Assembly: GCA_030704615.1 (NCBI GenBank)
Contig: CM060731.1
Location: 46,686,001-46,750,000 of the forward strand
Direction: 5' to 3'
DNA from: Takakia lepidozioides
Taxonomy: Eukaryota; Plantae; Bryophyta
DNA: 64,000 bases
In this document: positions 1 through 64,000 of the stretch, piece by piece
How the letters are laid out: every line of letters begins with the position of its first letter
Position numbering within the stretch: the first letter of the stretch is position 1
Made by a program: the position numbers and the translations under genes
Notes under the pieces: generated by a model
Databases searched by the model: none
The model's input: only the letters and a program-made list of their open reading frames with translations
What the model was told of the DNA's origin: nothing

Positions 1-235
1 TCACAAAAAATGTGCGTTAACTAGTTAATTGTAGGAACAATAAATTTAACTTGCTAGCTTAATATGTATCAATGTGCACGGGTTAGGTTGCTAAAGCTGT
101 TGACAATGCCTATCAATAACACACTCATGTGTTAATTATATTTCATAGAGGTCATAACAAAAGAGCTTATTATTAGTGGGCATATTTAGTTGGACCTCAT
201 TGTGTGTAGGTTTAATAGCAAAATTTTAAAACTTT

Positions 236-1350
236 TGGGGTAGTACAATAGATTGTTTAGGATGTTTGATTGAAAGTTTTTATAGGTTCTATACGCACTT
301 GCATTTTTTTTTTCATTGACATTTATGCTTATCATAAACCCTATACCGTAGAAGCTCATATCCATGTTTGAAGCTCATTGAAAAAAACCAAATTTTCTTG
401 CTTTGGGATACGGCAGATTGATTGGGATATTTGAATAATAGTTCCTATCAACATGTCATGAATAGTTACAAGAAGACAGAGCACACAAGCAATATCATCA
501 ATTTGTCTTCTGATCTCGATTAATACTCTAACAATTTTGAATATTTGGAAAGATGTCTCATGGTGTTGAAGCTTTTGGTATATTGAATCTGGTATCAATC
601 TGTCTGATGACTGCTGCTAGCTAGCCATGTTTATTGGATTCCAAACGAGTATGGCGGTAAAAAAGCAAGGTTGGTAAGTTTGTTGTAGCAAGAACTTTGT
701 CCATTACTAGGATAGTATACCCCAAAATCCTCATATCCATGTTTGAAGTTCATTACAAAAAACAACTTCTAGCACTGGCATATGATACAATCATAGTTGT
801 GACATTTAATTGAATGATTCTATAGGTCGTAAACACTCTTCCATAAATTTTAGTTCTTGTGGATTTTTTGCTTAGTACCCTAAACCCTTTTACCCCAAAA
901 ACCACGTTCTAATGTTTGAAGCTCATCTCGAGCTTTGGGGTAGAATAGAGTATATTCGAGTCACAGTTGAGATCCTCAATTGATTATTTTTATACTCTAT
1001 CCCAAATCTATTTTTCATCCAAGTAGCTTTTGAAGACCTAAACGAGGGTAGTATATCCTAAAACATAATCCAAATGTTTCAATCGTATCAATTAAATTTA
1101 GTTTTCAGCTTAGATGTAGGATATAACTTTGGGTAGTACAATAGATTGGTTGGGATATTGATTGAAAGTATTTGTAGGTTAAATACAAACTTGCATTTTT
1201 TTTTCATTGACATTAAATATGTTTATCATAAATCATATCAGTAGTAGCTTATATCCATGTTTGAAGCTCATTGAAAAAAAAACAATTCTTGCTTTTGGAT
1301 TACAATAGATGATTGGGATATTGATTGATAGTTCCTATCGACATGTGAAT
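236..1350. repeat. AT-rich degenerate dispersed/tandem repeat (probable non-autonomous TE remnant)
   Basis: Block ~236-470 recurs at ~1128-1350 (tttgggtagtacaatagattg...ttgcattttttttttcattgacatt...tatccatgtttgaagctcattgaaaaaaa). The sub-motif tatccatgtttgaag(c/t)tcat also occurs near 735 and 911. No credible ORF. Confidence 0.5.
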
Positions 1351-2329
1351 AATTCTTTGTCATCGACACTTTTTCTTGTTCTAAATCCTATACCTGCTTG
1401 CTAAGTGTCTGATTCAATAAAATTTCAATTTAATGATCAAACTTGTTAATATTGACGCTTTGACTCAAACTATAACATCAACCATGTTACAAATATAATG
1501 ATATCTCAATTGTATCAGGCTAGACCCCCTTGACAATTAAATTGACTATAACTAATATGTCATCCAATTTGTATAATGATAACTTCTTAAAAGTCTCCGC
1601 TACAATTTAAATCTCAATAATCAACAGTTTTTCAAGCCCTTTGATTTTGACATTTCTAAGTTAAATGATTGAATATGATTAGATATATTTGTTTTTAAAT
1701 ATTATTTATTGATTAATTCAATTTAATTCAATTTTGTCGTATATCAAGTTTGGTCCGGATTTAAGCGAAAAGTCCGGATTTAATTAAAATGGTGTTTTAA
1801 ATTGTCATCTCGATTTTGAGAAGTAGTTTAATAACACCATAATTGGTGTGGTTGGTCGATTTAGGAGATCAAGAGGCTGTCGCAATATCCCCCATCTGCT
1901 CCAGGGGCCTTCCTTCTCAGTTTTTGAATCCTGCATATCCACCATTTTTCCTCATCTACACCAGCAGCTATGGATGTTGGCACCCCTTGGCCTCCTCGTG
2001 TTCTGTCTACCACTGTTGTTTCTCATGCTTCTAGTCGACCATCCACGAGCCATCCACCCTGCAAGCAGGTTTTTCATTGCTATCAATCCACAGGGATTTG
2101 AAGGTAATCTTGTGCTTAAAATCCGGCCTTCACGGATGACAATCGATAGGAAACTCCCTCCCTTGGGCCTTACCATTAGTAAAGGGGAAATTCCCTCATT
2201 TACCATTAGACCCTTAACTCTAAATGTACGACACGTGTCCAAAATATAGCATGTACTCTTAATTATTTTAAAAGTTTTCTAATGCAAAAAACCACCACAT
2301 TGCATGTCTGTTTTTAATGCCAAGCAGTT

Positions 2330-2414
2330 TGTCGTGCGCATACATATCGCTACACAACTACATCGCTGTCCAAACCACACCACACATATATGCACAATAA
2401 AGTAGTCTGCCACA
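2330..2414 (-). repeat. Terminal repeat A, outer copy (85 bp, TG...CA)
   Basis: Near-identical (1 mismatch seen) to 2764-2848. Confidence 0.95.
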
Positions 2415-2415
2415 A

Positions 2416-2761
2416 TGATAAGAGCTTGAAGGACACACACTCCAACACAAGAAATATGAAATCCATCGCTATCACTCTTGAAATGAAGTCGAGCCAGGGG
2501 CACCCCAAGCTATGGGGACTCCACCCCACAACAACCTACATCTACATAAGCACACACTCAATCCTAAACCATGCAGGAGCTCGGTCGCGCAGGCTCAACT
2601 CGAGAGAGATGAGCCGCGACTGCCGCTCTCGTGAAGATAAGACGGACCAGGTGTCAAACTAAACTTGACACCTGATTTAACACTTGACCTAAATCCAAGT
2701 GTTAAATACAAATAACTAGTTTATTCTAGCTGTTTTCACACTGTGCTTATTTAACTTGACA
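2416..2761 (-). repeat. Terminal repeat B, 3' copy (~346 bp, TG...CA)
   Basis: Direct repeat of 13939-14294. Differences are mostly 1-nt indels. Confidence 0.95.
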
Positions 2762-2763
2762 GC

Positions 2764-2848
2764 TGTCGTGCGCATACATATCGCTACACAACTACATCGC
2801 TGTCCAAACCACACCACACATATATGCACAATAAAGTAGTCTACCACA
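2764..2848 (-). repeat. Terminal repeat A, inner copy adjacent to the PPT
   Basis: Direct repeat of 2330-2414, separated from repeat B by the dinucleotide GC. Confidence 0.95.
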
Positions 2849-2850
2849 AT

Positions 2851-2860
2851 CGCCCCCCTA
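2851..2860 (-). other. Polypurine tract (PPT)
   Basis: Minus strand reads TAGGGGGGCG-AT-TGTGG, a G-run 2 nt before the TG of repeat A. Confidence 0.8.
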
Positions 2861-3109
2861 GCTGGTGGATAGGTTCACCTTACCTTCCAGATGACTACAA
2901 GACTGTACATTGCCATAGCCGTACTACGTCCTCATCATTGTCCCGCTCGTACAAACTATATAGACCAAGAGGGCGGGTACAAGGACGTAGCCACACGTTA
3001 GTCGCCGTCTTGCAATCTGTGAACTTTGAAGCCAGCCTTCGGTATTCAAGGTATCCTGTAGCTGGGCCTTGCGTTGCTTGTTAGCCTTCCATGGTTGTAT
3101 CCACTCCCA

Positions 3110-3265
3110 CTATCCAATGCATTGTGGACATAACCATCCATCCGGAACCATCTCAAGAGGTGGAGTCAAGCATCCCATATGCCAACCTCTAGAGCACCGA
3201 TCACACACCAGCATGGTGGCTGCCCCTTTAGCAGACCACACAAACAGCACCTCCAAACCTGCAGA
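3110..3265 (-). CDS. PHD finger at the integrase C-terminus (frameshifted)
   Basis: MLVCDRCSRGWHMGCLTPPLEMVPDGWLCPQC matches the PHD consensus CD.C...(F/W)H..CL.PPL..VP.G.W.CP.C. Confidence 0.9.
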   Translation of the reverse strand, partial: SAGLEVLFVWSAKGAATMLVCDRCSRGWHMGCLTPPLEMVPDGWLCPQCIG

Positions 3266-4450
3266 TACCACTGCCAGGTTTGGGTCAATCCTGCCATCGA
3301 CATTCGGAAGGTGAAATGGCGCACAATTACGCACATGGTCCTTCCAAGTTATGCCATCCCGACCCTCCAAGACCAAGACGCTGAGGGCAAGACCTCTCGA
3401 ACCCTCAAAATAACACGTCCTGCAGTCACATCCAGGGTCGTAGGAGCAGTCTGCTGCAGATAGACATAGTCACCAGGGTTGAATCTCCGACCCCAGGACG
3501 ATAGCCCCACCACGTATGGTAGCATACCTCAACGTATCACGGTGTTGTGCAATGGCAAGGTTCTCGAAAGCCATGGGCATGACTCTTTGAACAACTCTGC
3601 ACGCTGCTCACATGCACGTGCCCACACGTCTGGATCGTCAAGGTTAAGAACTGTAGCAGCTTCTCTGCGAATGGATGTAGGCAAATCCGGCTCTCGGCCA
3701 AAGAGAAGAAAGTATGGTGAGAAGGAGGCAAGTGATGCTTGCTTGCTGAACCTGTAGCCCATGACTACCAGGGTAACTGAAGGTCCCAATCTCCTAGGTG
3801 TCCCTTCTGCAAGCCATACTTGCGCAAACCCCTTTTACTGTCTGAACAACTCTCTCTGCCAAGCCATCGGCCTCAGGATGATCCCGAGAAGTGGTGCGGT
3901 GGTCTATCAAGGCCTTGTCACACAAAGCCTGAAACTCCCCCAAGAACTCTCTCCCTTGGTCCGTGAGTACCTCAGCTGGAGAACCGAATCGCTAAGCACA
4001 CAATCCAAGAATGCATACGCAGCTCCCTCACTAGCCTTATCAGGCAATGGAACCAATTCAATCCACTTGGAGAAGTGCTCCACCATCACCAACACGTACT
4101 TGTTGTGGCGCATGGTCAGTGGCAACGGCCCTGCGAAGTCAAGACTCCACCTGTAGCCCAATCCCATGATCGGAAGAGGGTGCAATGGTGGAGTAGGGGC
4201 GTTGAATGAAGCACGCACCCTGTCACACACCATGCACAGCCACAAATTGTTGCACCTCTTGCACGACCACTTGCTGACTTGCCACCACGCCCTGCCACTA
4301 ACAATGCCCTTGCAGTAGAATAAGGAGCGTCGCACCACACAAATGCCCACCCAACTCCTCGTGGGCATGCCGCACTAACCGTGCCCGCTGTGTTGGGTGA
4401 GGCACAATCCTCACTCGACCATCCTCCCACACTCGGAGCAGGTGTGTCCC
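3266..4450 (-). pseudogene. pol: Gypsy DDE integrase (frameshifted)
   Basis: CMVC zinc pair, PLHPLPI, WSLDFAGPLP...KYVLVMVEHFSKWIELVPL, and GYRFSKQASLASFSPYFLLFGREP. Confidence 0.92.
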
Positions 4451-4799
4451 CTCCCACCTGAACCTCTTGGCTCGTTGTAGGATCCGATCCCTCTCCTGGA
4501 AGTCATAGTGGCTGCCGTGTCTCCACTGCGGAGGTAGTCCAACACAACTGAATCCTCATGTATATCTTTGGCGCCACCTGCTCATTGCTGGCCTCAGGGT
4601 CCTCAGACACTTGATCTACAGTCATCCCTGTTGTAGGTCCAACCTGGCCTTCCGCTGCCAAGATACACAGAAATGCAGATGCATGCCACGGGCACCATCT
4701 CCTCGTCCGTCTCACCATGCCCCGAGCTCCAGTGTCATCTGCTGGCTCGTGCATGGATTGCGACTCAACCCATCTGCATTTCGATTGACCAAACCCGGT

Positions 4800-6000
4800 C
4801 GATGCACCACCTGAAAGTCATACTCTTGAAGGATGAGCGCCCACCGTGCAAGCTTCCCCGTAAGCTTGTCTGACCATCAACCACTTGAGTGGTTGGTGAT
4901 CCGTGACAAGGGTGAAGAGATTGCCGTATAGATAGCACCTGAAGTGTGCCACGGCCCACACTGCAGCTAAGCATTCTCCCTCATATGAGCTATACTTAGA
5001 CTCTGCAGCATTGTTGAGCGGCTAGCATAAGCCACTACGAACTCTCTTCCTAATCATCCCACCTGTGTGAGCACCGCTCCAAGCCCCAGCATGCTCCAAT
5101 CTGTATGCAGCTGAAAAGGACGCCCCCTGATAGGTCGTCTCAAGATGGGCGCCGAGGTCACCTCGCCTTGAGCTCTTGAAAAGCTTGTTCTTGCTCATCT
5201 TCCCACTGCCACTCCTGGTCCACCTTGGTCAGCTTGGTTAGAGCCTTTGCAATGGCACTAAATCCCTTAACAAACCGTCTGTAATAGTTTGCTAACCCCA
5301 TGAAAGCTCGAACTCGGCTCACATCCGTGGGGCGTGGAACCTGTGCAATGGACTCTTACCTTAGTCTGCTGTACCCAATCCTCCAGGATATATCATGTGA
5401 CCCAGATACTCAATCTGGTTGTGGAAAAACTTGCACTTGCCGGATGTAACTTCAATCCGTGCGTCCTCAAGCGCTCAAATACCCCCTGAAGGTGTCTCTC
5501 ATGCTCCTCCACCGTAGCACTAAAGATGATGATGTCATCTATGTAGCACCGAGCAAAACTCCACCCCTGCTAGAATCCTGTCCATGACTCTTTGAACTCA
5601 GCGGGAGCATTTTAAGCCCAAATGGTAAGAACCGCCACTGGTATAGGCAATCCTTCCCGTGCTCATTGATCCCCCAGAATGCCGTCTTCTGCTTATCCGC
5701 CTCTTGATCGGCAACTGGTGATATCCGGATCGTAAATCCAACGTGCTAAAGACCTTGGAATGCCCAATGGCATCAAAGATCTCCTCTGGTGTTGGCATGG
5801 CATACCTATCGGACTTGGTCTGACGATTTACAGGCCGGTAATCACCGCACATACGTCTCTCCGTCCATTGCCATAGACATCCTTCTTAGCTGGCATCACT
5901 GGTGGCTGAAGCATACTCTCCACCAGAGAGCTCCACCAAACCTGCCTCCCAGAGATCTTGAGTCCTCATCTGAATCAAAGACCTCTCCATGTCACTGTAT
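4800..6000 (-). pseudogene. pol: Gypsy reverse transcriptase and RNase H (frameshifted)
   Basis: CGDYRPVNRQTKSDRYAMPTPEEIFD...FSTLDLRSGYHQ (5598-5852), CYIDDIII near 5525-5550, VRAFMGLANYYRRFV, and RNase H start PFQLHTDWS near 5100-5120. Confidence 0.93.
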
Positions 6001-6519
6001 CTATAGGGTTCCGAAAGATTGGCGTGTCAGTGGCCAACTCAATACGGATCTCTTGACCCTTCAGTGCTCACAAGTCCTTCAAACTGAAGGCAAAGCAATT
6101 CCTGTAAGCCCTCAGGAACCGCCGTATACGTCGTCTCTCTCCTCCGGTGACAATGGGTCCAATATCAGGCTCCCAATTGTCCTCCGTAACTGCAACCTTA
6201 AGTCCAGTGGGCTTAGAGGTAGAGGACGCGTCCCGTGGTTGCTATGCTGCAACCTCTTGAGCAGTACCCCCTTCCTGCTCAGTCAATGACAAGGCCTCAT
6301 CCTGCCCCATCATCTATCATTGAGAAACCTCCTCATCCATCACAGCTGCCTTCGCTGCCAACTCCCTCTGAACCTCGAGCACCTCCCACATGTGCCATGG
6401 ATGTCTACACCTCGTGGTCCTCACCGGCTCGCCCCCACTCGCTGCCTGTACCGTCTCGGTAGGCAGAGAGACCGTCAAGGGAAGTGCACTCCGCACTCTA
6501 CGTTGCTCAGCCATAGCCA

Positions 6520-7475
6520 AGCTGACAATCCAGGTCAAGCAATTGAGATCCATTGCTTGCCCCAACACCTGACGACGTGATGCCTCAGAAAGAGAAGGCA
6601 CCGCCGTGGTCCCAGTGGAAAACCCCATAGCCCGCTCTCGCTCGTCGGCCATTAGGCTCCACTAACTGCTGCAACTGAGCATCCCACAGGAGGCCAGGTC
6701 CACCATCCCGAAAAGCATGGGATCCTGGGAAGCTGAGCAGTGTGGTAATGCTGCTCGTGGTTGACCCACTCTGTTGACCACTGCCAAAGGCGAACGGTCA
6801 TCGTGTCTCACACGTTGAGACTGCCTTCCCGTGTCCAAAATGCCATCCACGGTGAGGTGTGCTGGCCGCTGCACCCCATCAAATGCACGCTTGAGCAGTG
6901 CAGGTGGCATCAAGTTAGTCCACCATAGTCGTGGACGATGAGCCCGTGACCCCACTGCAGCTGCATCCAGCAATACTGCTGACCCAAGCCACGACCGGAC
7001 TTGATGCACACTGGCCATCACCCTGGCCCCGAGAATCACCCATCAGTGGCACATTCTCAAAGATGTATGCCGGAGATACAGCCTGATGAAGCTGCAAGTG
7101 GCGTAAAATCCGCACCATCTCCCAAAACAGACCCGTCCTCGAGTCTCGCAATCCATTGCCATGCCCGGCTGATGAATGCCCTTGGCAGGGCCAACCTGCC
7201 ACTACCAGATCAATGGAGCCAACCCGCTCCAAATCCTGCGCCCCCAGCAACGCAATGTCTGCTGCAAGGCCTGCTGATATCCACGAATGCAGACACCGGC
7301 AACAACTCAGGGTGCTGCTGCACCATCTGAGCAACATGGCGCAGTGAGACGCGTCGTGCAGTCTCATCCCTCTCCACATACATGTAACGTCAAACTCGTA
7401 CACCTGCCTGCAGCACTGCAGCCAATCCAGTGCTGATCCCGCCAAATAAGTCCAGAAGGCATATGCCTTCATCCG
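6520..7475 (-). pseudogene. DNMT3-type C5 cytosine methyltransferase domain embedded in pol (one stop, several frameshifts)
   Basis: Motif I ICLLDLFGGISTGLAAVLQAG (~7405-7465), IV IDLVVAGWPCQGHS, VI YIFENV, VIII AHRPRLWWTNL, IX-X ERERAMGFSTGTT...SRRQVLGQAMDL. The motifs are in unpermuted I-X order. Confidence 0.92.
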
Positions 7476-7849
7476 GGTGCCACACAAGAGGTGTGGTGTC
7501 AATGGCGACAACTGAGGTGGCCCTGGTACAATCACCGCATCTCCTCCTCTCCTGACGGTACAAAAGCTTCTACCCAAGCTTGTTGCACCCGTCCATCAGC
7601 AGCGTACTGCAATCCTTGCTCGTACCCCACAACGGAGTGTGAGCAACCATGGCGGGCAACTCCGCCGTACCATGCATGTCAACCTGCTCTGCTGGAGGTG
7701 GCACATCCTCTGCATGGGCATTGCCTTCTAGCAACTCTCCAGGCCAGCTGACTGCAGCTGTGAAGGCGGCTAGTGTTGGCATCTTGCCCCGCTGAGCAGC
7801 TGCAATACCCCCAATGAATGTCACAGGGAGCTGTGCACGGCGACCATCC

Positions 7850-8200
7850 CCTGACTGCCATCCAGGCCTGTAGGATGCTGACTCCTCCCAGAAATCCAGG
7901 GTGAAGCCCATGGGGTATAACACTGCCCCACCAACGAGGACATCGTAGGAGACCGCGTCTGTCACAATGGCCTTGGCTCGCATCACTGAGCCATCTACAG
8001 GATGATCCGGCTGCAGTCTAATAGCCAACTGATGCCGTGTCATGCCCGAGCCTGCTCTGATCCTCCCAGAGATGTCTGTATCTGGAAAGGACAAGGCTCC
8101 ATATCCGCCTCCATGAGGCCCAAACCTGCAATAGCAGCTCTGCCCAACATCAGTGGCTGAGCTCCTGAGTCCAACAAGACCCGCAGTGGCCCGGTACTTC
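7850..8200 (-). pseudogene. pol: Retroelement aspartic protease (frameshifted)
   Basis: Catalytic RVLLDSGAQPL (~8150-8185, alternative frame) and C-terminal SYDVLVGGAVLYPMGFTLDF. Confidence 0.85.
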
Positions 8201-8554
8201 TTGCCTGCCGGTCCACTCAAAGTGAAAATGCCTCCCTGGTTGTCTAACAAGACAACTCCAGGTGTCACCATGGCGCGCTCAAAGGCTGGCCTAGCTGGCA
8301 GCTCCGTCAACCTGGCAGCTGCAGCTTGCCAGGGCGCAGCCGTGGCAGTCTTGACCCTCAAATCCGAGGATCCCTCTGCCACTACACCTTCCACTAACTC
8401 CGCAGAAGATGAAGTGACCTCCCCACTCTCACAGAGTGTTGCTGCTAGTCTGAACACTGCAGCTGGCCTCACCCCCGGCGTCGCAATCATGGTTGCCGAG
8501 AACAATGGGGGCTTGACACACAGAGGTGGCTGCCCCAAAAACACACCGGCTGCA

Positions 8555-10416
8555 CTAGCCTTGGTAGCAGGTGTCAGTGTTGCACGTGTAGCTCTCCCAA
8601 TGGCATAGTAACCCCGCCTCGGTAACAGTCGGGCGAGAACTAGGTGCCATGGATGGCGTTGACACTGTCTCCGCCAAGGTGAATGACTGAGGCAGCCTTG
8701 CCTGACGGCTTGCCTCCCCACGTTGTGGATCCAACTCCACCTCTGCACCTCGTGGCTCAGAAACTCGTGTTGCTCCTCGAGTCACGGCTGCAGCAGACTC
8801 CACCTGCTCTAATGGTAGTGCTGCTCCGCACATAAATCCCATTCCGCCCATATCTCCTCCCTCAGGAGCAGGAGGTGGGCCATCCCGCCTGGGAGCCGGT
8901 ACCGCCTGAGCTATAGCCATGGCAGCGAGCCTCTGCTCTAGCTGCTGAAGCCGATTGGCCATGCCTTGGTCAACACCCTGACCTCCGCGTCCTTGGCCAT
9001 GTGGAGGTTGCCCTTGGCCTGCACCTCGTGCCCGACCACCTCGTCCTCTTTGGGCTGGTCCACCTCGCCCCCGGCCACCATTGATCCCTTGGAACTGGCC
9101 TGGGCGCAACTCAGGATGCAAGTCATAACACTGGGCATCTCCATGCCCATACTTGCCACAATGCCCACACTGCAACTGTGCAGGTTGTGCTTGTGCCGGC
9201 CTTCTGCCACTCTCTGGGCAATCTCTCTTGACATGGGGTCCTCCACATGTCCAACATATCACCCCTGGTTGCTGTTGGCCTGCAAAAGATGCCACGGGCC
9301 TCTGCACCTGAGGTCCCCTGTAGGCTCCATGGAACTTGGGCTGGGCAACCTTGCCCCCCTGACCACGCTGCTGGGCAGTCCCTTGTGCTTGTGGGCTGAC
9401 AGCTGTGCCCCGTACAGGCATGTCCTTGCCAAATCCAATTGTAACAACTCGTTCCTCCACCATGTTGAGCTCAATCCGCTCAGCCAGCAGAAACACATCT
9501 GCTAATGTGGGTTGGGCTGCTTGTAACAGGGTTGCATCTCGCACCCTTCTCTTGAGCTCCTTGTCCAGAATTCCATACCAAAACTGGATTGCCTGAGCTT
9601 CAGTAACCCCTTGGGTCACACTTATCAAGCGCCTCATACGAGTGTACGCCTCTCGCAGGCTCTCACTGGGTTTGCGCTGGAAGTCTTGCAAACTTCGCAG
9701 CTTCTCTGTCCGTACACCTTGGTAGTTCCTCCGCAACTCCTGGAAGAACTCCACCACCGGGTTGAATCTAGGCACATGTGTTGTAGCTGTGGCAGGAGGA
9801 GTAGTAGCACCTTCTGAACTGGTACCACCGGCAGAAGTACCAGCACTACCTGCTCCACTACTAGTGCTGGCAGTGGGAGCTATTGGTACTGATGCAGCTA
9901 CTGGTCGCGTCATGCCTCGAGTAATGGAGATGTAGTCAGGTGACCAATACATCCTCCACTCCTCAATCTCTGCTTCATGTCCTCGCCTGAACTCGTGGTA
10001 ATCGTCCATAGGCGGGCCTTCCAAATGCTGGAACAGTCCCTTCCATGCCATGAATGGGGTGAATAGATGTGGATTGCGCATCTGCTGCAAATCACACCAG
10101 CTGTCGAACTCCTGGATAAAGTCATCCAACTCGATTGTGCCCACAGCTCCAGAGTACCTACGAGGCCCTTGGTAGCTCCATACATCTCCTCCATGTCGTC
10201 CCACAACAATGGCGAATGAAAGTGCACACCTGTTGATGAAGCCTCCGAGCCTGTGTCTGACTCTACAGTAATTGAGGGTGGCGGTGAAGGTGGTCTGAAC
10301 CGAATACCTCGTCTTGTGAACCCACTCTCACTGTTACTGCCTGTAGCCGTACTCCCCTCAAAACCCTTGGGTAACTCCGTAATGACACTCACAATGTGCA
10401 CCTCCTCCAGTGACAC
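8555..10416 (-). CDS. gag: Gag with two zinc knuckles (N-terminus in a shifted frame, 9910-10416)
   Basis: Retrotransposon gag motif LQDFQRKPSESLREAYTRMRRL and knuckles CWTCGGPHVKRDC and CGHCGKYGHGDAQC. Confidence 0.9.
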
Positions 10417-10929
10417 TATAAGGCTCTAGTACTAATCTAATAGTGACACGGGTGGGCACCTGTTGCAGTCTAAGGGTCATATCCCAGTGGCTCAGGGCAC
10501 CTGCACCTGCATCCACCGCAAGAACTCCTATGGTTGGCTGGTCATCAACCCAGCCTCACCATAGAAGAAACACTGGTGGTCTTGCTGGTCATCACTCCAG
10601 CCTCACCACCGACAGCATACTCTAGGATTGACCGGTGATCAAATCCGGCCTAATCCCTATGAAAGCAAGCGCCCACACAAAACCAACATGGCGCACAGTC
10701 AAGCATGCAGGTGTTGGGGGGGGATCCAAACACACGAAATCAAAACATCAACACCCCCACACCAAAATCCAGCAGCAACGCTGATCCTGCAGAATATCCC
10801 AGCCCAAGACCCCGGACTGACTGGCCTCCACCAAGAGAGGCTTTGGCAACTACAAGTACAAGGTAATGAAAATAGTACAGAGATGGAGGGGAAGAATAGA
10901 AGCCCGCCCAAGCAAGATCTAATCCTGAT

Positions 10930-11679
10930 CTATGCTATCAACTTCCAGACTTCTCTCAAAGTGCCTCGCTCTGCTTGATGGTAAGGTGTAGGAGGTATAT
11001 CTATGTCCAGAAACCTGCCACTAACCTTGTCCCAAGCTACAGTAGCTCGCTCTAACCAACCCTCCTCCTCTTTCTGCCAGGTAGAGACAAAGCAACACTC
11101 TGCTATCTCCCGCTCACTGAACACTAAAGAAAACAAAGGTAGGGTCTGATAGTCTCTCAACTCGAAAGCTTTGAGACGGTTGCGGGTGTCTTCATTGCGA
11201 ATGACTGGATCGCCTTCAAACAGAACAAACTTGTCCTCGCTAATGAACCCCCGCTCGTGGTTGCCTTGTGCAGAGCGTGTCCGACTGCAACACTGTCTAA
11301 TTGCACAAACTTGTGCAGCTCCTGCTCCTCTGCTCCAGTACACCACGGCCTTGTGGCTGAACACCTTGGTCCCCGGGGCTGTCTTTGGCTGTGTTCCAAG
11401 CCTAGCTTTCACCCACTTTGGTATTTCACTTACAGCTGCAGAACTGCTGGCTCCAACAGAGTTCTGACTGTCCAAGGCGATATTGAGGCCCTCAATGCCA
11501 ACTACAGCAGTCTGTTGTCTACTGCTAATGCCTGACTCCCAGTATGCAATCAACTCGTCCAACTGTTCTCCACTCAAATCAGTCTGAGTTCCTTGGGAAA
11601 CATAGATCCTGTCCCCTTGTGTGCACAGGCTAAGAGAAGAGACCTGCCCTTCAATTACGTCCTCATTTCCCCCAGCCAT
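10930..11679 (-). CDS. Extra 249-aa ORF of unknown function upstream of gag inside the retrotransposon
   Basis: Uninterrupted ATG-initiated ORF on the element's sense strand with globular-looking composition. No family recognised. Confidence 0.55.
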   Translation of the reverse strand: MAGGNEDVIEGQVSSLSLCTQGDRIYVSQGTQTDLSGEQLDELIAYWESGISSRQQTAVVGIEGLNIALDSQNSVGASSSAAVSEIPKWVKARLGTQPKTAPGTKVFSHKAVVYWSRGAGAAQVCAIRQCCSRTRSAQGNHERGFISEDKFVLFEGDPVIRNEDTRNRLKAFELRDYQTLPLFSLVFSEREIAECCFVSTWQKEEEGWLERATVAWDKVSGRFLDIDIPPTPYHQAERGTLREVWKLIA

Positions 11680-12402
11680 GCAGGGAGTACATCCACCAAT
11701 TTGTCTCTCATATAGACCAGCACAGGTTCTAGAGACAGGATTGTGGATCTTTCATGGCACTCTCACACTCTAAAAATTCCATAGATTTTTAGCAGAGTCC
11801 CCAAAGCAGAAACCAGGTTTAGATAGGTAGATTTCCCCTTTCTGCAGCTATCCACCCAAAAACTGAGTCAAACGGAGTCCATTTGACAAAGTTATGACCA
11901 ACCAGGCTCTAAATCATTTAAATTATATCAAAGTTTTTTTTTTTTTTTTTAACACCAAAACGTTCCCGCCATTAGAACCGTTCCCGGGTTTCATTTGTGG
12001 TTACAGATGCACCACAGACTTGCTCGCTTAGTGAGCTGCTTTGCTCCAGCGACGACTCTCGAGCTCGGGTGGATGGCTATGGCGATGGTGGTGGCCTGTG
12101 CAGCGTCAGGCATCTATTTCCCGTGATGCAAGCACTCGAGCCATCCCTAATGCAGGGACAAGCCCTGATGATACTCTGTCAGAACCTGGTGGGCAGCTGC
12201 CATCTGCACTTGCTCCCTCTTCAGACAATCTTCGGACCTAGTGTCAAATGTGGAAGTGGTGAAGGAGCTTATTGACAAAGGCAACTGTGTTGGACTATCC
12301 ACAAAGTGGAGAGTAACCAGATCAGCTTCGTCATTTAGTTGAAGCTTGGAGCATAGGTCTGCATACTCCGATAGGGCAAGGCACTATCTCAATTCAGGTA
12401 GC

Positions 12403-12619
12403 GATCATGTTTGCTTTGACCTCCATCAAGGGAGTGGAGCGCCGTTTCGCTAACCTGGTCTGCAAGAAGGCGGACGTCGACACCAGCAAGAGAGCTGGTG
12501 AGCTGTCGGGTGCGGAGCTGGAGAACTTGATGGTGATTGTCGCGAATCCCCGGCAGTTCAAGATACCTGACTGGTTCTTGAACAGGAAGAAGGATCACAA
12601 GGACGGACGTTATTCGCAG
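12403..12619 (+). pseudogene. RPS18: Captured fragment of 40S ribosomal protein S18 (uS13), antisense to the element
   Basis: [72 protein letters not shown] is unmistakable plant RPS18. Both termini are missing. Confidence 0.93.
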
Positions 12620-13189
12620 GTCAAACTTTCTTCCAGACTGATCCAGGTCCTGTCAGTCCAAGTAAGTAACCTCTCCTAGAGGAGAACTAAAAGAGATTAC
12701 GGGGAGGTAGGTTACATATGCACACAACTGGAGCTGGAACACCTGCCCCCCTGATCCACCCCCACCATAACCTTGATAGGCAGAAGTAGCAGGGTACGGG
12801 TTTCCAATTAAGCCGTAATTCAGCTTCGAAGATGTTCAACTAGTGAAACACACAGCAGCTGAGAAAGATGCAACTGATGAAAGCCCTGCCACTCCTCACA
12901 CCTCCACGCTCCCGGCATGCTCACCAAATGAAAGAAAACCAGAAGAAAACTCCCCTTCACCTGCAGAGTCCAGCTTTTGACTTTGTCTCGAGCCTGTTAC
13001 ATTCTCAGAGATTTTACTATTCCACTCAACCATTTCACATCAAGCACACAGGACAGCCTGAAACCTAAACTTCCCACGTTATTATGCAAGTTTGACGGGC
13101 GGGATGTACAATCGGAATGGACTATCCAATCTGCAGACCAAAATCCTTTTCTTCCCAGCAGAATCGAGTCCTTGAGTCCGAGTCCCCCT

Positions 13190-13461
13190 TGCGATCTTCA
13201 AGTCCATTATACTCGTCATTCGAGGTTGATACAACGAATACACAACCGATTGCCGCCTGGTCAATTCCAGCTGCTGCTTCCCCTGATTGAAAGCAGAGAC
13301 AACGCTGGAAAGATCGACAGCTCGGAATTGTCCTTAAACGCTTCCCGACTTCGCCGTTTCACGTACTCCCGCACATTATAGTGCGTAAATCTTCACGCTT
13401 CTCTGAGAAAGCCTCTCAACAGCGCCCGCACCTCCGCTGCAGATGGCGCTACTGCGGCCAT
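13190..13461 (-). pseudogene. ISD11: Captured, near-complete LYR-motif protein ISD11/LYRM4 coding sequence
   Basis: MAAVAPSAAEVRALLRGFLREA*RFTHYNVREYVKRRSREAFKDN / (frameshift) SAFNQGKQQLELTRRQSVVYSLYQPRMTSIMDLK follows the ISD11 pattern (LYR...F..YN.REY..RR...F). Confidence 0.82.
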
Positions 13462-13472
13462 CGCAATTCTCC

Positions 13473-13562
13473 CTCCACTTCAGGATTGTTGATCAAATGC
13501 AGCACCTTGGTTGTTGACCGGTCATATTCCCTGTGTCCTAGCTTGGACTCCAAGACTGCAAG
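13473..13562 (-). pseudogene. MAD1: Captured fragment of spindle checkpoint protein MAD1
   Basis: LAVLESKLGHREYDRSTTKVLHLINNPEVE resembles the MAD1 LESKLG.GDY....T(K/R)VLH segment (MAD2-binding region). Confidence 0.72.
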
Positions 13563-13720
13563 AGTGCAGGTATCAGCGTTCACCGCTTGCCAGCGCTGCT
13601 CCATGCTGCACGGTAGAGCTTCTCTCTAAGCTTACTGGGGAAACAATCATCCAGCTTCAAGGATCACGCATAGGTGCCAACTAGCATTTGCTGCTGCATT
13701 TTTAAGTCTCTCCTCGTGTA

Positions 13721-13849
13721 CTCCAAAGCCTCTGGTGACTTGGTAGCTTTAGCGACTGCAATAACAGTGGCGGCTCCGGCATCGTCATCCTCCAGGCGTT
13801 TCAGGGCACGCTGAATCTTGTGATCACATTCAATGATATGCTTCTCAAA
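13721..13849 (-). pseudogene. LUC7: Captured fragment of U1 snRNP factor LUC7-like
   Basis: FEKHIIECDHKIQRALKRLEDDDAGAATVIAVAKATKSPEALE resembles plant LUC7-family LIVECDRKI.RALKRL.EEDAKAAIAISVSEVTQSPEILE. Confidence 0.75.
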
Positions 13850-13921
13850 CTAAGCACTACTTACACATAGGTAATCTTGCAAGTGCTAACCCACAACTCC
13901 TACCTTGCACTCACAGGTAAG

Positions 13922-13938
13922 AGCTGATCTCTCTCGAG
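13922..13938 (-). other. Self-complementary primer-binding site (Tf1-like)
   Basis: Minus strand CTCGAGAGAGATCAGCT directly abuts repeat B and is complementary (16/17) to 14129-14145 inside the same repeat. It does not start with the TGG of a tRNA PBS. Confidence 0.8.
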
Positions 13939-14294
13939 TGATAAAGAAGCTTGAAAGGACATACACTCCCAACACAAGAAATATAAAATCCATCGCTATC
14001 ACTCATTGAAACTGAAGTCGAGCCAGGGGCACCCCAAGCTATGGGGACTCCACCCCACAACAACCTGTATCCCTACATAAGCACACTAAAACCTAAACAC
14101 ATGCAGGAGCTCGGTCGCGCAGGCTCAACTCGAGAGAGATGAGCTGCGCGACTGCCGCTCTCGTGAAGATAAGACAGACCAGGTGTCAAACTAAACTTGA
14201 CACCTGATTTAACACTTGACCTAACTCCAAGTGTTAAATACAAATAACTAGTTTTATTCTAGCTGTTTTCACACTGTGCTTATTTAACTTGACA
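13939..14294 (-). repeat. Terminal repeat B, 5' copy (356 bp)
   Basis: Direct repeat of 2416-2761, TG...CA. Confidence 0.95.
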
Positions 14295-17094
14295 AGTTCT
14301 ATGTGTTGCACCGTTTCCCTGACCTCACACGAGCTTGCATACACGTTGATGTGCATTGTCACAAATTGGCGAGGGGGAACTCGCGGGAGGCTGCCCACGA
14401 GGCAGAGCAGCTTAAGTTGAGACCTGGTGCCAAACCCAAACAGATACAACTGCAGGCCGCCAAAATTATGTCGAAAGATGGCTCTGACAGAGTTCCTCTC
14501 GACGAGAAGAAAATGGAGGCATTGCTGGAGTCAGTGTCCCACGTCTGTTCACCGAATGTCCGAAACCACATTGTCTCCTGCAAACAAAGAATTGGGCGAG
14601 GCTCGGATATGCACTCCATTCTAGAGGTGAAGCGACGATGTGCATATGACTACATTCATGGAAGTAGGTTTCCAGGACAAGGGGCTGAGGCAGATCGTTG
14701 TTTCATATTCAAAATGTCCACGTGAGGGCCTGGTAGCGGCGTGGAACTGGTCCACCGGATGACGAGTGGGGACTTGTCAAACAGTTGGGTCATGTTCGAC
14801 CATATCAAGCGAATTACAAATCACCAGTAGGTGACAATGGGTGCACATGTCTACGACACCCACTGTAGGATGCTAATGACAATTGCTATTTGTGAGATGA
14901 AAGGGGGGGACACACAATCGGAGATGCTTCTTTGGCAGGGAATAAACGAACAGATGGCCAGGGCGGGATTGCCCCCGCCCAATTTCCGTGGTTTCATGGC
15001 GGACAACGCACAAGCAAATTGGGCTGCCATCCGAAGGGTGTACGGTGAATACCCCAATGTTCTGATGGAAGGCAATGAAAGATCTTGTGGGTTCCATTTT
15101 CTGCAGAGCTTGTCATAGTACACAACCAGGCTCGTGGCGCTAGATTTCAGAGAGGAGCACCGTTCCATGTGTCTTGCGTGGAAGCGTGCTCCTACCTTGG
15201 ATGATGCAGAGACACAGTTTGCATGTATACGGGCTTGGTGGACAACGTCAGGTGCTGTAAAGAAATCAGACGAGGGAACAATGGTCAGTTGGCTAGCATG
15301 GTGGCATTATTGTTTCCTCCAGTTTGACGACTATATGCGGGAGGTGAGTTGGACGAATTTGCGTCCCGTTGAATATTATGCTAGTCATTATTTGTAACTT
15401 GCTTATAACCTCAGTATGTGCATGTGGAGGAAATGTGTCTAGACTCCGACACCGATATGCCGACAACAAACATGGCCGAATCAGTACATTCTTCCTGACG
15501 TGCCTCCTCTGTGGCGCATCTGGGGGACATCCTCATTGCCACAACGGAGGACATTGTGAGGTCAATTATGCAACAATGCAGGTACAACGAGTTCTTGAAA
15601 GGGAAACAGTGGGGCTTAGGGCCGGACAGGCATGAAATGCTGATGTGACTGCCTCCAGATTGAAGAATCCTCGGAAGTGGGCGGCAGCCTTGCGAGAGGG
15701 CCTTCGAGACACGCCATTGCTTCGAAGAGGCCAACACTTGGAATGAGATGTTCACACCTGTCCAATGAGACGAAGACTTGACGAGGCACCTGGCGGAGAA
15801 GAGGATTCATGGGGAGCTGACAAGAATATTCGCACGCTCCCTCGTGGTCCCGTGATGTTGCCCAAGGAGGTCTCGTCGAGCACCACAAGTCCTGCACATT
15901 CAAGATCGACATCTCCTTTGAGCACAGGGTACGTGCCCGAGGAACATAACGAGCCATATGTAGTAATGCAGTACAACATACCCATTGTGGAGCCAAGAGT
16001 GTCGGAGTCACAGTGGAGAATTGCAAGGACATTGTCGGCATTTCGAGGGAAGTGCTGCGCTATCCGAGTGGATACGAGAGCACGCTGTTGTGAGACGATT
16101 CGGAGGAACCCACACGGTGCTGTATCTGCACCTTGTTTCAGCGGCATATTTTTGACTCCCAGATTTTCTCACGCCACAACATAAACGTTTTGGTTCTATA
16201 GGCACGAATAATGACTTGTGTATTTGGCAAGCCCAAGTACGAGATTCAGGGAATGCCGGAGCCTCCGGGCGTCTGGCCTGTTGCACCGGGTTGCAACCTC
16301 TCTTAGAATGAGGTGGATGCTCTTTCTGCAGCAGGATTTCGAATGGTGCAACACACAGACGTCCCTGCCCACCCATTTCCAGTTCCTCAGACCAGCCATT
16401 GCAGACTGCGAGGTCCAGTAGAGACGGATTGGACAATTCTGCACATCCCACAATGCGATTCAGAAGAGTGAAGAGACGACACCCTCCCAACAAGTTGAAT
16501 GAGACTGCCAATGCTCTTGGGATGGCTTGCACTATTCAGAGCTCCGTGGATGTACCCGCACCCGGCCTTGGGCGTGTTTATCGGATGGCAACGGCCGGCT
16601 CAGCTGTACGCGACGACGTATACACAATTATAATCGGAGTGGAGCCGACCTGCAATTGTACGGACTTCTCGTTGATGGAAGCAAAGAAGGTGACAAAATA
16701 TTATCCGTGCAAACATTTGTATTACATTTACCTGAAGAGGTTGAGGATGAACTTGACTATTTATGACTTTGTTCATGCACCAGCGTTGAGCGTGAACGAG
16801 CTGCACAAACTCCTCCGCCGGGATTCCAGAAATCATTGATGGGGCAAAGGGAATCCACCATATGGATATTTGCAATTGCATTTTTATGCATTAGACTTTG
16901 TTTTGCAGTGTATAATTTAAAATGCACCCCAAAACTCCAGGAATGAGACAGGCAATATTAAAGTAATCTATTTTAAACACTATGGACTTCTGGATATCCG
17001 TTGACGTCCAGTGGCAATTCAATGTCGAAACAGAATCCATAATAAGATGGCGGCAGGAAAAATAAACTGTCTAAGTCCCAACATATACGGGAAC

Positions 17095-17345
17095 GATGTC
17101 TGGAAAAATGGCGCCGAATTTCCAGTTACATGGCCCAGAACTGCCCAACATTTGTGCAATCCCCGGCACCATCTTCCGAAATTCGGCGCCACATATCCAA
17201 ATTTTGGGGTAACACACCTGGCCTGTTGGGACCTATAGCCGCGAAATTTGGCACCATTTTTCACCGGAGGCACCTATTACTGCGAAATACGTCGCAGTTT
17301 TCTTTGGTTGCGGAACCTATTACCGCGAAATTCGGCGCCATTTTT
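17095..17345. repeat. Cluster of AAATTCGGCGCC-type motifs downstream of the transposase
   Basis: About 4-5 copies of (A)AATT(C/T)GGC(G/A)CC or its reverse complement, the same motif as the 18.5-20 kb and 23.9-24.7 kb arrays. Confidence 0.65.
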
Positions 17346-17661
17346 GCAGATGTTGCTCAGAATCTCCATGAGCGGAAGAGGAAATATCATGAGCACAGCT
17401 CCCAAAACTACAATTTCAGCTTCAAACAATGAATATTACATTAGTTTTGTTCTGACACATTCCATTAAAATAATGTTTTTAATGTTTTTTAATTCCAAAA
17501 TTTGTACTTCTGCTCATGAAAACCGATTGTCTTACTACTCCGCTTATGCCGCTCATGCTCATGAAATAGTTAACCTCATACTGTCTCCTTGGTTCCTTCA
17601 GTTACAGCTCGATACTCGGCCTCAGTTGATGACAACGCAATTGTTGGCTGACATTTGATCG

Positions 17662-17945
17662 GTGATCGGTGCTCCTCCCAATCAAAACACATATCCAGCA
17701 GTAGATCTCCGGGTCTCCTAATCTCCAGCCCAATGAGCATCTACAAATTTATCTAGTTCAGTGCCTCCCTCAGCATAGAACATCAGCCTGTAGTCCATTG
17801 TGCCTTTCAAATATCTAAAGATTCTTTGACAGCCTCCATATGAGATTTTGGCGGTTCTGCCATAAATCGACTCACAACACCCACTGCGTGGCAGATGTTT
17901 GGATGTGTATTCGTTAAATAGGTACGCTTGCCAACCATCTTGTAA
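17662..17945 (-). pseudogene. Ty1/Copia RT-RNase H fragment
   Basis: MVGKRTYLTNTHPNICHAVGVVSRFMAEP...IFRYLKGT...FVDAHWAGD*ETRRSTAGYVF. Confidence 0.85.
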
Positions 17946-18027
17946 AAATATAATGCCTCCCGTAGCTTATGGTGTCACTTGACCCCGACGGGCTACTGCC
18001 TTCCAGCAGGAAGGTGGACACCTTCAT

Positions 18028-18107
18028 GACACACCAGACGATGGTTTGAACCCACAATCACATCCAACGTAGTATGTGCCCATTACCACTAGGCTACATG
18101 CTGGTTG
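18028..18107 (-). other. Degenerate tRNA-derived (SINE-like) sequence
   Basis: Minus strand has an A-box-like TAGCCTAGTGG and a B-box-like GGTTCAAACC at tRNA-like spacing. No proper cloverleaf. Confidence 0.4.
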
Positions 18108-18484
18108 TCATAAAGGTGTCCATCACTAACCATTTTTTAGTTATACAGTGTGATGCATCAGCTAGTTCTTCCCCAAAATATTAACTACAAGCTTGCAGTT
18201 GCTCGACCATTGGTGTAGGGCTGGAATTGCATTCACCGAGTCCAAGCTCCTTCAACATCGCTCGGATATATCCCCGCCGAGTCATGAAAATACCCTGTTT
18301 GAAGTAGAGAAACTCGATTCCCAGATACAATTCAGGAGCTCCAAGCTGAGACATTCAAAATTTATTCACAAGCTGCTATGTCAACTGTAAAGTAAAAAAT
18401 GGGGGCCTTGTTTCACCACCCGGGGTAAATCTATGTGTTCCCTCTTGATTAGACAACCAGTTTCAATGCTACATGAGCCGCAGT

Positions 18485-20040
18485 GGAAGGGCGCTCGGAT
18501 GAAATCGTCTCGGGGGGAGAGGCTGACACGTGGCTGCCAGAGATCATCCCCAAGATGGAAAAACGGCGCCGAATTTCCATCCAAGGGCACTCGAATGAAG
18601 TCGTCTCGGGGGGAGAGGCCGACACGTGGTTGCCAGAGATCATCCCCCGGATGGAAAAACGGCGTCGAATTTCCATCCAAGGGCGCTTGGATGAAGTCGT
18701 CTCGGGGGGAGAGGCCGACATGTGCCTGCCAGAGATCATCCCCCGGATGGAAAACGGCGCCGAATTTCCATCCGAGGGCGCTCCGTTGAAGTCGTCTCGG
18801 GGGGAGAGGCCGACACATGCCTGCCAGAGAACATCCCCCGGATGGAAAAACGGCACCGAATTTCCATCCTACAGGTAAGTTGGAGCTCGGACGGATGGAA
18901 AATCGGCGCCGAATTTCCATCCGAGGGTGCTTGGATGAAGTTGTCTCGGGGGGAGAGGCCAACACGTGCCTACCAGAGAACATCCCCCAGATGGAAAAAC
19001 GGCGCCGAATTTCCATCCTGTAGGTAAGTCGGAGCTCGGTCGGATGGAAAACTGGCGCCGAATTTCCATCCGAGGGCGCTCGGATGAAGTCGTCTGGGGG
19101 GGAGAGGCCGACACGTGCCTGCCAGAAAACATCCCTCGGATGGAAAAACGACGCCGAATTTCATCTTGCAGGTAAGTCGGAGCTCGGACGGATGGAAATC
19201 CGGCGCCGAATTTCCATCCTGCAGTTAAGTCAGAGCTCGGACGGATGGAAAACCGGCGCCGAATTTCCATCCGAGGGTGCTCGGGTAAAGTCGTCTCGGG
19301 GGGAAAGGCCGACACGTGCCTGCCAGAGATCATCCCTCGGATGAAAAAATAGCACCAAATTTCCATCTTTGGACGCCCGTATGGAGCCGTCATCAACCAT
19401 TTCAGTCGTTATATGACATTTTTCGAGTTTTTTTTGTATAATCTGACCCTCAATTTAGAGTTTTCACCCTGTGGGCCACTTTTTTTGTACGTTATCCCTA
19501 CAAATGTCGGAAATTCGGCGCTGGTTTTCCATCCGAGGGAGCTCCAAGTTCTATTGCGGATGGAAATTTGGCGCCGGTTTTCCATCCAAACGAGCTCCGA
19601 CGTACCTGCAGGATGGAAATTCGGCGCCGGTTTTCCATCCGACCAAGCTCTGACTTAATTGCAGGATGGAAATTCGGCACCGGTTTTCCATCCGTCCGAG
19701 CTCCGACCATGGAAATTTGGCGCCGGTTTTCCATCCGACCGAGCTCCGACTTACTTGCAGGATGGAAATTTGGCACCGGTTTTCCAGCCGGGGGAGCTCC
19801 GACTTACCTGTAGGATGGAATTCGGCGCCGGTTTTCCATCCAGCGGCTTGTGGATGATGCCATCTCGGGCGGAGCGAGGGCTAGGTGGCGCTCCTACTTC
19901 ATCCGCTGGATGGAAATTTGGCGCCGTTTTTTCCATTGAGGGGCTTGTGGATGATGCCGTCTCGGGCGGAGCGAGGGCCAGGTGGCGTTCATACTTTGGC
20001 GCCGTTTTTCAATCCAGCGGGCTGTCGATGAAGTCTCGGG
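18485..20040. repeat. Compound tandem array of ~30-bp palindromes forming a large imperfect inverted repeat
   Basis: Units of roughly 97 bp and 53 bp, each containing GGATGGAAA(AAC/TTC)GGCGCCGAATTTCCATCC. Arms 18485-19370 and 19505-20040 are in opposite orientation. Confidence 0.9.
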
Positions 20041-23000
20041 TGGAAGTTGGGACAGGTGGTGGTGGGGGCAAGCTCCACACCTATGACATTGAAGTGCGCC
20101 GGCCAACATTCATTGTCCGCAGCCATTGGTTTTTGAACAGGACTTTCGGCACGGATTCCGTGCCGCCTTCTCAGATACGCATGGAACCCCTGTCGTGACG
20201 GGTGGATGAGGTTCCACTCGAGGCCTGTATGTACGAATTTTGCGGGAAATTCTTCTCTTACTCGGACTTATGCCGCGTGGAGTAGGTCGTGGCTCTCCTG
20301 AGAGAAACCCCACTTCCAGACCGCGGCGCAAACTCAAACCTTTGTACTACGGGACGCGTCCAACGTCTCGCATGGCCAAGCTGAAGCTCCAGCAGGAGAT
20401 CCCCTTGTCTTGCTCACAGCCCGCGCCAACTGAAGCCGAGCCCTCTCAGGCGAGCCCCTGCTTCCTCCTCTCTCTGTAGCATGTGCGGTCGTCTGATTGG
20501 CTTTGTTTTGTTTGTTTTGGCATCCTTGTGCATGTGCTTCTTCATGTGTTTTTAAGCCTTTACTTGGTTTTGTTTTCATGGTTGTTCCATGCCACTCCCT
20601 ACTCTGCCTCTCACGACTGTGGCTCGTTTGTTGGCGATTGTAGCACTCTTGTTGGGGATGACAGAGTGAAAACGAGCTCGACACGGTGGTGGTATCGTTG
20701 ACAGCTCCAACTCCTCGTGCACTCACTCCAAAAGCGACTACTCATCGAGCGCAGTCGGACAGTCATCGGCAGCAGTCTGCGGACCACGTGCTTCGCATAT
20801 TCGGGGAGCCAAAGTGGGGGCGGGAGGGCTCACAGGAAGTTGCTCCTTTTGTTGGTGGACGGGAGGCCCTGAAACGGGAGTACGCCCGAATAGGCATTCG
20901 AGAGGTTGGTTGTCGCGGCCCTTTGCCTTGAGGGCAGGGGGTCGGGACACGTGAGGGGCTGCCCCTGTGGTGGGGCCAGTGGAAACATTAGTTGCGGGGG
21001 CTGAAGCACCCTTGAGTGCCCAAGGCACTCAAGGAGGCGGAGGCGCTCACTAGGTGGAGCCCCACACACCGGGTTGCGGTGGAGGTGGTTCCATGAGGGG
21101 TGGTGGTAGCTTAGTGGGACTTAGTGGGGGTGGCATAGGACTCACCATGGGGGCGGAGACCTTGTGGTGGGAGTCGTGGGGAGTCTTGGGACTCATCACG
21201 GTCCAATGGGACCGTGGTTGGTGGGCCAAGACTCACCGCAACTGATCACCGGGAATCGAGGGTTTTCGTGGCGGTTCGCCATAAAATGGCATGGTTATTT
21301 GTGAAACCCCCGCGGACAGTCACAGAAGTATATATAGGGAGTAGTAACCCCGAGAACGGTGCAAGCCCGTTGGCAACCAAAAACTAGTGAGTAAGCGTGC
21401 GAGCCAGAAAGCGACCCAAGGTGTGGGGAGCAGTTCCGGACTGCCATCGACCAAAGGGAATTTCCACTTGGCCCAAATTGAGAGAGGGTCTTGTGGAGGA
21501 GTAAAGGGGGACCGTTATGTCCCGGTGAGCAGCCGAAGCTCCGAGTTGGCCCGGCGGCCAGTTTGGGAGTTAGGCGCGCGCATCAAGCGAGTATCTATGA
21601 CTTGAAGGGGAGCTTACCAAACTGAGGTGCGCGACATTGGTGCAGCCGACATGGCAGGTGCAGGGCGTCGCATGAGGACAACAGATCCACCAATCCAGGA
21701 ATCTGATGCACATGCAGGAGGGCCCGCCCACGCAAAGAGGAAGAAGAAACCCAAGCACATGCAATCCCCGGCGAGAGAGCCATCACAAGCTGACGAGGGG
21801 GGTCTGAACAGATCACCAATCAAGGCACGTGAGAGTGTCAGTTCCTCGCAATCAAAGGTGGGAGGCCTGGAGGCCTCCCCTGCTGCTAGCCTAGTAAGAA
21901 ACAGAAGGCCCGTGAGAGGGCAAAAGAGAGGGCAAAAGAACGGGCGAGACAGAAGGCTAGCCACGAGGAAAGAGAAAATGCCACTGAAGAGGCCAGGGGT
22001 GTGGAAATGACAGATGCCCATCTAAGTGAGGGACGCATAGAAACGGTGGATCCCTCCAAGACAGCAGAAACATGCAGTAACACACTGGCTGCATCCTTAC
22101 CGGTTACACCATCACGGGTGGGAGCAGCCCCCGCAATTACCCATACGATGGAGACTGGGGGAGGGGATAAAACACCACAAAGACCACGGAATGTGGGAGG
22201 TGGAGGTGAAGACGGGGAGACCCCATTTGAGAACGACCACGGAACTTCTCGTGCCCACACTTCCGATGAGGTGGACAAATGGGGTCCCCATTGGCAAAGG
22301 CGAAATGAGGAGTTTGAGAGATTGATTGCTACTGATCCTCTTTTCCACCACTTGTCCGGAAAGATGTTTTACGTGTGGGACGACAATCATCGCCTCCTGG
22401 CATGGATGGAGCACATAGCCCAAGCCCACCCCAACGACCTGGATTGGCATTACGCCGTGGAGTGTGTGGTGCTGAAGGTTGTGGGGCCCAAAGATCGCAG
22501 TCTTCTCAAAGCTGTAATGGCAGACATCAACTCGTAAGTTACAATGCCTCTTGCTTTGGAACTTTGAATTTGAAACAGTCATTTCATTGCCAATCGTCAT
22601 ATTTGTTGCAAATTCTCATTTCAGTATCGTTTAATGGAAATGTGGCATTGCAGGGTGACTGTGAATGCCTTCATTGCCACCAACTTGTCCCACATGCTCT
22701 TCCGAGTGAAGGATGTTGGGAAGCAGGGGGTGCAAGAGTTTGCCAATTCGCTCAGTGCCGACCTATTGCGCAAGTCGGAGGCAATGGCAGACAGAACCTG
22801 GTATAGGCTGAGCATGGACGCCATGGTGGATTACATATTTCGGGTACAGCTCCTAACTCGTTTGTTGACATAATCTGTCTTTGCTCCCCCAATAGAAGAA
22901 AAAGTGTGGACCAAGATTTCTAATGTTATGTGCGCATTGTTGACAGACGAAAATTCAGCAGGATTTGGCACATGCGCGGAGGTTCTACATGGAGTCAGAG

Positions 23001-23839
23001 GAGAAGAAACTAACCCTCTCAGCACTGGAATCGTATCTCAAAGCTGCGGAGGCGCAGGCTCGCATCAAGTACAACTCGCGAATGGTGAAGTACGTGGCCA
23101 TAGCTGATCCCGCCCTTGGTGCCGACTTTCTGGTGGAGGTGGGGAAGCACTACTCCTGTGCTCTTAAGCCCACAATGACACTGGAGAAGCTGCATCGTCT
23201 AGCCACAGCCTGTGTAGATGCAACAGAGAAGGTTATACAATTCTTAACCAAATTCTCTTGTGGCAACAATTCGTTTTCGTGGTGTTTGATGCTTACTAAT
23301 ATGCACGGTGGTTGGACAGACCCGGTGGCTCCAAATCTGGAATGGGTCCCAGAGTACAAGGGACATGTGGAGCTTCCCCAAACCCGACAAACTGTCTGAC
23401 CCCACATTCGACATGTGGATGAACCGCATGACATGGTGGTTTCAGGTACTTTCCCACACTTCATTTGACGCTTCTACTCTTGTATCTGGTGGATTTCTTG
23501 TGATTATTGAGGAATACGGTCTGATGGAGAATCTCCACAGGTGACGACAAATGCGCAAGAGCAGCTTGACACCCAAGCACATCAATTCAAGCTGGAGATT
23601 TTTGAAGAAGAGAGCATATGCGACTATGTGACGAGGTACTTTCTGCTCTACAAAACCGACCTGTTCTTTCGAGAGATACCGCATGCCCGCCGGAGCCACG
23701 AGTTCACCGACCAGCCAAACACGGACAAAGCGGCAATGCGCCTTCTGTACAGGTAAATATGTGGTGCTCCTCTTTGATCTGTGGCCATTGTAGTCCCTGG
23801 AGTTCGTGGATGTAAAACGGCTTGTGTGGGCATGACAAT

Positions 23840-24745
23840 TGGTTGTGAAGAAATGGCGAAGTCCTTGGGGTGACTGCCCCCGAGACAGGGAAAATGACGC
23901 CGAATTTCCAGTCTCGGTGGAGAAATGGCGTCGAATTTCTAGTATGGGTGGCAGCCACCCCTGGGACTTAGCCATTTTCGGGGAACGGAACTGGAAATTC
24001 ACCGCCATTTTTCCTAGCTGGGTCGAAAAGTGGCTAAGTCCCAGAAAGGACTAGGCCCCAACCTGGAAAAATGGCGCCAAATTTCCAGTATCGGTGCCAG
24101 CCACCCCCCGGACTTAGCCATTTTCGGGGCCAGGAACTGGAAATTCGGCACCATTTTTCTAGGCTGGGTCCGAAAGTGGCTAAGTCCCAGAAAAGGCTGG
24201 GCCCCAACCTGGGAAAATGGCGCCGAATTTCTAGTATCGATGCCAGCGCTGTCCGAGACTTAGCCATTTTCTGGGCCCGAAACTGGAAATTTGGCGTCAC
24301 TTTTCCAGGCTGGGTCCGAAAGTGGCGAAGTCCCAGAAAGGGTTGGGCCCCAACTTGGAAAAATGGCGCCGAATTTCCAGTATCGGTGCCAGCCACCCCC
24401 GGGACTTAGCCATTTTCGGGGCCCAGAACTGGAAATTCGGCGCCATTTTTCCAAGCTGGGTCCAAAAGTGGCTAAGTCCCAGAAAGGGCTGGGCCCCAAC
24501 CTGGGAAAATGGCGCCGAATTTCCAGTTTCGGTGCCAGCCACCCTAGGGACTTAGCCATTTCTGGAGCCCGAAAGTGGTCATTCGGCGCCATTTTTCTAG
24601 GTTGGGCCCCAAAACAGCTAAGTCCTAGCATGGGCTCCCTCGCCCTCGGAAAAAATGGCGCCGAATTACCACTTTCACTGCACGGCACCCCAGGGAACCG
24701 GGACCATCGAGCCCAACCCGCATAGAATTTCGGCGCCAATTTTGC
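23840..24745. repeat. Intronic tandem array (~148-bp unit) with two oppositely oriented GGCGCC-centred palindromes per unit
   Basis: Alternating CTGGAAATTCGGCGCCATTTTTCC and GGAAAAATGGCGCCGAATTTCCAG, about 5-6 units. Confidence 0.9.
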
Positions 24746-25384
24746 AGTTTCTCTCATTCCCGGGACCCGATTCTTTGTGGGTTTCTTGAATGCAGGTGCT
24801 GCAAGTTCTCCCTGTTGGAAAAACGTCATCTGTCCTTCGAGCCGCCATTCTTCCTCGCATGGAGGAGCCCTGAATCTGACTCTTTGTACACTGACGTTAA
24901 CGTGAAGGAGTGGCATCTGGAGCATTTGCGCGACTGCCCTTGGTATATGGACCTTCCGCCCGGAGGGCTCGACGCCTTCGACATTCAATTGAAGCTGGAT
25001 GTTGAGGCCCAACGAAACTGGGCTCCGCTGCCTCCGCTGGGTCCAAAGGAGGCGAAAGCGCTTGCCAAGTCCAGGAGTATTCAGGAGAGATTGAATGAGA
25101 AGAATAAAGGACAGAAGAAAAGGACACGGAAATAGGGGACTGCAGTAACCCCCAAAAAACAGAAAACCACCAGGGCACGAGCAGGGATGCCTCGGCGTGA
25201 GCGTGTGAGCGCAATAGCGCTCACGCCACGTCGCCGGGATGACGCCACGTCATCGACCTTAAACGCCACGTCAACGTGCGCCAAGTAAGAAGCAGAGTGT
25301 ATTTCCGCGGAAGAGCACCCTCAACCGCGGAAACAAGTTGGACGAAATAATAAAAGGACGTGGTCATTCCCACCTGAAAGCAAC

Positions 25385-25620
25385 AGATGAACGTAGCATG
25401 GATGAATGTAGAGTGGATGAGAAATAGATGGATGTGTGAGAACAATCCAAGCAGATGGATGAATGTCGAATGGATGAGAGTGCAATGGATGAATGTACAA
25501 TGGATGTTGAATAATGGAAAACAATATTGAATGGAGGATGCATGAATACGCAGCACATGAATGCACAATGGATATAATAGACACTTTCTGAGGGGTATGT
25601 GGTATGGATTCATGAAGATT
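25385..25620 (+). repeat. Subterminal short tandem repeat (ATGGATGAATG-like)
   Basis: About 10 degenerate copies of RTGGATG(A/T)(A/G). Confidence 0.6.
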
Positions 25621-26083
25621 GTCATTTCAATCCGAGTGGATTGTTTGTTTCATTTTCTTTTCTGACGAAACAACTGCAATGAGGCAAGGGAACTCAATCA
25701 TTACCGAAGAGGATATAAACAGAACATTAAAAATGAAAAGTTCAGTCTGACTCAGAGTCAGTACAATGTTTCCCCGTCTCCTCTGCATCCAAGTCCAAGA
25801 ATTTAAGAACTCCAGATCTATGATGGCTACACCTGCGATCAGGCAAAAAGAAGTCAGGGGATAGAGCCTCGGCCATTTGAAGTGCCATTGCTTCGGCATA
25901 CACAGGAAGCACAAAAGTGGAAAGGGGACTGTCAAAAACAGTCTCGCCACAAATGGGGGTTTCTCCTGAAGATCCATCGCTGCCGTTCCTGCAAGTCACA
26001 ACATGATAAAAGTTATTACTGCAGATTTGATGTCTGCGAAATTGAATATGCACCCAAACTGGAATAACAGTTCCATGACAGAC

Positions 26084-27215
26084 TTACTCACATGAAAAGT
26101 CGTTGACGATCTGCTTATCCTCGGTATCCTCATCATTTCTGATTTGAATTTGTTCAGTCTGTGTGCCAGACGTAGAGCCAGACACAAGAGGGAGGAGGAC
26201 ACTTTTGAATAGTCTGATGTCGCCCTCCATGCCAAAAAGACTTCTCCCGCCAACCTTGCAAGCACGATAAGTCGCACCTGCCAAGACAGAAAGCATCAAG
26301 AATGTTGTAGAGGATTCCAAATCGGATGCAAACTGGAAGAACTAAAAAATGGGAACAGTATTGAACCAACGAACCTGTGGATAGTGTGAGGTCAACCACC
26401 CTTGCAGAATGGTGGCTGCATGACTCCAAGAGCGTCTGCATGAACGCTGGGATTCTCTCCCTTGCACCTCTCCACGGAAACCCATCTGGTCTTTTGGCTG
26501 TCTGACTAGAGTGCATGAAATTGTAGAGCATGTCATCCACATGCGGTTCATAAGGGGGGTTGATGAAACACCCCCGGTCGCAAATTTCAAAGCTGCGAAT
26601 GGAGGATGGTGTTTTGGAGGTGCGAATCCTCCTCAGGCAGATTGCCTCAAACATCCTCGTCTTGAAAAGATGGAAGATAGGGGTGATAAATGGAAATATT
26701 GGAGGATGTCTGGCACAGGAAGGAACAAAACATGGACTGCAAATGAAAACTACAACCGAATGTATTTGTGATAGTCGTTGCCGATCATCACAGATGGTGG
26801 TAGAGCAAGCCAGCAGAAACAAGAAGACATGGAAAACAGAACGGAGGAGGGTGGTGCCATACCAGCTGTCCAGGGAAACCACCTTTCAGAAGGTAGAGGA
26901 TGTTCACACAATTCCATGTCCTCAGAATTTCAAACCCAAACGACTTCAGGTATGATGCCAGTCCCCTACGACTATCCTTGTCACATGACTGGAAGAGCAA
27001 AAGCGTTCCTACATCTGAAAGGAAATTATTGCAGAACCCGAATACCCAACTCCAGTAGTTCTCATCGAATCTATTCCAGGACGGAGTCTTTCCATTTGGA
27101 GGAACGTCGGGGACATGCTGGCCGTCTGGGATGTCAAGGATGACCATGTCAGTGGGAGGGTCCCAACAGAAACGAACATCTACATTGGCATTGATAATTT
27201 CGAACGTCCCATTTG
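26084..27215 (-). pseudogene. Beta-class N4C/N6A DNA methyltransferase-like domain (spliced, degenerate motifs)
   Basis: FEIINANV...TDMVILDIPDG (motif IV, cf. DLIVTDPPY), NFLSDVGTLLLF (cf. RVLKPGGSIYIF), LKSFGFEILRTWN, then ERIPAFMQTLLESCSHHSARVVDLTLSTG / intron / ATYRACKVGGRSLFGMEGD (motifs X-I-II, cf. KP.AL..RLI..S...GD.VLDPF.GSGTT..AA...GR..IG.E.D). Confidence 0.75.
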
Positions 27216-27629
27216 AAGAGAAAGATTCTTACCAGATTAAGAAAAGAAATCATGTTATCCCAAGTCAGTGATGGCACACCCGAGTACCCTTTTCTCCGAG
27301 TCTCCATCATCGCCAGCCATCCCTCATTGACAATCTTGATCTGCCCTGCCAAGTCCGAACGGGAAGGGTGTGGCTTGGCATCAAAAACACATTCAATAGT
27401 GTTGTTGTGCCTCCCAGTTGTCTCATCTTTGTCTTTGTCCTTCTCCTTGTCCTTCTCTTTCTCCTTCCCCTTCTCCTTCTCCTTCTCCTTGGACTTCTCT
27501 TTCTCCTTTGCCTTCCCAGGCGACTTCACTACTCCCTCCGAAGCCTTTGGATCCTTGTTTTTAACCTTTCGACCCCCCATTAGATGCGCAGAACTTGCAA
27601 TTTGAAAGGCAATGGGTTATTAGGATGTC

Positions 27630-30340
27630 CTACTTGTTCACGTCATGCATAACAGTCAGAAGCCTCGCGATGTCATTCCCAGGATCCAGAACCATTGCCT
27701 CCACAGCACAATGCTTGTCCTTGTCTTTTGAATGGTGTTTTGCAATGTACCCCATCCAAGCAAGAAGGCGGTGGTTCCCGTCCCAAACATAGAACATGTG
27801 GTTGCAGAACTGCTGAGTGTTATGTCCAAGGAGCAGGGAGTCCTCGAACTTGTCATTCACATCCTTCCAGCAATCATCCCAGTTGTCCGTTATCTCTGGG
27901 CTCACTTTTGTGCTGTTACCATTTATATCCTTCAGTGAGACGTAGAATACTTGTGCACCCATTCTGTACCCGTGCACGAAATCTGTTTCCAACTTGGTAA
28001 TGTCATGCGATAGTGGAGGACGAACAACAGACATGGAGATCATGCGGCATAGAGGGATTTCAAGGCGTCCTCCAGATATGATCATGTCCCTAATAACCTC
28101 CTAGGAATTTACCTTTTGATATGACATAAGCTCTTTCACCTTGTCAAGGTAGTGCAATTCAGGATCGTCTGTGTCTTCGCTGTTCTCAGAATTCTTCGTG
28201 GAGTCGTCCCTTTCTCCAGAGCCCTTCTCTTCTGTTTCTCCCTGCTTAGATTTTGCATTTTTCTGCATACACAAAACCCAAAATAACAACATTCAACTGG
28301 TATTCTGGAAACAGACATTTTGAAACAATGATGATCGGTACCGACCATCACTTTTTCTTCTAACAAATGAATGGATAGTTTACTGTGTCTCCCAATGCAC
28401 TTTCACTTAGTTCTCACCAGTATGCGATGATCGGTGGCGGCCATCACAATCCACATTTTGCACACAAGAAGTTTTCCGAACTCATATTAAAAATGACAGT
28501 CAACGAATAGTGATGATCGGTACCGATCATCACTTTATGCATGTACGGAAGAAGACTTCAGACACCCTGTTGTCTTTCTTAAAATTCAACTGATAGTGAT
28601 GATCGGTGGCGATCATCAGTATCTGCCATCGAAAATGACACACCATAAACTATCAAACCACATTTGGAATGACAAGGATGATGCAAGCGATGTTATGTAC
28701 CGATCATCACAACAAGACAGACCTGCGATACACACATCCATGAGGTCTGAATGTGATGGTCGGCACCGATCATCACTTGAGAGACAACATGCCTGCCTTT
28801 CAGTGCATGAGACATTGACTTGGAAGCGATGATCGCCACCGATCATCACTTTCCTGTCACTACAATTCCACAAGAAAATAAGTGGGTTGGACCTTGTACA
28901 TCGTAAAGCAAAGTATTGCATCGGTACTCTCCATTTGGGGGTAATATCCAGTCACCACAGAAACTGATGATCGGTGCCGATCATCATAATAAGACTGCTG
29001 GGATACACAGCCCATGAGGTCTGAATGTGATGGTCGGCACCGACCATCACTTTTTTCCAGAATGCTTGCATTTCAGTGTATGAGACATTGAGCAAAGAAA
29101 TGGACTTGGAAGCGATGATCGCCACCGATCATCGCTATTCTGTCACTACAATTCCAGATGTGAATAAGTTGGATTGACCTTGTATATCGTAAAGCAAAGG
29201 ATTGCATCGCTACTCTCCATTTGGGGGTTATGTCTAGTCACCACAGAAACTGATGATGGGTGCCGATCATCACATTCAGATTGCCCTGGGATACACAACC
29301 CATGAGGACTGAATGTGATGGTCGGCACTGACCATCACTTTCCTGAATGACAATGCCATTCCCCCCTTCCTCTGAACAAGAAGGGAGTGGAGCTGAGAGC
29401 GAAGATCGCCACCGACTATTGCTGTTACATCATTGCAAGATGCTGCTTAAGTTCCCTAGCACTCTTTCATCACCATGAAATTGGCCTCATAGGCTTACAT
29501 AAAGCAATTGCGAAGGTGATGGTTTGCACCGATCCTTACATTCCTCGTGAAACGTATACTGGCCTGCCTGCCTGGCTTTTTGAATCTACTGCCTGTCTGC
29601 CTTCCAGCTACATTACTCTGTAAAGCGATGATCGCCACCGATCATCGCTTTTCTCACCTCTGGGTACCATCAGTAAAGAGGAGGAAGTGTTTGTGAGGCA
29701 ACTTATGGATCCCTTCGCCTTCTTTGCCTTCTTGGCTGCATCGCTCGGATCGCCCTCTTCTGCTTTCCTCTTCCCTTTTACATTGGACTGCACACAAGAT
29801 ACACCATGTTCTTGAATCCCAGATGGAAGGGAAAACATCCAGACTAATGAAAACAGAAGTATGTGGATATGTAGTGCTCACCATTTCTATTTGATGTAGG
29901 GTTCACAAACTTCCTCCCTATATGGCGTCCTCTTCTCCTCCCCCTGTTCTCTTCTCTTCGGGAATGAACTCAGCTGGCACTGTCTGGTTACCTACGCTCA
30001 TTGCTCCAGCCCTCGCAACGACTGCGGCGACCTCACTCTCACTTCCCACATGCTCTTGTGCTTCACCTGTCTCCAAGTTCACATGCTGCCTAAGCGCTAC
30101 ACCTTCTTGCATCCGACGCCTCGTCATTTTCTCTCTTGATCTCAGCCTCTCTCTAAGTGATGTGAAATATAATGACTTCCTTATCTTCCGAACCGGACAA
30201 GGAACCCTCTCCAGTTTGGTTGCCTCTCTTCCTGTAAGGGCAAATCAAGAAAGATGAACAGACTCGCTTTCTTGCGCGGTTCCGTCGTTTTGGGAGTGTC
30301 CCTGGAACCGTCAGATTCCCTCTTGCGTGTCCGATGCATG
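27630..30340 (-). pseudogene. ParB-like domain protein exons upstream of the methyltransferase domain
   Basis: LEIPLCRMISMSVVRPPLSHDITKLETDFVHGY...FYV...MFYVWDGNHRLLAW. Upstream exons are Lys/Glu-rich. Premature TAG at 28101-28103. Confidence 0.72.
28328..29650. repeat. Intronic array of ~15 24-bp palindromes (GTGATGATCGGTACCGATCATCAC consensus)
   Basis: Copies near 28328, 28426, 28510, 28596, 28688, 28753, 28827, 28964, 29027, 29113, 29250, 29315, 29399, 29515 and 29626. There is a higher-order ~287-bp duplication. Confidence 0.9.
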
Positions 30341-31270
30341 AATGTAGGTTTCAGTGAAAATGGCGTACCCTAATTGGGACAGCTGTTCATTTACACGGTT
30401 GTTTGGGGTTGTTGGCGTGTGTAGACATAAAATAGACAAGTGTCTTTTTTGTGACGGCTTCATTAATATCAGTATACATCGTCAAGGATGAGGATTCTCA
30501 AAGTAGTTAGCATGAGGCCTACCTAGGATTTCACGTGTAATTTGTACGTGGAGAGTTATGGGCCATTTCATGCATATTGTTGAAAACATCAACATTATCA
30601 TACATAGTGAATGTAGCCATGGATGAACAAATCATCTAAGTACTTCAATTATCTTGCCATCATCCCAGCATGGGATCATGTTGGTGTCTTCAAAGAAGTC
30701 GGCGGGTCTTTATTGTTTTGGGCGACCCCCAGAACTTGGTATATCATCTGTCGGCAATGCGCAGAAGACAATGCAGACTGCATGTTGCATACGTTAATTT
30801 GTCGACGGATTGTCAGGAATCGTCTCCCGTAACTTCACAGGTGATTATATGGAATATCAGAATATTCACAATCTTCATGGAACGTGTGCTTCCGCCTCAT
30901 TTCATGTGCACCCAGTGTGGTGCAAAGCTGAATCATTTCATTTCGCGAATGAGCAGCTGAGGAAAGAGAACCGACTCACTTAAAATGGCTTCCTCCGAAG
31001 CAGAGTTCTCTCTGACGACAAACCAGTGCCTTTCTCCAAAGAAGCCCTTGCAATGGATTCGCAATTGTTCTGGAACATGTCTTGGCTACCCGGTTTGAGC
31101 TTCAGAATGGCTCCATCTTCTTGGAGAAAGAGGTGTACGATTTGGAAGGGAAGTTGTTGAAATATTCTTTCCAAAACCGTGATGAGACGGCTCATGTCAG
31201 CCAGTGGAGAGTGTGGCCTGGTCGTTATAGAGTACTTGGAGAGCCTCGGTGAAAGTCCCTTGGATCATAT

Positions 31271-34200
31271 GTGACGCCAGGGACTGCTGTTTCAGTCGTT
31301 GAAAACAAGAGGAAGGTGGTGGTGAAAAAAGAACAGACGTCCTCCACTCCAATCGTTGAGCTTTCGGATTCGTTCGATGATGACATAAGTGAAATTCCAA
31401 ATCCAGTCCTTCCTACTGTAGTTGGAGAAGCGGATGAAGAAGAGATTTGTAGTGTCATTCCAAAACTACGGGCGATGGGAGGAATGACAGGTTTCAAAAG
31501 TGAGTTGCGGGGAATTGATTGGGAATCTTTGAAGCAGGTGCCTGCGAAGTTCCTGCCAGAGACTTTTGATAGGGATATCCTATTCGAGCTGCCTCCTCCT
31601 CCGTGAGTTGGAGGTATAACAAGCATGATGCATGGAATGGACAAGAAACACGACGGGCACCCATGGTGCAGAACAAAAACATCCAATATTCAAAATGAGG
31701 ACAAGCTTGTTTTCAGGAGAACAATTTGCAATGGACACCTTAGGTGTGATAATTTGAATTGCAGACATTTTCTTCAGTCTGGGGTTCATAATCAAAGCGA
31801 GTGGGAGGGTCTCGCGGAAAATCCATTTAAGCTTGGGACTGCTCCTCCACCGGCAACCACTTTCGTTTGCACATTCTGCAAACTTGTACCATCTTGCCTA
31901 GCGCTGTGTAGAGCAACAATGTACTATGTTGTCCACCGTTTGAAAACAATGACAAGAGCTTGTGTGCATTTCGGTTTCTATAACCATCCTGTCTCGAAGG
32001 GGGATTACAGGGAGAGTGTTGAGACAGTATCGAGGTTGATTAAACAGGAGTACAAGAGAAACCCATTCGCAACAACATCTGCAATTGCTCTTGGGGCAAG
32101 CAAGTCCTTCTTGGAAACCCATATTTTGAGTGAAGGGAATTTTGTGGGGACTAAACTTCACGGTGCAGCATTGGACGTTGTCATGGATCATTTCTCCACT
32201 TTGAGTTCACCTAACATTCGGCATCAGATCAATGCATTGAGAATGGGCTCTGGGATTAGAGGCTACATAGACAACATTTTGGAATTGAAACGACTGAGCA
32301 TGTACGACTACATCCAGGACAATGTTTTTCCAGGTCAAGGTGTCATCGAAGTGTTTCTTTTCAAAATGTCGACTGCTGGGGAGGGCAGTGGGGTTAGCCT
32401 CATGAAGCGGATGCAGAAGACTGGGGACCTGCAAAATTGTTTTCTTATGTTTGATAATGTGAAACGAGTGGAAGATTGGACGACAATGGCTTGTCATGTC
32501 TACGATCCAGTGTACCAACGAGTTATGACAATTGCAGTTTGTGACATGCAATCCGAGGATACGGAATCCCAGAAGCTCATGTGGAATTCCCTTGTACGTG
32601 TTATGGGCTGTCATGGGGTGCTATCTCTAAATTTCGTTGCTTTCATGGCAGATAGTGCTCAGGCAAATTTCAATGCAGTTCGAATTGTCTTCGGATCAGG
32701 CGACCCAAAAGTGCCAATGCCGGGAAGAGAGCGTACATGTCTATTCCATTGGACACAATTTTTGGAGAAACATACAAAATCGGACATCAAACCAGAGATG
32801 CAGACACAACATCGTAAATTGTGCAAAGAGTACAAAGATGCTAGAACAATGAAGGAGGCGGACACTTTGTTCCAGACAATTCGTGCTTGGTGGTCCTCTT
32901 CTGGAGCTGCATCGCTTGAGAGTATGAGAGCATTAGAAGATTGGCTGGCGTTTTGGCACTTCCGGTACAGACAGTGGGGAGCAGCCATGACAATGGTTCG
33001 AGGCTTCTATTGCTTGCTTTAGTCATACCTTTACCTTCCAAATTTTGCTCTCCTTGCTTTATTTATGTTTGTCCCCTGTGCACTGTTCTGAAGTGTGGTT
33101 TTTCACTATGCAGAACATGTCCATTGAAGAAATGGCGGACATGTCATCTTGCAATTTGGCAGAGACTGTGCACAACGCATGGTTGCAACAGTCTGGGAAA
33201 CGAGGTCGGGATTTGTATGTGACAACAACAGATGATCTGATACGTGCCTTGCAACAACAAACCAGATACCGAGATTTCTTGCGAGGTGGGGTTGGTGGCA
33301 AGGGTCCGGACAAACTGGAATTGATGTTGCGTGCTGCAAACAGATATGGGGATCCAAGCAAGATAGCACGGGCGGTGAGCATGTATGCCCAGGGAACGCC
33401 ACTTGTTTCAAGAGTTCCACATGTTGAAGGGGAGGAGAGATTCGGCTCCTGTAAGAGGAAATTGAACATACTACCTGGTTCGGAATCCGATTCGCACAGG
33501 GCAGACCGTGATAACTTCTCGAAGCCTCGTGTTCCCCTGCATGACAGATCCATTTCCGGAATCTCCATTGTGGAGGGACCTCCGACACGACGGCAAGCTC
33601 CATCATCAAACAATACAACTGAAATGGTGCAGGAGAGAAACTACCCCCTTGATGTGCTGGAGTCCGCATGCCCCGACCACGTTTGGCACATAGAACGCAC
33701 AAATGTAGGGTCTCGTGTAAAATGTACAACAATCAGGGCAACTAATTTTGAGAAGTGCATTTCATCTATATCTAGGGGCGGTGCCCGGACTCCTGCTCTT
33801 ACTACTTCACGGGTTTGATGCATCCATATGGCCAACCAGAAGCCAAGAACCACAAGTTCTGGTTCTGCGCAGACGATTGTGGTAGATGTGTGCATGGAAC
33901 TGTGCGATCTTCCGTGGTGATGAAGCCAGCTCCTCCAACCGGTTGGCCCGTCAAGATGGGAACACATCTCACAAGTCAGGAGATTGCAATGCTGGATGAG
34001 GCAGGCTTTTCCCTTGCGAGACAACCCCAACTGCATGCATGTGCTTCTATTTCTGCGTCCTCTCGGGTCCCTCCGGCAAATCCTGACTTGTGGCCAACCA
34101 AACGAGATGGAAAGCTGATTCGGCGTTTCCCTCCAACCGCTGAACACTTCGGCAAAGCGGAGTTTGCAAGAATGCTCCAAGCTCGTGTTGCAAACACCAC

Positions 34201-34540
34201 GGAAGTACCCCGATCCAGGGTATGGTCGGGTGTACACAATGATCACTTCGACATTTGCTGTTCATGACACGACCTACGACATCACGGTTTCCAATTTCCC
34301 CAATTGCACATGTCCTGATTTTATGAATATGCTATCAACCAGTTTGGGCAAGAGAGGAAAATTCATACCCTGCAAACATTTGTATTACATATTTTGAAGA
34401 TGATGGTTTGCGATCCCAAGCGTGACAATTTCGTTCACCAGGCCACGCTGAGTTTTAACGAGGTCGATACTCTGTTGCAGCGGGATACAACACATGGGTA
34501 TCATCAACTATCACTTCGTGTATCTGGAATGTGGTGAATG
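31271..34540 (+). pseudogene. Mutator-like transposase: GCM-like DNA-binding domain, DDE core, SWIM finger; intron 32996-33113; a few stops and frameshifts
   Basis: HDGHPWCRT...CNGHLRCDN...HFGFYNHP, FLMFDNVKR, FMADSAQANFNA, CLFHW, CNLAETVHNAW, and SWIM CTCPDF...PCKHLYYIF. Confidence 0.9.
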
Positions 34541-35783
34541 TGCAATTTTGAATCTGCAATCTGAAATGTGATTTTTATGGACTATGAGTATGCAATCTGG
34601 TGTGTGGACGACCATGCTATGAACTGTGCAATTTGCAACATTGTCATGGAAATTCAATTCAATTCAATTCATTTGCAACATCGTAGCCGGTGCAATGATA
34701 TGGCATCCCTTATCCCTCCATTATGCTTCGAACTATACTCAGTGAGGTCTCAGTGGCAACTTTTAAAAGCACATGCATCATTGCTCATTTCGAAGTCTAC
34801 ATGTTCTCCTGTCGTTATGCACTACAATCATCTTTTGAAGATGATCCCAACTCTCATTGTTATTTGGGGAGGGAGCATGGTCTTCCCGTGACAACCTCTA
34901 TGGCATACATGTTGTGAGGATATTTTCTTGTCCTTGTAATTGTAATAGTGATTGCACAATGTTGGATTCTACAGTTGTAGGCTACATGGTAGTCTTGATT
35001 GTATTCAGGTAATGATTCCCTGCATTAATCCCATGGTCATAGGACCATCCTCGGTTATAGGCGCCGCATGTTCATGCTGACATGGCAGATGGGGTCACAG
35101 TGCCACGTCAACATTTGCCGCCATGTCAGCCTGATGACATCACGCTCATGCCACGTCACTCCTGCGTGAGCGTACGCTCACGCGCAAGGCTTACGCCATT
35201 GCGTCGTTGGGGCACGAGAGGTAGTACCTCTCCCTATTTCTGAGGAAGAAACTGCAGATGAGTTACAGCATGAAGCAATGGAAATTAGACGGTTATGTCA
35301 CTATTCAAAACCAAAACTCCTCGGACTAGGATGCCCACGAGATGCAGTTCTGAAAGTTCTACAAGATCTGATGACATTGGAACCAGTAGTGATGAAGAGA
35401 TGGTGGATTCAGCTAGAGATTACATTGACTGTTGAGAGGACCTCTTAATATTTAAATACCATTATTGTGCATACTATGGTGTGAGCAATTATTGTATGAT
35501 CCAATATTGAACCAGTTTATAAATGACAACATCCCGGGTCTTCCATGTGTATATGAAAGTGTCTCTCTAATTCTAGTTCAATGCTTTTCTACATCAATGT
35601 GATTGAAGAAGCATGGTTATTCAAGTACATCTTACCACAATCTCATGGCAAGACCAATTTCCCCTATCATTCTCTCATGCAAAGCCTCAAACCTAGTGTT
35701 CAGAGATAGAAAAGATCAAGAAACAAGTAGATTAATATGCAAAATCTGAGGTGTCATAGCTTATATTAATTCAGAAGTGTCAT

Positions 35784-36900
35784 TCACAGCTTACCTATCA
35801 AAGCAGCCATGTGAGCATCCATGCTATGAAATAAAGAATTCGTGTCTTTGAAACTAGCTACCAACTCTTTGCTGTTTTTCACCATGTCACAGAACATGGT
35901 TGACAAGTTATCGATGGATCTGTTCTTTGCATGTCGAGGGTTTATTGGCTGCAAGGTAGGCTTTACATTTGCAGCCTCAGCATTTAAGTCTTCACATTCT
36001 CTATGTCTGGAATCAGGGTTTTCCAGATCTTCTCCTGCGGATGCAAAAGCATGGTTCTTAACACGGGCTCTATCTTCATGCCACATATCCATTGCATAAA
36101 ATAAAACACATGATTGCTTCCGATTATGGCCTGACTGACTATTGGCACGCTTGTCCTCCTTGTACTCAGCATATAGTGTGCCATACTTCTTCCTGCAAGC
36201 CTCTGCTGTTTTGGAAAATCCTCTACAGCTTGAAACCAGCCTGATATGCAGCTTTATCCACGTATCAACTCCTGTGACAAAAAGAAAACACAATAAAGCA
36301 TGAAAGTGTTTTGTAGACCTCAACGAAGACAATGTAAACCTCATGAAACACATAAAACCAGCAAAGTAGAACTTGACCAATTGAGAAGACAAAAATCTGA
36401 ATAACAGAAAAAGAATTACATACCTTGTTTCTTAGCATTTCTCATAAACTCCTCGTTCATCTTTCCCCTCAGGCTGATCAAAGTCTCAACTTGTGCATCT
36501 GTCCAATTTGCCCCTCGTTGAGACTCCACTTTCTTCTCTCCTTTGCTTTTCTTCCTAGGCTTTGACTTCGGAAGTGACACTCTAACCACCTCAGTAATAT
36601 CTTCCAAGTCAGAAACAAGAGGAGTGGCTGCAGATCGCCCCTTCTTCTTGGGCTTAGGAAGCTGAGGGAGTTCGGGCAATTCAGTAAGACCTGCTTCCAT
36701 GTCATGGTGGACAGAAGTGGTTACAACTCTTACAGAGCCTCTTGGGGCAGAAGCAGGATAGTGCGCCGCTCCAGTAGGTTGAGATTCCAAAACAACAAGG
36801 GCTGGGGCCCTTCTTACAAGTTGCTTCTTAACAGGTCCTGCAATCATTTCATCAAAATTATCACCATCTTCAACAGGAATAGGTCCCATTGAATGAAGCA
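35784..36900 (-). CDS. Myb/SANT-like trihelix DNA-binding protein (intron 36272-36423), probably transposon-associated
   Basis: NWTDAQVETLISLRGKMNEEF...KQG / VDTWIKLH...KTAEACRKKYGTLYAEYK...LFYAMD, then a C-terminal coiled coil. The splice is in phase. The start is uncertain. Confidence 0.8.
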
Positions 36901-38486
36901 AGATGACCTCCTGGCATACATGGGCAATATGGGTGGAACTGAGGCGATGACTCTGAATCCACCCTAAATTCTCCAACCTGAGGTACTGACGTTGAGAAGG
37001 TAGGATGAAGACATGACTCAATAGTATGTGACATTGCCAAAGTTTGCAAAGATTTCGTTCCAAGAAAGAACGATGAGGAAACGATGCAACCACAATCACT
37101 ACAGTCCAATGACAAAATGCACAAAGCAACTCTAAATTTGTAATCACAGAACCCGTTGTCACTCTTGTACCTTTACATGTGCTTGGAACACAACTCGCAC
37201 TCGGTCTCTCGAGTAGCTTGTCCTTCCTGCTCCATGAAAAATTTCCCTCCAAGTTCTTGAAATGCAAATGACTTCATAACACCAACCCAGCCAACCCACA
37301 ATTCGCCGTCACGCTCATTATTTTCCCTCCAGTCTGCTCCTCCCTCCATCGCAGACTCCACGACTTGCACTCCATCTCCATCGCAGGAAACGTAACCACT
37401 TGGTCGGCGAAACCTCTTGGCCACTCTACCATTCTTGGGATGAGCTAAAAGCTCGGTCTCAGTTTTGGCCGCTCAAAAATGCCACATATGCATCCAGCGG
37501 TGCCACGCAGATTGAGGGTTTTTCATTGACCGGCCATGTCTAAACTATCCACCGGCCAAAACCTGAAACTCGTCCAATCCGCTCGTTTCGGCGCAGTCTA
37601 AACCCGGCCTAACTTAAGTTAGCTTTGTTGGTCCCAAGGGTTCAAGCGAACAGCTTCTCGCTGAATTCCTCAAAAGATTTGTGAAGTGAAGAATTATTTA
37701 GGGAAGAGTGCTCAACGAATCCTGTCCGACACAGCTGCAATTGTTTACTGGGTTGTGTCATTTTTTTCTTCTTCCTGAAGCTCTCGGTCCTCTTCTCTAG
37801 GTGGAGGGGTACACCTCAGGTCAGGCTGAGTGCTCAAGGTGGCTCTTCTTTGCTTGGTTTTCTTTCTTTCAAAGTTGCAGTCTTTGACGGGTTTTCTGCT
37901 TTGTAATGTCGTCATCTCTCTCTTTTCCTCCCTTAAGAGCGCATCTTCTTTGAGAATCTGCAGCCTACAAGTTTATATTTGGTATACGTGTGTGCGCGCA
38001 ACGAGGAAGGACTTCTGGGCATTTTGGTGCTCTCTCTCCTCGTCTTTGTATAGCTGGCACAGCTTCAGGGGCTCCACTAGCATGCCCAATTCTTCTGTTG
38101 AACCTGAGCGACCAATGTTGGGATTGCGTGAGATCTGGAAAGACTCTAGCCCACAGCAAGATGCGATATTTTTGTTGCGAGTGAGGAAGGTTTTGCGCTG
38201 CGTGACAGTGATTTCACCCAACATGTTTTTACTGTAGGTCACCGCTTCGTTTCGTTTTTGGCGGCTGTGCAACTGGAAGCACGAAGAATTCTGCCACAGG
38301 GCGATGGCATTACTTGTAAACTGGAGAATGGAGCAGAAAACATTGCAGCGCTGACTAATTGTTGTTAGCTACATTTATGCATTGGCTGCAAGGTGTGCAC
38401 TAATCGCTGGAATCAAGATTGTGATTCTAGTCTCATTGGAAGGAAGGGTGATGCTGCACACTTGAATAAAAACAGGTGGAACAAGG

Positions 38487-41400
38487 TTGAAAATGGGGTG
38501 CGAGAAAGCCAATTTGGGCTTCAGGGGAGTAAACGGGAGTGTAACTGCTGGATTTGGGAGAGTTACTCCGTCATATGCAAGAATCAGCATGGATTACGGA
38601 AGAGTGTATTTAGGATATGGAAGAAGTAAATCAGGCAGACAGAAAGTAGACGCATTATGGGAGCCAGTGACTTCTACAGATGAGAGGTTGCCACAGGCCT
38701 TTGCAAGAACAGATTTTGAGCATACTTGTGTGAACTTGGCTGGGGATAGAGTAAAGTCGAGCCGTGTTAGAAGTAGTATAGGCAGTCTGGATGTATACAC
38801 GGGTTTAAGCAGGCAAAGGTTAGATGCCAAGAAATTTGATGTCGTCTTGGGGGAAGAGAGTTTTACATCAGGAAGAACAGGAAGATTCCAATGGCAGGGG
38901 GCCAAATCTGCTGTGAGGGGACCACCTCTCTTATGCAGCACAGAGAGTTTCAGTCATGTGGGAGTTGCTGAACTACTGCAAGTCCCTCCTAAAGAGCCAG
39001 CTGGTGCCAAGAGAACTATGTTAGATGTGAAAGTGGGCACCACCTCCAAAACATGTGGGTTGCCTTCCCTTGCTAGTCTTTACCCTTGCTTTCCTTCTCT
39101 GTCTCACTTTCAGTCCCTCCTCCTCCTTCACTCCTGCAGTGTTGCAAACTTCAATCTATCTCTGTTCTGTCACTTTTCTTTCTAACTAGTTCGTGTCAAT
39201 TTTCTGACTGATTGGCTCTTTGCCACCCCCCTCCCCCCGGGGTCCTTCCCCAAGACATACTCTCTCTCTACACCTCACCTTGTTCCCTCTAGTTCCACCC
39301 AAATTGGGTGCAGGGTCTACGGCCACAAGGCTACAGCAGACGATGTCTTATGAGTACATTCTCTACACCACACCTTTGGTCATCTTTGTGCATGCCTTCA
39401 CTTCAATCCTTGTCTGGTTCATAGACCTCAGCCTTCTGAGGACCTCTAGAGATGACCACCTTTCCCCATAGCGAAGCACTAGTGTTTGTTACATTCGGCC
39501 TCTTTCATATTTATTGAGCTTGAAATGCCACTTGCCAAGTTAATGTCACCAAGGAAAGCAGCAAAGTAAATATTAAACCAATCTCATGTATTAGCCGAGC
39601 TCCCTTTGTATCTGCTGACATCCAGTTATATCACCATGTTCCAGTGAAGAGTAGGGTGGTCTCTGTGGGGAGTAGTGCAGTTGTGGAAGACAGCAGTGTG
39701 GCCATATCGCTGCCACTGCGGCTGACAGGGGCCATCACTGTGGAGAGCCTGGGTGTACTGTATGAGGGCCCTGGGGAAGACAAGTACTGGAGTGACAGGT
39801 GATTCTTCAAAACTTCCTCTGAGGTGCTCAAGGACATTGGTGTGGGGAACTGCTGTAACATTCGTTGACTCTGTTTGTGTAATATGTACGCATTTCAACT
39901 GAAAGATAGATACCTCTCAGGCACATGGGATGACTTCAGTTGAACTAGTGAGTTTTGCTGAGAGGTGAACCCATCCTATTTCAGGCCAGGATTTAGGGCT
40001 TAAGACCAGGTGGATGATTCAGTTGGGCCACACCTATCACAGGAATGTGATGCTATCAGCCTGGACACACATCTTCAGTGGTGATCTTGGGGGTTCAGGG
40101 TTCAACAACTGATCTCTAACTTCACTTACATTGCTGTCGTTCTGAGTAATTTGGGGTAACAATTGGCTTACACACAGCAGGTTAGTGGTGTGGCACCCTG
40201 TTCAAGGGAATAATCATGAAGGACTGTTGGAATAGGGGTATAAATCTAGGGAAACTGAGGAATCATGACAAGTATTGTAGCTTGAAGTACTAAAGCCCTG
40301 ACAGGGGTGCTTCTGCCTTAGGTTGCATATAAGAAAGAAACACTCAAATCTTTCTGGTAATTGTAAATTGTTTCAAAATCTATGATCTCCTGAGCCTGAG
40401 TAAATGGTGGGTGTGTTGCCAGTCGTAGTGTATATCGGCATCCATTTCCGGTAGGCTACACAGCTCTGAAAATCTACAAGGGCCTTTTTTTCCGGCAGTC
40501 CATTGAAGCTGGCCCTGATGGACCCGTGTTTGTGGTAAGATCGTTCCCTGCTTTCTCAGTGTCACCAAAGCGACATTTTTTTGGTAGCATTCAGTTGTAC
40601 GATTCATGCGATTTTTGTAGAAGACCTCTCAAGTCCCAGGAGCTTTTGGCTCTCTTGAGATTCACTTGAAGTTCTCAAATGTTTGGATGCTATTTCTCCA
40701 TCATGCTGGGTAGGTGTGCGAGGTGGGAAAGAGGGCGGTTACAGCAGAGAGTCCTGCGAGGGCTTGGGCTCTCGCACTGAAGCAGACTAACCTGGAGGGA
40801 GTACGTATTCATGGACGAAAGCACTTTGGGTTCGACAGTCCAATAATAGCACGCCACCTTTCAAGAATGGAGGATTCTCTGGAAAGAAAGGGGTCCCAGA
40901 AACTCTTAAAAGCAAATAGGAATGAGGGGGTAGGAACAACTGATCAAGATATGGTGGGTGAAATTGAGAGAGAGGGCAGAGATTCATTGGATACAGGAGG
41001 GGAACACCAGTTGGAAGACCAGACACCACCATCGGAACAACGTCTGGGGAGCCACACGGATGTGCCAGGGCTGGGTGGGACACTTTCTTGCAGTGGTGTT
41101 GTGAGAGGTCATATTCGCCTGAGGAGCGGGCTTTTGGCGGACACTTTATCTGGAAAAGTTAAGATTGAATCGTTTCTGGGTCAGGACAATGTGTTTCTTC
41201 GACCACCCACAAAGGCTACTCTTCAGAGGTAGCCCTGTGCTTCTCATGAGAAAAATTCTTACTGTGTTGAAGTCAACATTCCTTGTCACATATTTGTAGA
41301 TTTTCTACATGAAGTAATTCCCTTTCTGGAGGCTCTTTGGTAGACTGTAACACTGTGTCTTATCAGCTACGTGGATGCTGATAATGAGGATTTTTGCAGG

Positions 41401-44400
41401 ACCTTGCATAAGGGGAGCTCTATTCTGGATCCCAAGCGCAGGTCCCAGGAGAAAATTGGAAAGACGCACACAATAGACTCCCATCTACAGAGGTTTGCTC
41501 TGAAAACATCAAAAAGTGCTGCCAGGAATGGAGTGGCACCACTTGATAGCGTTGCAGTGAGAGACACAGAGATTGTCACAGAGAGGAATAGGACCCCTGA
41601 AGTCCCCCTAGGTCCTGTAGAGCACAGTTCCTGGAGGCAGGAGCTCCTTGAGAAGGCAACAGGTGAGATCAATCCACAGAAGAGTGAAGGACCTCGTGTC
41701 CCTCCTGTTGTGAAGCAGATTTACAGCAGTGGCCCACTGAATCGAGCAATTGTGTCCAGGTTCTGGGAAACCCCTCTTACAAAGGAGAGCAAGGGAGTTA
41801 CTTCTCAAGGTCCTCGGTCTCTGGCAAGCATGTTACAGGATTGGAGTAAGAGCAAGAGATGGGAGAGCGTCTTCAATCAGAGACCCTCAATTGACAAGAG
41901 TAGTATCAGGACACTGGTAGATGGACTTTATGGGGGTGAAACAATGGCTGATAGAGAGGTAGACGAATCTATGGGGCCTGCTGAAAATGATTGCACTGGG
42001 AGACCAACGTTAGGGACTCAAGGGAGAAGAGGGATGTTGGCCATTCAACCCTTGGATCAAGGGCGTGGCAGAAAGACTCGTGGGAAGGAGGCAGGTGTTC
42101 AGAATTGGCCGGGGGGCGGTTCGATTAAATATGAAACTCAACGAGTGTTAGGACTTGACCCATCAGAGAAAGGGTCAGACAATGGTGTGGTCACAACAGG
42201 GAAGGGGAAATCACTACTGGCTGAAGAAATACGGCAGTTGATTGTGGACCAGAACTCTGAGGAAGCTCTCTCAGTTCTGAAGCAAACAAAAGAGCCTGGC
42301 AAGAACCCTGATCGGTCCATCCTGGCAGCAGTCTTCCCATTTGAGTTTAACTTTTGGCAGGTGTGAGAGTCTTGGTTCCTCATGGTGTGTGCATTTTCTG
42401 TGCTGATTGCATCTACTTCCTACTCGTCAGCAAGTGGGTACACTAAAGTTTGATTGTATGGAGGAGGGGCTGTTGGATAGGTGTTTTCTTACGTCTGTCC
42501 GAAGACTGGGCTGAATGAAATCCTTCTTGTTTGCAGAAGCAGGCAATGCAATACTTGAGTGAGGGGAGTTCAGTGATGGTGTGTGCAGCCACTGGTGCTG
42601 GGAAGTCAAGTGTTGCAGAGTTTTGTCTTTATGAAACACTGGCTAAGGTACTCAGTTTCTGAACTTTTTGCTCAGAACAGCTGCAATCAGCAACCCAGGG
42701 GCCCGTGAAGATTTTACATTTGATATTCACTGGTAGTTGGCACAAGATAGTTACTGCATGTTTCTGCCCACGAAATATCCATGGTGTTAATTATGAGCTC
42801 CTATAGTTGCACTGATTATTTAACATGACTTCAGTTTTCCGGGAGTGCACTTTTGTCTGTAAACACTGACTAAACTACTCAGTTTGAGAATTGTCTATGT
42901 GCAAGAGCCGCAATCAGGATTAACACAGCCCAGGGGCCTATGAGGATTTTACACCGGATATTCACAAGATCGTTACCGTGCCTTTCTGCCTAGAGTATAT
43001 CCATTGTGTTGACAACGAGCTAAGATAGTTGCACTGATCAAGTTCTAATGTGGCTTGGGGTTTGTGTGGAAGTCTTCTTCTACAGTTCTGTTAAGAAGTT
43101 GCATTGATTAGCCCAAACACCAATTGGTTTTCCGAGTTTCTTGGATGTTGTAGTTATGCCAACAAACAAGATTGCCTGGATGCTACTTATGCAATTTGCT
43201 AATTTTTATGGTGAGCTTGATATGTTGCAATGCAGGACAAGCGCGCATTGCTTGTGACACCCTTTGAAAGTCTGGCTCAGAAAGTCTTCCTCAAGTTTCA
43301 GGTATCTTTATCTCTTCTGGCGATGGTTACTGCAAATTGATATGTATGCTTTGGCGTTGGCCTTCTGGTGTGGCTTGTGGCTCGACCACTCTTCCCTAAT
43401 TTGACGGTACTGTAGATATTTCTCTGGGTGCTCTAGGGCATTTTCCATATTCCTCAAGAAATGAATGAGGGAAATGTTTAGGATAAAACAAGCTTATGTT
43501 GTCCACTGGAAGTCTACGGAGCCCGTGGGATCAAAACAAAGCTCCAAAAGAATATCCATAGTTTGTGCTTGACATTATTGAAAGATGGAGTGCCTGGTGC
43601 AGGGATGCTGGCAAGCACTTCTGGTCCTCAAATTCAAGACCTCTCTTCTACCAGTCTCTTGAAAGACGGAAATATCTTACTCATATTATTCTGGGAATAA
43701 GGGAAAGAATAGCATGCTGGCCAATCTTGTTCTCCTGAGGTCTTGTAGTCAGAGATGCGACTGAGCCTGTCCTAAATATTTCCCTTGTGGATCTACTCCA
43801 TGAGTTGTGTATGCCTGTACATCCTCGATCTCAAGACCCACATGCACGTGCCTTCTGCTAACAGCAAGATTGTTTGTGGTTCTTAAATGAACCTGCTGTC
43901 TGATCTTTTATGAAAACTCCTCCAATCATGTAAGGTGGCGTTGGAGAGAGAGAAACAAATGAATTGAAATGGTACTTCACGAAGGATTTTTTCTGTCCAC
44001 AGGAGGCCCAAGTGAGTTGGTACAAATACAAGAGATCTCCAAAAAACCTCAAACACCATTTACAGACATAGCGCTACATGTTAAACTGCTAAGCACTTTG
44101 GTTTTCAAAGTGGAAGGCCTGTCTGCCAAGGGTAAAGGATCTCATAAAAAAGAGAGATAGCAGATCTTACAGAGAAGATGACATGTATTACTTCCACAGG
44201 AGTGCCCATTGCACTCCAAAGAGCCTATCATAGAGCCCTAAACGTTTCTGGGGAGATAGTGAGTACCTTATGCAGGTAAGAAGAAGCATCTTTCATCCAA
44301 CAGATGAAAGAGAGAGTTCCAGACTTGTTATTTACTAACTTAAGACTCTTTTCCTCAGACAATCTGTGGGAGCAGCCGCGTGGGTTTAGTTTGGGGAGGG

Positions 44401-47400
44401 GATAGGATACGCCCTGGTGCTCCTTTGGTGGTTGTAACATTGGAAGCACTCGTAACGATTCTGCGACAACAATTTGTTTCAAAGGAGGCAGAGAAAGATC
44501 TCCTCGAAGGCATGAGTTTGGTGGTTATGGATAAGTTTGAAACACTTGGAGATGAGGCGTTTGGCTCACTCTGGGAAGAATTACTCCTGCTTGGAAGTCC
44601 TCAGGTATGTCAATCTCCTTCTAGCCTGATGGGGAAAGAGAGGGAGAGAGGACAGGAGGAACTCTGTAATGGCCACAGGAAGTTGTTGGATAAGAGTGTT
44701 GAACAAACACAGGAAAGGGAGATAAAGACCTGATTACATGAAAATCAGGTCATGCTAACTTTGCTGCCAGGCTGACTAGATATTAGTGGTGCTGATGGTG
44801 GTATGACTATTCACCTTTGTCTTCCTGTTTGGGATGCCCTCTGTCATCTTACCCTTGCAAGGGAAGCTTGTCCTTTCCTTCCCACCCCTCAGTCTCATTC
44901 CTGTTCCTGATTGGTCTAAGTCAGGCACAGGTGGGGCCTACAGTCATAAAGTAAGATATAAGTCTCACTGATACATTATTAGCATCTGATGTCACAATGC
45001 TGTAGCAAAATGTTATAGACGTATATCTCTTTGATTGCTTGTTTTTTCCTCGTTTGTGAGAAAAGGTGGGATTGACCGTGTAAATGAAAACATGGATTAC
45101 CAGCCGAAAAAACCTGACCTGAGGGAGAGGGGTTAGACAAACTAGCTTTCTAGAGAAGGAAACCTCACAAAAGGAGGAAAGAGGCAGAACCCATAGACAC
45201 CCATGAAAACACCACCCTCTCCCTCAGTTTCCATTATCTGTCCCTTCTGATGCTGCGAGTTTTCTTATTAAGCTGTTCTGATGTGAGAGATCTATGTTGT
45301 TTTTTTAGGTTGGAGGCTCACAAATGAAGCTGTTGGCATTGTCGTTACCAGCTGAGAATGCAGAGAGTATCGTATCCTGGCTGGATTGTATACATGGTCC
45401 TTGCAAGCTTGTAAGAACCCTTAGCTACTACAGACAATTACTACTTTTCGCAGTAATCTCAAAACTATGTTGTATGTTTTTGTATTGGGTATCCTTGGAA
45501 AGGAAGTTGAAGATTAGGAACATAGAAATAGTTAACTTCGAGTCATAATTCAGAATTGGGCTAGAGTTTGGCAGCCTGCAATTGAGTGGAGTTGAGGTGG
45601 GTAGCCTAGGTACTATTCGGTTACTTTTCTTGGAGTGGACTACTCACATGCAGAGAGAAGAATTGATGAAGATCGTTGGGCTTGGACAGGTGAGCTGTCA
45701 ATCTGAATCTGTACCAAAGACCTACTTTTTTTGTGATCCTTCAGGTATTCTGATTTTCTCGCCTTCTTTTTGTGCTTGGAAGTTCCTGCTTTATAGTCAT
45801 CTTTGTTTAAATATTGCTCCACTTACCTGACCTCCCTTCTCATTCAGAAGTTGTATATCACATGCAAGGAGAGATAGTGTATGCTTTGGATGTGTAGAAC
45901 AATGGGTGAGAATAATGAAATGAAACGAAATGGTACTTTATAACGTCTGCTGGAAGCTCAAAGTGCTTATGGGACAAAGGGGAGAAACAAGAAAGAAGAG
46001 ACAAAACCACAGCCAAAAGCAGCCCAGAAGCACTCATAAGACGGTGTTTGCCGCGTTGTGGCCATTGACCCCACACCCAGTTGAGCGGAACACAAAGGGA
46101 CAGAAACTACCTTGGTCAGGGGCTGACGCTGGTACTAAGACTTACCTTGTAACAGACAATTGACCTGAGTTTTCCAGATATCCTCTAGAAATCCCCAAGC
46201 ATCAATCTGCTGTGTGTGATTTGCCCAACAACTAGGCCCCAAAAGGCCTGGGCTTTTGGCTCAGCCTTGAGCTTTTTAAAGTTGGTCAACAGAGGTACAG
46301 GAACAAATCCCTTGATGGATTTGAAGAGGGCGTCTCTCTGGTGACAGTACCCAGGACAATGAATCAGAAAATGGATATTGTCTTCAGATTGCCCACACAA
46401 TGGGCATTTGTGATCCCCTTTCCTCTCTGCATCCGTTTGCTGTTCAAAGGTAGGCTTCCCGCCCTGAGTTTGAATTTCAGTCTAGTGCCGGGAGTGGGTA
46501 AACGTTTGAGGTCATCCACGATGGCCTCCCCCATGTCACAGTCTGGAAGGTAAGTTTTCTGCCTAACTTCATTTTCATCAGACAATTTCCTGGCAACAGA
46601 TATGGCTTTGGACACTACAGCCTCTAAGTCAGATTTATTGAACAGAGTCACGACTTGCGGGCTTAGATTCAGATCCTTGAAATTCTCTTCGACCCATGTC
46701 CGCCAGGACTTAGCCTGTTTGACAGGGCGATCCTGCTCCCAAGATATAGAGTCAATTAACTTAGGATATCTGATATTAGTCATACGTTGCAGCTGACCCC
46801 ATGATCTGACCTTGAGTTCATCTCGTCGGGAGCTTAAGGGAGGGATGCCAAACTCAAGCCGAACAGCCACATTAGCTGTTTTGGAGCATGTTGACATGCA
46901 TTCCTTGAGCACCCCCACTTGAATGGATTCTAGAGACTTATCCTGCTGGAGTCATCAACCCTCACAGAAGATGCGTACTCCAAGGCAGGCCTAATAATGC
47001 GGCGAAGGATGGATTTTTTGAATTCAGAGTTGATGTAGTGAGACCCAGCGCTTTGCGCTTGCTAGATTGAACGACTTTTTGAATATGCGCATCCCAATTA
47101 CAGTTGGAGGAAAATTAAACGCCAAGGTATGTGTAGGAAGGGAGGACAGGAATCTCTTGGCTTCCCCACTGCCACTTGAGGACGCCTCCTCCCTCCCCTC
47201 AATTGTTGAATGCCACCACTGCGCATTTACTGACGTTAGCTTGTAGTCTGTCAAAGTATCTGTTCGCACAATCAATCAACTCTGGAAGATCGGATGGAGT
47301 CTCCCCCATGCCTGCGAAGTCACCGGGCTGGTATGGTGGCATCACCCACCCTTAACCCAATGCCTGACTTTCCACATCCTCGAGGAGTTGATTGATGAAA

Positions 47401-50400
47401 ACATTGAAGAGCAGAGGGGAGAGGGTACATCCTTGAGCTACACCTTGGTCTATGTCAAAGAAGTTAGACTTCTGTCCATTAAGAGTGACACAGCTTTTGG
47501 TGTGAGCATAAAAGTTATGGACCACTCTCCACATCCTTCCCTTGATCCCAGATGATCAGAGTCGGAGCCATGGATCATCTCTCCACACTGTCTCATAAGC
47601 ATTTTTGACATCCAAGAAAAGACAAAAGTGGGTTTCCCCGTTCCCTGGATAATCTGGCTTAGAGTGAAGATGTGATCCACACAGCCCCTGTTTCTCCAAA
47701 AGCCAGCTTGGCCTTTGTGGAAACAACCTCTAGATTCTAGATCAACCTCGAGACGAGTACTTACAACTATGCAAAATATCTTGCCAACTGCATTGAGAAG
47801 CGTGATGCCTCGGTAGTTCCCCGGCTCTTCTTTGTCACCTTTCTTGTATAGGTTGACAATGACCCCCTGTCAGTGAAAAGGGATCATTTCAGTCCTCCAG
47901 ATAAGGTTAAAGAGAAGTACAAGGGCCTCTATCATGGGGTCGGCACCATGCTTGATAAGCTCATTGACTCCATCAGGTCCACCAGCTTTATATCCATTTA
48001 AATGCTCACTTGCTTCCATAATCTCAGAAGAACCAATTGAAATATATTCCAGTTCATCAGGGCTGTCTTGAATCATAGGAACAGGTTTTTCAACTGTGTC
48101 CTTCCGTTCGTCAGAAGATCCCTCACTGTTAGACCTAGAATTTCTGCCATGGATACTGTAGTGGGTTTCAAAGGTTTTGACAATGTCAACCGTTGAAGTC
48201 ACCACTGCACCCTTTGTAGTCCTAAGCGCTTGTACTTGCTGACAATTATCGGCTTGTACAGACGCTGAAGGGCTTACCAGAATCTCTTGTCATACCACAA
48301 TAGAGGTTTGAGTTTATTGCAGTATATAACTTGTCCCAAGATCATTTCTTCTGAGACCTTTCAAGACGAAAATCTCCCAAGAATCCACCGCTCTTTCGAC
48401 TTCATTTCTTGCATTGCCAGAGCGAGACTGAAGATCTTGGAGTGAATGGACAGTGGGGGAGAGCCTCTTGCAAGGCCTGGACATAATCAACCTTGACCTC
48501 TTCATTTTGGAATTTTCTATGCGCCACCTCCGAATCGAGCGTCTCTCAGTCCAAACCAGGAAGTGGTCAGAGGTACTGATATCAGTTTTGTCGATCAACA
48601 CATTGGCACACTGGGGAAACAAGTTCTTGTCCACTATGATATAATCCACAATGGATCGTTCCCCAGTTTGGGCTTTCTCAGGAGTCCAATGCACTTGGTC
48701 TTCTTTGACCTATTATTCAAGGTCAAAAGCTGAAGTTCTTCCAGACAGTTTATCAACCTTCTTCCATTAGAATTCCGCTCGTCCTCACAAAAAGGCCCAA
48801 TGGTATCTTCCTGGTGAACACCTTTGCCCACCCGGGCATTGAAGTCACCCAATAGGACCACCTGACCTTTGGCGAGGAACATAGCACAGTCCAGCTTAAC
48901 GTCTTCGAAGGCTTTGTGGCTCTACGGGTCCCCTCTGTGGGCATGGAAACACAACAGAGGTCCTTGGTATTCATGCCACCCTTCAGTATCAGTCCCAGCC
49001 AGATACTGTGCTCATACCGCAAACCCTTGTTGATAATTTCACATTTGTCACACAAGAAATCACGGACAAAGAAGCCAACCCCTTTTTGACCACGTTTGGC
49101 AGAGGCCGCCTTAAGAGCACACATCTTACTGAACCACCTACAACCAATGTCATCTCCAACCAGTTTGTCTGAAGTTTCCCATGTTTCTTGCTCCACAATG
49201 AATACCATTGGGCTGAAGAACTTGTCCCACTTCAATTTGTTTCCTTTGGTTAGTCAGCCCTGAGAAGTTGAAAGTGCCCAGCTGCAAGCCAGCCCTTTGC
49301 GTATGGATTGTTTGCCATCTAGGTAGCTTATGGTTGTTCCTGGACGTCCAATTGTTCTGGAAAGGGGGGACAATTACCCCGTATGTAGATTTTGCTCGTC
49401 TTATGTAAACTTTAAGGATTGGCAAATCAGAGTACCATATCCTTCAGTCACACAGCGTTCAGGCTCAGCACAGTTAGGATCATCTAGTCTGTCTGGCTGC
49501 TTGGTGTCAACCTCATCCAAGGCATCAAACCGGTTAGGAACTTCCATGTTGAAGACCTCGCCCTTGGTTGTCGTCCTAGAGCTCCTCACTGAATCACCAA
49601 TGTCTAAGACCGCTCTCCAGCCAGTCAATGGATGACTTTGAGGTTGATATGATGTGAGACTCTATTTGTAGCATTTTTAGACATTGAAACCTTCAAAGTA
49701 CCTCTGTTATCAAGTCTCGAGATGGAGCCATTAGCCACATAATCCAAGCCTAAGCTGGAGCATGTCGTTTTAAGGGACATGTCGTCCATCCTGGGATTCA
49801 CCCCAAAAACTGCACATGAAGCCCTAGATTTGGCATAAGTAACCAATTCCCAGGAATCACCCTCGGGACTGTTGTTATCGACAAGGGATAATATATTGTT
49901 TGATTTTGCAGGCTATAAATTTAAGCACATGGACCAACCGTAGCCCAAGCGCTGAGCATGCTAGACAGAGCATACAACTGCCCATTTTGGGCGGAGGGGC
50001 TGCCCCCAAGCGGTAGGGGTCTGCTTGTCACCATTCAGAGATCACATTCCAGGGAGGTTCAGGGAATGGCCCGTGTAGGCATATTCTAAAGAGGGAGAGG
50101 CCCCAAATTCTCCAACTAAATCCAATGCACTACCTTACCCGAAGCAAAGCGCTTCCGGTCAAAACAAATAAAGACACGAGGTCACAAGGCCAGCATTTAG
50201 TCACAGAGACATTTGTCTAGTCCCAAGAGGGAGAGAATGTACTCATAAGACGGAGTTTGCTGTAGCCTTGTGGCCATTGACCCCGCGCTCAGTTGGAGAG
50301 AGAGAGAGGTCCAAGTTTCTTGGACTTTGTTATGAATTGGGTACGGTATACCGTTGAGCTTTTGATTCTGGGTTGGTTGAGTGTGCAGGGCTACATCCCC

Positions 50401-53400
50401 TTCTCAATGCTGAGCAGAATGAATTGAACAGTATGTTCCAGAGTGGGGTGAACAAGGGCACATTTGATTTGGTGAAATCCCAATCACAGGGTGATAATCT
50501 GCTGACGTGTGCCCATTTTAGGCCAAGTTTGAGGTACGTGTGCAGTGATGTAGTGGCAGTTCAGGGAATGAACACATCTGTATACCTGAGACAATCACTG
50601 TTTAGGAAGTTTTCCTGCAGTACTGGAGCCAACGTTGCTCTAGGCATTGCCTTTGAATGTAGCAGCTCCTGAGAAGAGACCAGGGATGGGGTAAAGTAGG
50701 TAAGCCCCAAATCTGACAGTGAAATCTGCAATGGGAGGTAGGTATGTGCTTGGTGCGCTAGAGAAGCAACAGATGCTGCCAGCAGTCGTCTGTTTCTTCC
50801 GACCTGAAAACTGCAATATGGGTCTGAGGGATGCTGCGGAGGTAATCCCTCATGTCCTCCTCTGGTGAATGTGCTGATTCCACTTTTCCTTTTGGATTTC
50901 TGTAACCTCCAAATGGGGCATTGATGCTAGAGGCATGACCTCTCTCCTTTTTGCTCGTCTTCTCATTTCTCTCCCTCTCTGACACCTTTTTTCCCTGCAT
51001 CCTCAATTGCCTTGCAACTGGAAGGACTATCCAGCTACTGTATTCTATACCGTCAGGGTTAGATGTATTGATATACTTGATCATTTGGTGAGGGCAACAG
51101 ATATTTCCAGCAGGGCTGCTGTCAGATGCCAAAGTGGCCTATGTGAGGGAGCGGCTTAACACACTACTGGGGAGTAATCCGGAGATAAGAACTTCGGTAA
51201 GTGGTTTCTTTCTCCTATTTACAACCAACTCGGAAGGTTTGGGATGGTCATTAAAAATTCACGTATTTCCTCCAGATAAGAAATGCTGCCAGTCTTACTC
51301 CTTCCTTCATTCTAACCAGGATGAAGAATCCTTTATGTTGGACTCCAAAGACGCAGTCATGTCCAGGATAGTGGAAAATATGATGATACTGCAGGCTTCA
51401 ATCAAATTCGAAAAAGAGGGCTCAGATTCTGGAGGAAGTGACATGAAAATAACCTTCTTGATAAGGAATGTGCAGATATGTTGGTTAATACTGGAAGAGC
51501 TTCTAATTTTCACCTCAAACTCTGGCAGATAAAGGAGAACGATGAATCACTGTTATTGCAAGGGATGGCAGCTCACCATGAGGGCCAACTGCCTGTGTGG
51601 CAGAATTTTATCAGGGGGTTACTTCAGGACAATTTGGTGACTATGCTCTCTTCCCCTTTTTCCTGTATGTGTCTGTTTCAACTCCAGTTCACCCCAATCT
51701 GTATGGCAAATAGATATAGCGCTGTTTCATTTAACTTTGGCTTCAATCATGAGACACACTTCGACTTATGTCTGGTATGGTTGCAGGTGAAACTGGTGTT
51801 CGCAACTGAAAAGATATTGAAGCATACTGATGTCTGTGTGCGCACTGTGATTCTCTCTTCGGTACGGAAGGACTCCCATGCTGGCAGCTCTGTACTGTCT
51901 AGCAGGTACTTTCTTGCTCACTATCCTTTGCACCGTTATTATGCCGCCTTGCAGTACGCATCTGCAATATGGGTTGATAACTCCAACCAGGCTAAGTCTC
52001 TAGAATGCATTCAAGTGGGGGTGCTTAAGGAGTGCATGTCAGCATGCTCCAAAACAGCCAACGTGGCTGTTCGGGTTGAGTTTTGCATTTCGTCCTTAAG
52101 CTCCTGACGAGATGAATTCAAGGTCAGATGGTGGGGTCAGCTGCAACATATGTCTAACATCAGATATCCTAAGTTAATTGACTATATATCTTGGAAGCAG
52201 GATTGCCCTGTCAAATTTGTTGATTTGTGAACTGTCTTCTCTTCTTTCTTGATTTCTTCAAAGCTTGTCTTGATGTTGTGTGTTGCTGCAGAGAGTTTTC
52301 ACAGCTGCAAGGCATCGCTGGCCGGAGAGGGCATGACACCAATGGCAGTTTGGTATGGTGCCTCTTCGAGATGGAGAGAGAGAGATTATTATATCTGCAG
52401 GAGTCTTAGGAGACAATTAGAATGTACTCATGCCGCTCGCTGTGAACGTTGGCTTGCGATAGCCTTACAGATATAGACCTGGGGAAACTAACCCTCCCGG
52501 AGCCTTTTGTGGGGTTCGTACCCACCAAGGTTTAGCTTATCCCCACAGCTCAGCTGCAGGTATAATGTTACCTTCCTGCAGCTGCTATTAAGGTGCTCAC
52601 AGAGGCATGTGTCCGCTTGCAAACTCGACAGCCCGGTTGCAGAGTTACTGATTTTAGTTTTATAGCCCTGTGTTTTCCACAGAGATGACATACATGGGGA
52701 AGGCATCTGCCGTCACTCTGGGTTGTGTCCAGGCGCAAGAGACAATAAGAGCATGTGCTCATAAGACGTTGTTTGGCGTAGCCTTGTGGCGATACCATGC
52801 CCAGTTTGAGCAGAACAAAAAGGAACAGAAACTACCTTTGTCAGGGGCTGACACTGGTAGTATGACTTACCTTGGAACAGACAATTGATCCAGTTTTCCA
52901 GATATCCTCTAGATATCCCTTTACACAAGCATCAATCTGCTGTGTGTGATTTGCCCAATAACTAGGCCCCAAAAGGGCCTGGGCTTTTGGCTCAGTCTCA
53001 AGCTTGTTAAAGCTGGTAAACATTGTACTCATAAGACTTGTTTGCCGTAGCCTTGTGGCCATTGACCCCGCGCCCAGTTTGAGCGGGAACAAAAGGGACA
53101 GAACCTACCTCTGTCAGGGGCTGACGTTGGTAGTAAGACTTACCTCCATATAAAGAATTAATCCGGGTTTTCCAGATATCCTCTAGAAATCCCTTCACAC
53201 AAGCATCAATCTGCTGTGTGTGATTTGCCCAAAAACTAGGCCTCAGGAGGGCCTGGGCTTTTGGCTCAGCCTCGAGACTTTCAAAGTTGGTAAACAGGGG
53301 TACAGGCACAATTCCCTTAATAGATTTGAAGAGAGCGTCTCTTTGGTGAGAGAACCCCGGACAGTGTATCAGAAAATGAATACTGTCTTCAGATTGCCCA

Positions 53401-56400
53401 CACAACGGGCAATTGCACTCTCCCTTTCCTCTCTGCTTCTGTTTGCTGTTCAAAGGTAGGCTTCCTGCCCTGAGTTTAAATTTCAGTCTAGTGCCGAGAG
53501 TGGGTAGACCCTTGAGGTCATCCAAGATGTCCTCCCCCATGTCACAGACTGGAAACAAGTTCAGGGAAGTTTTCTGCCTAACTTCATTTTCATCAGACAA
53601 TCTCATGGCAACAGACATGGCTGAGGACACTACAGCCTCTAAGTCAGATTTATCCAGCAGGGTCAAGACTTGCGGATCCAGGTCCAGGTCCTTGAGGATC
53701 TCTTCTACTCTCTTCTGCCAGGACTTAGCCTGTTTGACAGGGCGGTCCTGTTTCCAAGATATAGAGTCGATTAATTTAGGATATCTGGTGTTGGGCATAT
53801 GTTGCAGCTGACCCCACCATCTGACCTTGAATTCATCTCGTCGGGAGCTTAAGGACGGAATGCCAAACTCACCCCGAACAGCCACATTGGCTGTTTTGGA
53901 GCATGCTGACATACACTCCTTAAGCACCCCCACTTGAATGGATTCTAGAGACTTAGCCTGGTTGGAGTTATCAACCCATATAGCAGATCCGTACTCCAAG
54001 GCAGGTCTAATAACGCGACAAAGCATGGTTTTCTTAACCTCAGAGTTGACCCCTCTGCAGTGGAAAAATTTAGTGAGCCCCAGAGCTTTGCCCTTGCCAG
54101 TTTGAACAACTTTCCGGATATGTGCATCCCAATTACAATTGGAGGAGAACTCAACGCCCAGGTAAGTGTAGGAAGGGAGGACCGGGATCTCTTGGCTACC
54201 CCACTGCCACTTAAGATCAATCCCTCTCCTCTGTCGTTGAATGCTACCACTGCACATTTGCTGACATTAGCCTCTAGCCCCCAAAGATCAAAGTATCTCT
54301 TCGCGCAATCAATCAACTCCTGGAGATTGGTTGGAGTCTCCCCTATGCCTGCGAAGTCATCCGCAAACATAAGGGCTGGTATGGTGGTATCACCCACCCT
54401 TAACCCAAATCCCTCACTTTCCACATCCTCGAGGAGTTGATTGATGAAAACATTGAAGAGCAGAGGGGAGAGAGTACATCCTTGAGCTACACCTTGGTCT
54501 ATGTCAAAGAAGTTGGACTTCTGTCCGTTAACAGTGACACAGCTTTTGGTGTGAGCATACAAGTTGTGGACAACTCTCCACATCTTTCCCTTGATCCCAC
54601 AAGACCAGAGGCGGAACCATAGGCCATCTCTCCACACTGTGTCATAAGCCTTTTTGACATCCAGGAAAAAGACATAAGTGGGTTTCCCTTCTTTTTCCTT
54701 CCCTGGATAATCTGGCTTAGAGTGAAGATATGATCCACACAGCCCCTGTTTCGCCGAAAGCCAGCTTGGCCTTCGTGGAAACAACCTCTAGACTCCAGAT
54801 CAACCTCGAGACGAGTACTTATAACTCTGCAGAATGTCTTGCCAACAGCATTGAGGAGCGTGATGCCACGGTAGTTCCCCGGTTCTTCTCTGTCACCCTT
54901 CTTGTATAGATTGACAATGACCCCCTGTCGCCAGCGAAAGGGGATCATTTCAGTCTTCCAGATAAGGTTAAAGAGGAGAACTAGGGCCTCTATCATGGGA
55001 TCGCCACCGTGCTTGATAAGCTCGTTGACAATACCATCAGGTCCACCAGCTTTATATCCATTTAAATGTTCAATTGCTTCCACAATCTCAGAAGAACTAA
55101 TGGGAGCATTATAAGCCATTGAAATATACTCCAGTTCATCAGGGCTGTTTTGAATCATAGGAACAGTTTTTCCAACTGTGTCCCTCCATTCAGCAGAAGA
55201 CCCCTCACTGTTAGACCTAGAAGTTCTGCCAAGGATACTGTAGTGAGTTTCAAAGGTTTTGACAATGTCAACCGATGAAGTCACCACTGCACCTTTAGTA
55301 GTCTTCAGCGCTTGTACTTGCTGACCGTTTTTCGGTTTGTACAAACGTTGAAGGGCCAACCAGAATTTCTTGTCATTACCACCATGGTGGTTTGAGTTTA
55401 TTTCACTGTATAACTTGTCCCAGTATAATTTCTTCTGAGACCTAACAAGCTGATTGATATCTTTACGGAGCTGGTAGTACCTCGCCCACAATTCTCTGTT
55501 GGTTTCCAAATTGCAGCACTCTTTATAGAGGGCTCGTCTCTCAGCTATCTTGAGTTTAATCTCATTAGTCCACCAATTAACTGCTCTACCGCAGACAATT
55601 AGTTTCCTCCCAATGATCTTGTCAGCCACGGAGGAAACGAAACTCTCCAAGAGTCCACTGCTCTTTCGACTTCATTTCTTGCGTTAACAGAGCGTGACTG
55701 AAGTTCTTGGAGCGATTGGACAAAATGAGGGAGAGCCTCTTGCAAGGCCTGGACGTACTCAGCCTTGACCTCCTCATTGTGGAATTTTTCTATGCGCCAC
55801 TTCCGAATCGAACGTTTCACAGATCTCTTGGTGGTGGGAAAACACCTTTTGATCTCAGTCCAAACCAGGAAGTGGTCAGAGGTACCAATATCAGTTCTGT
55901 CGATCAACACATTGGCACACTGGGGAACAAAATTTTGTCCATTATGATATAGTCCACAATGGAACGTTCCCCAGTTTGGGGTTTCTCACGAGTCCACTGC
56001 ACTTGGTCACCTCTTGTCCTGTTATTCAAGGTCAAAAGCTGAAGCTCTTCTAGACAGTTAATTAACCGTCTGCCATTAGAATTCAGCTCGTCCTCACCAA
56101 AAGGTCCAATGATATCGTCCTGATGGATCCCTTTGCCCACCCGGGCATTGAAGTCCCCCAATAGTACCACCTGACCTTTGGCAAGGAACGAAGCACAGTC
56201 CAGCTTTACATCTTCGAAGGCCTTGTCTGCGTCAGCACTAAGGGTCCCCTCTGTGGGCATGTAAACACAACCAACAAAGAGGTCCTTTGTACTCATGCCG
56301 CCCTTCAAATTCAGTTTTAGCCAGATACTATGCTCGTACCTCAAACCCTTGTTGATAATTTCACAACTGTCAAACTAGAAATCACGGACAAAGAATCCGA

Positions 56401-59400
56401 CCCCTTTTTGACCGCGTTTGGCAGAGGCTGCCTTGAGAGTACACATCTTACCTGCCCATTTATAACCAATGACATCTCCAACCAGTTTATCCGACGTTTC
56501 CCATGTTTCTTGCCCAGCACAGATATGAATATCATTAGTCCGAAGAACTTGTCCCACTTCAAGTTGTTTCCTTTGGTTGGTCAACCCTGAGAAGTTGAAA
56601 GTGGCCAGCCGCAAGCCAGCCCTTTGCGTGTGAATTGTTTGTCGTCTAGGTAGCTTGTGATTGCTCCTGGACTTCCAATCGTTCTGCAAAGGGGGGACAG
56701 TTACCCCATGTGTAGATTTTGCTCGTCTTGTGTAAACTTTGAGAATTGGTAAACCATTCAGGGTACCAAATCTTTCAGTTACACGACGCACAGGCTCCGC
56801 ACACATAGGGGCAGATTGTCCGTCAGACTGCTTGGGGACAATTACCCCGTGTATAGATTTTGCTCGTCTTGTGTAGACTTTGAGGATTGGTAAACCATTT
56901 AGAGTACCAAATCCTTCAGTTACACGACGTTCAGGCTCTGCACACTTAGGGACAGATTGTCCATCTGACGGCTTGGGGACAATTACCCCGTGTATAGAAT
57001 TTGTTCGTCTTGTGTAAACCTTGAGGATTGGTAAACCATTCAGAGTACCAAATCCTTCAGATTCAGGACGTTCAGGTTCCGTACACTTAGGGGCATCTTG
57101 TCCTTCTGGCTGTTTGGATTCAACCTCATCCAGAGCATCAAACCGATTAGAAACTCTCAAGTTGAAGTTGTTGCCCTTGGTTGTCTTCCTAGAGCGCTAA
57201 TCACCAATGTCTAAGACCGCTCTCCAGCCAGTCAAGGGACGAACTTCTTTGAGATTGAATTGATGCGGGACTCTATTAGAAGCACTTTTGGTCATTGCAA
57301 CCTTCAACGTACCCCTGTTATCAAGTCTCGAGATGGTACCATTAGCCATGAAATCCAAGCCTAAGCTAGAGCATGTAGTTTTAAAGGACACATCGTCCAT
57401 CCTGGGATTCACCCCAAAAACTACACATGAAGCCCTAGATTTGGCATAAGTAACCAATTCCCAGGGATCACCCTGAGGAGTGTTGATGTTGATAGGAGCT
57501 AAATTTTTGATTTTTTTCGCAGGCCATAAGTTTAAGCACAGGAACCAACCCGAGCCCAAGTGCCGAGTATGCTAGACAGAGCATACGACTGCCCAATTTG
57601 GGCGGAGGGGCTGCCCCCAAGCGGTAGGAGTCCGCTTGTTACCATTCAGAGATCACACTCCAGGGAGTTGCAGGGAATGGCCTGTGTAGGCATATTCTAA
57701 AGAGGGAAAGGCCCCAAGCTTTCCAACTAAATCCAATGCACTACCTTACCTGAAGCAAAGCGCTTCAGGTCGAAACAAACAAGGACACGAGGTCACAAGG
57801 CCGGCATTTAGTCACAGAGACATTAATGTACTCCCGTTTCAAGTCCACCCAATGTCAATAGGCTTCCTAGAGGACAGGGAGAAAAAGCTGGTAAACAGAG
57901 GAACAGGAACACATCCCTTGATGGATTTGAAGAGGGCATCTCTGTGGCGACAGTACCCAGGATAATGAATCAGAAAATGGATATGGTCTTCAGATTGCCC
58001 ACACAACGGCCATTTACGATCCCCCTTTCCTCTCTGCATCTGTTTGCTGTTCAGAGGTAGGCTTCCCGCCCTAAGTTTCAATTTCAGTCTAGTGCCGAGA
58101 GCGGGTAAACGCTTGAGGTCATCCATGATGGCCTCCCCCATGTCACAGTCTGGAAGGTAAGTTTTCTGCCTAACTTCATTTTCATCAGACAATTTCCTGG
58201 CAACAGACATGGCTTTGGACACTACAGCCTCTAAGTCAGATTTATTGAGCAGAGTCAAGACTTGCGGGCTTGGATTCAATCCTTGAATTTCTCTTCTACC
58301 CTCGTCCACCAGGACTTGGCCTGTTTGACAGGGCAATCCTGCTTCCAAGCTATAGAGTCAACGTAGGATATCTTGTTGGAGTGTCAAGGTTATAGCCCTT
58401 GCACGGCACTTTGAGAACAGAATGGGACGGGTAGCTCAGTGGTAGAGCACCCCACCGGAATGGGGGAGGTCCTAGGTTCAATCCCTAGCCCGACCACACG
58501 CCAGTGGTTTTCCAACATGGTATCAGAGCCAAGGTTGGGGCGGTGGTCAGAATGGGTGGGCATCAGCTATAAGGGCTATGCCTTGAGGGGGAGTGTTGGA
58601 GGTGTCAAGGCTATAGCCCTTGCACGGCACTGAGAACCGAAAGGGACGGGTAGCTCAGTGGTAGAGCACCCCACCGGAATGGGGGAGGTCCTAGGTTCAA
58701 TCCCTAGCCCGACTACACGCCAGTGGTTTTCCAACATATCTGATATTAGTCATACATGGCATCTGACCCCACGATCTGACCTTGAATTCATCTCGTCCAG
58801 AGCTTAATGGAGGGATGCCAAACTCACCCCGAACAGCCACATTAGCAGTTCTGGAGCATACTGACATGCACTCCTTGAGCACCCTCATTTGAATGGATAC
58901 AAGAGACTTAGCCTGGTTGGAGTTGTCAACCCAAACAGCAGATGCGTACTCCAAGGCAGGCCAATAACGCAGCGAAGCATGGATTTTTTGACTTTAGAGT
59001 CGATCCTTCTGCAGTGGGAAAATGTAGTGAGATCCAACACTTTGTGCTTGCCAGATTGAATAACTTTTTGAATATGCGCATCCCAATTACAGTTGGAGGA
59101 AAACTCAACGCCAAGGTATGTGATTGGCTTCCCCACTGCCACTTGAGGTCGCCTCCTCCCTCCCCTCAATCGTTGAATGCCACCACTGCGCATTTACTTA
59201 CGTTAGCTTGTAGGCTGTCAAAGTATCTCTTCGCGCAATCAATCAACTTAGAAGATGTAAATCTGAAAGGTCAGGTGTCCAGAAACCTGTCTAACATGTA
59301 GGGATTCGAGAAGACGTGTCCTCAGGCCAAAGTTCCCTTTACTTCCAGAAATTCAGGTTTTTCTCCCTACTTCCTTTTAGTAAAGGAAAGGACGAGATTT

Positions 59401-62400
59401 TGAACAACCAAGGATTTAGAGAATGTACTCATAAGACGTTGTTTGCCGTAGCCTTGGGGCCATTGAGTCCGCACCCAGTTTCAGCGGAACACAAAGGACA
59501 GAAAATAGCTTTGTCAGGGGATGATGCCGGTAGTATGATTTACCTTGGAACAGACAATTGATCAGGGTTTTCCAGGTATCCACTAGAAATCCCTACACAA
59601 GCATCAATCTGCTGTGTGTGATTTGCCCAATAACTATACCCCAAAAGGGCCTGGGCTTTGGGCTCAGCCTCGAGATTTGCAAAGTTGGTAAACCAAGGAT
59701 TTAGAGATTGTACTCATAAGACGTTGTTTGCCGTAGCCTTGTGGCCATTGACCCCGCGCCCAGTTTGAGCGGGAACAAAAGGGACAGAACCTACCTCTGT
59801 CAGGGGCTGACGTTGGTAGTAAGACTTACCTCCATATAAAGAATTAATCCGGGTTTTCCAGATATCCTCTAGAAATCCCTTCACACAAGCATCAATCTGC
59901 TGTGTGTGATTTGCCCAAAAACTAGGCCTCAGGAGGGCCTGGGCTCTTGGCTCAGCCTCGAGACTTTCAAAGTTGGTAAACAGGGGTACAGGCACAATTC
60001 CCTTAATAGATTTGAAGAGAGCGTCTCTTTGGTGAGAGAACCCCGGACAGTGTATCAGAAAATGAATACTGTCTTCAGATTGCCCACACAACGGGCAATT
60101 GCACTCTCCCTTTCCTCTCTGCTTCTGTTTGCTGTTCAAAGGTAGGCTTCCTGCCCTGAGTTTAAATTTCAGTCTAGTGCCGAGAGTGGGTAGACCCTTG
60201 AGGTCATCCAAGATGTCCTCCCCCATGTCACAGACTGGAAACAAGTTCAGGGAAGTTTTCTGCCTAACTTCATTTTCATCAGACAATCTCATGGCAACAG
60301 ACATGGCTGAGGACACTACAGCCTCTATTTAGAGAGAGAGAGAGAGAGAGATGAAATGAAATGAAATGGTACTGTATAACGTCCGCGGAAAGCTCAAAGA
60401 GCTTATGGGACAAAAGGGAAAACAAGAAAGAAGAGACAGAACCTCAGCCAATAGAGAAATGAAATGAAATGGTACTTTATAACGTCCACGGAAAGCTCAA
60501 AGAGCTTATGGGACAAAATGGGAAAAAACATGAGAGAGGAAACAAAACCAGAGCCAAAAAAGAACTACTGTTCAAGGGATTGAGAGGGAGAGAGCGAGGG
60601 AGAGACCATGCAAATCACTGCTGGGACAATCAAGAGACCTTCCCTCCAAAGGGAGTACCCCTAAATAGGGATAGGCACTGTCTACTTGCATCTAACCACT
60701 CAGTTATATATGTACGGACATGCACTTGTATTTTATGTTCTGCATGTGAATGTTCTCAGGAGGCAGTGGATGCATTCAATGCAGGTGTTTCTCAAAAGTC
60801 TGCAAAGTGGCCCCAAAGATGCAGCAAGGCTGGTGCTTGAGAGCTCCCCTTCTATCTTCTCTGTTTTTAGCCCATCCTACAGTTTGCTGCTTATGCTCCT
60901 CTCCAAGCATAGCCTTCCTAAGGTAATCCAATCAGTCATATTATACTGAGCAATGTGTTTTGGGATCAGTCTTGTATCTAATCATGTAAAGTGACACAGT
61001 TAGCTGCTGAGTCACTGAAACCAACTGGCTGCTTGTATGTGCTCTTTTCAGGTTAAGGAAATACTCGAAAGGAGCTTCTCGGAACACATTCTAAGGGACA
61101 AATGTGCCATGGTATGGCTGCTAGAGATCTCTTTGCCTTACACACTACTCTAACATCATTCAGGTTCTCTTCCATTTATTTTCAGTTGATCAAGAAGGGT
61201 CCACGATGTTGGAAAACCACTGGCGTGTGGTCGGGCTAGGGATTGAACCTAGGACCTCCCCCATTCCGGTGGGGTGCTCTACCATTGAGCTACCCGTCCC
61301 TTTCTGTTCTCAGAGTGCCGTGCAAGGGCTATAGCCTTGACACCTCCAACACTCCCCCTCAAGGCATAGCCCTTATAGCTGATGCCTACCCATTCTGACC
61401 ACCGCCCCAACCTTGGCTCTGATACCATGTTGGAAAACCACTGGCGTGTGGTCGGGCTAGGGATTGAACCTAGGACCTCCCCCATTCCGGTGGGGTGCTC
61501 TACCATTGAGCTACCCGTCCCTTTCTGTTCTCAGAGTGGGCTATAGCCTTGACACCTCCAACACACGAGACTTCAGAGAATACCCTGTGCTCAGAATGGG
61601 GAGGAAACTTTCTTTCTTTCTTTCTTTCATAGTTCTTTTCTCTGACTCTGGTTTTCCTATTTTCTCTCATGTTCTTCCTTCCATTTTGTCCCATAAGCTC
61701 TATGAGCTTTCCGCGGACGTTATAAAGCACCATTTCATTTCGTTTTCTTTCTTTCTTTCTTCTTTCTGCCCTGGTCAGATTGACAAAGGGTAAGGCAGCT
61801 TCCTTCCGCCTTCAGGCCAAATGCAAACAGATACGTCTGTGCCCCCCCCCCAACCAAAAAGTGGCTATTTGACAGTGTTGTCACCCCGGCTGCCCCTTAT
61901 GCTTGTGAGTTCTGGCACCTGGTGTCCCAGCTTCCTGGTGGGATAATAATCTGGAACCATTGTAGTCAATCTTGTCTCCAAGCAATGCTTGGCACCAGAG
62001 GGACAACTCCATCTCATATCCTAGGTGCAGAGTTCGCATGCGTGCCACTTCAAACAGAGGCCCTCTTCCAGCTTACAATCTTTCTTCATAGGTTACAAGC
62101 CCTTCCACCCAAGGGGCTCGTGGTATCTTCGCATAGAGACTGGCAGATGGGAAAACTGCAACGGGAGGACCGCCTATGTCCAGCTTGCACAGGACGCAAC
62201 CGGGAAATTGAAACTGAAGAACACTTCCCCTATTGCCCTCTATACTACGAAATCCGTGGGAGATTCCACGGGAGATTCCGCGGACCCAATCTCTTAAGTC
62301 TTCCACTATGAGGATCAGAAATGCTTGGCAACTCGCCTGCACGAGGCCTTCACCCTTAGACAATCACTCGAGCAATAGTTTATTTTTGGCTTTGGATTTT

Positions 62401-62882
62401 TGTTTCCTCTCATGTTTCTGCCATTTTGTCCCATAAGCTCTATGAGCTTTCCGTGGACGTTATACAGTACCATTTCATTTCATTTCATTTCTTAATTAAT
62501 TTAAGATCCTACCACAGCTTTGGCTCAGGAAGTATACAATCGGATGAACAGAGGCGCCCTATGTTTCCCCCTCTTGGGGTTTACCCTTGCACTAGTGCGA
62601 ACAGTTTTCTTTGGATGAGTCCGTCTGCTGTATCTTCTTCTTGAGAAGGACAAATGAATCCAAACAACACCTTTTGCATGACACTGCACTTCTTGGATCA
62701 AGACAAAAATGTTTCTCCAAAGCATCCTGAAGAATCCTTGTGTGCTCCTGCTATTGTTGAAACATTCAACCAAAATTCTTACCATACCCATTGTGCAGGG
62801 AAAAATGAAGGAAGAGCAGCTGGAAAGAAAACTGAGCCAGTGCCGGAAACAGAGGCAGGATCTGGAGCACAAACTATCTCAG
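38487..62882 (+). CDS. Host gene: FYR (FYRN/FYRC) domain fused to a Ski2/ISE2-like DExH helicase with degenerate catalytic motifs; multi-exon, may extend past 62882
   Basis: In-phase GT-AG exons at 39626-39798, 40423-40534, 40714-41229, 41367-42360, 42537-42647 (AATGAGKS), 43236-43301, 44359-44604, 45309-45410, 45690-45744, 50389-~50490, ~51528-51635 (GMAAHHEGQLPVW), ~51787-51905 (VKLVFATE), ~52291 (QLQGIAGRRG) and ~61051-61110. Confidence 0.82.
46030..50215 (-). mobile_element. Degenerate near-full-length LINE (APE endonuclease + RT, RTEX-like), intronic
   Basis: GTFNFSGL, LLGDFNARVG, SIVDYII, SDHFLVW, GVAQGCTLSPLLFNVFI. Collinear with 53023-57883. Confidence 0.9.
51945..52215 (+). mobile_element. 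Internal fragment of the same LINE family in opposite orientation
   Basis: ALQYASAIWVDNSNQAKSLECIQVGVLKECMSACSKTANVAVR. Confidence 0.85.
53023..57883 (-). mobile_element. Full-length LINE (RTEX-like): ORF1-like region, APE endonuclease, RT, C-terminal CCHC finger; 14-bp TSD
   Basis: TSD AAAGCTGGTAAACA at 53009-53022 and 57884-57897. RT motifs NYRGITLL, QAGFR, LMFADD and YLGV, and finger CPLCGQSEDSIHFLIHC. Single-base frameshifts. Confidence 0.93.
58374..58736 (+). mobile_element. TRIM with tRNA-like sequence in its LTRs
   Basis: LTRs 58374-58517 and 58594-58736 (TGTTGG...CCAACA), PBS TGGTATCAGAGCC (iMet), PPT TTGAGGGGGAG, TSD TATCT. Confidence 0.95.
59423..59690 (-). mobile_element. 5'-truncated LINE 3' end with TSD
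   Basis: AACCAAGGATTTAGAGA duplicated at ~59406-59422 and ~59691-59707. Confidence 0.8.
59708..60325 (-). mobile_element. 5'-truncated LINE copy nearly identical to the 3' end of 53023-57883
   Basis: ORF 59714-60316 is almost identical to the C-terminus of ORF 53007-54257. Confidence 0.9.
60350..60560 (-). mobile_element. Tandem short 3'-end fragments of a second LINE/SINE family with (CATTT)n tail
   Basis: ATGAAATGAAATGGTACT(T/G)TATAACGTCC.CGGAAAGCTC at 60350 and 60458. Related copies at ~45915 and (inverted) 61680-61745 and 62420-62490. Confidence 0.75.
61207..61563 (-). mobile_element. Second TRIM copy with tRNA-like LTRs
   Basis: LTRs 61207-61351 and 61428-61563, PBS at ~61415-61427, PPT at 61352-61362, TSD CACGA (61202-61206, 61564-61568). 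Confidence 0.95.
61970..62490 (+). mobile_element. 3' fragment of a second LINE family ending in (CATTT)n
   Basis: AMLGTRGTTPSHILGAEF...LRIETGRW...REDRLCPAC...ETEEHF..CPLYYEIR followed by a CATTT tail. Confidence 0.8.
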
Positions 62883-64000
62883 GCAAATCTACTGCCATTT
62901 TGCTTGAATATAATGTTTGGTTGGGATGGAGCAGGCAGCAGGGAAGGGGGAAGTCTAAAGTAGGGACCAGATATGTGGCTGCCCTTGCAGTCGTTAAACC
63001 CTTGTCTTTCAGGAGGCTTATGGTAACTTTTGTTACCTGTCACTTGTCAGATCCAAAACTAAGGTTCATGGAGTCACTCGATTTTTCCAGAGTCCCACAC
63101 CACAATGGTTGGCTGTCTGGTGTCCAATTTTCGGTCTTTAAGGCCATTCCAAACTTTTTATTATATGAGTTTCCTCATATCTGGCCTGCAACACTTCAGC
63201 GTTATTTTCAAATGAGAACTTTGGAAGGAGAAAACGCTGAGGTCCTGAGGGCCTGTAAAGGGCTCAATGGTGTCTTTCACTGACACTACTTGCTGATATT
63301 ATATGGGCAGGAGTTGGCCCAGAAAAATGCACCAAAACTGAAGGATGCTCCTATCTTCACTCGCGTTGCCGTGCGAGCTCAAGGCTGCAGGGAGCCATGG
63401 TGTGATGGTGTCTTGCCTGCTCTGCTCCTTGCAGTAAGCATATTTCCTTTCTATCAGAGAAGTCACGTTCCTTGATTTAAGCAATTCGTCAGGACAGAGT
63501 AGGGGTTGAGAATATTGGCAGGGCATTTTTATATCGGCTTTCACCAGTACAAATCTGCTAAAGTGCTTTGAAGTGGTGAAATAACAAGCAAGGGATGTTG
63601 CAAAGCTGCCTCATCTAGGCATAATTTCTTTCCTATGTCCCTTGGGCCCTTTGGGCTGTCCGTGGATGCAGTCGTTCTTCCTGTCTGTCTCTTGCTAGGC
63701 ATTCATCGTGTGGTTTCAATGTACATCAAGTCAGTCGTGAGGTGCTGGGCAGGTGGTTCCAGGCCTCACAGAAACGTTTTACATGACCCTCTGTGCGGAC
63801 AACAACTTTCGTCTTGTGCCGGGTGCAGCCTCAACTATTTCTCTCTGTCCATTTCTGCCAGAGAATGCTTTACCCTTACGGGTAATTATTGAAAGATGCA
63901 AGACTTTGTTATCATCTGGTAGTATGGGTGTTACATATTGCCTATTTTGCAATGGATGCCCATGTGTAGGCAATACTGAATTTAACAGTTGGAAAGAAAA

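Follow-up and report, generated by a model that had tools for sequence, protein, structure and literature searches.

A split-repeat Gypsy retrotransposon with a DNMT3-type methyltransferase domain ahead of a conserved, probably leaky stop codon

Why a transposon should carry its own silencing enzyme has been a question since 2018, and one alga provides the sole Gypsy example in the literature found. For this element, KnitGypsy-Dnmt3 of Klebsormidium nitens, the accessible part of the report (PMC5890265) gives an unpermuted DNMT3-type domain in a Gypsy polyprotein and purifying selection, and the legend of Fig. 4c gives DIRS-like split repeats combined with Gypsy domains. The element described here shares these features. 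However, the authors place the DNMT domain in one ORF with the RT and RNase H (PMC5890265, same part), whereas a conserved stop codon separates them in the clade to which our element belongs; the single-ORF arrangement is absent from this clade and is found in relatives outside it. The hosts also differ, since KnitGypsy-Dnmt3 is from an alga, whereas the host here is a different plant, with relatives of the element in liverworts, peat mosses and algae. The KnitGypsy domain produced no methylation in yeast, a result called inconclusive by its authors in the text available (PMC5890265).

SymbioDIRS-Dnmt3 of Symbiodinium, as presented in the same excerpted text (PMC5890265), likewise has a DNMT3-like domain in a retroelement and A...B-A-B repeats, and de novo methylation of CG by it was demonstrated in yeast. 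It is a tyrosine-recombinase element, whereas the element in this study has a DDE integrase, TG...CA ends and a 4-bp target duplication. A DIRS/PAT tyrosine-recombinase identity is thus ruled out by the rve integrase and the target duplication.

Two further systems should be noted. The host DNMT3 enzymes of non-flowering plants, PpDNMT3a/b, share the unpermuted DNMT3-type catalytic domain and carry a C-terminal DUF3444, according to the portion of PMC6453930 at hand. The Type I readthrough signal of tobamoviruses shares the six-nucleotide context after UAG and a polymerase downstream; as far as the available sections of PMC2754532 and PMC3159437 go, UAG-CAR-YYA gives about 6-10% readthrough in plants. 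Unlike the tobamovirus signal, the one described below lies in a retrotransposon, after Gag-PR-DNMT. No paper on the family in land plants or on its stop was found in a literature search in which most subscription papers and some supplements were outside reach. In their accessible parts, PMC12344493 speaks loosely of retrotransposon DNMT3s in 'streptophytes', and PMC10952607 and PMC9516144 deal with host DNMT3 only.

Layout and state of the element

The window is the whole stretch of DNA analysed, 64,000 nucleotides of the Takakia lepidozioides contig CM060731.1. The element occupies 2330-14294 on the minus strand (Table 1), starts with TGTCA, finishes with GACA and has AGTT on both flanks. 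Contigs of runs X1 and X3 connect 2325 with 14295, representing the empty site. The order of parts is A1, gag, protease, DNMT, RT, RNase H, integrase, PHD finger, polypurine tract, B1, A2 and B2.

Table 1. Positions of the element's parts in the window, from the 5' to the 3' end of the element
Feature	Position	Strand	Remark
4-bp target-site duplication, element 5' end, AGTT on +	14295..14298	.	empty site in contigs
Split direct repeat A1, begins TGTCA	13940..14294	-	94% match to 2423-2761
Low-copy insert with plant RPS18 exon-intron piece (12389-12621, +)	11960..13940	.	depth drop, PF00416
gag (Retrotrans_gag, zinc-knuckle region)	8524..10171	-	PF03732 E 0.0017, under cut-off
Aspartic protease, LLDSGAQP 8177-8154	7900..8200	-	
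DNMT3-type C5 cytosine methyltransferase domain, motifs I-X, catalytic PCQ and ENV present, copy broken	6500..7470	-	
Motif I, LDLFGGISTG	7455-7426	-	
Motif IV, GWPCQG	7196-7179	-	
Motif VI, ENV	7058-7050	-	
Motif VIII, AHRPRLWWTN	6943-6914	-	
ERERAMGF (motifs IX-X region)	6643-6620	-	
RRQVLG (motifs IX-X region)	6577-6560	-	
In-frame stop TAG then CAA-CCA (CAR-YYA readthrough context), conserved	6236..6244	-	
RT and RNase H, beginning in frame after the stop	4750..6175	-	
RT motifs (YRPVN 5840, YIDDII 5545)	5840-5528	-	
Integrase (H2C2 zinc finger and DDE core)	3500..4520	-	PF00665 E 5e-05
C-terminal PHD finger	3121..3380	-	PF00628 E 4.2e-09
Polypurine tract ahead of B1	2851..2862	-	
Split direct repeat B1; B1/A2 junction GACA-GC-TGTCA	2764..2850	-	
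Split direct repeat A2	2417..2761	-	
Split direct repeat B2, element end GACA	2330..2416	-	86/87 identical to B1
4-bp target-site duplication, element 3' end, AGTT on +	2326..2329	.	

The Ty3/Gypsy order PR-RT-RH-INT is present, and the best PDB match of the RT-RH-INT part of an intact relative, L022, is Ty3 (E 4e-86), in agreement with the preliminary description of the element as Gypsy-type. TG...CA ends, a polypurine tract and a short target duplication are also present. Two complete identical LTRs are absent, and split direct repeats are found instead. Besides the window, 6 of 25 long related loci have the full A...B-A-B layout and 4 more a partial one, and the target duplication of 4 bp occurs in three of the seven elements examined (window, L040 and L073). 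At the internal B1/A2 junction (window 2758-2767), the integrase ends stand head to head with a 2-bp spacer as GACA-NN-TGTCA, an arrangement also observed in four of six loci (L040, L063, L067 and L073); this junction probably templates the cDNA ends. No tRNA primer-binding site is evident by eye after A1, where the low-copy insert directly follows.

The gag region is 51-53% identical to the N-terminal part of the Marchantia proteins P0189/P0190. The PHD finger of a relative matches the fingers of CHD4, PHF12, PHF21A and KDM5; we presume that the finger on the integrase steers insertion by reading the histone H3 tail. Upstream of gag, in the high-depth part, a 273-aa frame (10930-11751, minus strand) gave no Pfam hit, no homologue among the related loci and Atlas scores below 0.9 only.

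The copy is damaged: its frame changes more than 20 times, yet the frames backed by homologues contain only about three stops (7392, 6070 and 5056). Repeats A1 and A2 (13940-14294 and 2417-2761) differ by 8 substitutions and 11 indel events, 8 of them single-base, whereas seven control A-repeat pairs from metagenome loci total 202 substitutions and 10 indel events. Because indels outweigh substitutions and the many frame changes are accompanied by few stops, many of the frameshifts may be assembly errors, and the copy need not be long dead. Contig depth, which is a hint and gives no copy number, is similar over DNMT, gag, RT and integrase and far higher than over 12241-13641. The insert at 11934-13940 contains a poly(T) run (11934-11951) and, on the opposite strand, an RPS18 exon with a piece of intron. 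Its RPS18 piece matches plant uS13 with 120-126 bits against 104 bits or less for all others, and the insert looks, from these sequence features, like captured host sequence. These matches point to a plant host, and the element's position in the DNMT and RT-RH trees makes a seed-free land plant probable.

The element sits inside a repeat, other copies of which have the empty site, and its flanks gave no match among the related loci. Frames beside it (14295-16840) and elsewhere (31607-33818) are taken by us to encode a MULE/SWIM-like transposase. Nested copies with endonuclease and RT frames, presumably LINE-like, cluster at 46000-60400, where those at 53038 and 59724 differ by 1 change in 523. 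Tandemly repeated units of 50-150 bp, which have palindromic cores, form arrays at 18400-19900, 23850-24700 and 28300-29700.

The methyltransferase domain and its relatives

The C5-MTase motifs quoted in the preliminary description were all found in the order given there, on the minus strand between the protease and the RT (7455-6560). The PF00145 profile, proposed there as a check, matches 6915-7592 with 48.7 bits (E 9.5e-13; cut-off 22). Motifs I, IV (PC), VI (ENV), VIII, IX and X are present, and the C5-MTase fold is seen in the model of the closest relative, P0196. In the window the motifs are spread over three frames with one stop at about 7392. The frame changes within the domain lie near 7285, 7027, 6770 and 6649, and contigs of other copies show indels relative to the window at 7027 and 6649. 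When the breaks are read as X, alignment of the domain with the nine top-scoring relatives gives 60-67% identity across some 330 columns, a sequence likeness far beyond chance.

A profile built from 14 family sequences matches DNMT3A colinearly with 83 bits, against 54-40 bits for DRM-type enzymes, 38 for M.HhaI and 34 for DNMT2; with DRM2 (40 bits) the best stretch aligns profile positions 2-130 with the C-terminal part of DRM2. The Marchantia relative P0017 has 25 PDB hits, every one of them colinear and to DNMT3A, B or C. Although the mean pLDDT of the P0196 model is 66, its catalytic core is higher; among the Foldseek matches listed, all are DNMT3A/B/C (E about 1e-15 to 1e-13), with target TM of 0.72-0.79 for catalytic-domain chains. 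Judging from these comparisons, the window domain is of DNMT3-type with unpermuted motif order, not of DRM-type, as had been proposed. Of 31 full-length domains taken from the window's clade and from close unplaced relatives, 30-31 retain each of the six motifs, and the catalytic Cys and the motif VI Glu are each present in 150 of 150 aligned domains. DUF3444 was found on none of the 25 element proteins scanned, so that the family proteins are not host DNMT3 genes, and a stand-alone host plant DNMT3 gene was rejected as an identity.

The elements had been called very rare, which does not hold, since 261 clusters (50% identity) match at E<=1e-30 in the full-library search, and 96 of the best 150 representatives have retroelement domains beside the DNMT. 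In these best 150, the arrangement is protease-DNMT-RT in 21, RNase H-DNMT-integrase in 75 and DNMT only in 52, with none in 2. A protein search (58 rows) includes 20 Marchantia polymorpha gene models, some of which may be the same locus annotated twice, 2 from Calypogeia fissa and 2 from Sphagnum; a Closterium protein was among the relatives in another search. Neither Klebsormidium proteins nor host DNMT3, DRM or DNMT1 sequences appeared among the rows of these searches. The suggested presence in land plants is therefore borne out by the Marchantia, Calypogeia and Sphagnum members. A family represented by L001, distinct from that of the window, is labelled Sphagnum-type because its pre-RT stretch equals the S. 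fallax model P0221 over 86 residues.

Codons were filtered for 30% local identity, a step that pushes the ratios down. On this basis, dN/dS of the DNMT domain is 0.10 (95% CI 0.04-0.18) for the unsaturated pair L022 and L026 (dS 0.28), 0.07 for the two intact elements L022 and L110, 0.10-0.16 when the window is compared with four Sphagnum-type copies at a dS near saturation, and 0.30-0.56 among decayed sister copies; in cross-family comparisons, dS is in many cases nearly saturated or undefined. The ratio across copies is thus about 0.1 rather than about 1, and on codon comparison the domain is under purifying selection.

These data bear on the explanation that a dead copy captured a piece of a host DNMT3 once, without function. 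The window copy is indeed broken and also holds the low-copy host RPS18 piece. Against a single capture, the same DNMT placement is found in the Marchantia, Calypogeia, Sphagnum and Closterium proteins, and a 2,754-nt contig from a second organism spans RNase H, RT and the whole DNMT; the low dN/dS and the missing DUF3444, the companion of host plant DNMT3, point the same way. The shared placement and the dN/dS of about 0.1 refute this explanation, to which we give hardly any weight, and the domain is a family trait.

A second architecture, RT-RH-DNMT-(G-patch)-INT-PHD, accounts for the 75 representatives with DNMT before the integrase (for example P0048, P0051 and P0065-P0069). These elements form one side of both the RT-RH and the DNMT trees, their named members are the chlorophytes Haematococcus and Monoraphidium, and Glu replaces Pro before the catalytic Cys in 43 of 78. 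Intact elements or proteins were also found filed in cyanobacterial bins (L110, from CADCWO010000201.1, P0006 and P0295); these probably represent eukaryotic sequence that entered prokaryote assemblies. Viral contigs (30 loci) and four of five prokaryote-genome loci gave weak matches to ordinary methyltransferases only.

The stop codon between the DNMT and the RT

In the window, TAG-CAA-CCA is located at 6244-6236, and in its clade the RT, RNase H, integrase and PHD finger continue in the frame of the stop. The domain had been placed inside pol, with a continuous PR-DNMT-RT frame suggested as a check. It does lie between protease and RT, and the frame is the same, but the conserved stop interrupts it in the window's clade; 'inside pol' is true only loosely because the in-frame TAG at 6244-6242 separates DNMT and RT.

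In each of the intact elements L022 and L110, a single stop interrupts the stretch from Gag to the end of the PHD finger. The context is TAG-CAG-TTA in L022 and L026 and TAG-CAA-TCA in L110. Of nine loci of a third family, eight show TAR-CAA-TCA, and of 31 pattern matches in the Sphagnum-type family, which include many redundant copies, 30 read TAR-CAA-CC(C/A). The second codon after the stop varies (Pro, Leu or Ser), with YY constant, and the stop lies 17-24 codons upstream of one conserved pre-RT block. As controls, CARYYA follows none of 621 decay stops and makes up 0.31% of codon pairs. UAG-CAR-YYA with an open frame downstream is found in the window, L022, L026, L110 and the third family; the Sphagnum-type family has CAR-YYC, with CCC rather than YYA, and an ATG three codons after the stop.

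Among the proteins of the window's clade, 27 of 29 end before the RT, the two exceptions being Marchantia models that skip the stretch; outside the clade 13 of 22 run into the RT, in a group partly selected for having RT. The stop-bearing elements form one clade in the DNMT tree (0.987) and in the RT-RH tree (SH-aLRT 99), the latter built with 20 of 40 type-B rows, two near-duplicate rows dropped and no outgroup. Some related elements (L059, L063 and L077) lack the stop, so dosage of the enzyme at Gag level is not needed by all elements. Because no variant of at least 8% was observed at 6235-6246 in four runs, including that of the second organism, the stop is not private to the window copy; with 13 of 221 positions variable, this absence is not significant alone and proves no selection. 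Another, double stop lies at 6314-6319, where two bridging contigs have 24 extra bases. RNA structure 3' of the stop is not conserved, as z is below -2 in only one of six sequences.

These observations make it probable, on sequence grounds, that the conserved stop is occasionally read through. Candidates for readthrough among rice Gypsy elements are mentioned in the available text of PMC2754532, so such a mechanism in plant Gypsy elements would not be new in itself. The stop could instead be genuine and bypassed by splicing, reinitiation or an internal promoter. The ATG past the stop in the Sphagnum-type family would also allow reinitiation, the two Marchantia gene models skip the stop stretch, and in Candida Tca2 flanking sequence is insufficient for readthrough, as stated in the accessible part of PMC2194720. 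However, the stretch from the stop to the first conserved pre-RT block contains no Met in the window, L022 and L110, the RT keeps the frame of the stop, and different lineages preserve the CAR-YY context; a bypass is accordingly considered unlikely, and readthrough is preferred.

Predicted action of the enzyme and its meaning

The placement of the stop suggests that the DNMT would be made at Gag level and the RT by occasional readthrough. Most translation would yield Gag-protease-DNMT, and a smaller share of the molecules would extend into RT-RNase H-integrase-PHD. Particles would then take up roughly as much methyltransferase as Gag, and the protease would free it. The domain is likely to be catalytically active on DNA, while the chance that cDNA is its substrate may be put as even. 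If cDNA is methylated, new copies would arrive pre-methylated, which could serve as a self-like mark or as immediate self-silencing.

Gag-like stoichiometry would also fit a structural part, and the Klebsormidium domain did not methylate DNA in yeast in the accessible account (PMC5890265). The domain might thus act on RNA (m5C on genomic RNA) or as a nucleic-acid-binding, nucleocapsid-like module, with DNA methylation incidental. The invariant catalytic Cys and motif VI Glu (150/150 each) and the preference of the profile for DNMT3 over DNMT2 (83 against 34 bits) argue against this role, which appears improbable.

An action mainly in trans, on host chromatin or older copies, would damp the spread of the element itself or of competitors instead of marking fresh cDNA. 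Synthesis at Gag level would yield a large enzyme pool, and a host-benefit model was raised by the 2018 authors (available part of PMC5890265). The CpG observed/expected ratio is 0.51 in the coding part of the element and 0.54 in the rest of the window; since the two are equal in effect, there is no footprint of self-methylation, and the missing extra CpG loss also suits action in trans. However, purifying selection on element lineages over saturated dS suits a benefit in cis better, and fusion to Gag-PR would put the enzyme in the particle. Trans action is therefore given a small, though not negligible, chance.

On balance, we lean slightly toward a damaged split-repeat Gypsy whose Gag-PR-DNMT frame ends in a leaky stop, which would place many DNMT copies in each particle and probably lead to methylation of the element's own new DNA. 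A wider reading, drawn from comparison of sequences and offered tentatively as somewhat doubtful, is that an old, widespread split-repeat Gypsy lineage of green plants and algae carries an active DNMT3, that the leaky amber codon of the land-plant clade loads particles with it at Gag stoichiometry, and that copies would be methylated before or at integration.

The family extends the DNMT3-bearing Gypsy kind to liverworts including the model Marchantia, to peat mosses and to numerous other lineages, in which the domain takes one of two positions. The leaky stop predicts an enzyme level about ten-fold above that of the RT, which would alter the 2018 picture of one RT-linked, cis-acting enzyme. 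Caution is also needed with bryophyte annotations, in which some 'DNA methyltransferase' gene models are transposon frames. If the interpretation is true, the unrecognised Marchantia polymorpha gene models would allow the question of why retrotransposons carry methyltransferases to be tested in a genetic model organism.

Follow-up and report, generated by a model that had tools for sequence, protein, structure and literature searches.

How does a retrotransposon with no tRNA-type site behind its first repeat begin reverse transcription, and are the DNA ends set by that priming event the ends that it integrates? Both questions are raised by an element on the minus strand (14294-2330) of the window, the 64,000-nucleotide stretch of Takakia lepidozioides DNA analysed here. 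An earlier note had proposed tRNA-independent, Tf1-like self-priming for it, from a match between the nucleotides directly inside a 5′ repeat and a segment of that repeat. Judged by its predicted domains, the element is a Ty3/gypsy retrotransposon with a C5 methyltransferase and a PHD finger, and its parts follow in the order X1, primer-binding site (PBS), 3.7-kb leader, gag, protease, C5 methyltransferase, reverse transcriptase (RT), RNase H, DDE integrase, PHD finger, polypurine tract (PPT), Y1, GC, X2 and Y2 (Table 1).

Table 1. Features of the element and its flanks, in window coordinates.
Feature	Position	Strand	Basis
Left copy of 4-bp target site duplication, AACT	14295..14298	-	flanks; empty site in contigs
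Repeat X1; runs from TGTC, the element's left end, to the PBS	13940..14294	-	repeat comparison
Predicted self-primer, segment inside X1 complementary to the PBS; putative RNA 5′ end	14128..14145	-	complementarity, shuffles
Arm predicted to pair with 14131-14122, competing for the last four primer bases	14015..14024	-	predicted fold
Predicted PBS, non-tRNA type; 13926 mismatched in the window copy, paired in most other copies	13922..13939	-	complementarity, contigs
Antisense fragment of a gene for ribosomal protein S18, inside the long 5′ leader	12383..12622	+	Pfam PF00416, E 2.7e-21
Gag-like region	8474..10177	-	similarity to relatives
Protease-like region, frameshifted, limits approximate	7500..8517	-	tblastn to P0005/P0027; aspartyl protease match in relative L082
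C5 cytosine methyltransferase domain, frameshifted, limits approximate	6525..7470	-	PF00145, E 9.5e-13
In-frame TAG then CAA, between the gag-protease-methyltransferase and RT parts, conserved in relatives	6242..6244	-	comparison with relatives
RT and RNase H region, frameshifted	4349..6241	-	similarity to relatives
DDE integrase region, frameshifted	3379..4350	-	PF00665; full catalytic core in relative L082
PHD finger, integrase C-terminus	3113..3250	-	PF00628, E 4.3e-9
PPT	2851..2863	-	conserved in four families
Repeat Y1; starts at the PPT, ends GACA	2764..2850	-	repeat comparison
Internal palindrome GACA-GC-TGTC at the Y1/X2 junction, right and left ends with a 2-nt spacer; putative integrase cut site	2758..2767	.	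repeat comparison
Repeat X2, 94% to X1; end fused directly to Y2	2417..2761	-	repeat comparison
Repeat Y2, 98.9% to Y1; ends GACA at the element's right end	2330..2416	-	repeat comparison
Right copy of 4-bp target site duplication, AACT	2326..2329	-	flanks; empty site in contigs

The coding region of the window copy is interrupted by frameshifts and stops. Its RT is Ty3-type, with Ty3 RT as the best PDB match; the short methyltransferase fragment of the window alone did not separate DNMT3 from M.HhaI, and the methyltransferase of relative L082 had DNMT3A/B as its best PDB matches. An in-frame stop followed by CAA was present in nine of the 11 places found (TAG in seven, TAA in two), namely in the window and in L002, L004, L007, L016, L020, L022, L046 and L082. 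UAG-CAR-YYA is a leaky-stop context, which the stop-CAA arrangement resembles, and the methyltransferase would then be made at the level of Gag.

Alignment of gag brought in at least 80 metagenome loci and alignment of pol added L082 and L083. These last two represent an element with intact ORFs inside an assembly labelled as a cyanobacterial metagenome, likely eukaryotic DNA binned with it. The 3.7-kb leader had no match among the at least 80 gag-aligned loci, and the viral contigs scanned for relatives yielded only one unrelated element, L081. Relatives by gag, with up to 71% identity, were found in Marchantia polymorpha, Sphagnum fallax and Calypogeia fissa, many of them with PF00145, and comparison by RT extended the list to Coleochaete scutata and Closterium. 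The Marchantia relatives include Mp4g09160, Mp8g17980, Mp6g11220 and Mp2g26090. An RT tree was built from 26 proteins, all of them retained (midpoint root; relative P0024 standing for the element; no Tf1 or Tcn1 sequence); in it, nine PHD- or DNMT-bearing and five unlabelled rows were set apart from six chromodomain-bearing rows (100/99), with the Coleochaete scutata protein inside the RT clade of the window lineage.

The complementarity on which the earlier note rested was found as described. Minus-strand 13938-13922 (CTCGAGAGAGATCAGCT), the 17 nt inside the repeat, is complementary to 14145-14129 at 16 of 17 positions, the sole mismatch being 13926:14141, and the addition of pair 13939:14128 raises this to 17/18. 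Dinucleotide shuffling of the repeat placed the match far beyond chance, with a best PBS match of 14/17 and none at 16 (0/3000). Across the whole window only the two repeat copies matched the PBS with two or fewer mismatches, and when the 4833 nt upstream of gag were scanned blind for inverted repeats, this pair ranked first. The absence of a TGG tRNA-type site was likewise borne out, as no TGG follows the repeat at the window PBS. In contigs from public sequencing runs, one of which (run X1) may come from the sample of the window itself, position 13926 had the pairing base at a depth of 1575/2420 in run X1 (23 contigs), 268/385 in run X5 (nine contigs) and 28/28 in run X7 (two contigs); no contig of run X9 aligned to the region. 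Because most of this contig depth has the pairing base, the full duplex is probably the norm of the window's family.

In families C and D the repeat edge is unambiguous and the PBS starts with an A outside the repeat. The window edge is probably at 13939/13940, since this gives the same register as in those two families. The paired 3′ end falls at the repeat edge, as had been claimed, but this edge probably lies one base further out than the 13938/13939 of the earlier note; and the PBS does adjoin a repeat, but that repeat is only part X of a split set and not a whole LTR.

Transcription would start near 14140-14145 if the segment is the RNA 5′ end. No TATA box was seen by eye 25-35 nt upstream of 14145, and a promoter scan gave 0 sites under a bacterial model that is not applicable here. 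A search of 13800-14400 against Rfam returned a single sub-threshold miRNA match, taken as chance. ARAGORN, run on the window and 83 loci, made six tRNA-like calls, none of them a normal tRNA, and their best match to any PBS was an uninformative 8/11.

Comparison across relatives was based on 39 X1 copies (38 loci and the window), which by their flanks represent 30 distinct insertions; two lacked an anchor and 28 were scored. The 38 loci are those of the at least 80 gag-aligned loci with a scorable X1, the other 42 being left out for little upstream DNA or a partial or unrecognisable X, and in most of these 42 the blind scan gave no clear inverted-repeat signal. Among the loci listed, the mean number of Watson-Crick pairs over the first 11 positions was 9.7 in family B (n=13), 9.6 in family C (n=14) and 11 in the window; exchanging PBS and partner between families gave means of 4.5-5.8, and sliding one against the other by 1-3 positions gave 3.0-3.9. 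When G-U pairs are counted, 25 of the 28 scored insertions listed have at least 9/11 pairs, and the remaining three (L012, L026 and L064) have only 5-7/11.

The PBS starts with ACTCGAGAG in the window, ACTCAAAGA in family B, AATCACCAA in family C and ACTTGACAA in family D, so that four related families have four PBS sequences, each complementary to its own repeat in the same place and register. In the window family, B and C, each of the first 13 positions has a Watson-Crick majority pair, with nine of the 13 changed on both sides between these three, and family D is paired at 13/13 with its fourth sequence. RNAalifold recovered the PBS/primer duplex in families B and C and showed no two-sided changes in it within either, so the covariation rests on four family-level points. 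A tRNA could not follow such changes in the PBS, and a primer copied into the PBS in each cycle would. Since the four PBS sequences each track their own repeat, a fixed tRNA primer is unlikely for these families. The pairing, kept through two-sided changes between families and always at the repeat edge, supports tRNA-independent self-priming as the best reading, and we consider it very probable that the 5′ end of the element's own RNA primes reverse transcription.

The repeats bear on the second question. All six complete relatives among the loci listed share the X…Y-X-Y layout of the window, and an exact 4-bp duplication lies outside TGTC…GA(C/T)A in 7/7 complete elements. Y-X-Y was also seen in the more distant family of L083. 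In the window, the target (14295-14412 and 2283-2329) is itself a high-copy repeat; the empty site is therefore visible, as contigs joining both flanks over one AACT. At the Y1/X2 junction, GACA-NN-TGTC has a 2-nt spacer at 12/12 junctions among the loci listed, GC in seven of them (L031 and L035 counted as one insertion). The X2/Y2 junction joins the end of X1 to the beginning of Y1, in 9/11 junctions listed without gain or loss of a single base, and two (L035 and L049) are too decayed to tell; L025, L034 and L055 were judged by eye after an anchor shift, and the X end for L083 was taken from L082. Given the edge register of families C and D, X ends in TATC, TTTC, TTTG or (T/C)TC, and Y starts directly after the PPT with ATTG, AGTT, GTTT or CTTG; these primer-defined ends carry no TG…CA. 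The primer-defined ends are thus fused inside the element, and its outer ends recur inside it as a palindrome.

Other readings were rejected. X alone does not form an ordinary LTR pair, as there is no duplication at the X2 end and the PPT precedes Y; an 87-bp duplication around a solo LTR is at odds with a layout that recurs in all complete relatives; and the circular contig of L082, likely an assembly collapse, is not proof of a DNA circle. Differences of X2 (2417-2761) from X1 are mostly 1-2 nt deletions that are filled in other contigs. Some of these deletions and of the pol frameshifts may be assembly errors, and the copy may be younger than 94% implies. Among the loci listed, X comes after Y1 in 12 distinct cases and flanking DNA in eight (L001, which has no PPT, and L028 and L029, which end too early, are omitted). 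Forms with a single Y after the PPT and then flank (X…Y) are L008, L010, L014, L015, L019/L056/L070, L033, L039 and L080, with duplications that are exact in L014 and L033, 3/4 in L039 and L070, and 2/4 in L056. They could be one-repeat circles, products of Y-Y recombination or assembly collapses.

The priming site fixes the start of reverse transcription, and therefore the cDNA ends are not the integration ends. The earlier note was probably right about how the site would work but overlooked that it marks an end that integrase does not use. We infer that reverse transcription makes the repeat Y-GC-X, and that end-to-end joining of this molecule, followed by opening in the PBS-side repeat, gives the integrated form. 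Transcription would begin near 14145, inside X1, and the first 13-18 nt of the RNA would pair with the site just 3′ of X1 through the conserved complementarity. By analogy with Tf1, RNase H would free the primer and RT would extend it into X. Plus-strand priming at the PPT would then give a linear cDNA with Y-GC-X at each end. The right primer-defined end would be joined to the left PPT-defined end to make the junction that is seen with no bases gained or lost. Integrase would cut GACA-GC-TGTC in the PBS-side repeat with a 2-nt stagger and insert the opened molecule, giving the X…Y-X-Y that is observed, bounded by TGTC and GACA and flanked by a 4-bp duplication. Cutting with a stagger of this size produces the CA-3′ ends and 2-nt overhangs of processed integrase substrates. 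Cleavage of palindromic 2-LTR junctions by integrase has been described for foamy virus and HIV-1 (PMC1180852, PMC4372172; see also PMC1905944).

Taken as a whole, a self-priming Ty3/gypsy element whose DNA copy is end-joined and opened at an internal palindrome before insertion is likely to be the explanation of this locus. For the join-and-open route itself, in which integrase opens the joined copy at the palindrome, the balance is somewhat in favour. One observation does not fit it. With its two equal palindromes, a closed 2-LTR circle would be expected to yield the mirror product X-Y-X…Y as well, yet X1 was preceded by Y in 0/30 distinct insertions among the loci listed, an absence that the model leaves unexplained. 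The intermediate would have to be asymmetric, for example with the plus strand run across the join or with a DIRS-1-like splinted join.

The same absence counts in favour of the strongest alternative, which accepts self-priming and does without the cutting of a free, end-joined cDNA. Here the RNA would read through Y2, the X2/Y2 junction would act as splint or template in the manner of DIRS-1's internal complementary region (ICR), and template switches would give a branched or linear intermediate exposing only the PBS-side palindrome. This would account for the one of two possible permutations being seen, with no X-Y-X starts among the insertions listed; the precision of the X2/Y2 junctions (9/11) fits templating better than repair; and the ICR is essential in DIRS-1, whose cDNA consists mostly of linear single strands according to the account in PMC7192593. 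However, no complete route could be drawn in which priming at the window PBS copies Y2 from RNA, and the single shared 2-nt spacer between GACA and TGTC reads as the trace of one staggered cut in continuous DNA. We regard this alternative as improbable, and we return to the end-joined, integrase-opened copy as the preferred reading.

Predicted folding bears on whether the duplex acts as a primer. The RNA 14145-13900 folds with a predicted -94.5 kcal/mol (z -4.1), and in the window copy only 13 positions pair with the PBS. The primer's four 3′ bases have a PBS-pairing probability of 0.00-0.05 whatever the 3′ limit, being diverted into a competing helix with 14024-14015, and the outer four PBS/primer pairs are lost when more downstream RNA is folded. 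In ten well-preserved, hand-picked relatives the mean probability is 0.88-1.00 over the first 11 pairs and the window-type diversion is absent. The window copy is thus, in these models, a weaker case for self-priming than its relatives because its fold diverts the primer's 3′ end; the competing helix may reflect decay, work as a switch or point to a shorter primer. Adding 150 nt of upstream sequence abolished the duplex in 5/11 elements, a result too mixed to place the RNA start. Set against the Tf1 'pretzel', families B and C have a predicted central duplex and a short adjacent duplex and the window copy has the competing helix; the third, PBS-downstream duplex was not evident in the folds of B, C or the window copy. 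X also contains a 14-bp hairpin upstream of the primer segment (14208-14178, minus strand), and family D has a hairpin overlapping its primer segment.

The hiding of the primer's 3′ end in the window copy could be taken to mean that the duplex is structural, a packaging, translation or dimer signal, with a tRNA fragment or other host RNA priming at or near the site, and half-tRNA primers do exist in plant elements, as reported in PMC6317226. We consider this quite unlikely. In four families there are four PBS sequences, all of which begin at the repeat edge and find their match in the family's own repeat, the window PBS has no TGG, and the PBS edge is the point at which X2 and Y2 are fused, that is, a cDNA end. 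It is also very improbable that the complementarity plays no part in priming and merely records a short inverted duplication or template switch by which a piece of the repeat was copied to its edge, despite the low complexity of the PBS (a GA run) and the other hairpins in X, as position and register are kept in four diverged families out to relatives with ~58-66% RT identity, an element without another primer site would be unable to replicate, and the pairing, shuffle and covariation counts already largely refute it.

Self-priming by the 5′ end of the RNA therefore stands as our reading, and it invites comparison with Tf1, where the first 11 bases are the self-primer and RNase H cuts between bases 11 and 12 (PMC7175516; see also PMC4600332 and bioRxiv 10.1101/2022.12.06.519325). 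Self-priming is predicted for 83% of Tcn1 elements, which have a 5-bp target duplication in 100% of cases (PMC6317226, Additional file 5). As in Tf1/Tf2 of Schizosaccharomyces pombe, Tf1/sushi and Tcn1, the window PBS lies directly after the 5′ repeat, complementary to an inner repeat segment in self-primer geometry. Unlike Tf1/sushi-Tcn1, the window element has a PHD finger at the integrase C-terminus and no chromodomain, and it and its relatives make a 4-bp and not a 5-bp duplication. The RT of the lineage also falls apart from the six chromodomain-bearing proteins (100/99, in the tree without a Tf1 sequence), the duplex in the window lineage is 13-22 nt long, unlike that of Tf1, and, unlike in Tf1/sushi, the primer-defined end is not the integration end and the element carries a C5 methyltransferase. 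The earlier label 'Tf1-like' thus holds for the way of working but not for membership; the element is not a Tf1/Tcn1 member because it lacks the chromodomain and differs in duplication length. If the lineage lies outside the chromoviruses, its self-priming would likely have had an independent origin. TAR elements (Ty1/copia), in which self-priming is predicted in 89%, are also outside Tf1/sushi (PMC6317226); the window element resembles them in this but is of the Ty3/gypsy and not the copia type. Phygy and Selgy, non-chromovirus Ty3/gypsy elements of moss and clubmoss, have ordinary LTRs and PBSs for tRNA-Trp and tRNA-Ala, as described in PMC6317226. The window element is like them in its 4-bp duplication and lack of a chromodomain, and unlike them in having neither a tRNA-type PBS nor an ordinary LTR pair.

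A close match by description is KnitGypsy-Dnmt3 of Klebsormidium nitens (de Mendoza et al. 2018, PMC5890265), whose A-coding-B-A-B repeats are given in the legend to Fig. 1e. Both have gypsy domains with a DDE integrase, a Dnmt3-related methyltransferase in the polyprotein and the A-coding-B-A-B order, the K. nitens element being set beside ours from its published description only. In its accessible parts that paper describes neither a primer nor a target duplication, a palindrome or a mechanism, and K. nitens is the sole host mentioned; relatives of the window element, in contrast, occur in Marchantia, Calypogeia, Sphagnum, Coleochaete and Closterium. Split direct repeats of the A…B-A-B kind, with an internal junction equal to the joined outer ends, are also found in PAT-like/Ngaro tyrosine-recombinase elements, as outlined in PMC7192593. 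Unlike these, the window element has a DDE integrase with a 4-bp duplication, a PBS and PPT, and a Ty3-type RT; a Pfam scan of 12 of the element's ORFs in the window and of both intact L082 ORFs gave no tyrosine recombinase match, and the rve integrase is present.

The proposed opening step has parallels. In the circle junctions of IS911 and IS30, a DDE enzyme opens a palindrome of abutted ends and the product integrates. The cleavage of foamy virus and HIV-1 2-LTR junctions likewise has a DDE enzyme opening a palindrome of two abutted ends and integrating the product, as we propose for the window element. In retroviruses, however, the palindrome forms where the ends of the reverse transcript meet, and its cleavage is a side route, whereas the palindrome of the window element is internal to the repeat, at ~90-115 nt from the PPT end, and its cleavage would be the sole route. 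Integration through joined ends was once proposed, then dropped, for retroviruses, and the present lineage offers a natural case for the old question of whether integration can normally proceed from joined LTR ends. We would give about an even chance to the broadest reading: a streptophyte-wide Ty3/gypsy lineage in which RT-made ends are uncoupled from integrase ends, and which self-primes, fuses its cDNA ends precisely and integrates only through a GACA-GC-TGTC cut, with an obligate end-joined intermediate.

Some of this is already known. Self-priming itself is, in the form of Tcn1, common in mosses, and, as far as the accessible sources go, a single figure legend already gives the A-coding-B-A-B order. 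The accessible part of a 2026 preprint on LTR elements that carry methyltransferases (10.64898/2026.05.21.726589) does not cover priming or repeat order. In the literature searched, with most subscription papers and Repbase reports outside its scope, we found no account of self-priming, a 4-bp duplication, an internal palindrome or fused primer-defined ends in this lineage. Because self-priming is common in mosses, the signal alone would be of moderate interest; it matters because it fixes the start of reverse transcription and so separates cDNA ends from integration ends. For the DIRS-like repeats of Gypsy-Dnmt3 elements, which the accessible sources mention only in that legend, it also suggests a mechanism that can be tested, and relatives in Marchantia polymorpha, a laboratory plant, make tests feasible. 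LTR finders that require paired TG…CA LTRs would miss or mis-bound such elements.

Other parts of the window contain further repeats. Several nested LINE-like copies with RVT_1 and endonuclease matches lie at 46032-60327 (minus strand). Tandem and inverted tRNA-like units with a 2-nt anticodon call, possibly a SINE, occur at 58374-58737 and 61203-61564. A weak Myb/SANT-like match at 35787-36431 (minus strand) is below the Pfam cut-off. Tandem arrays with units of ~96/149, 146 and 60-80 nt were found at 18487-19996, 23851-24696 and 28318-29655, one of them with an inverted partner.
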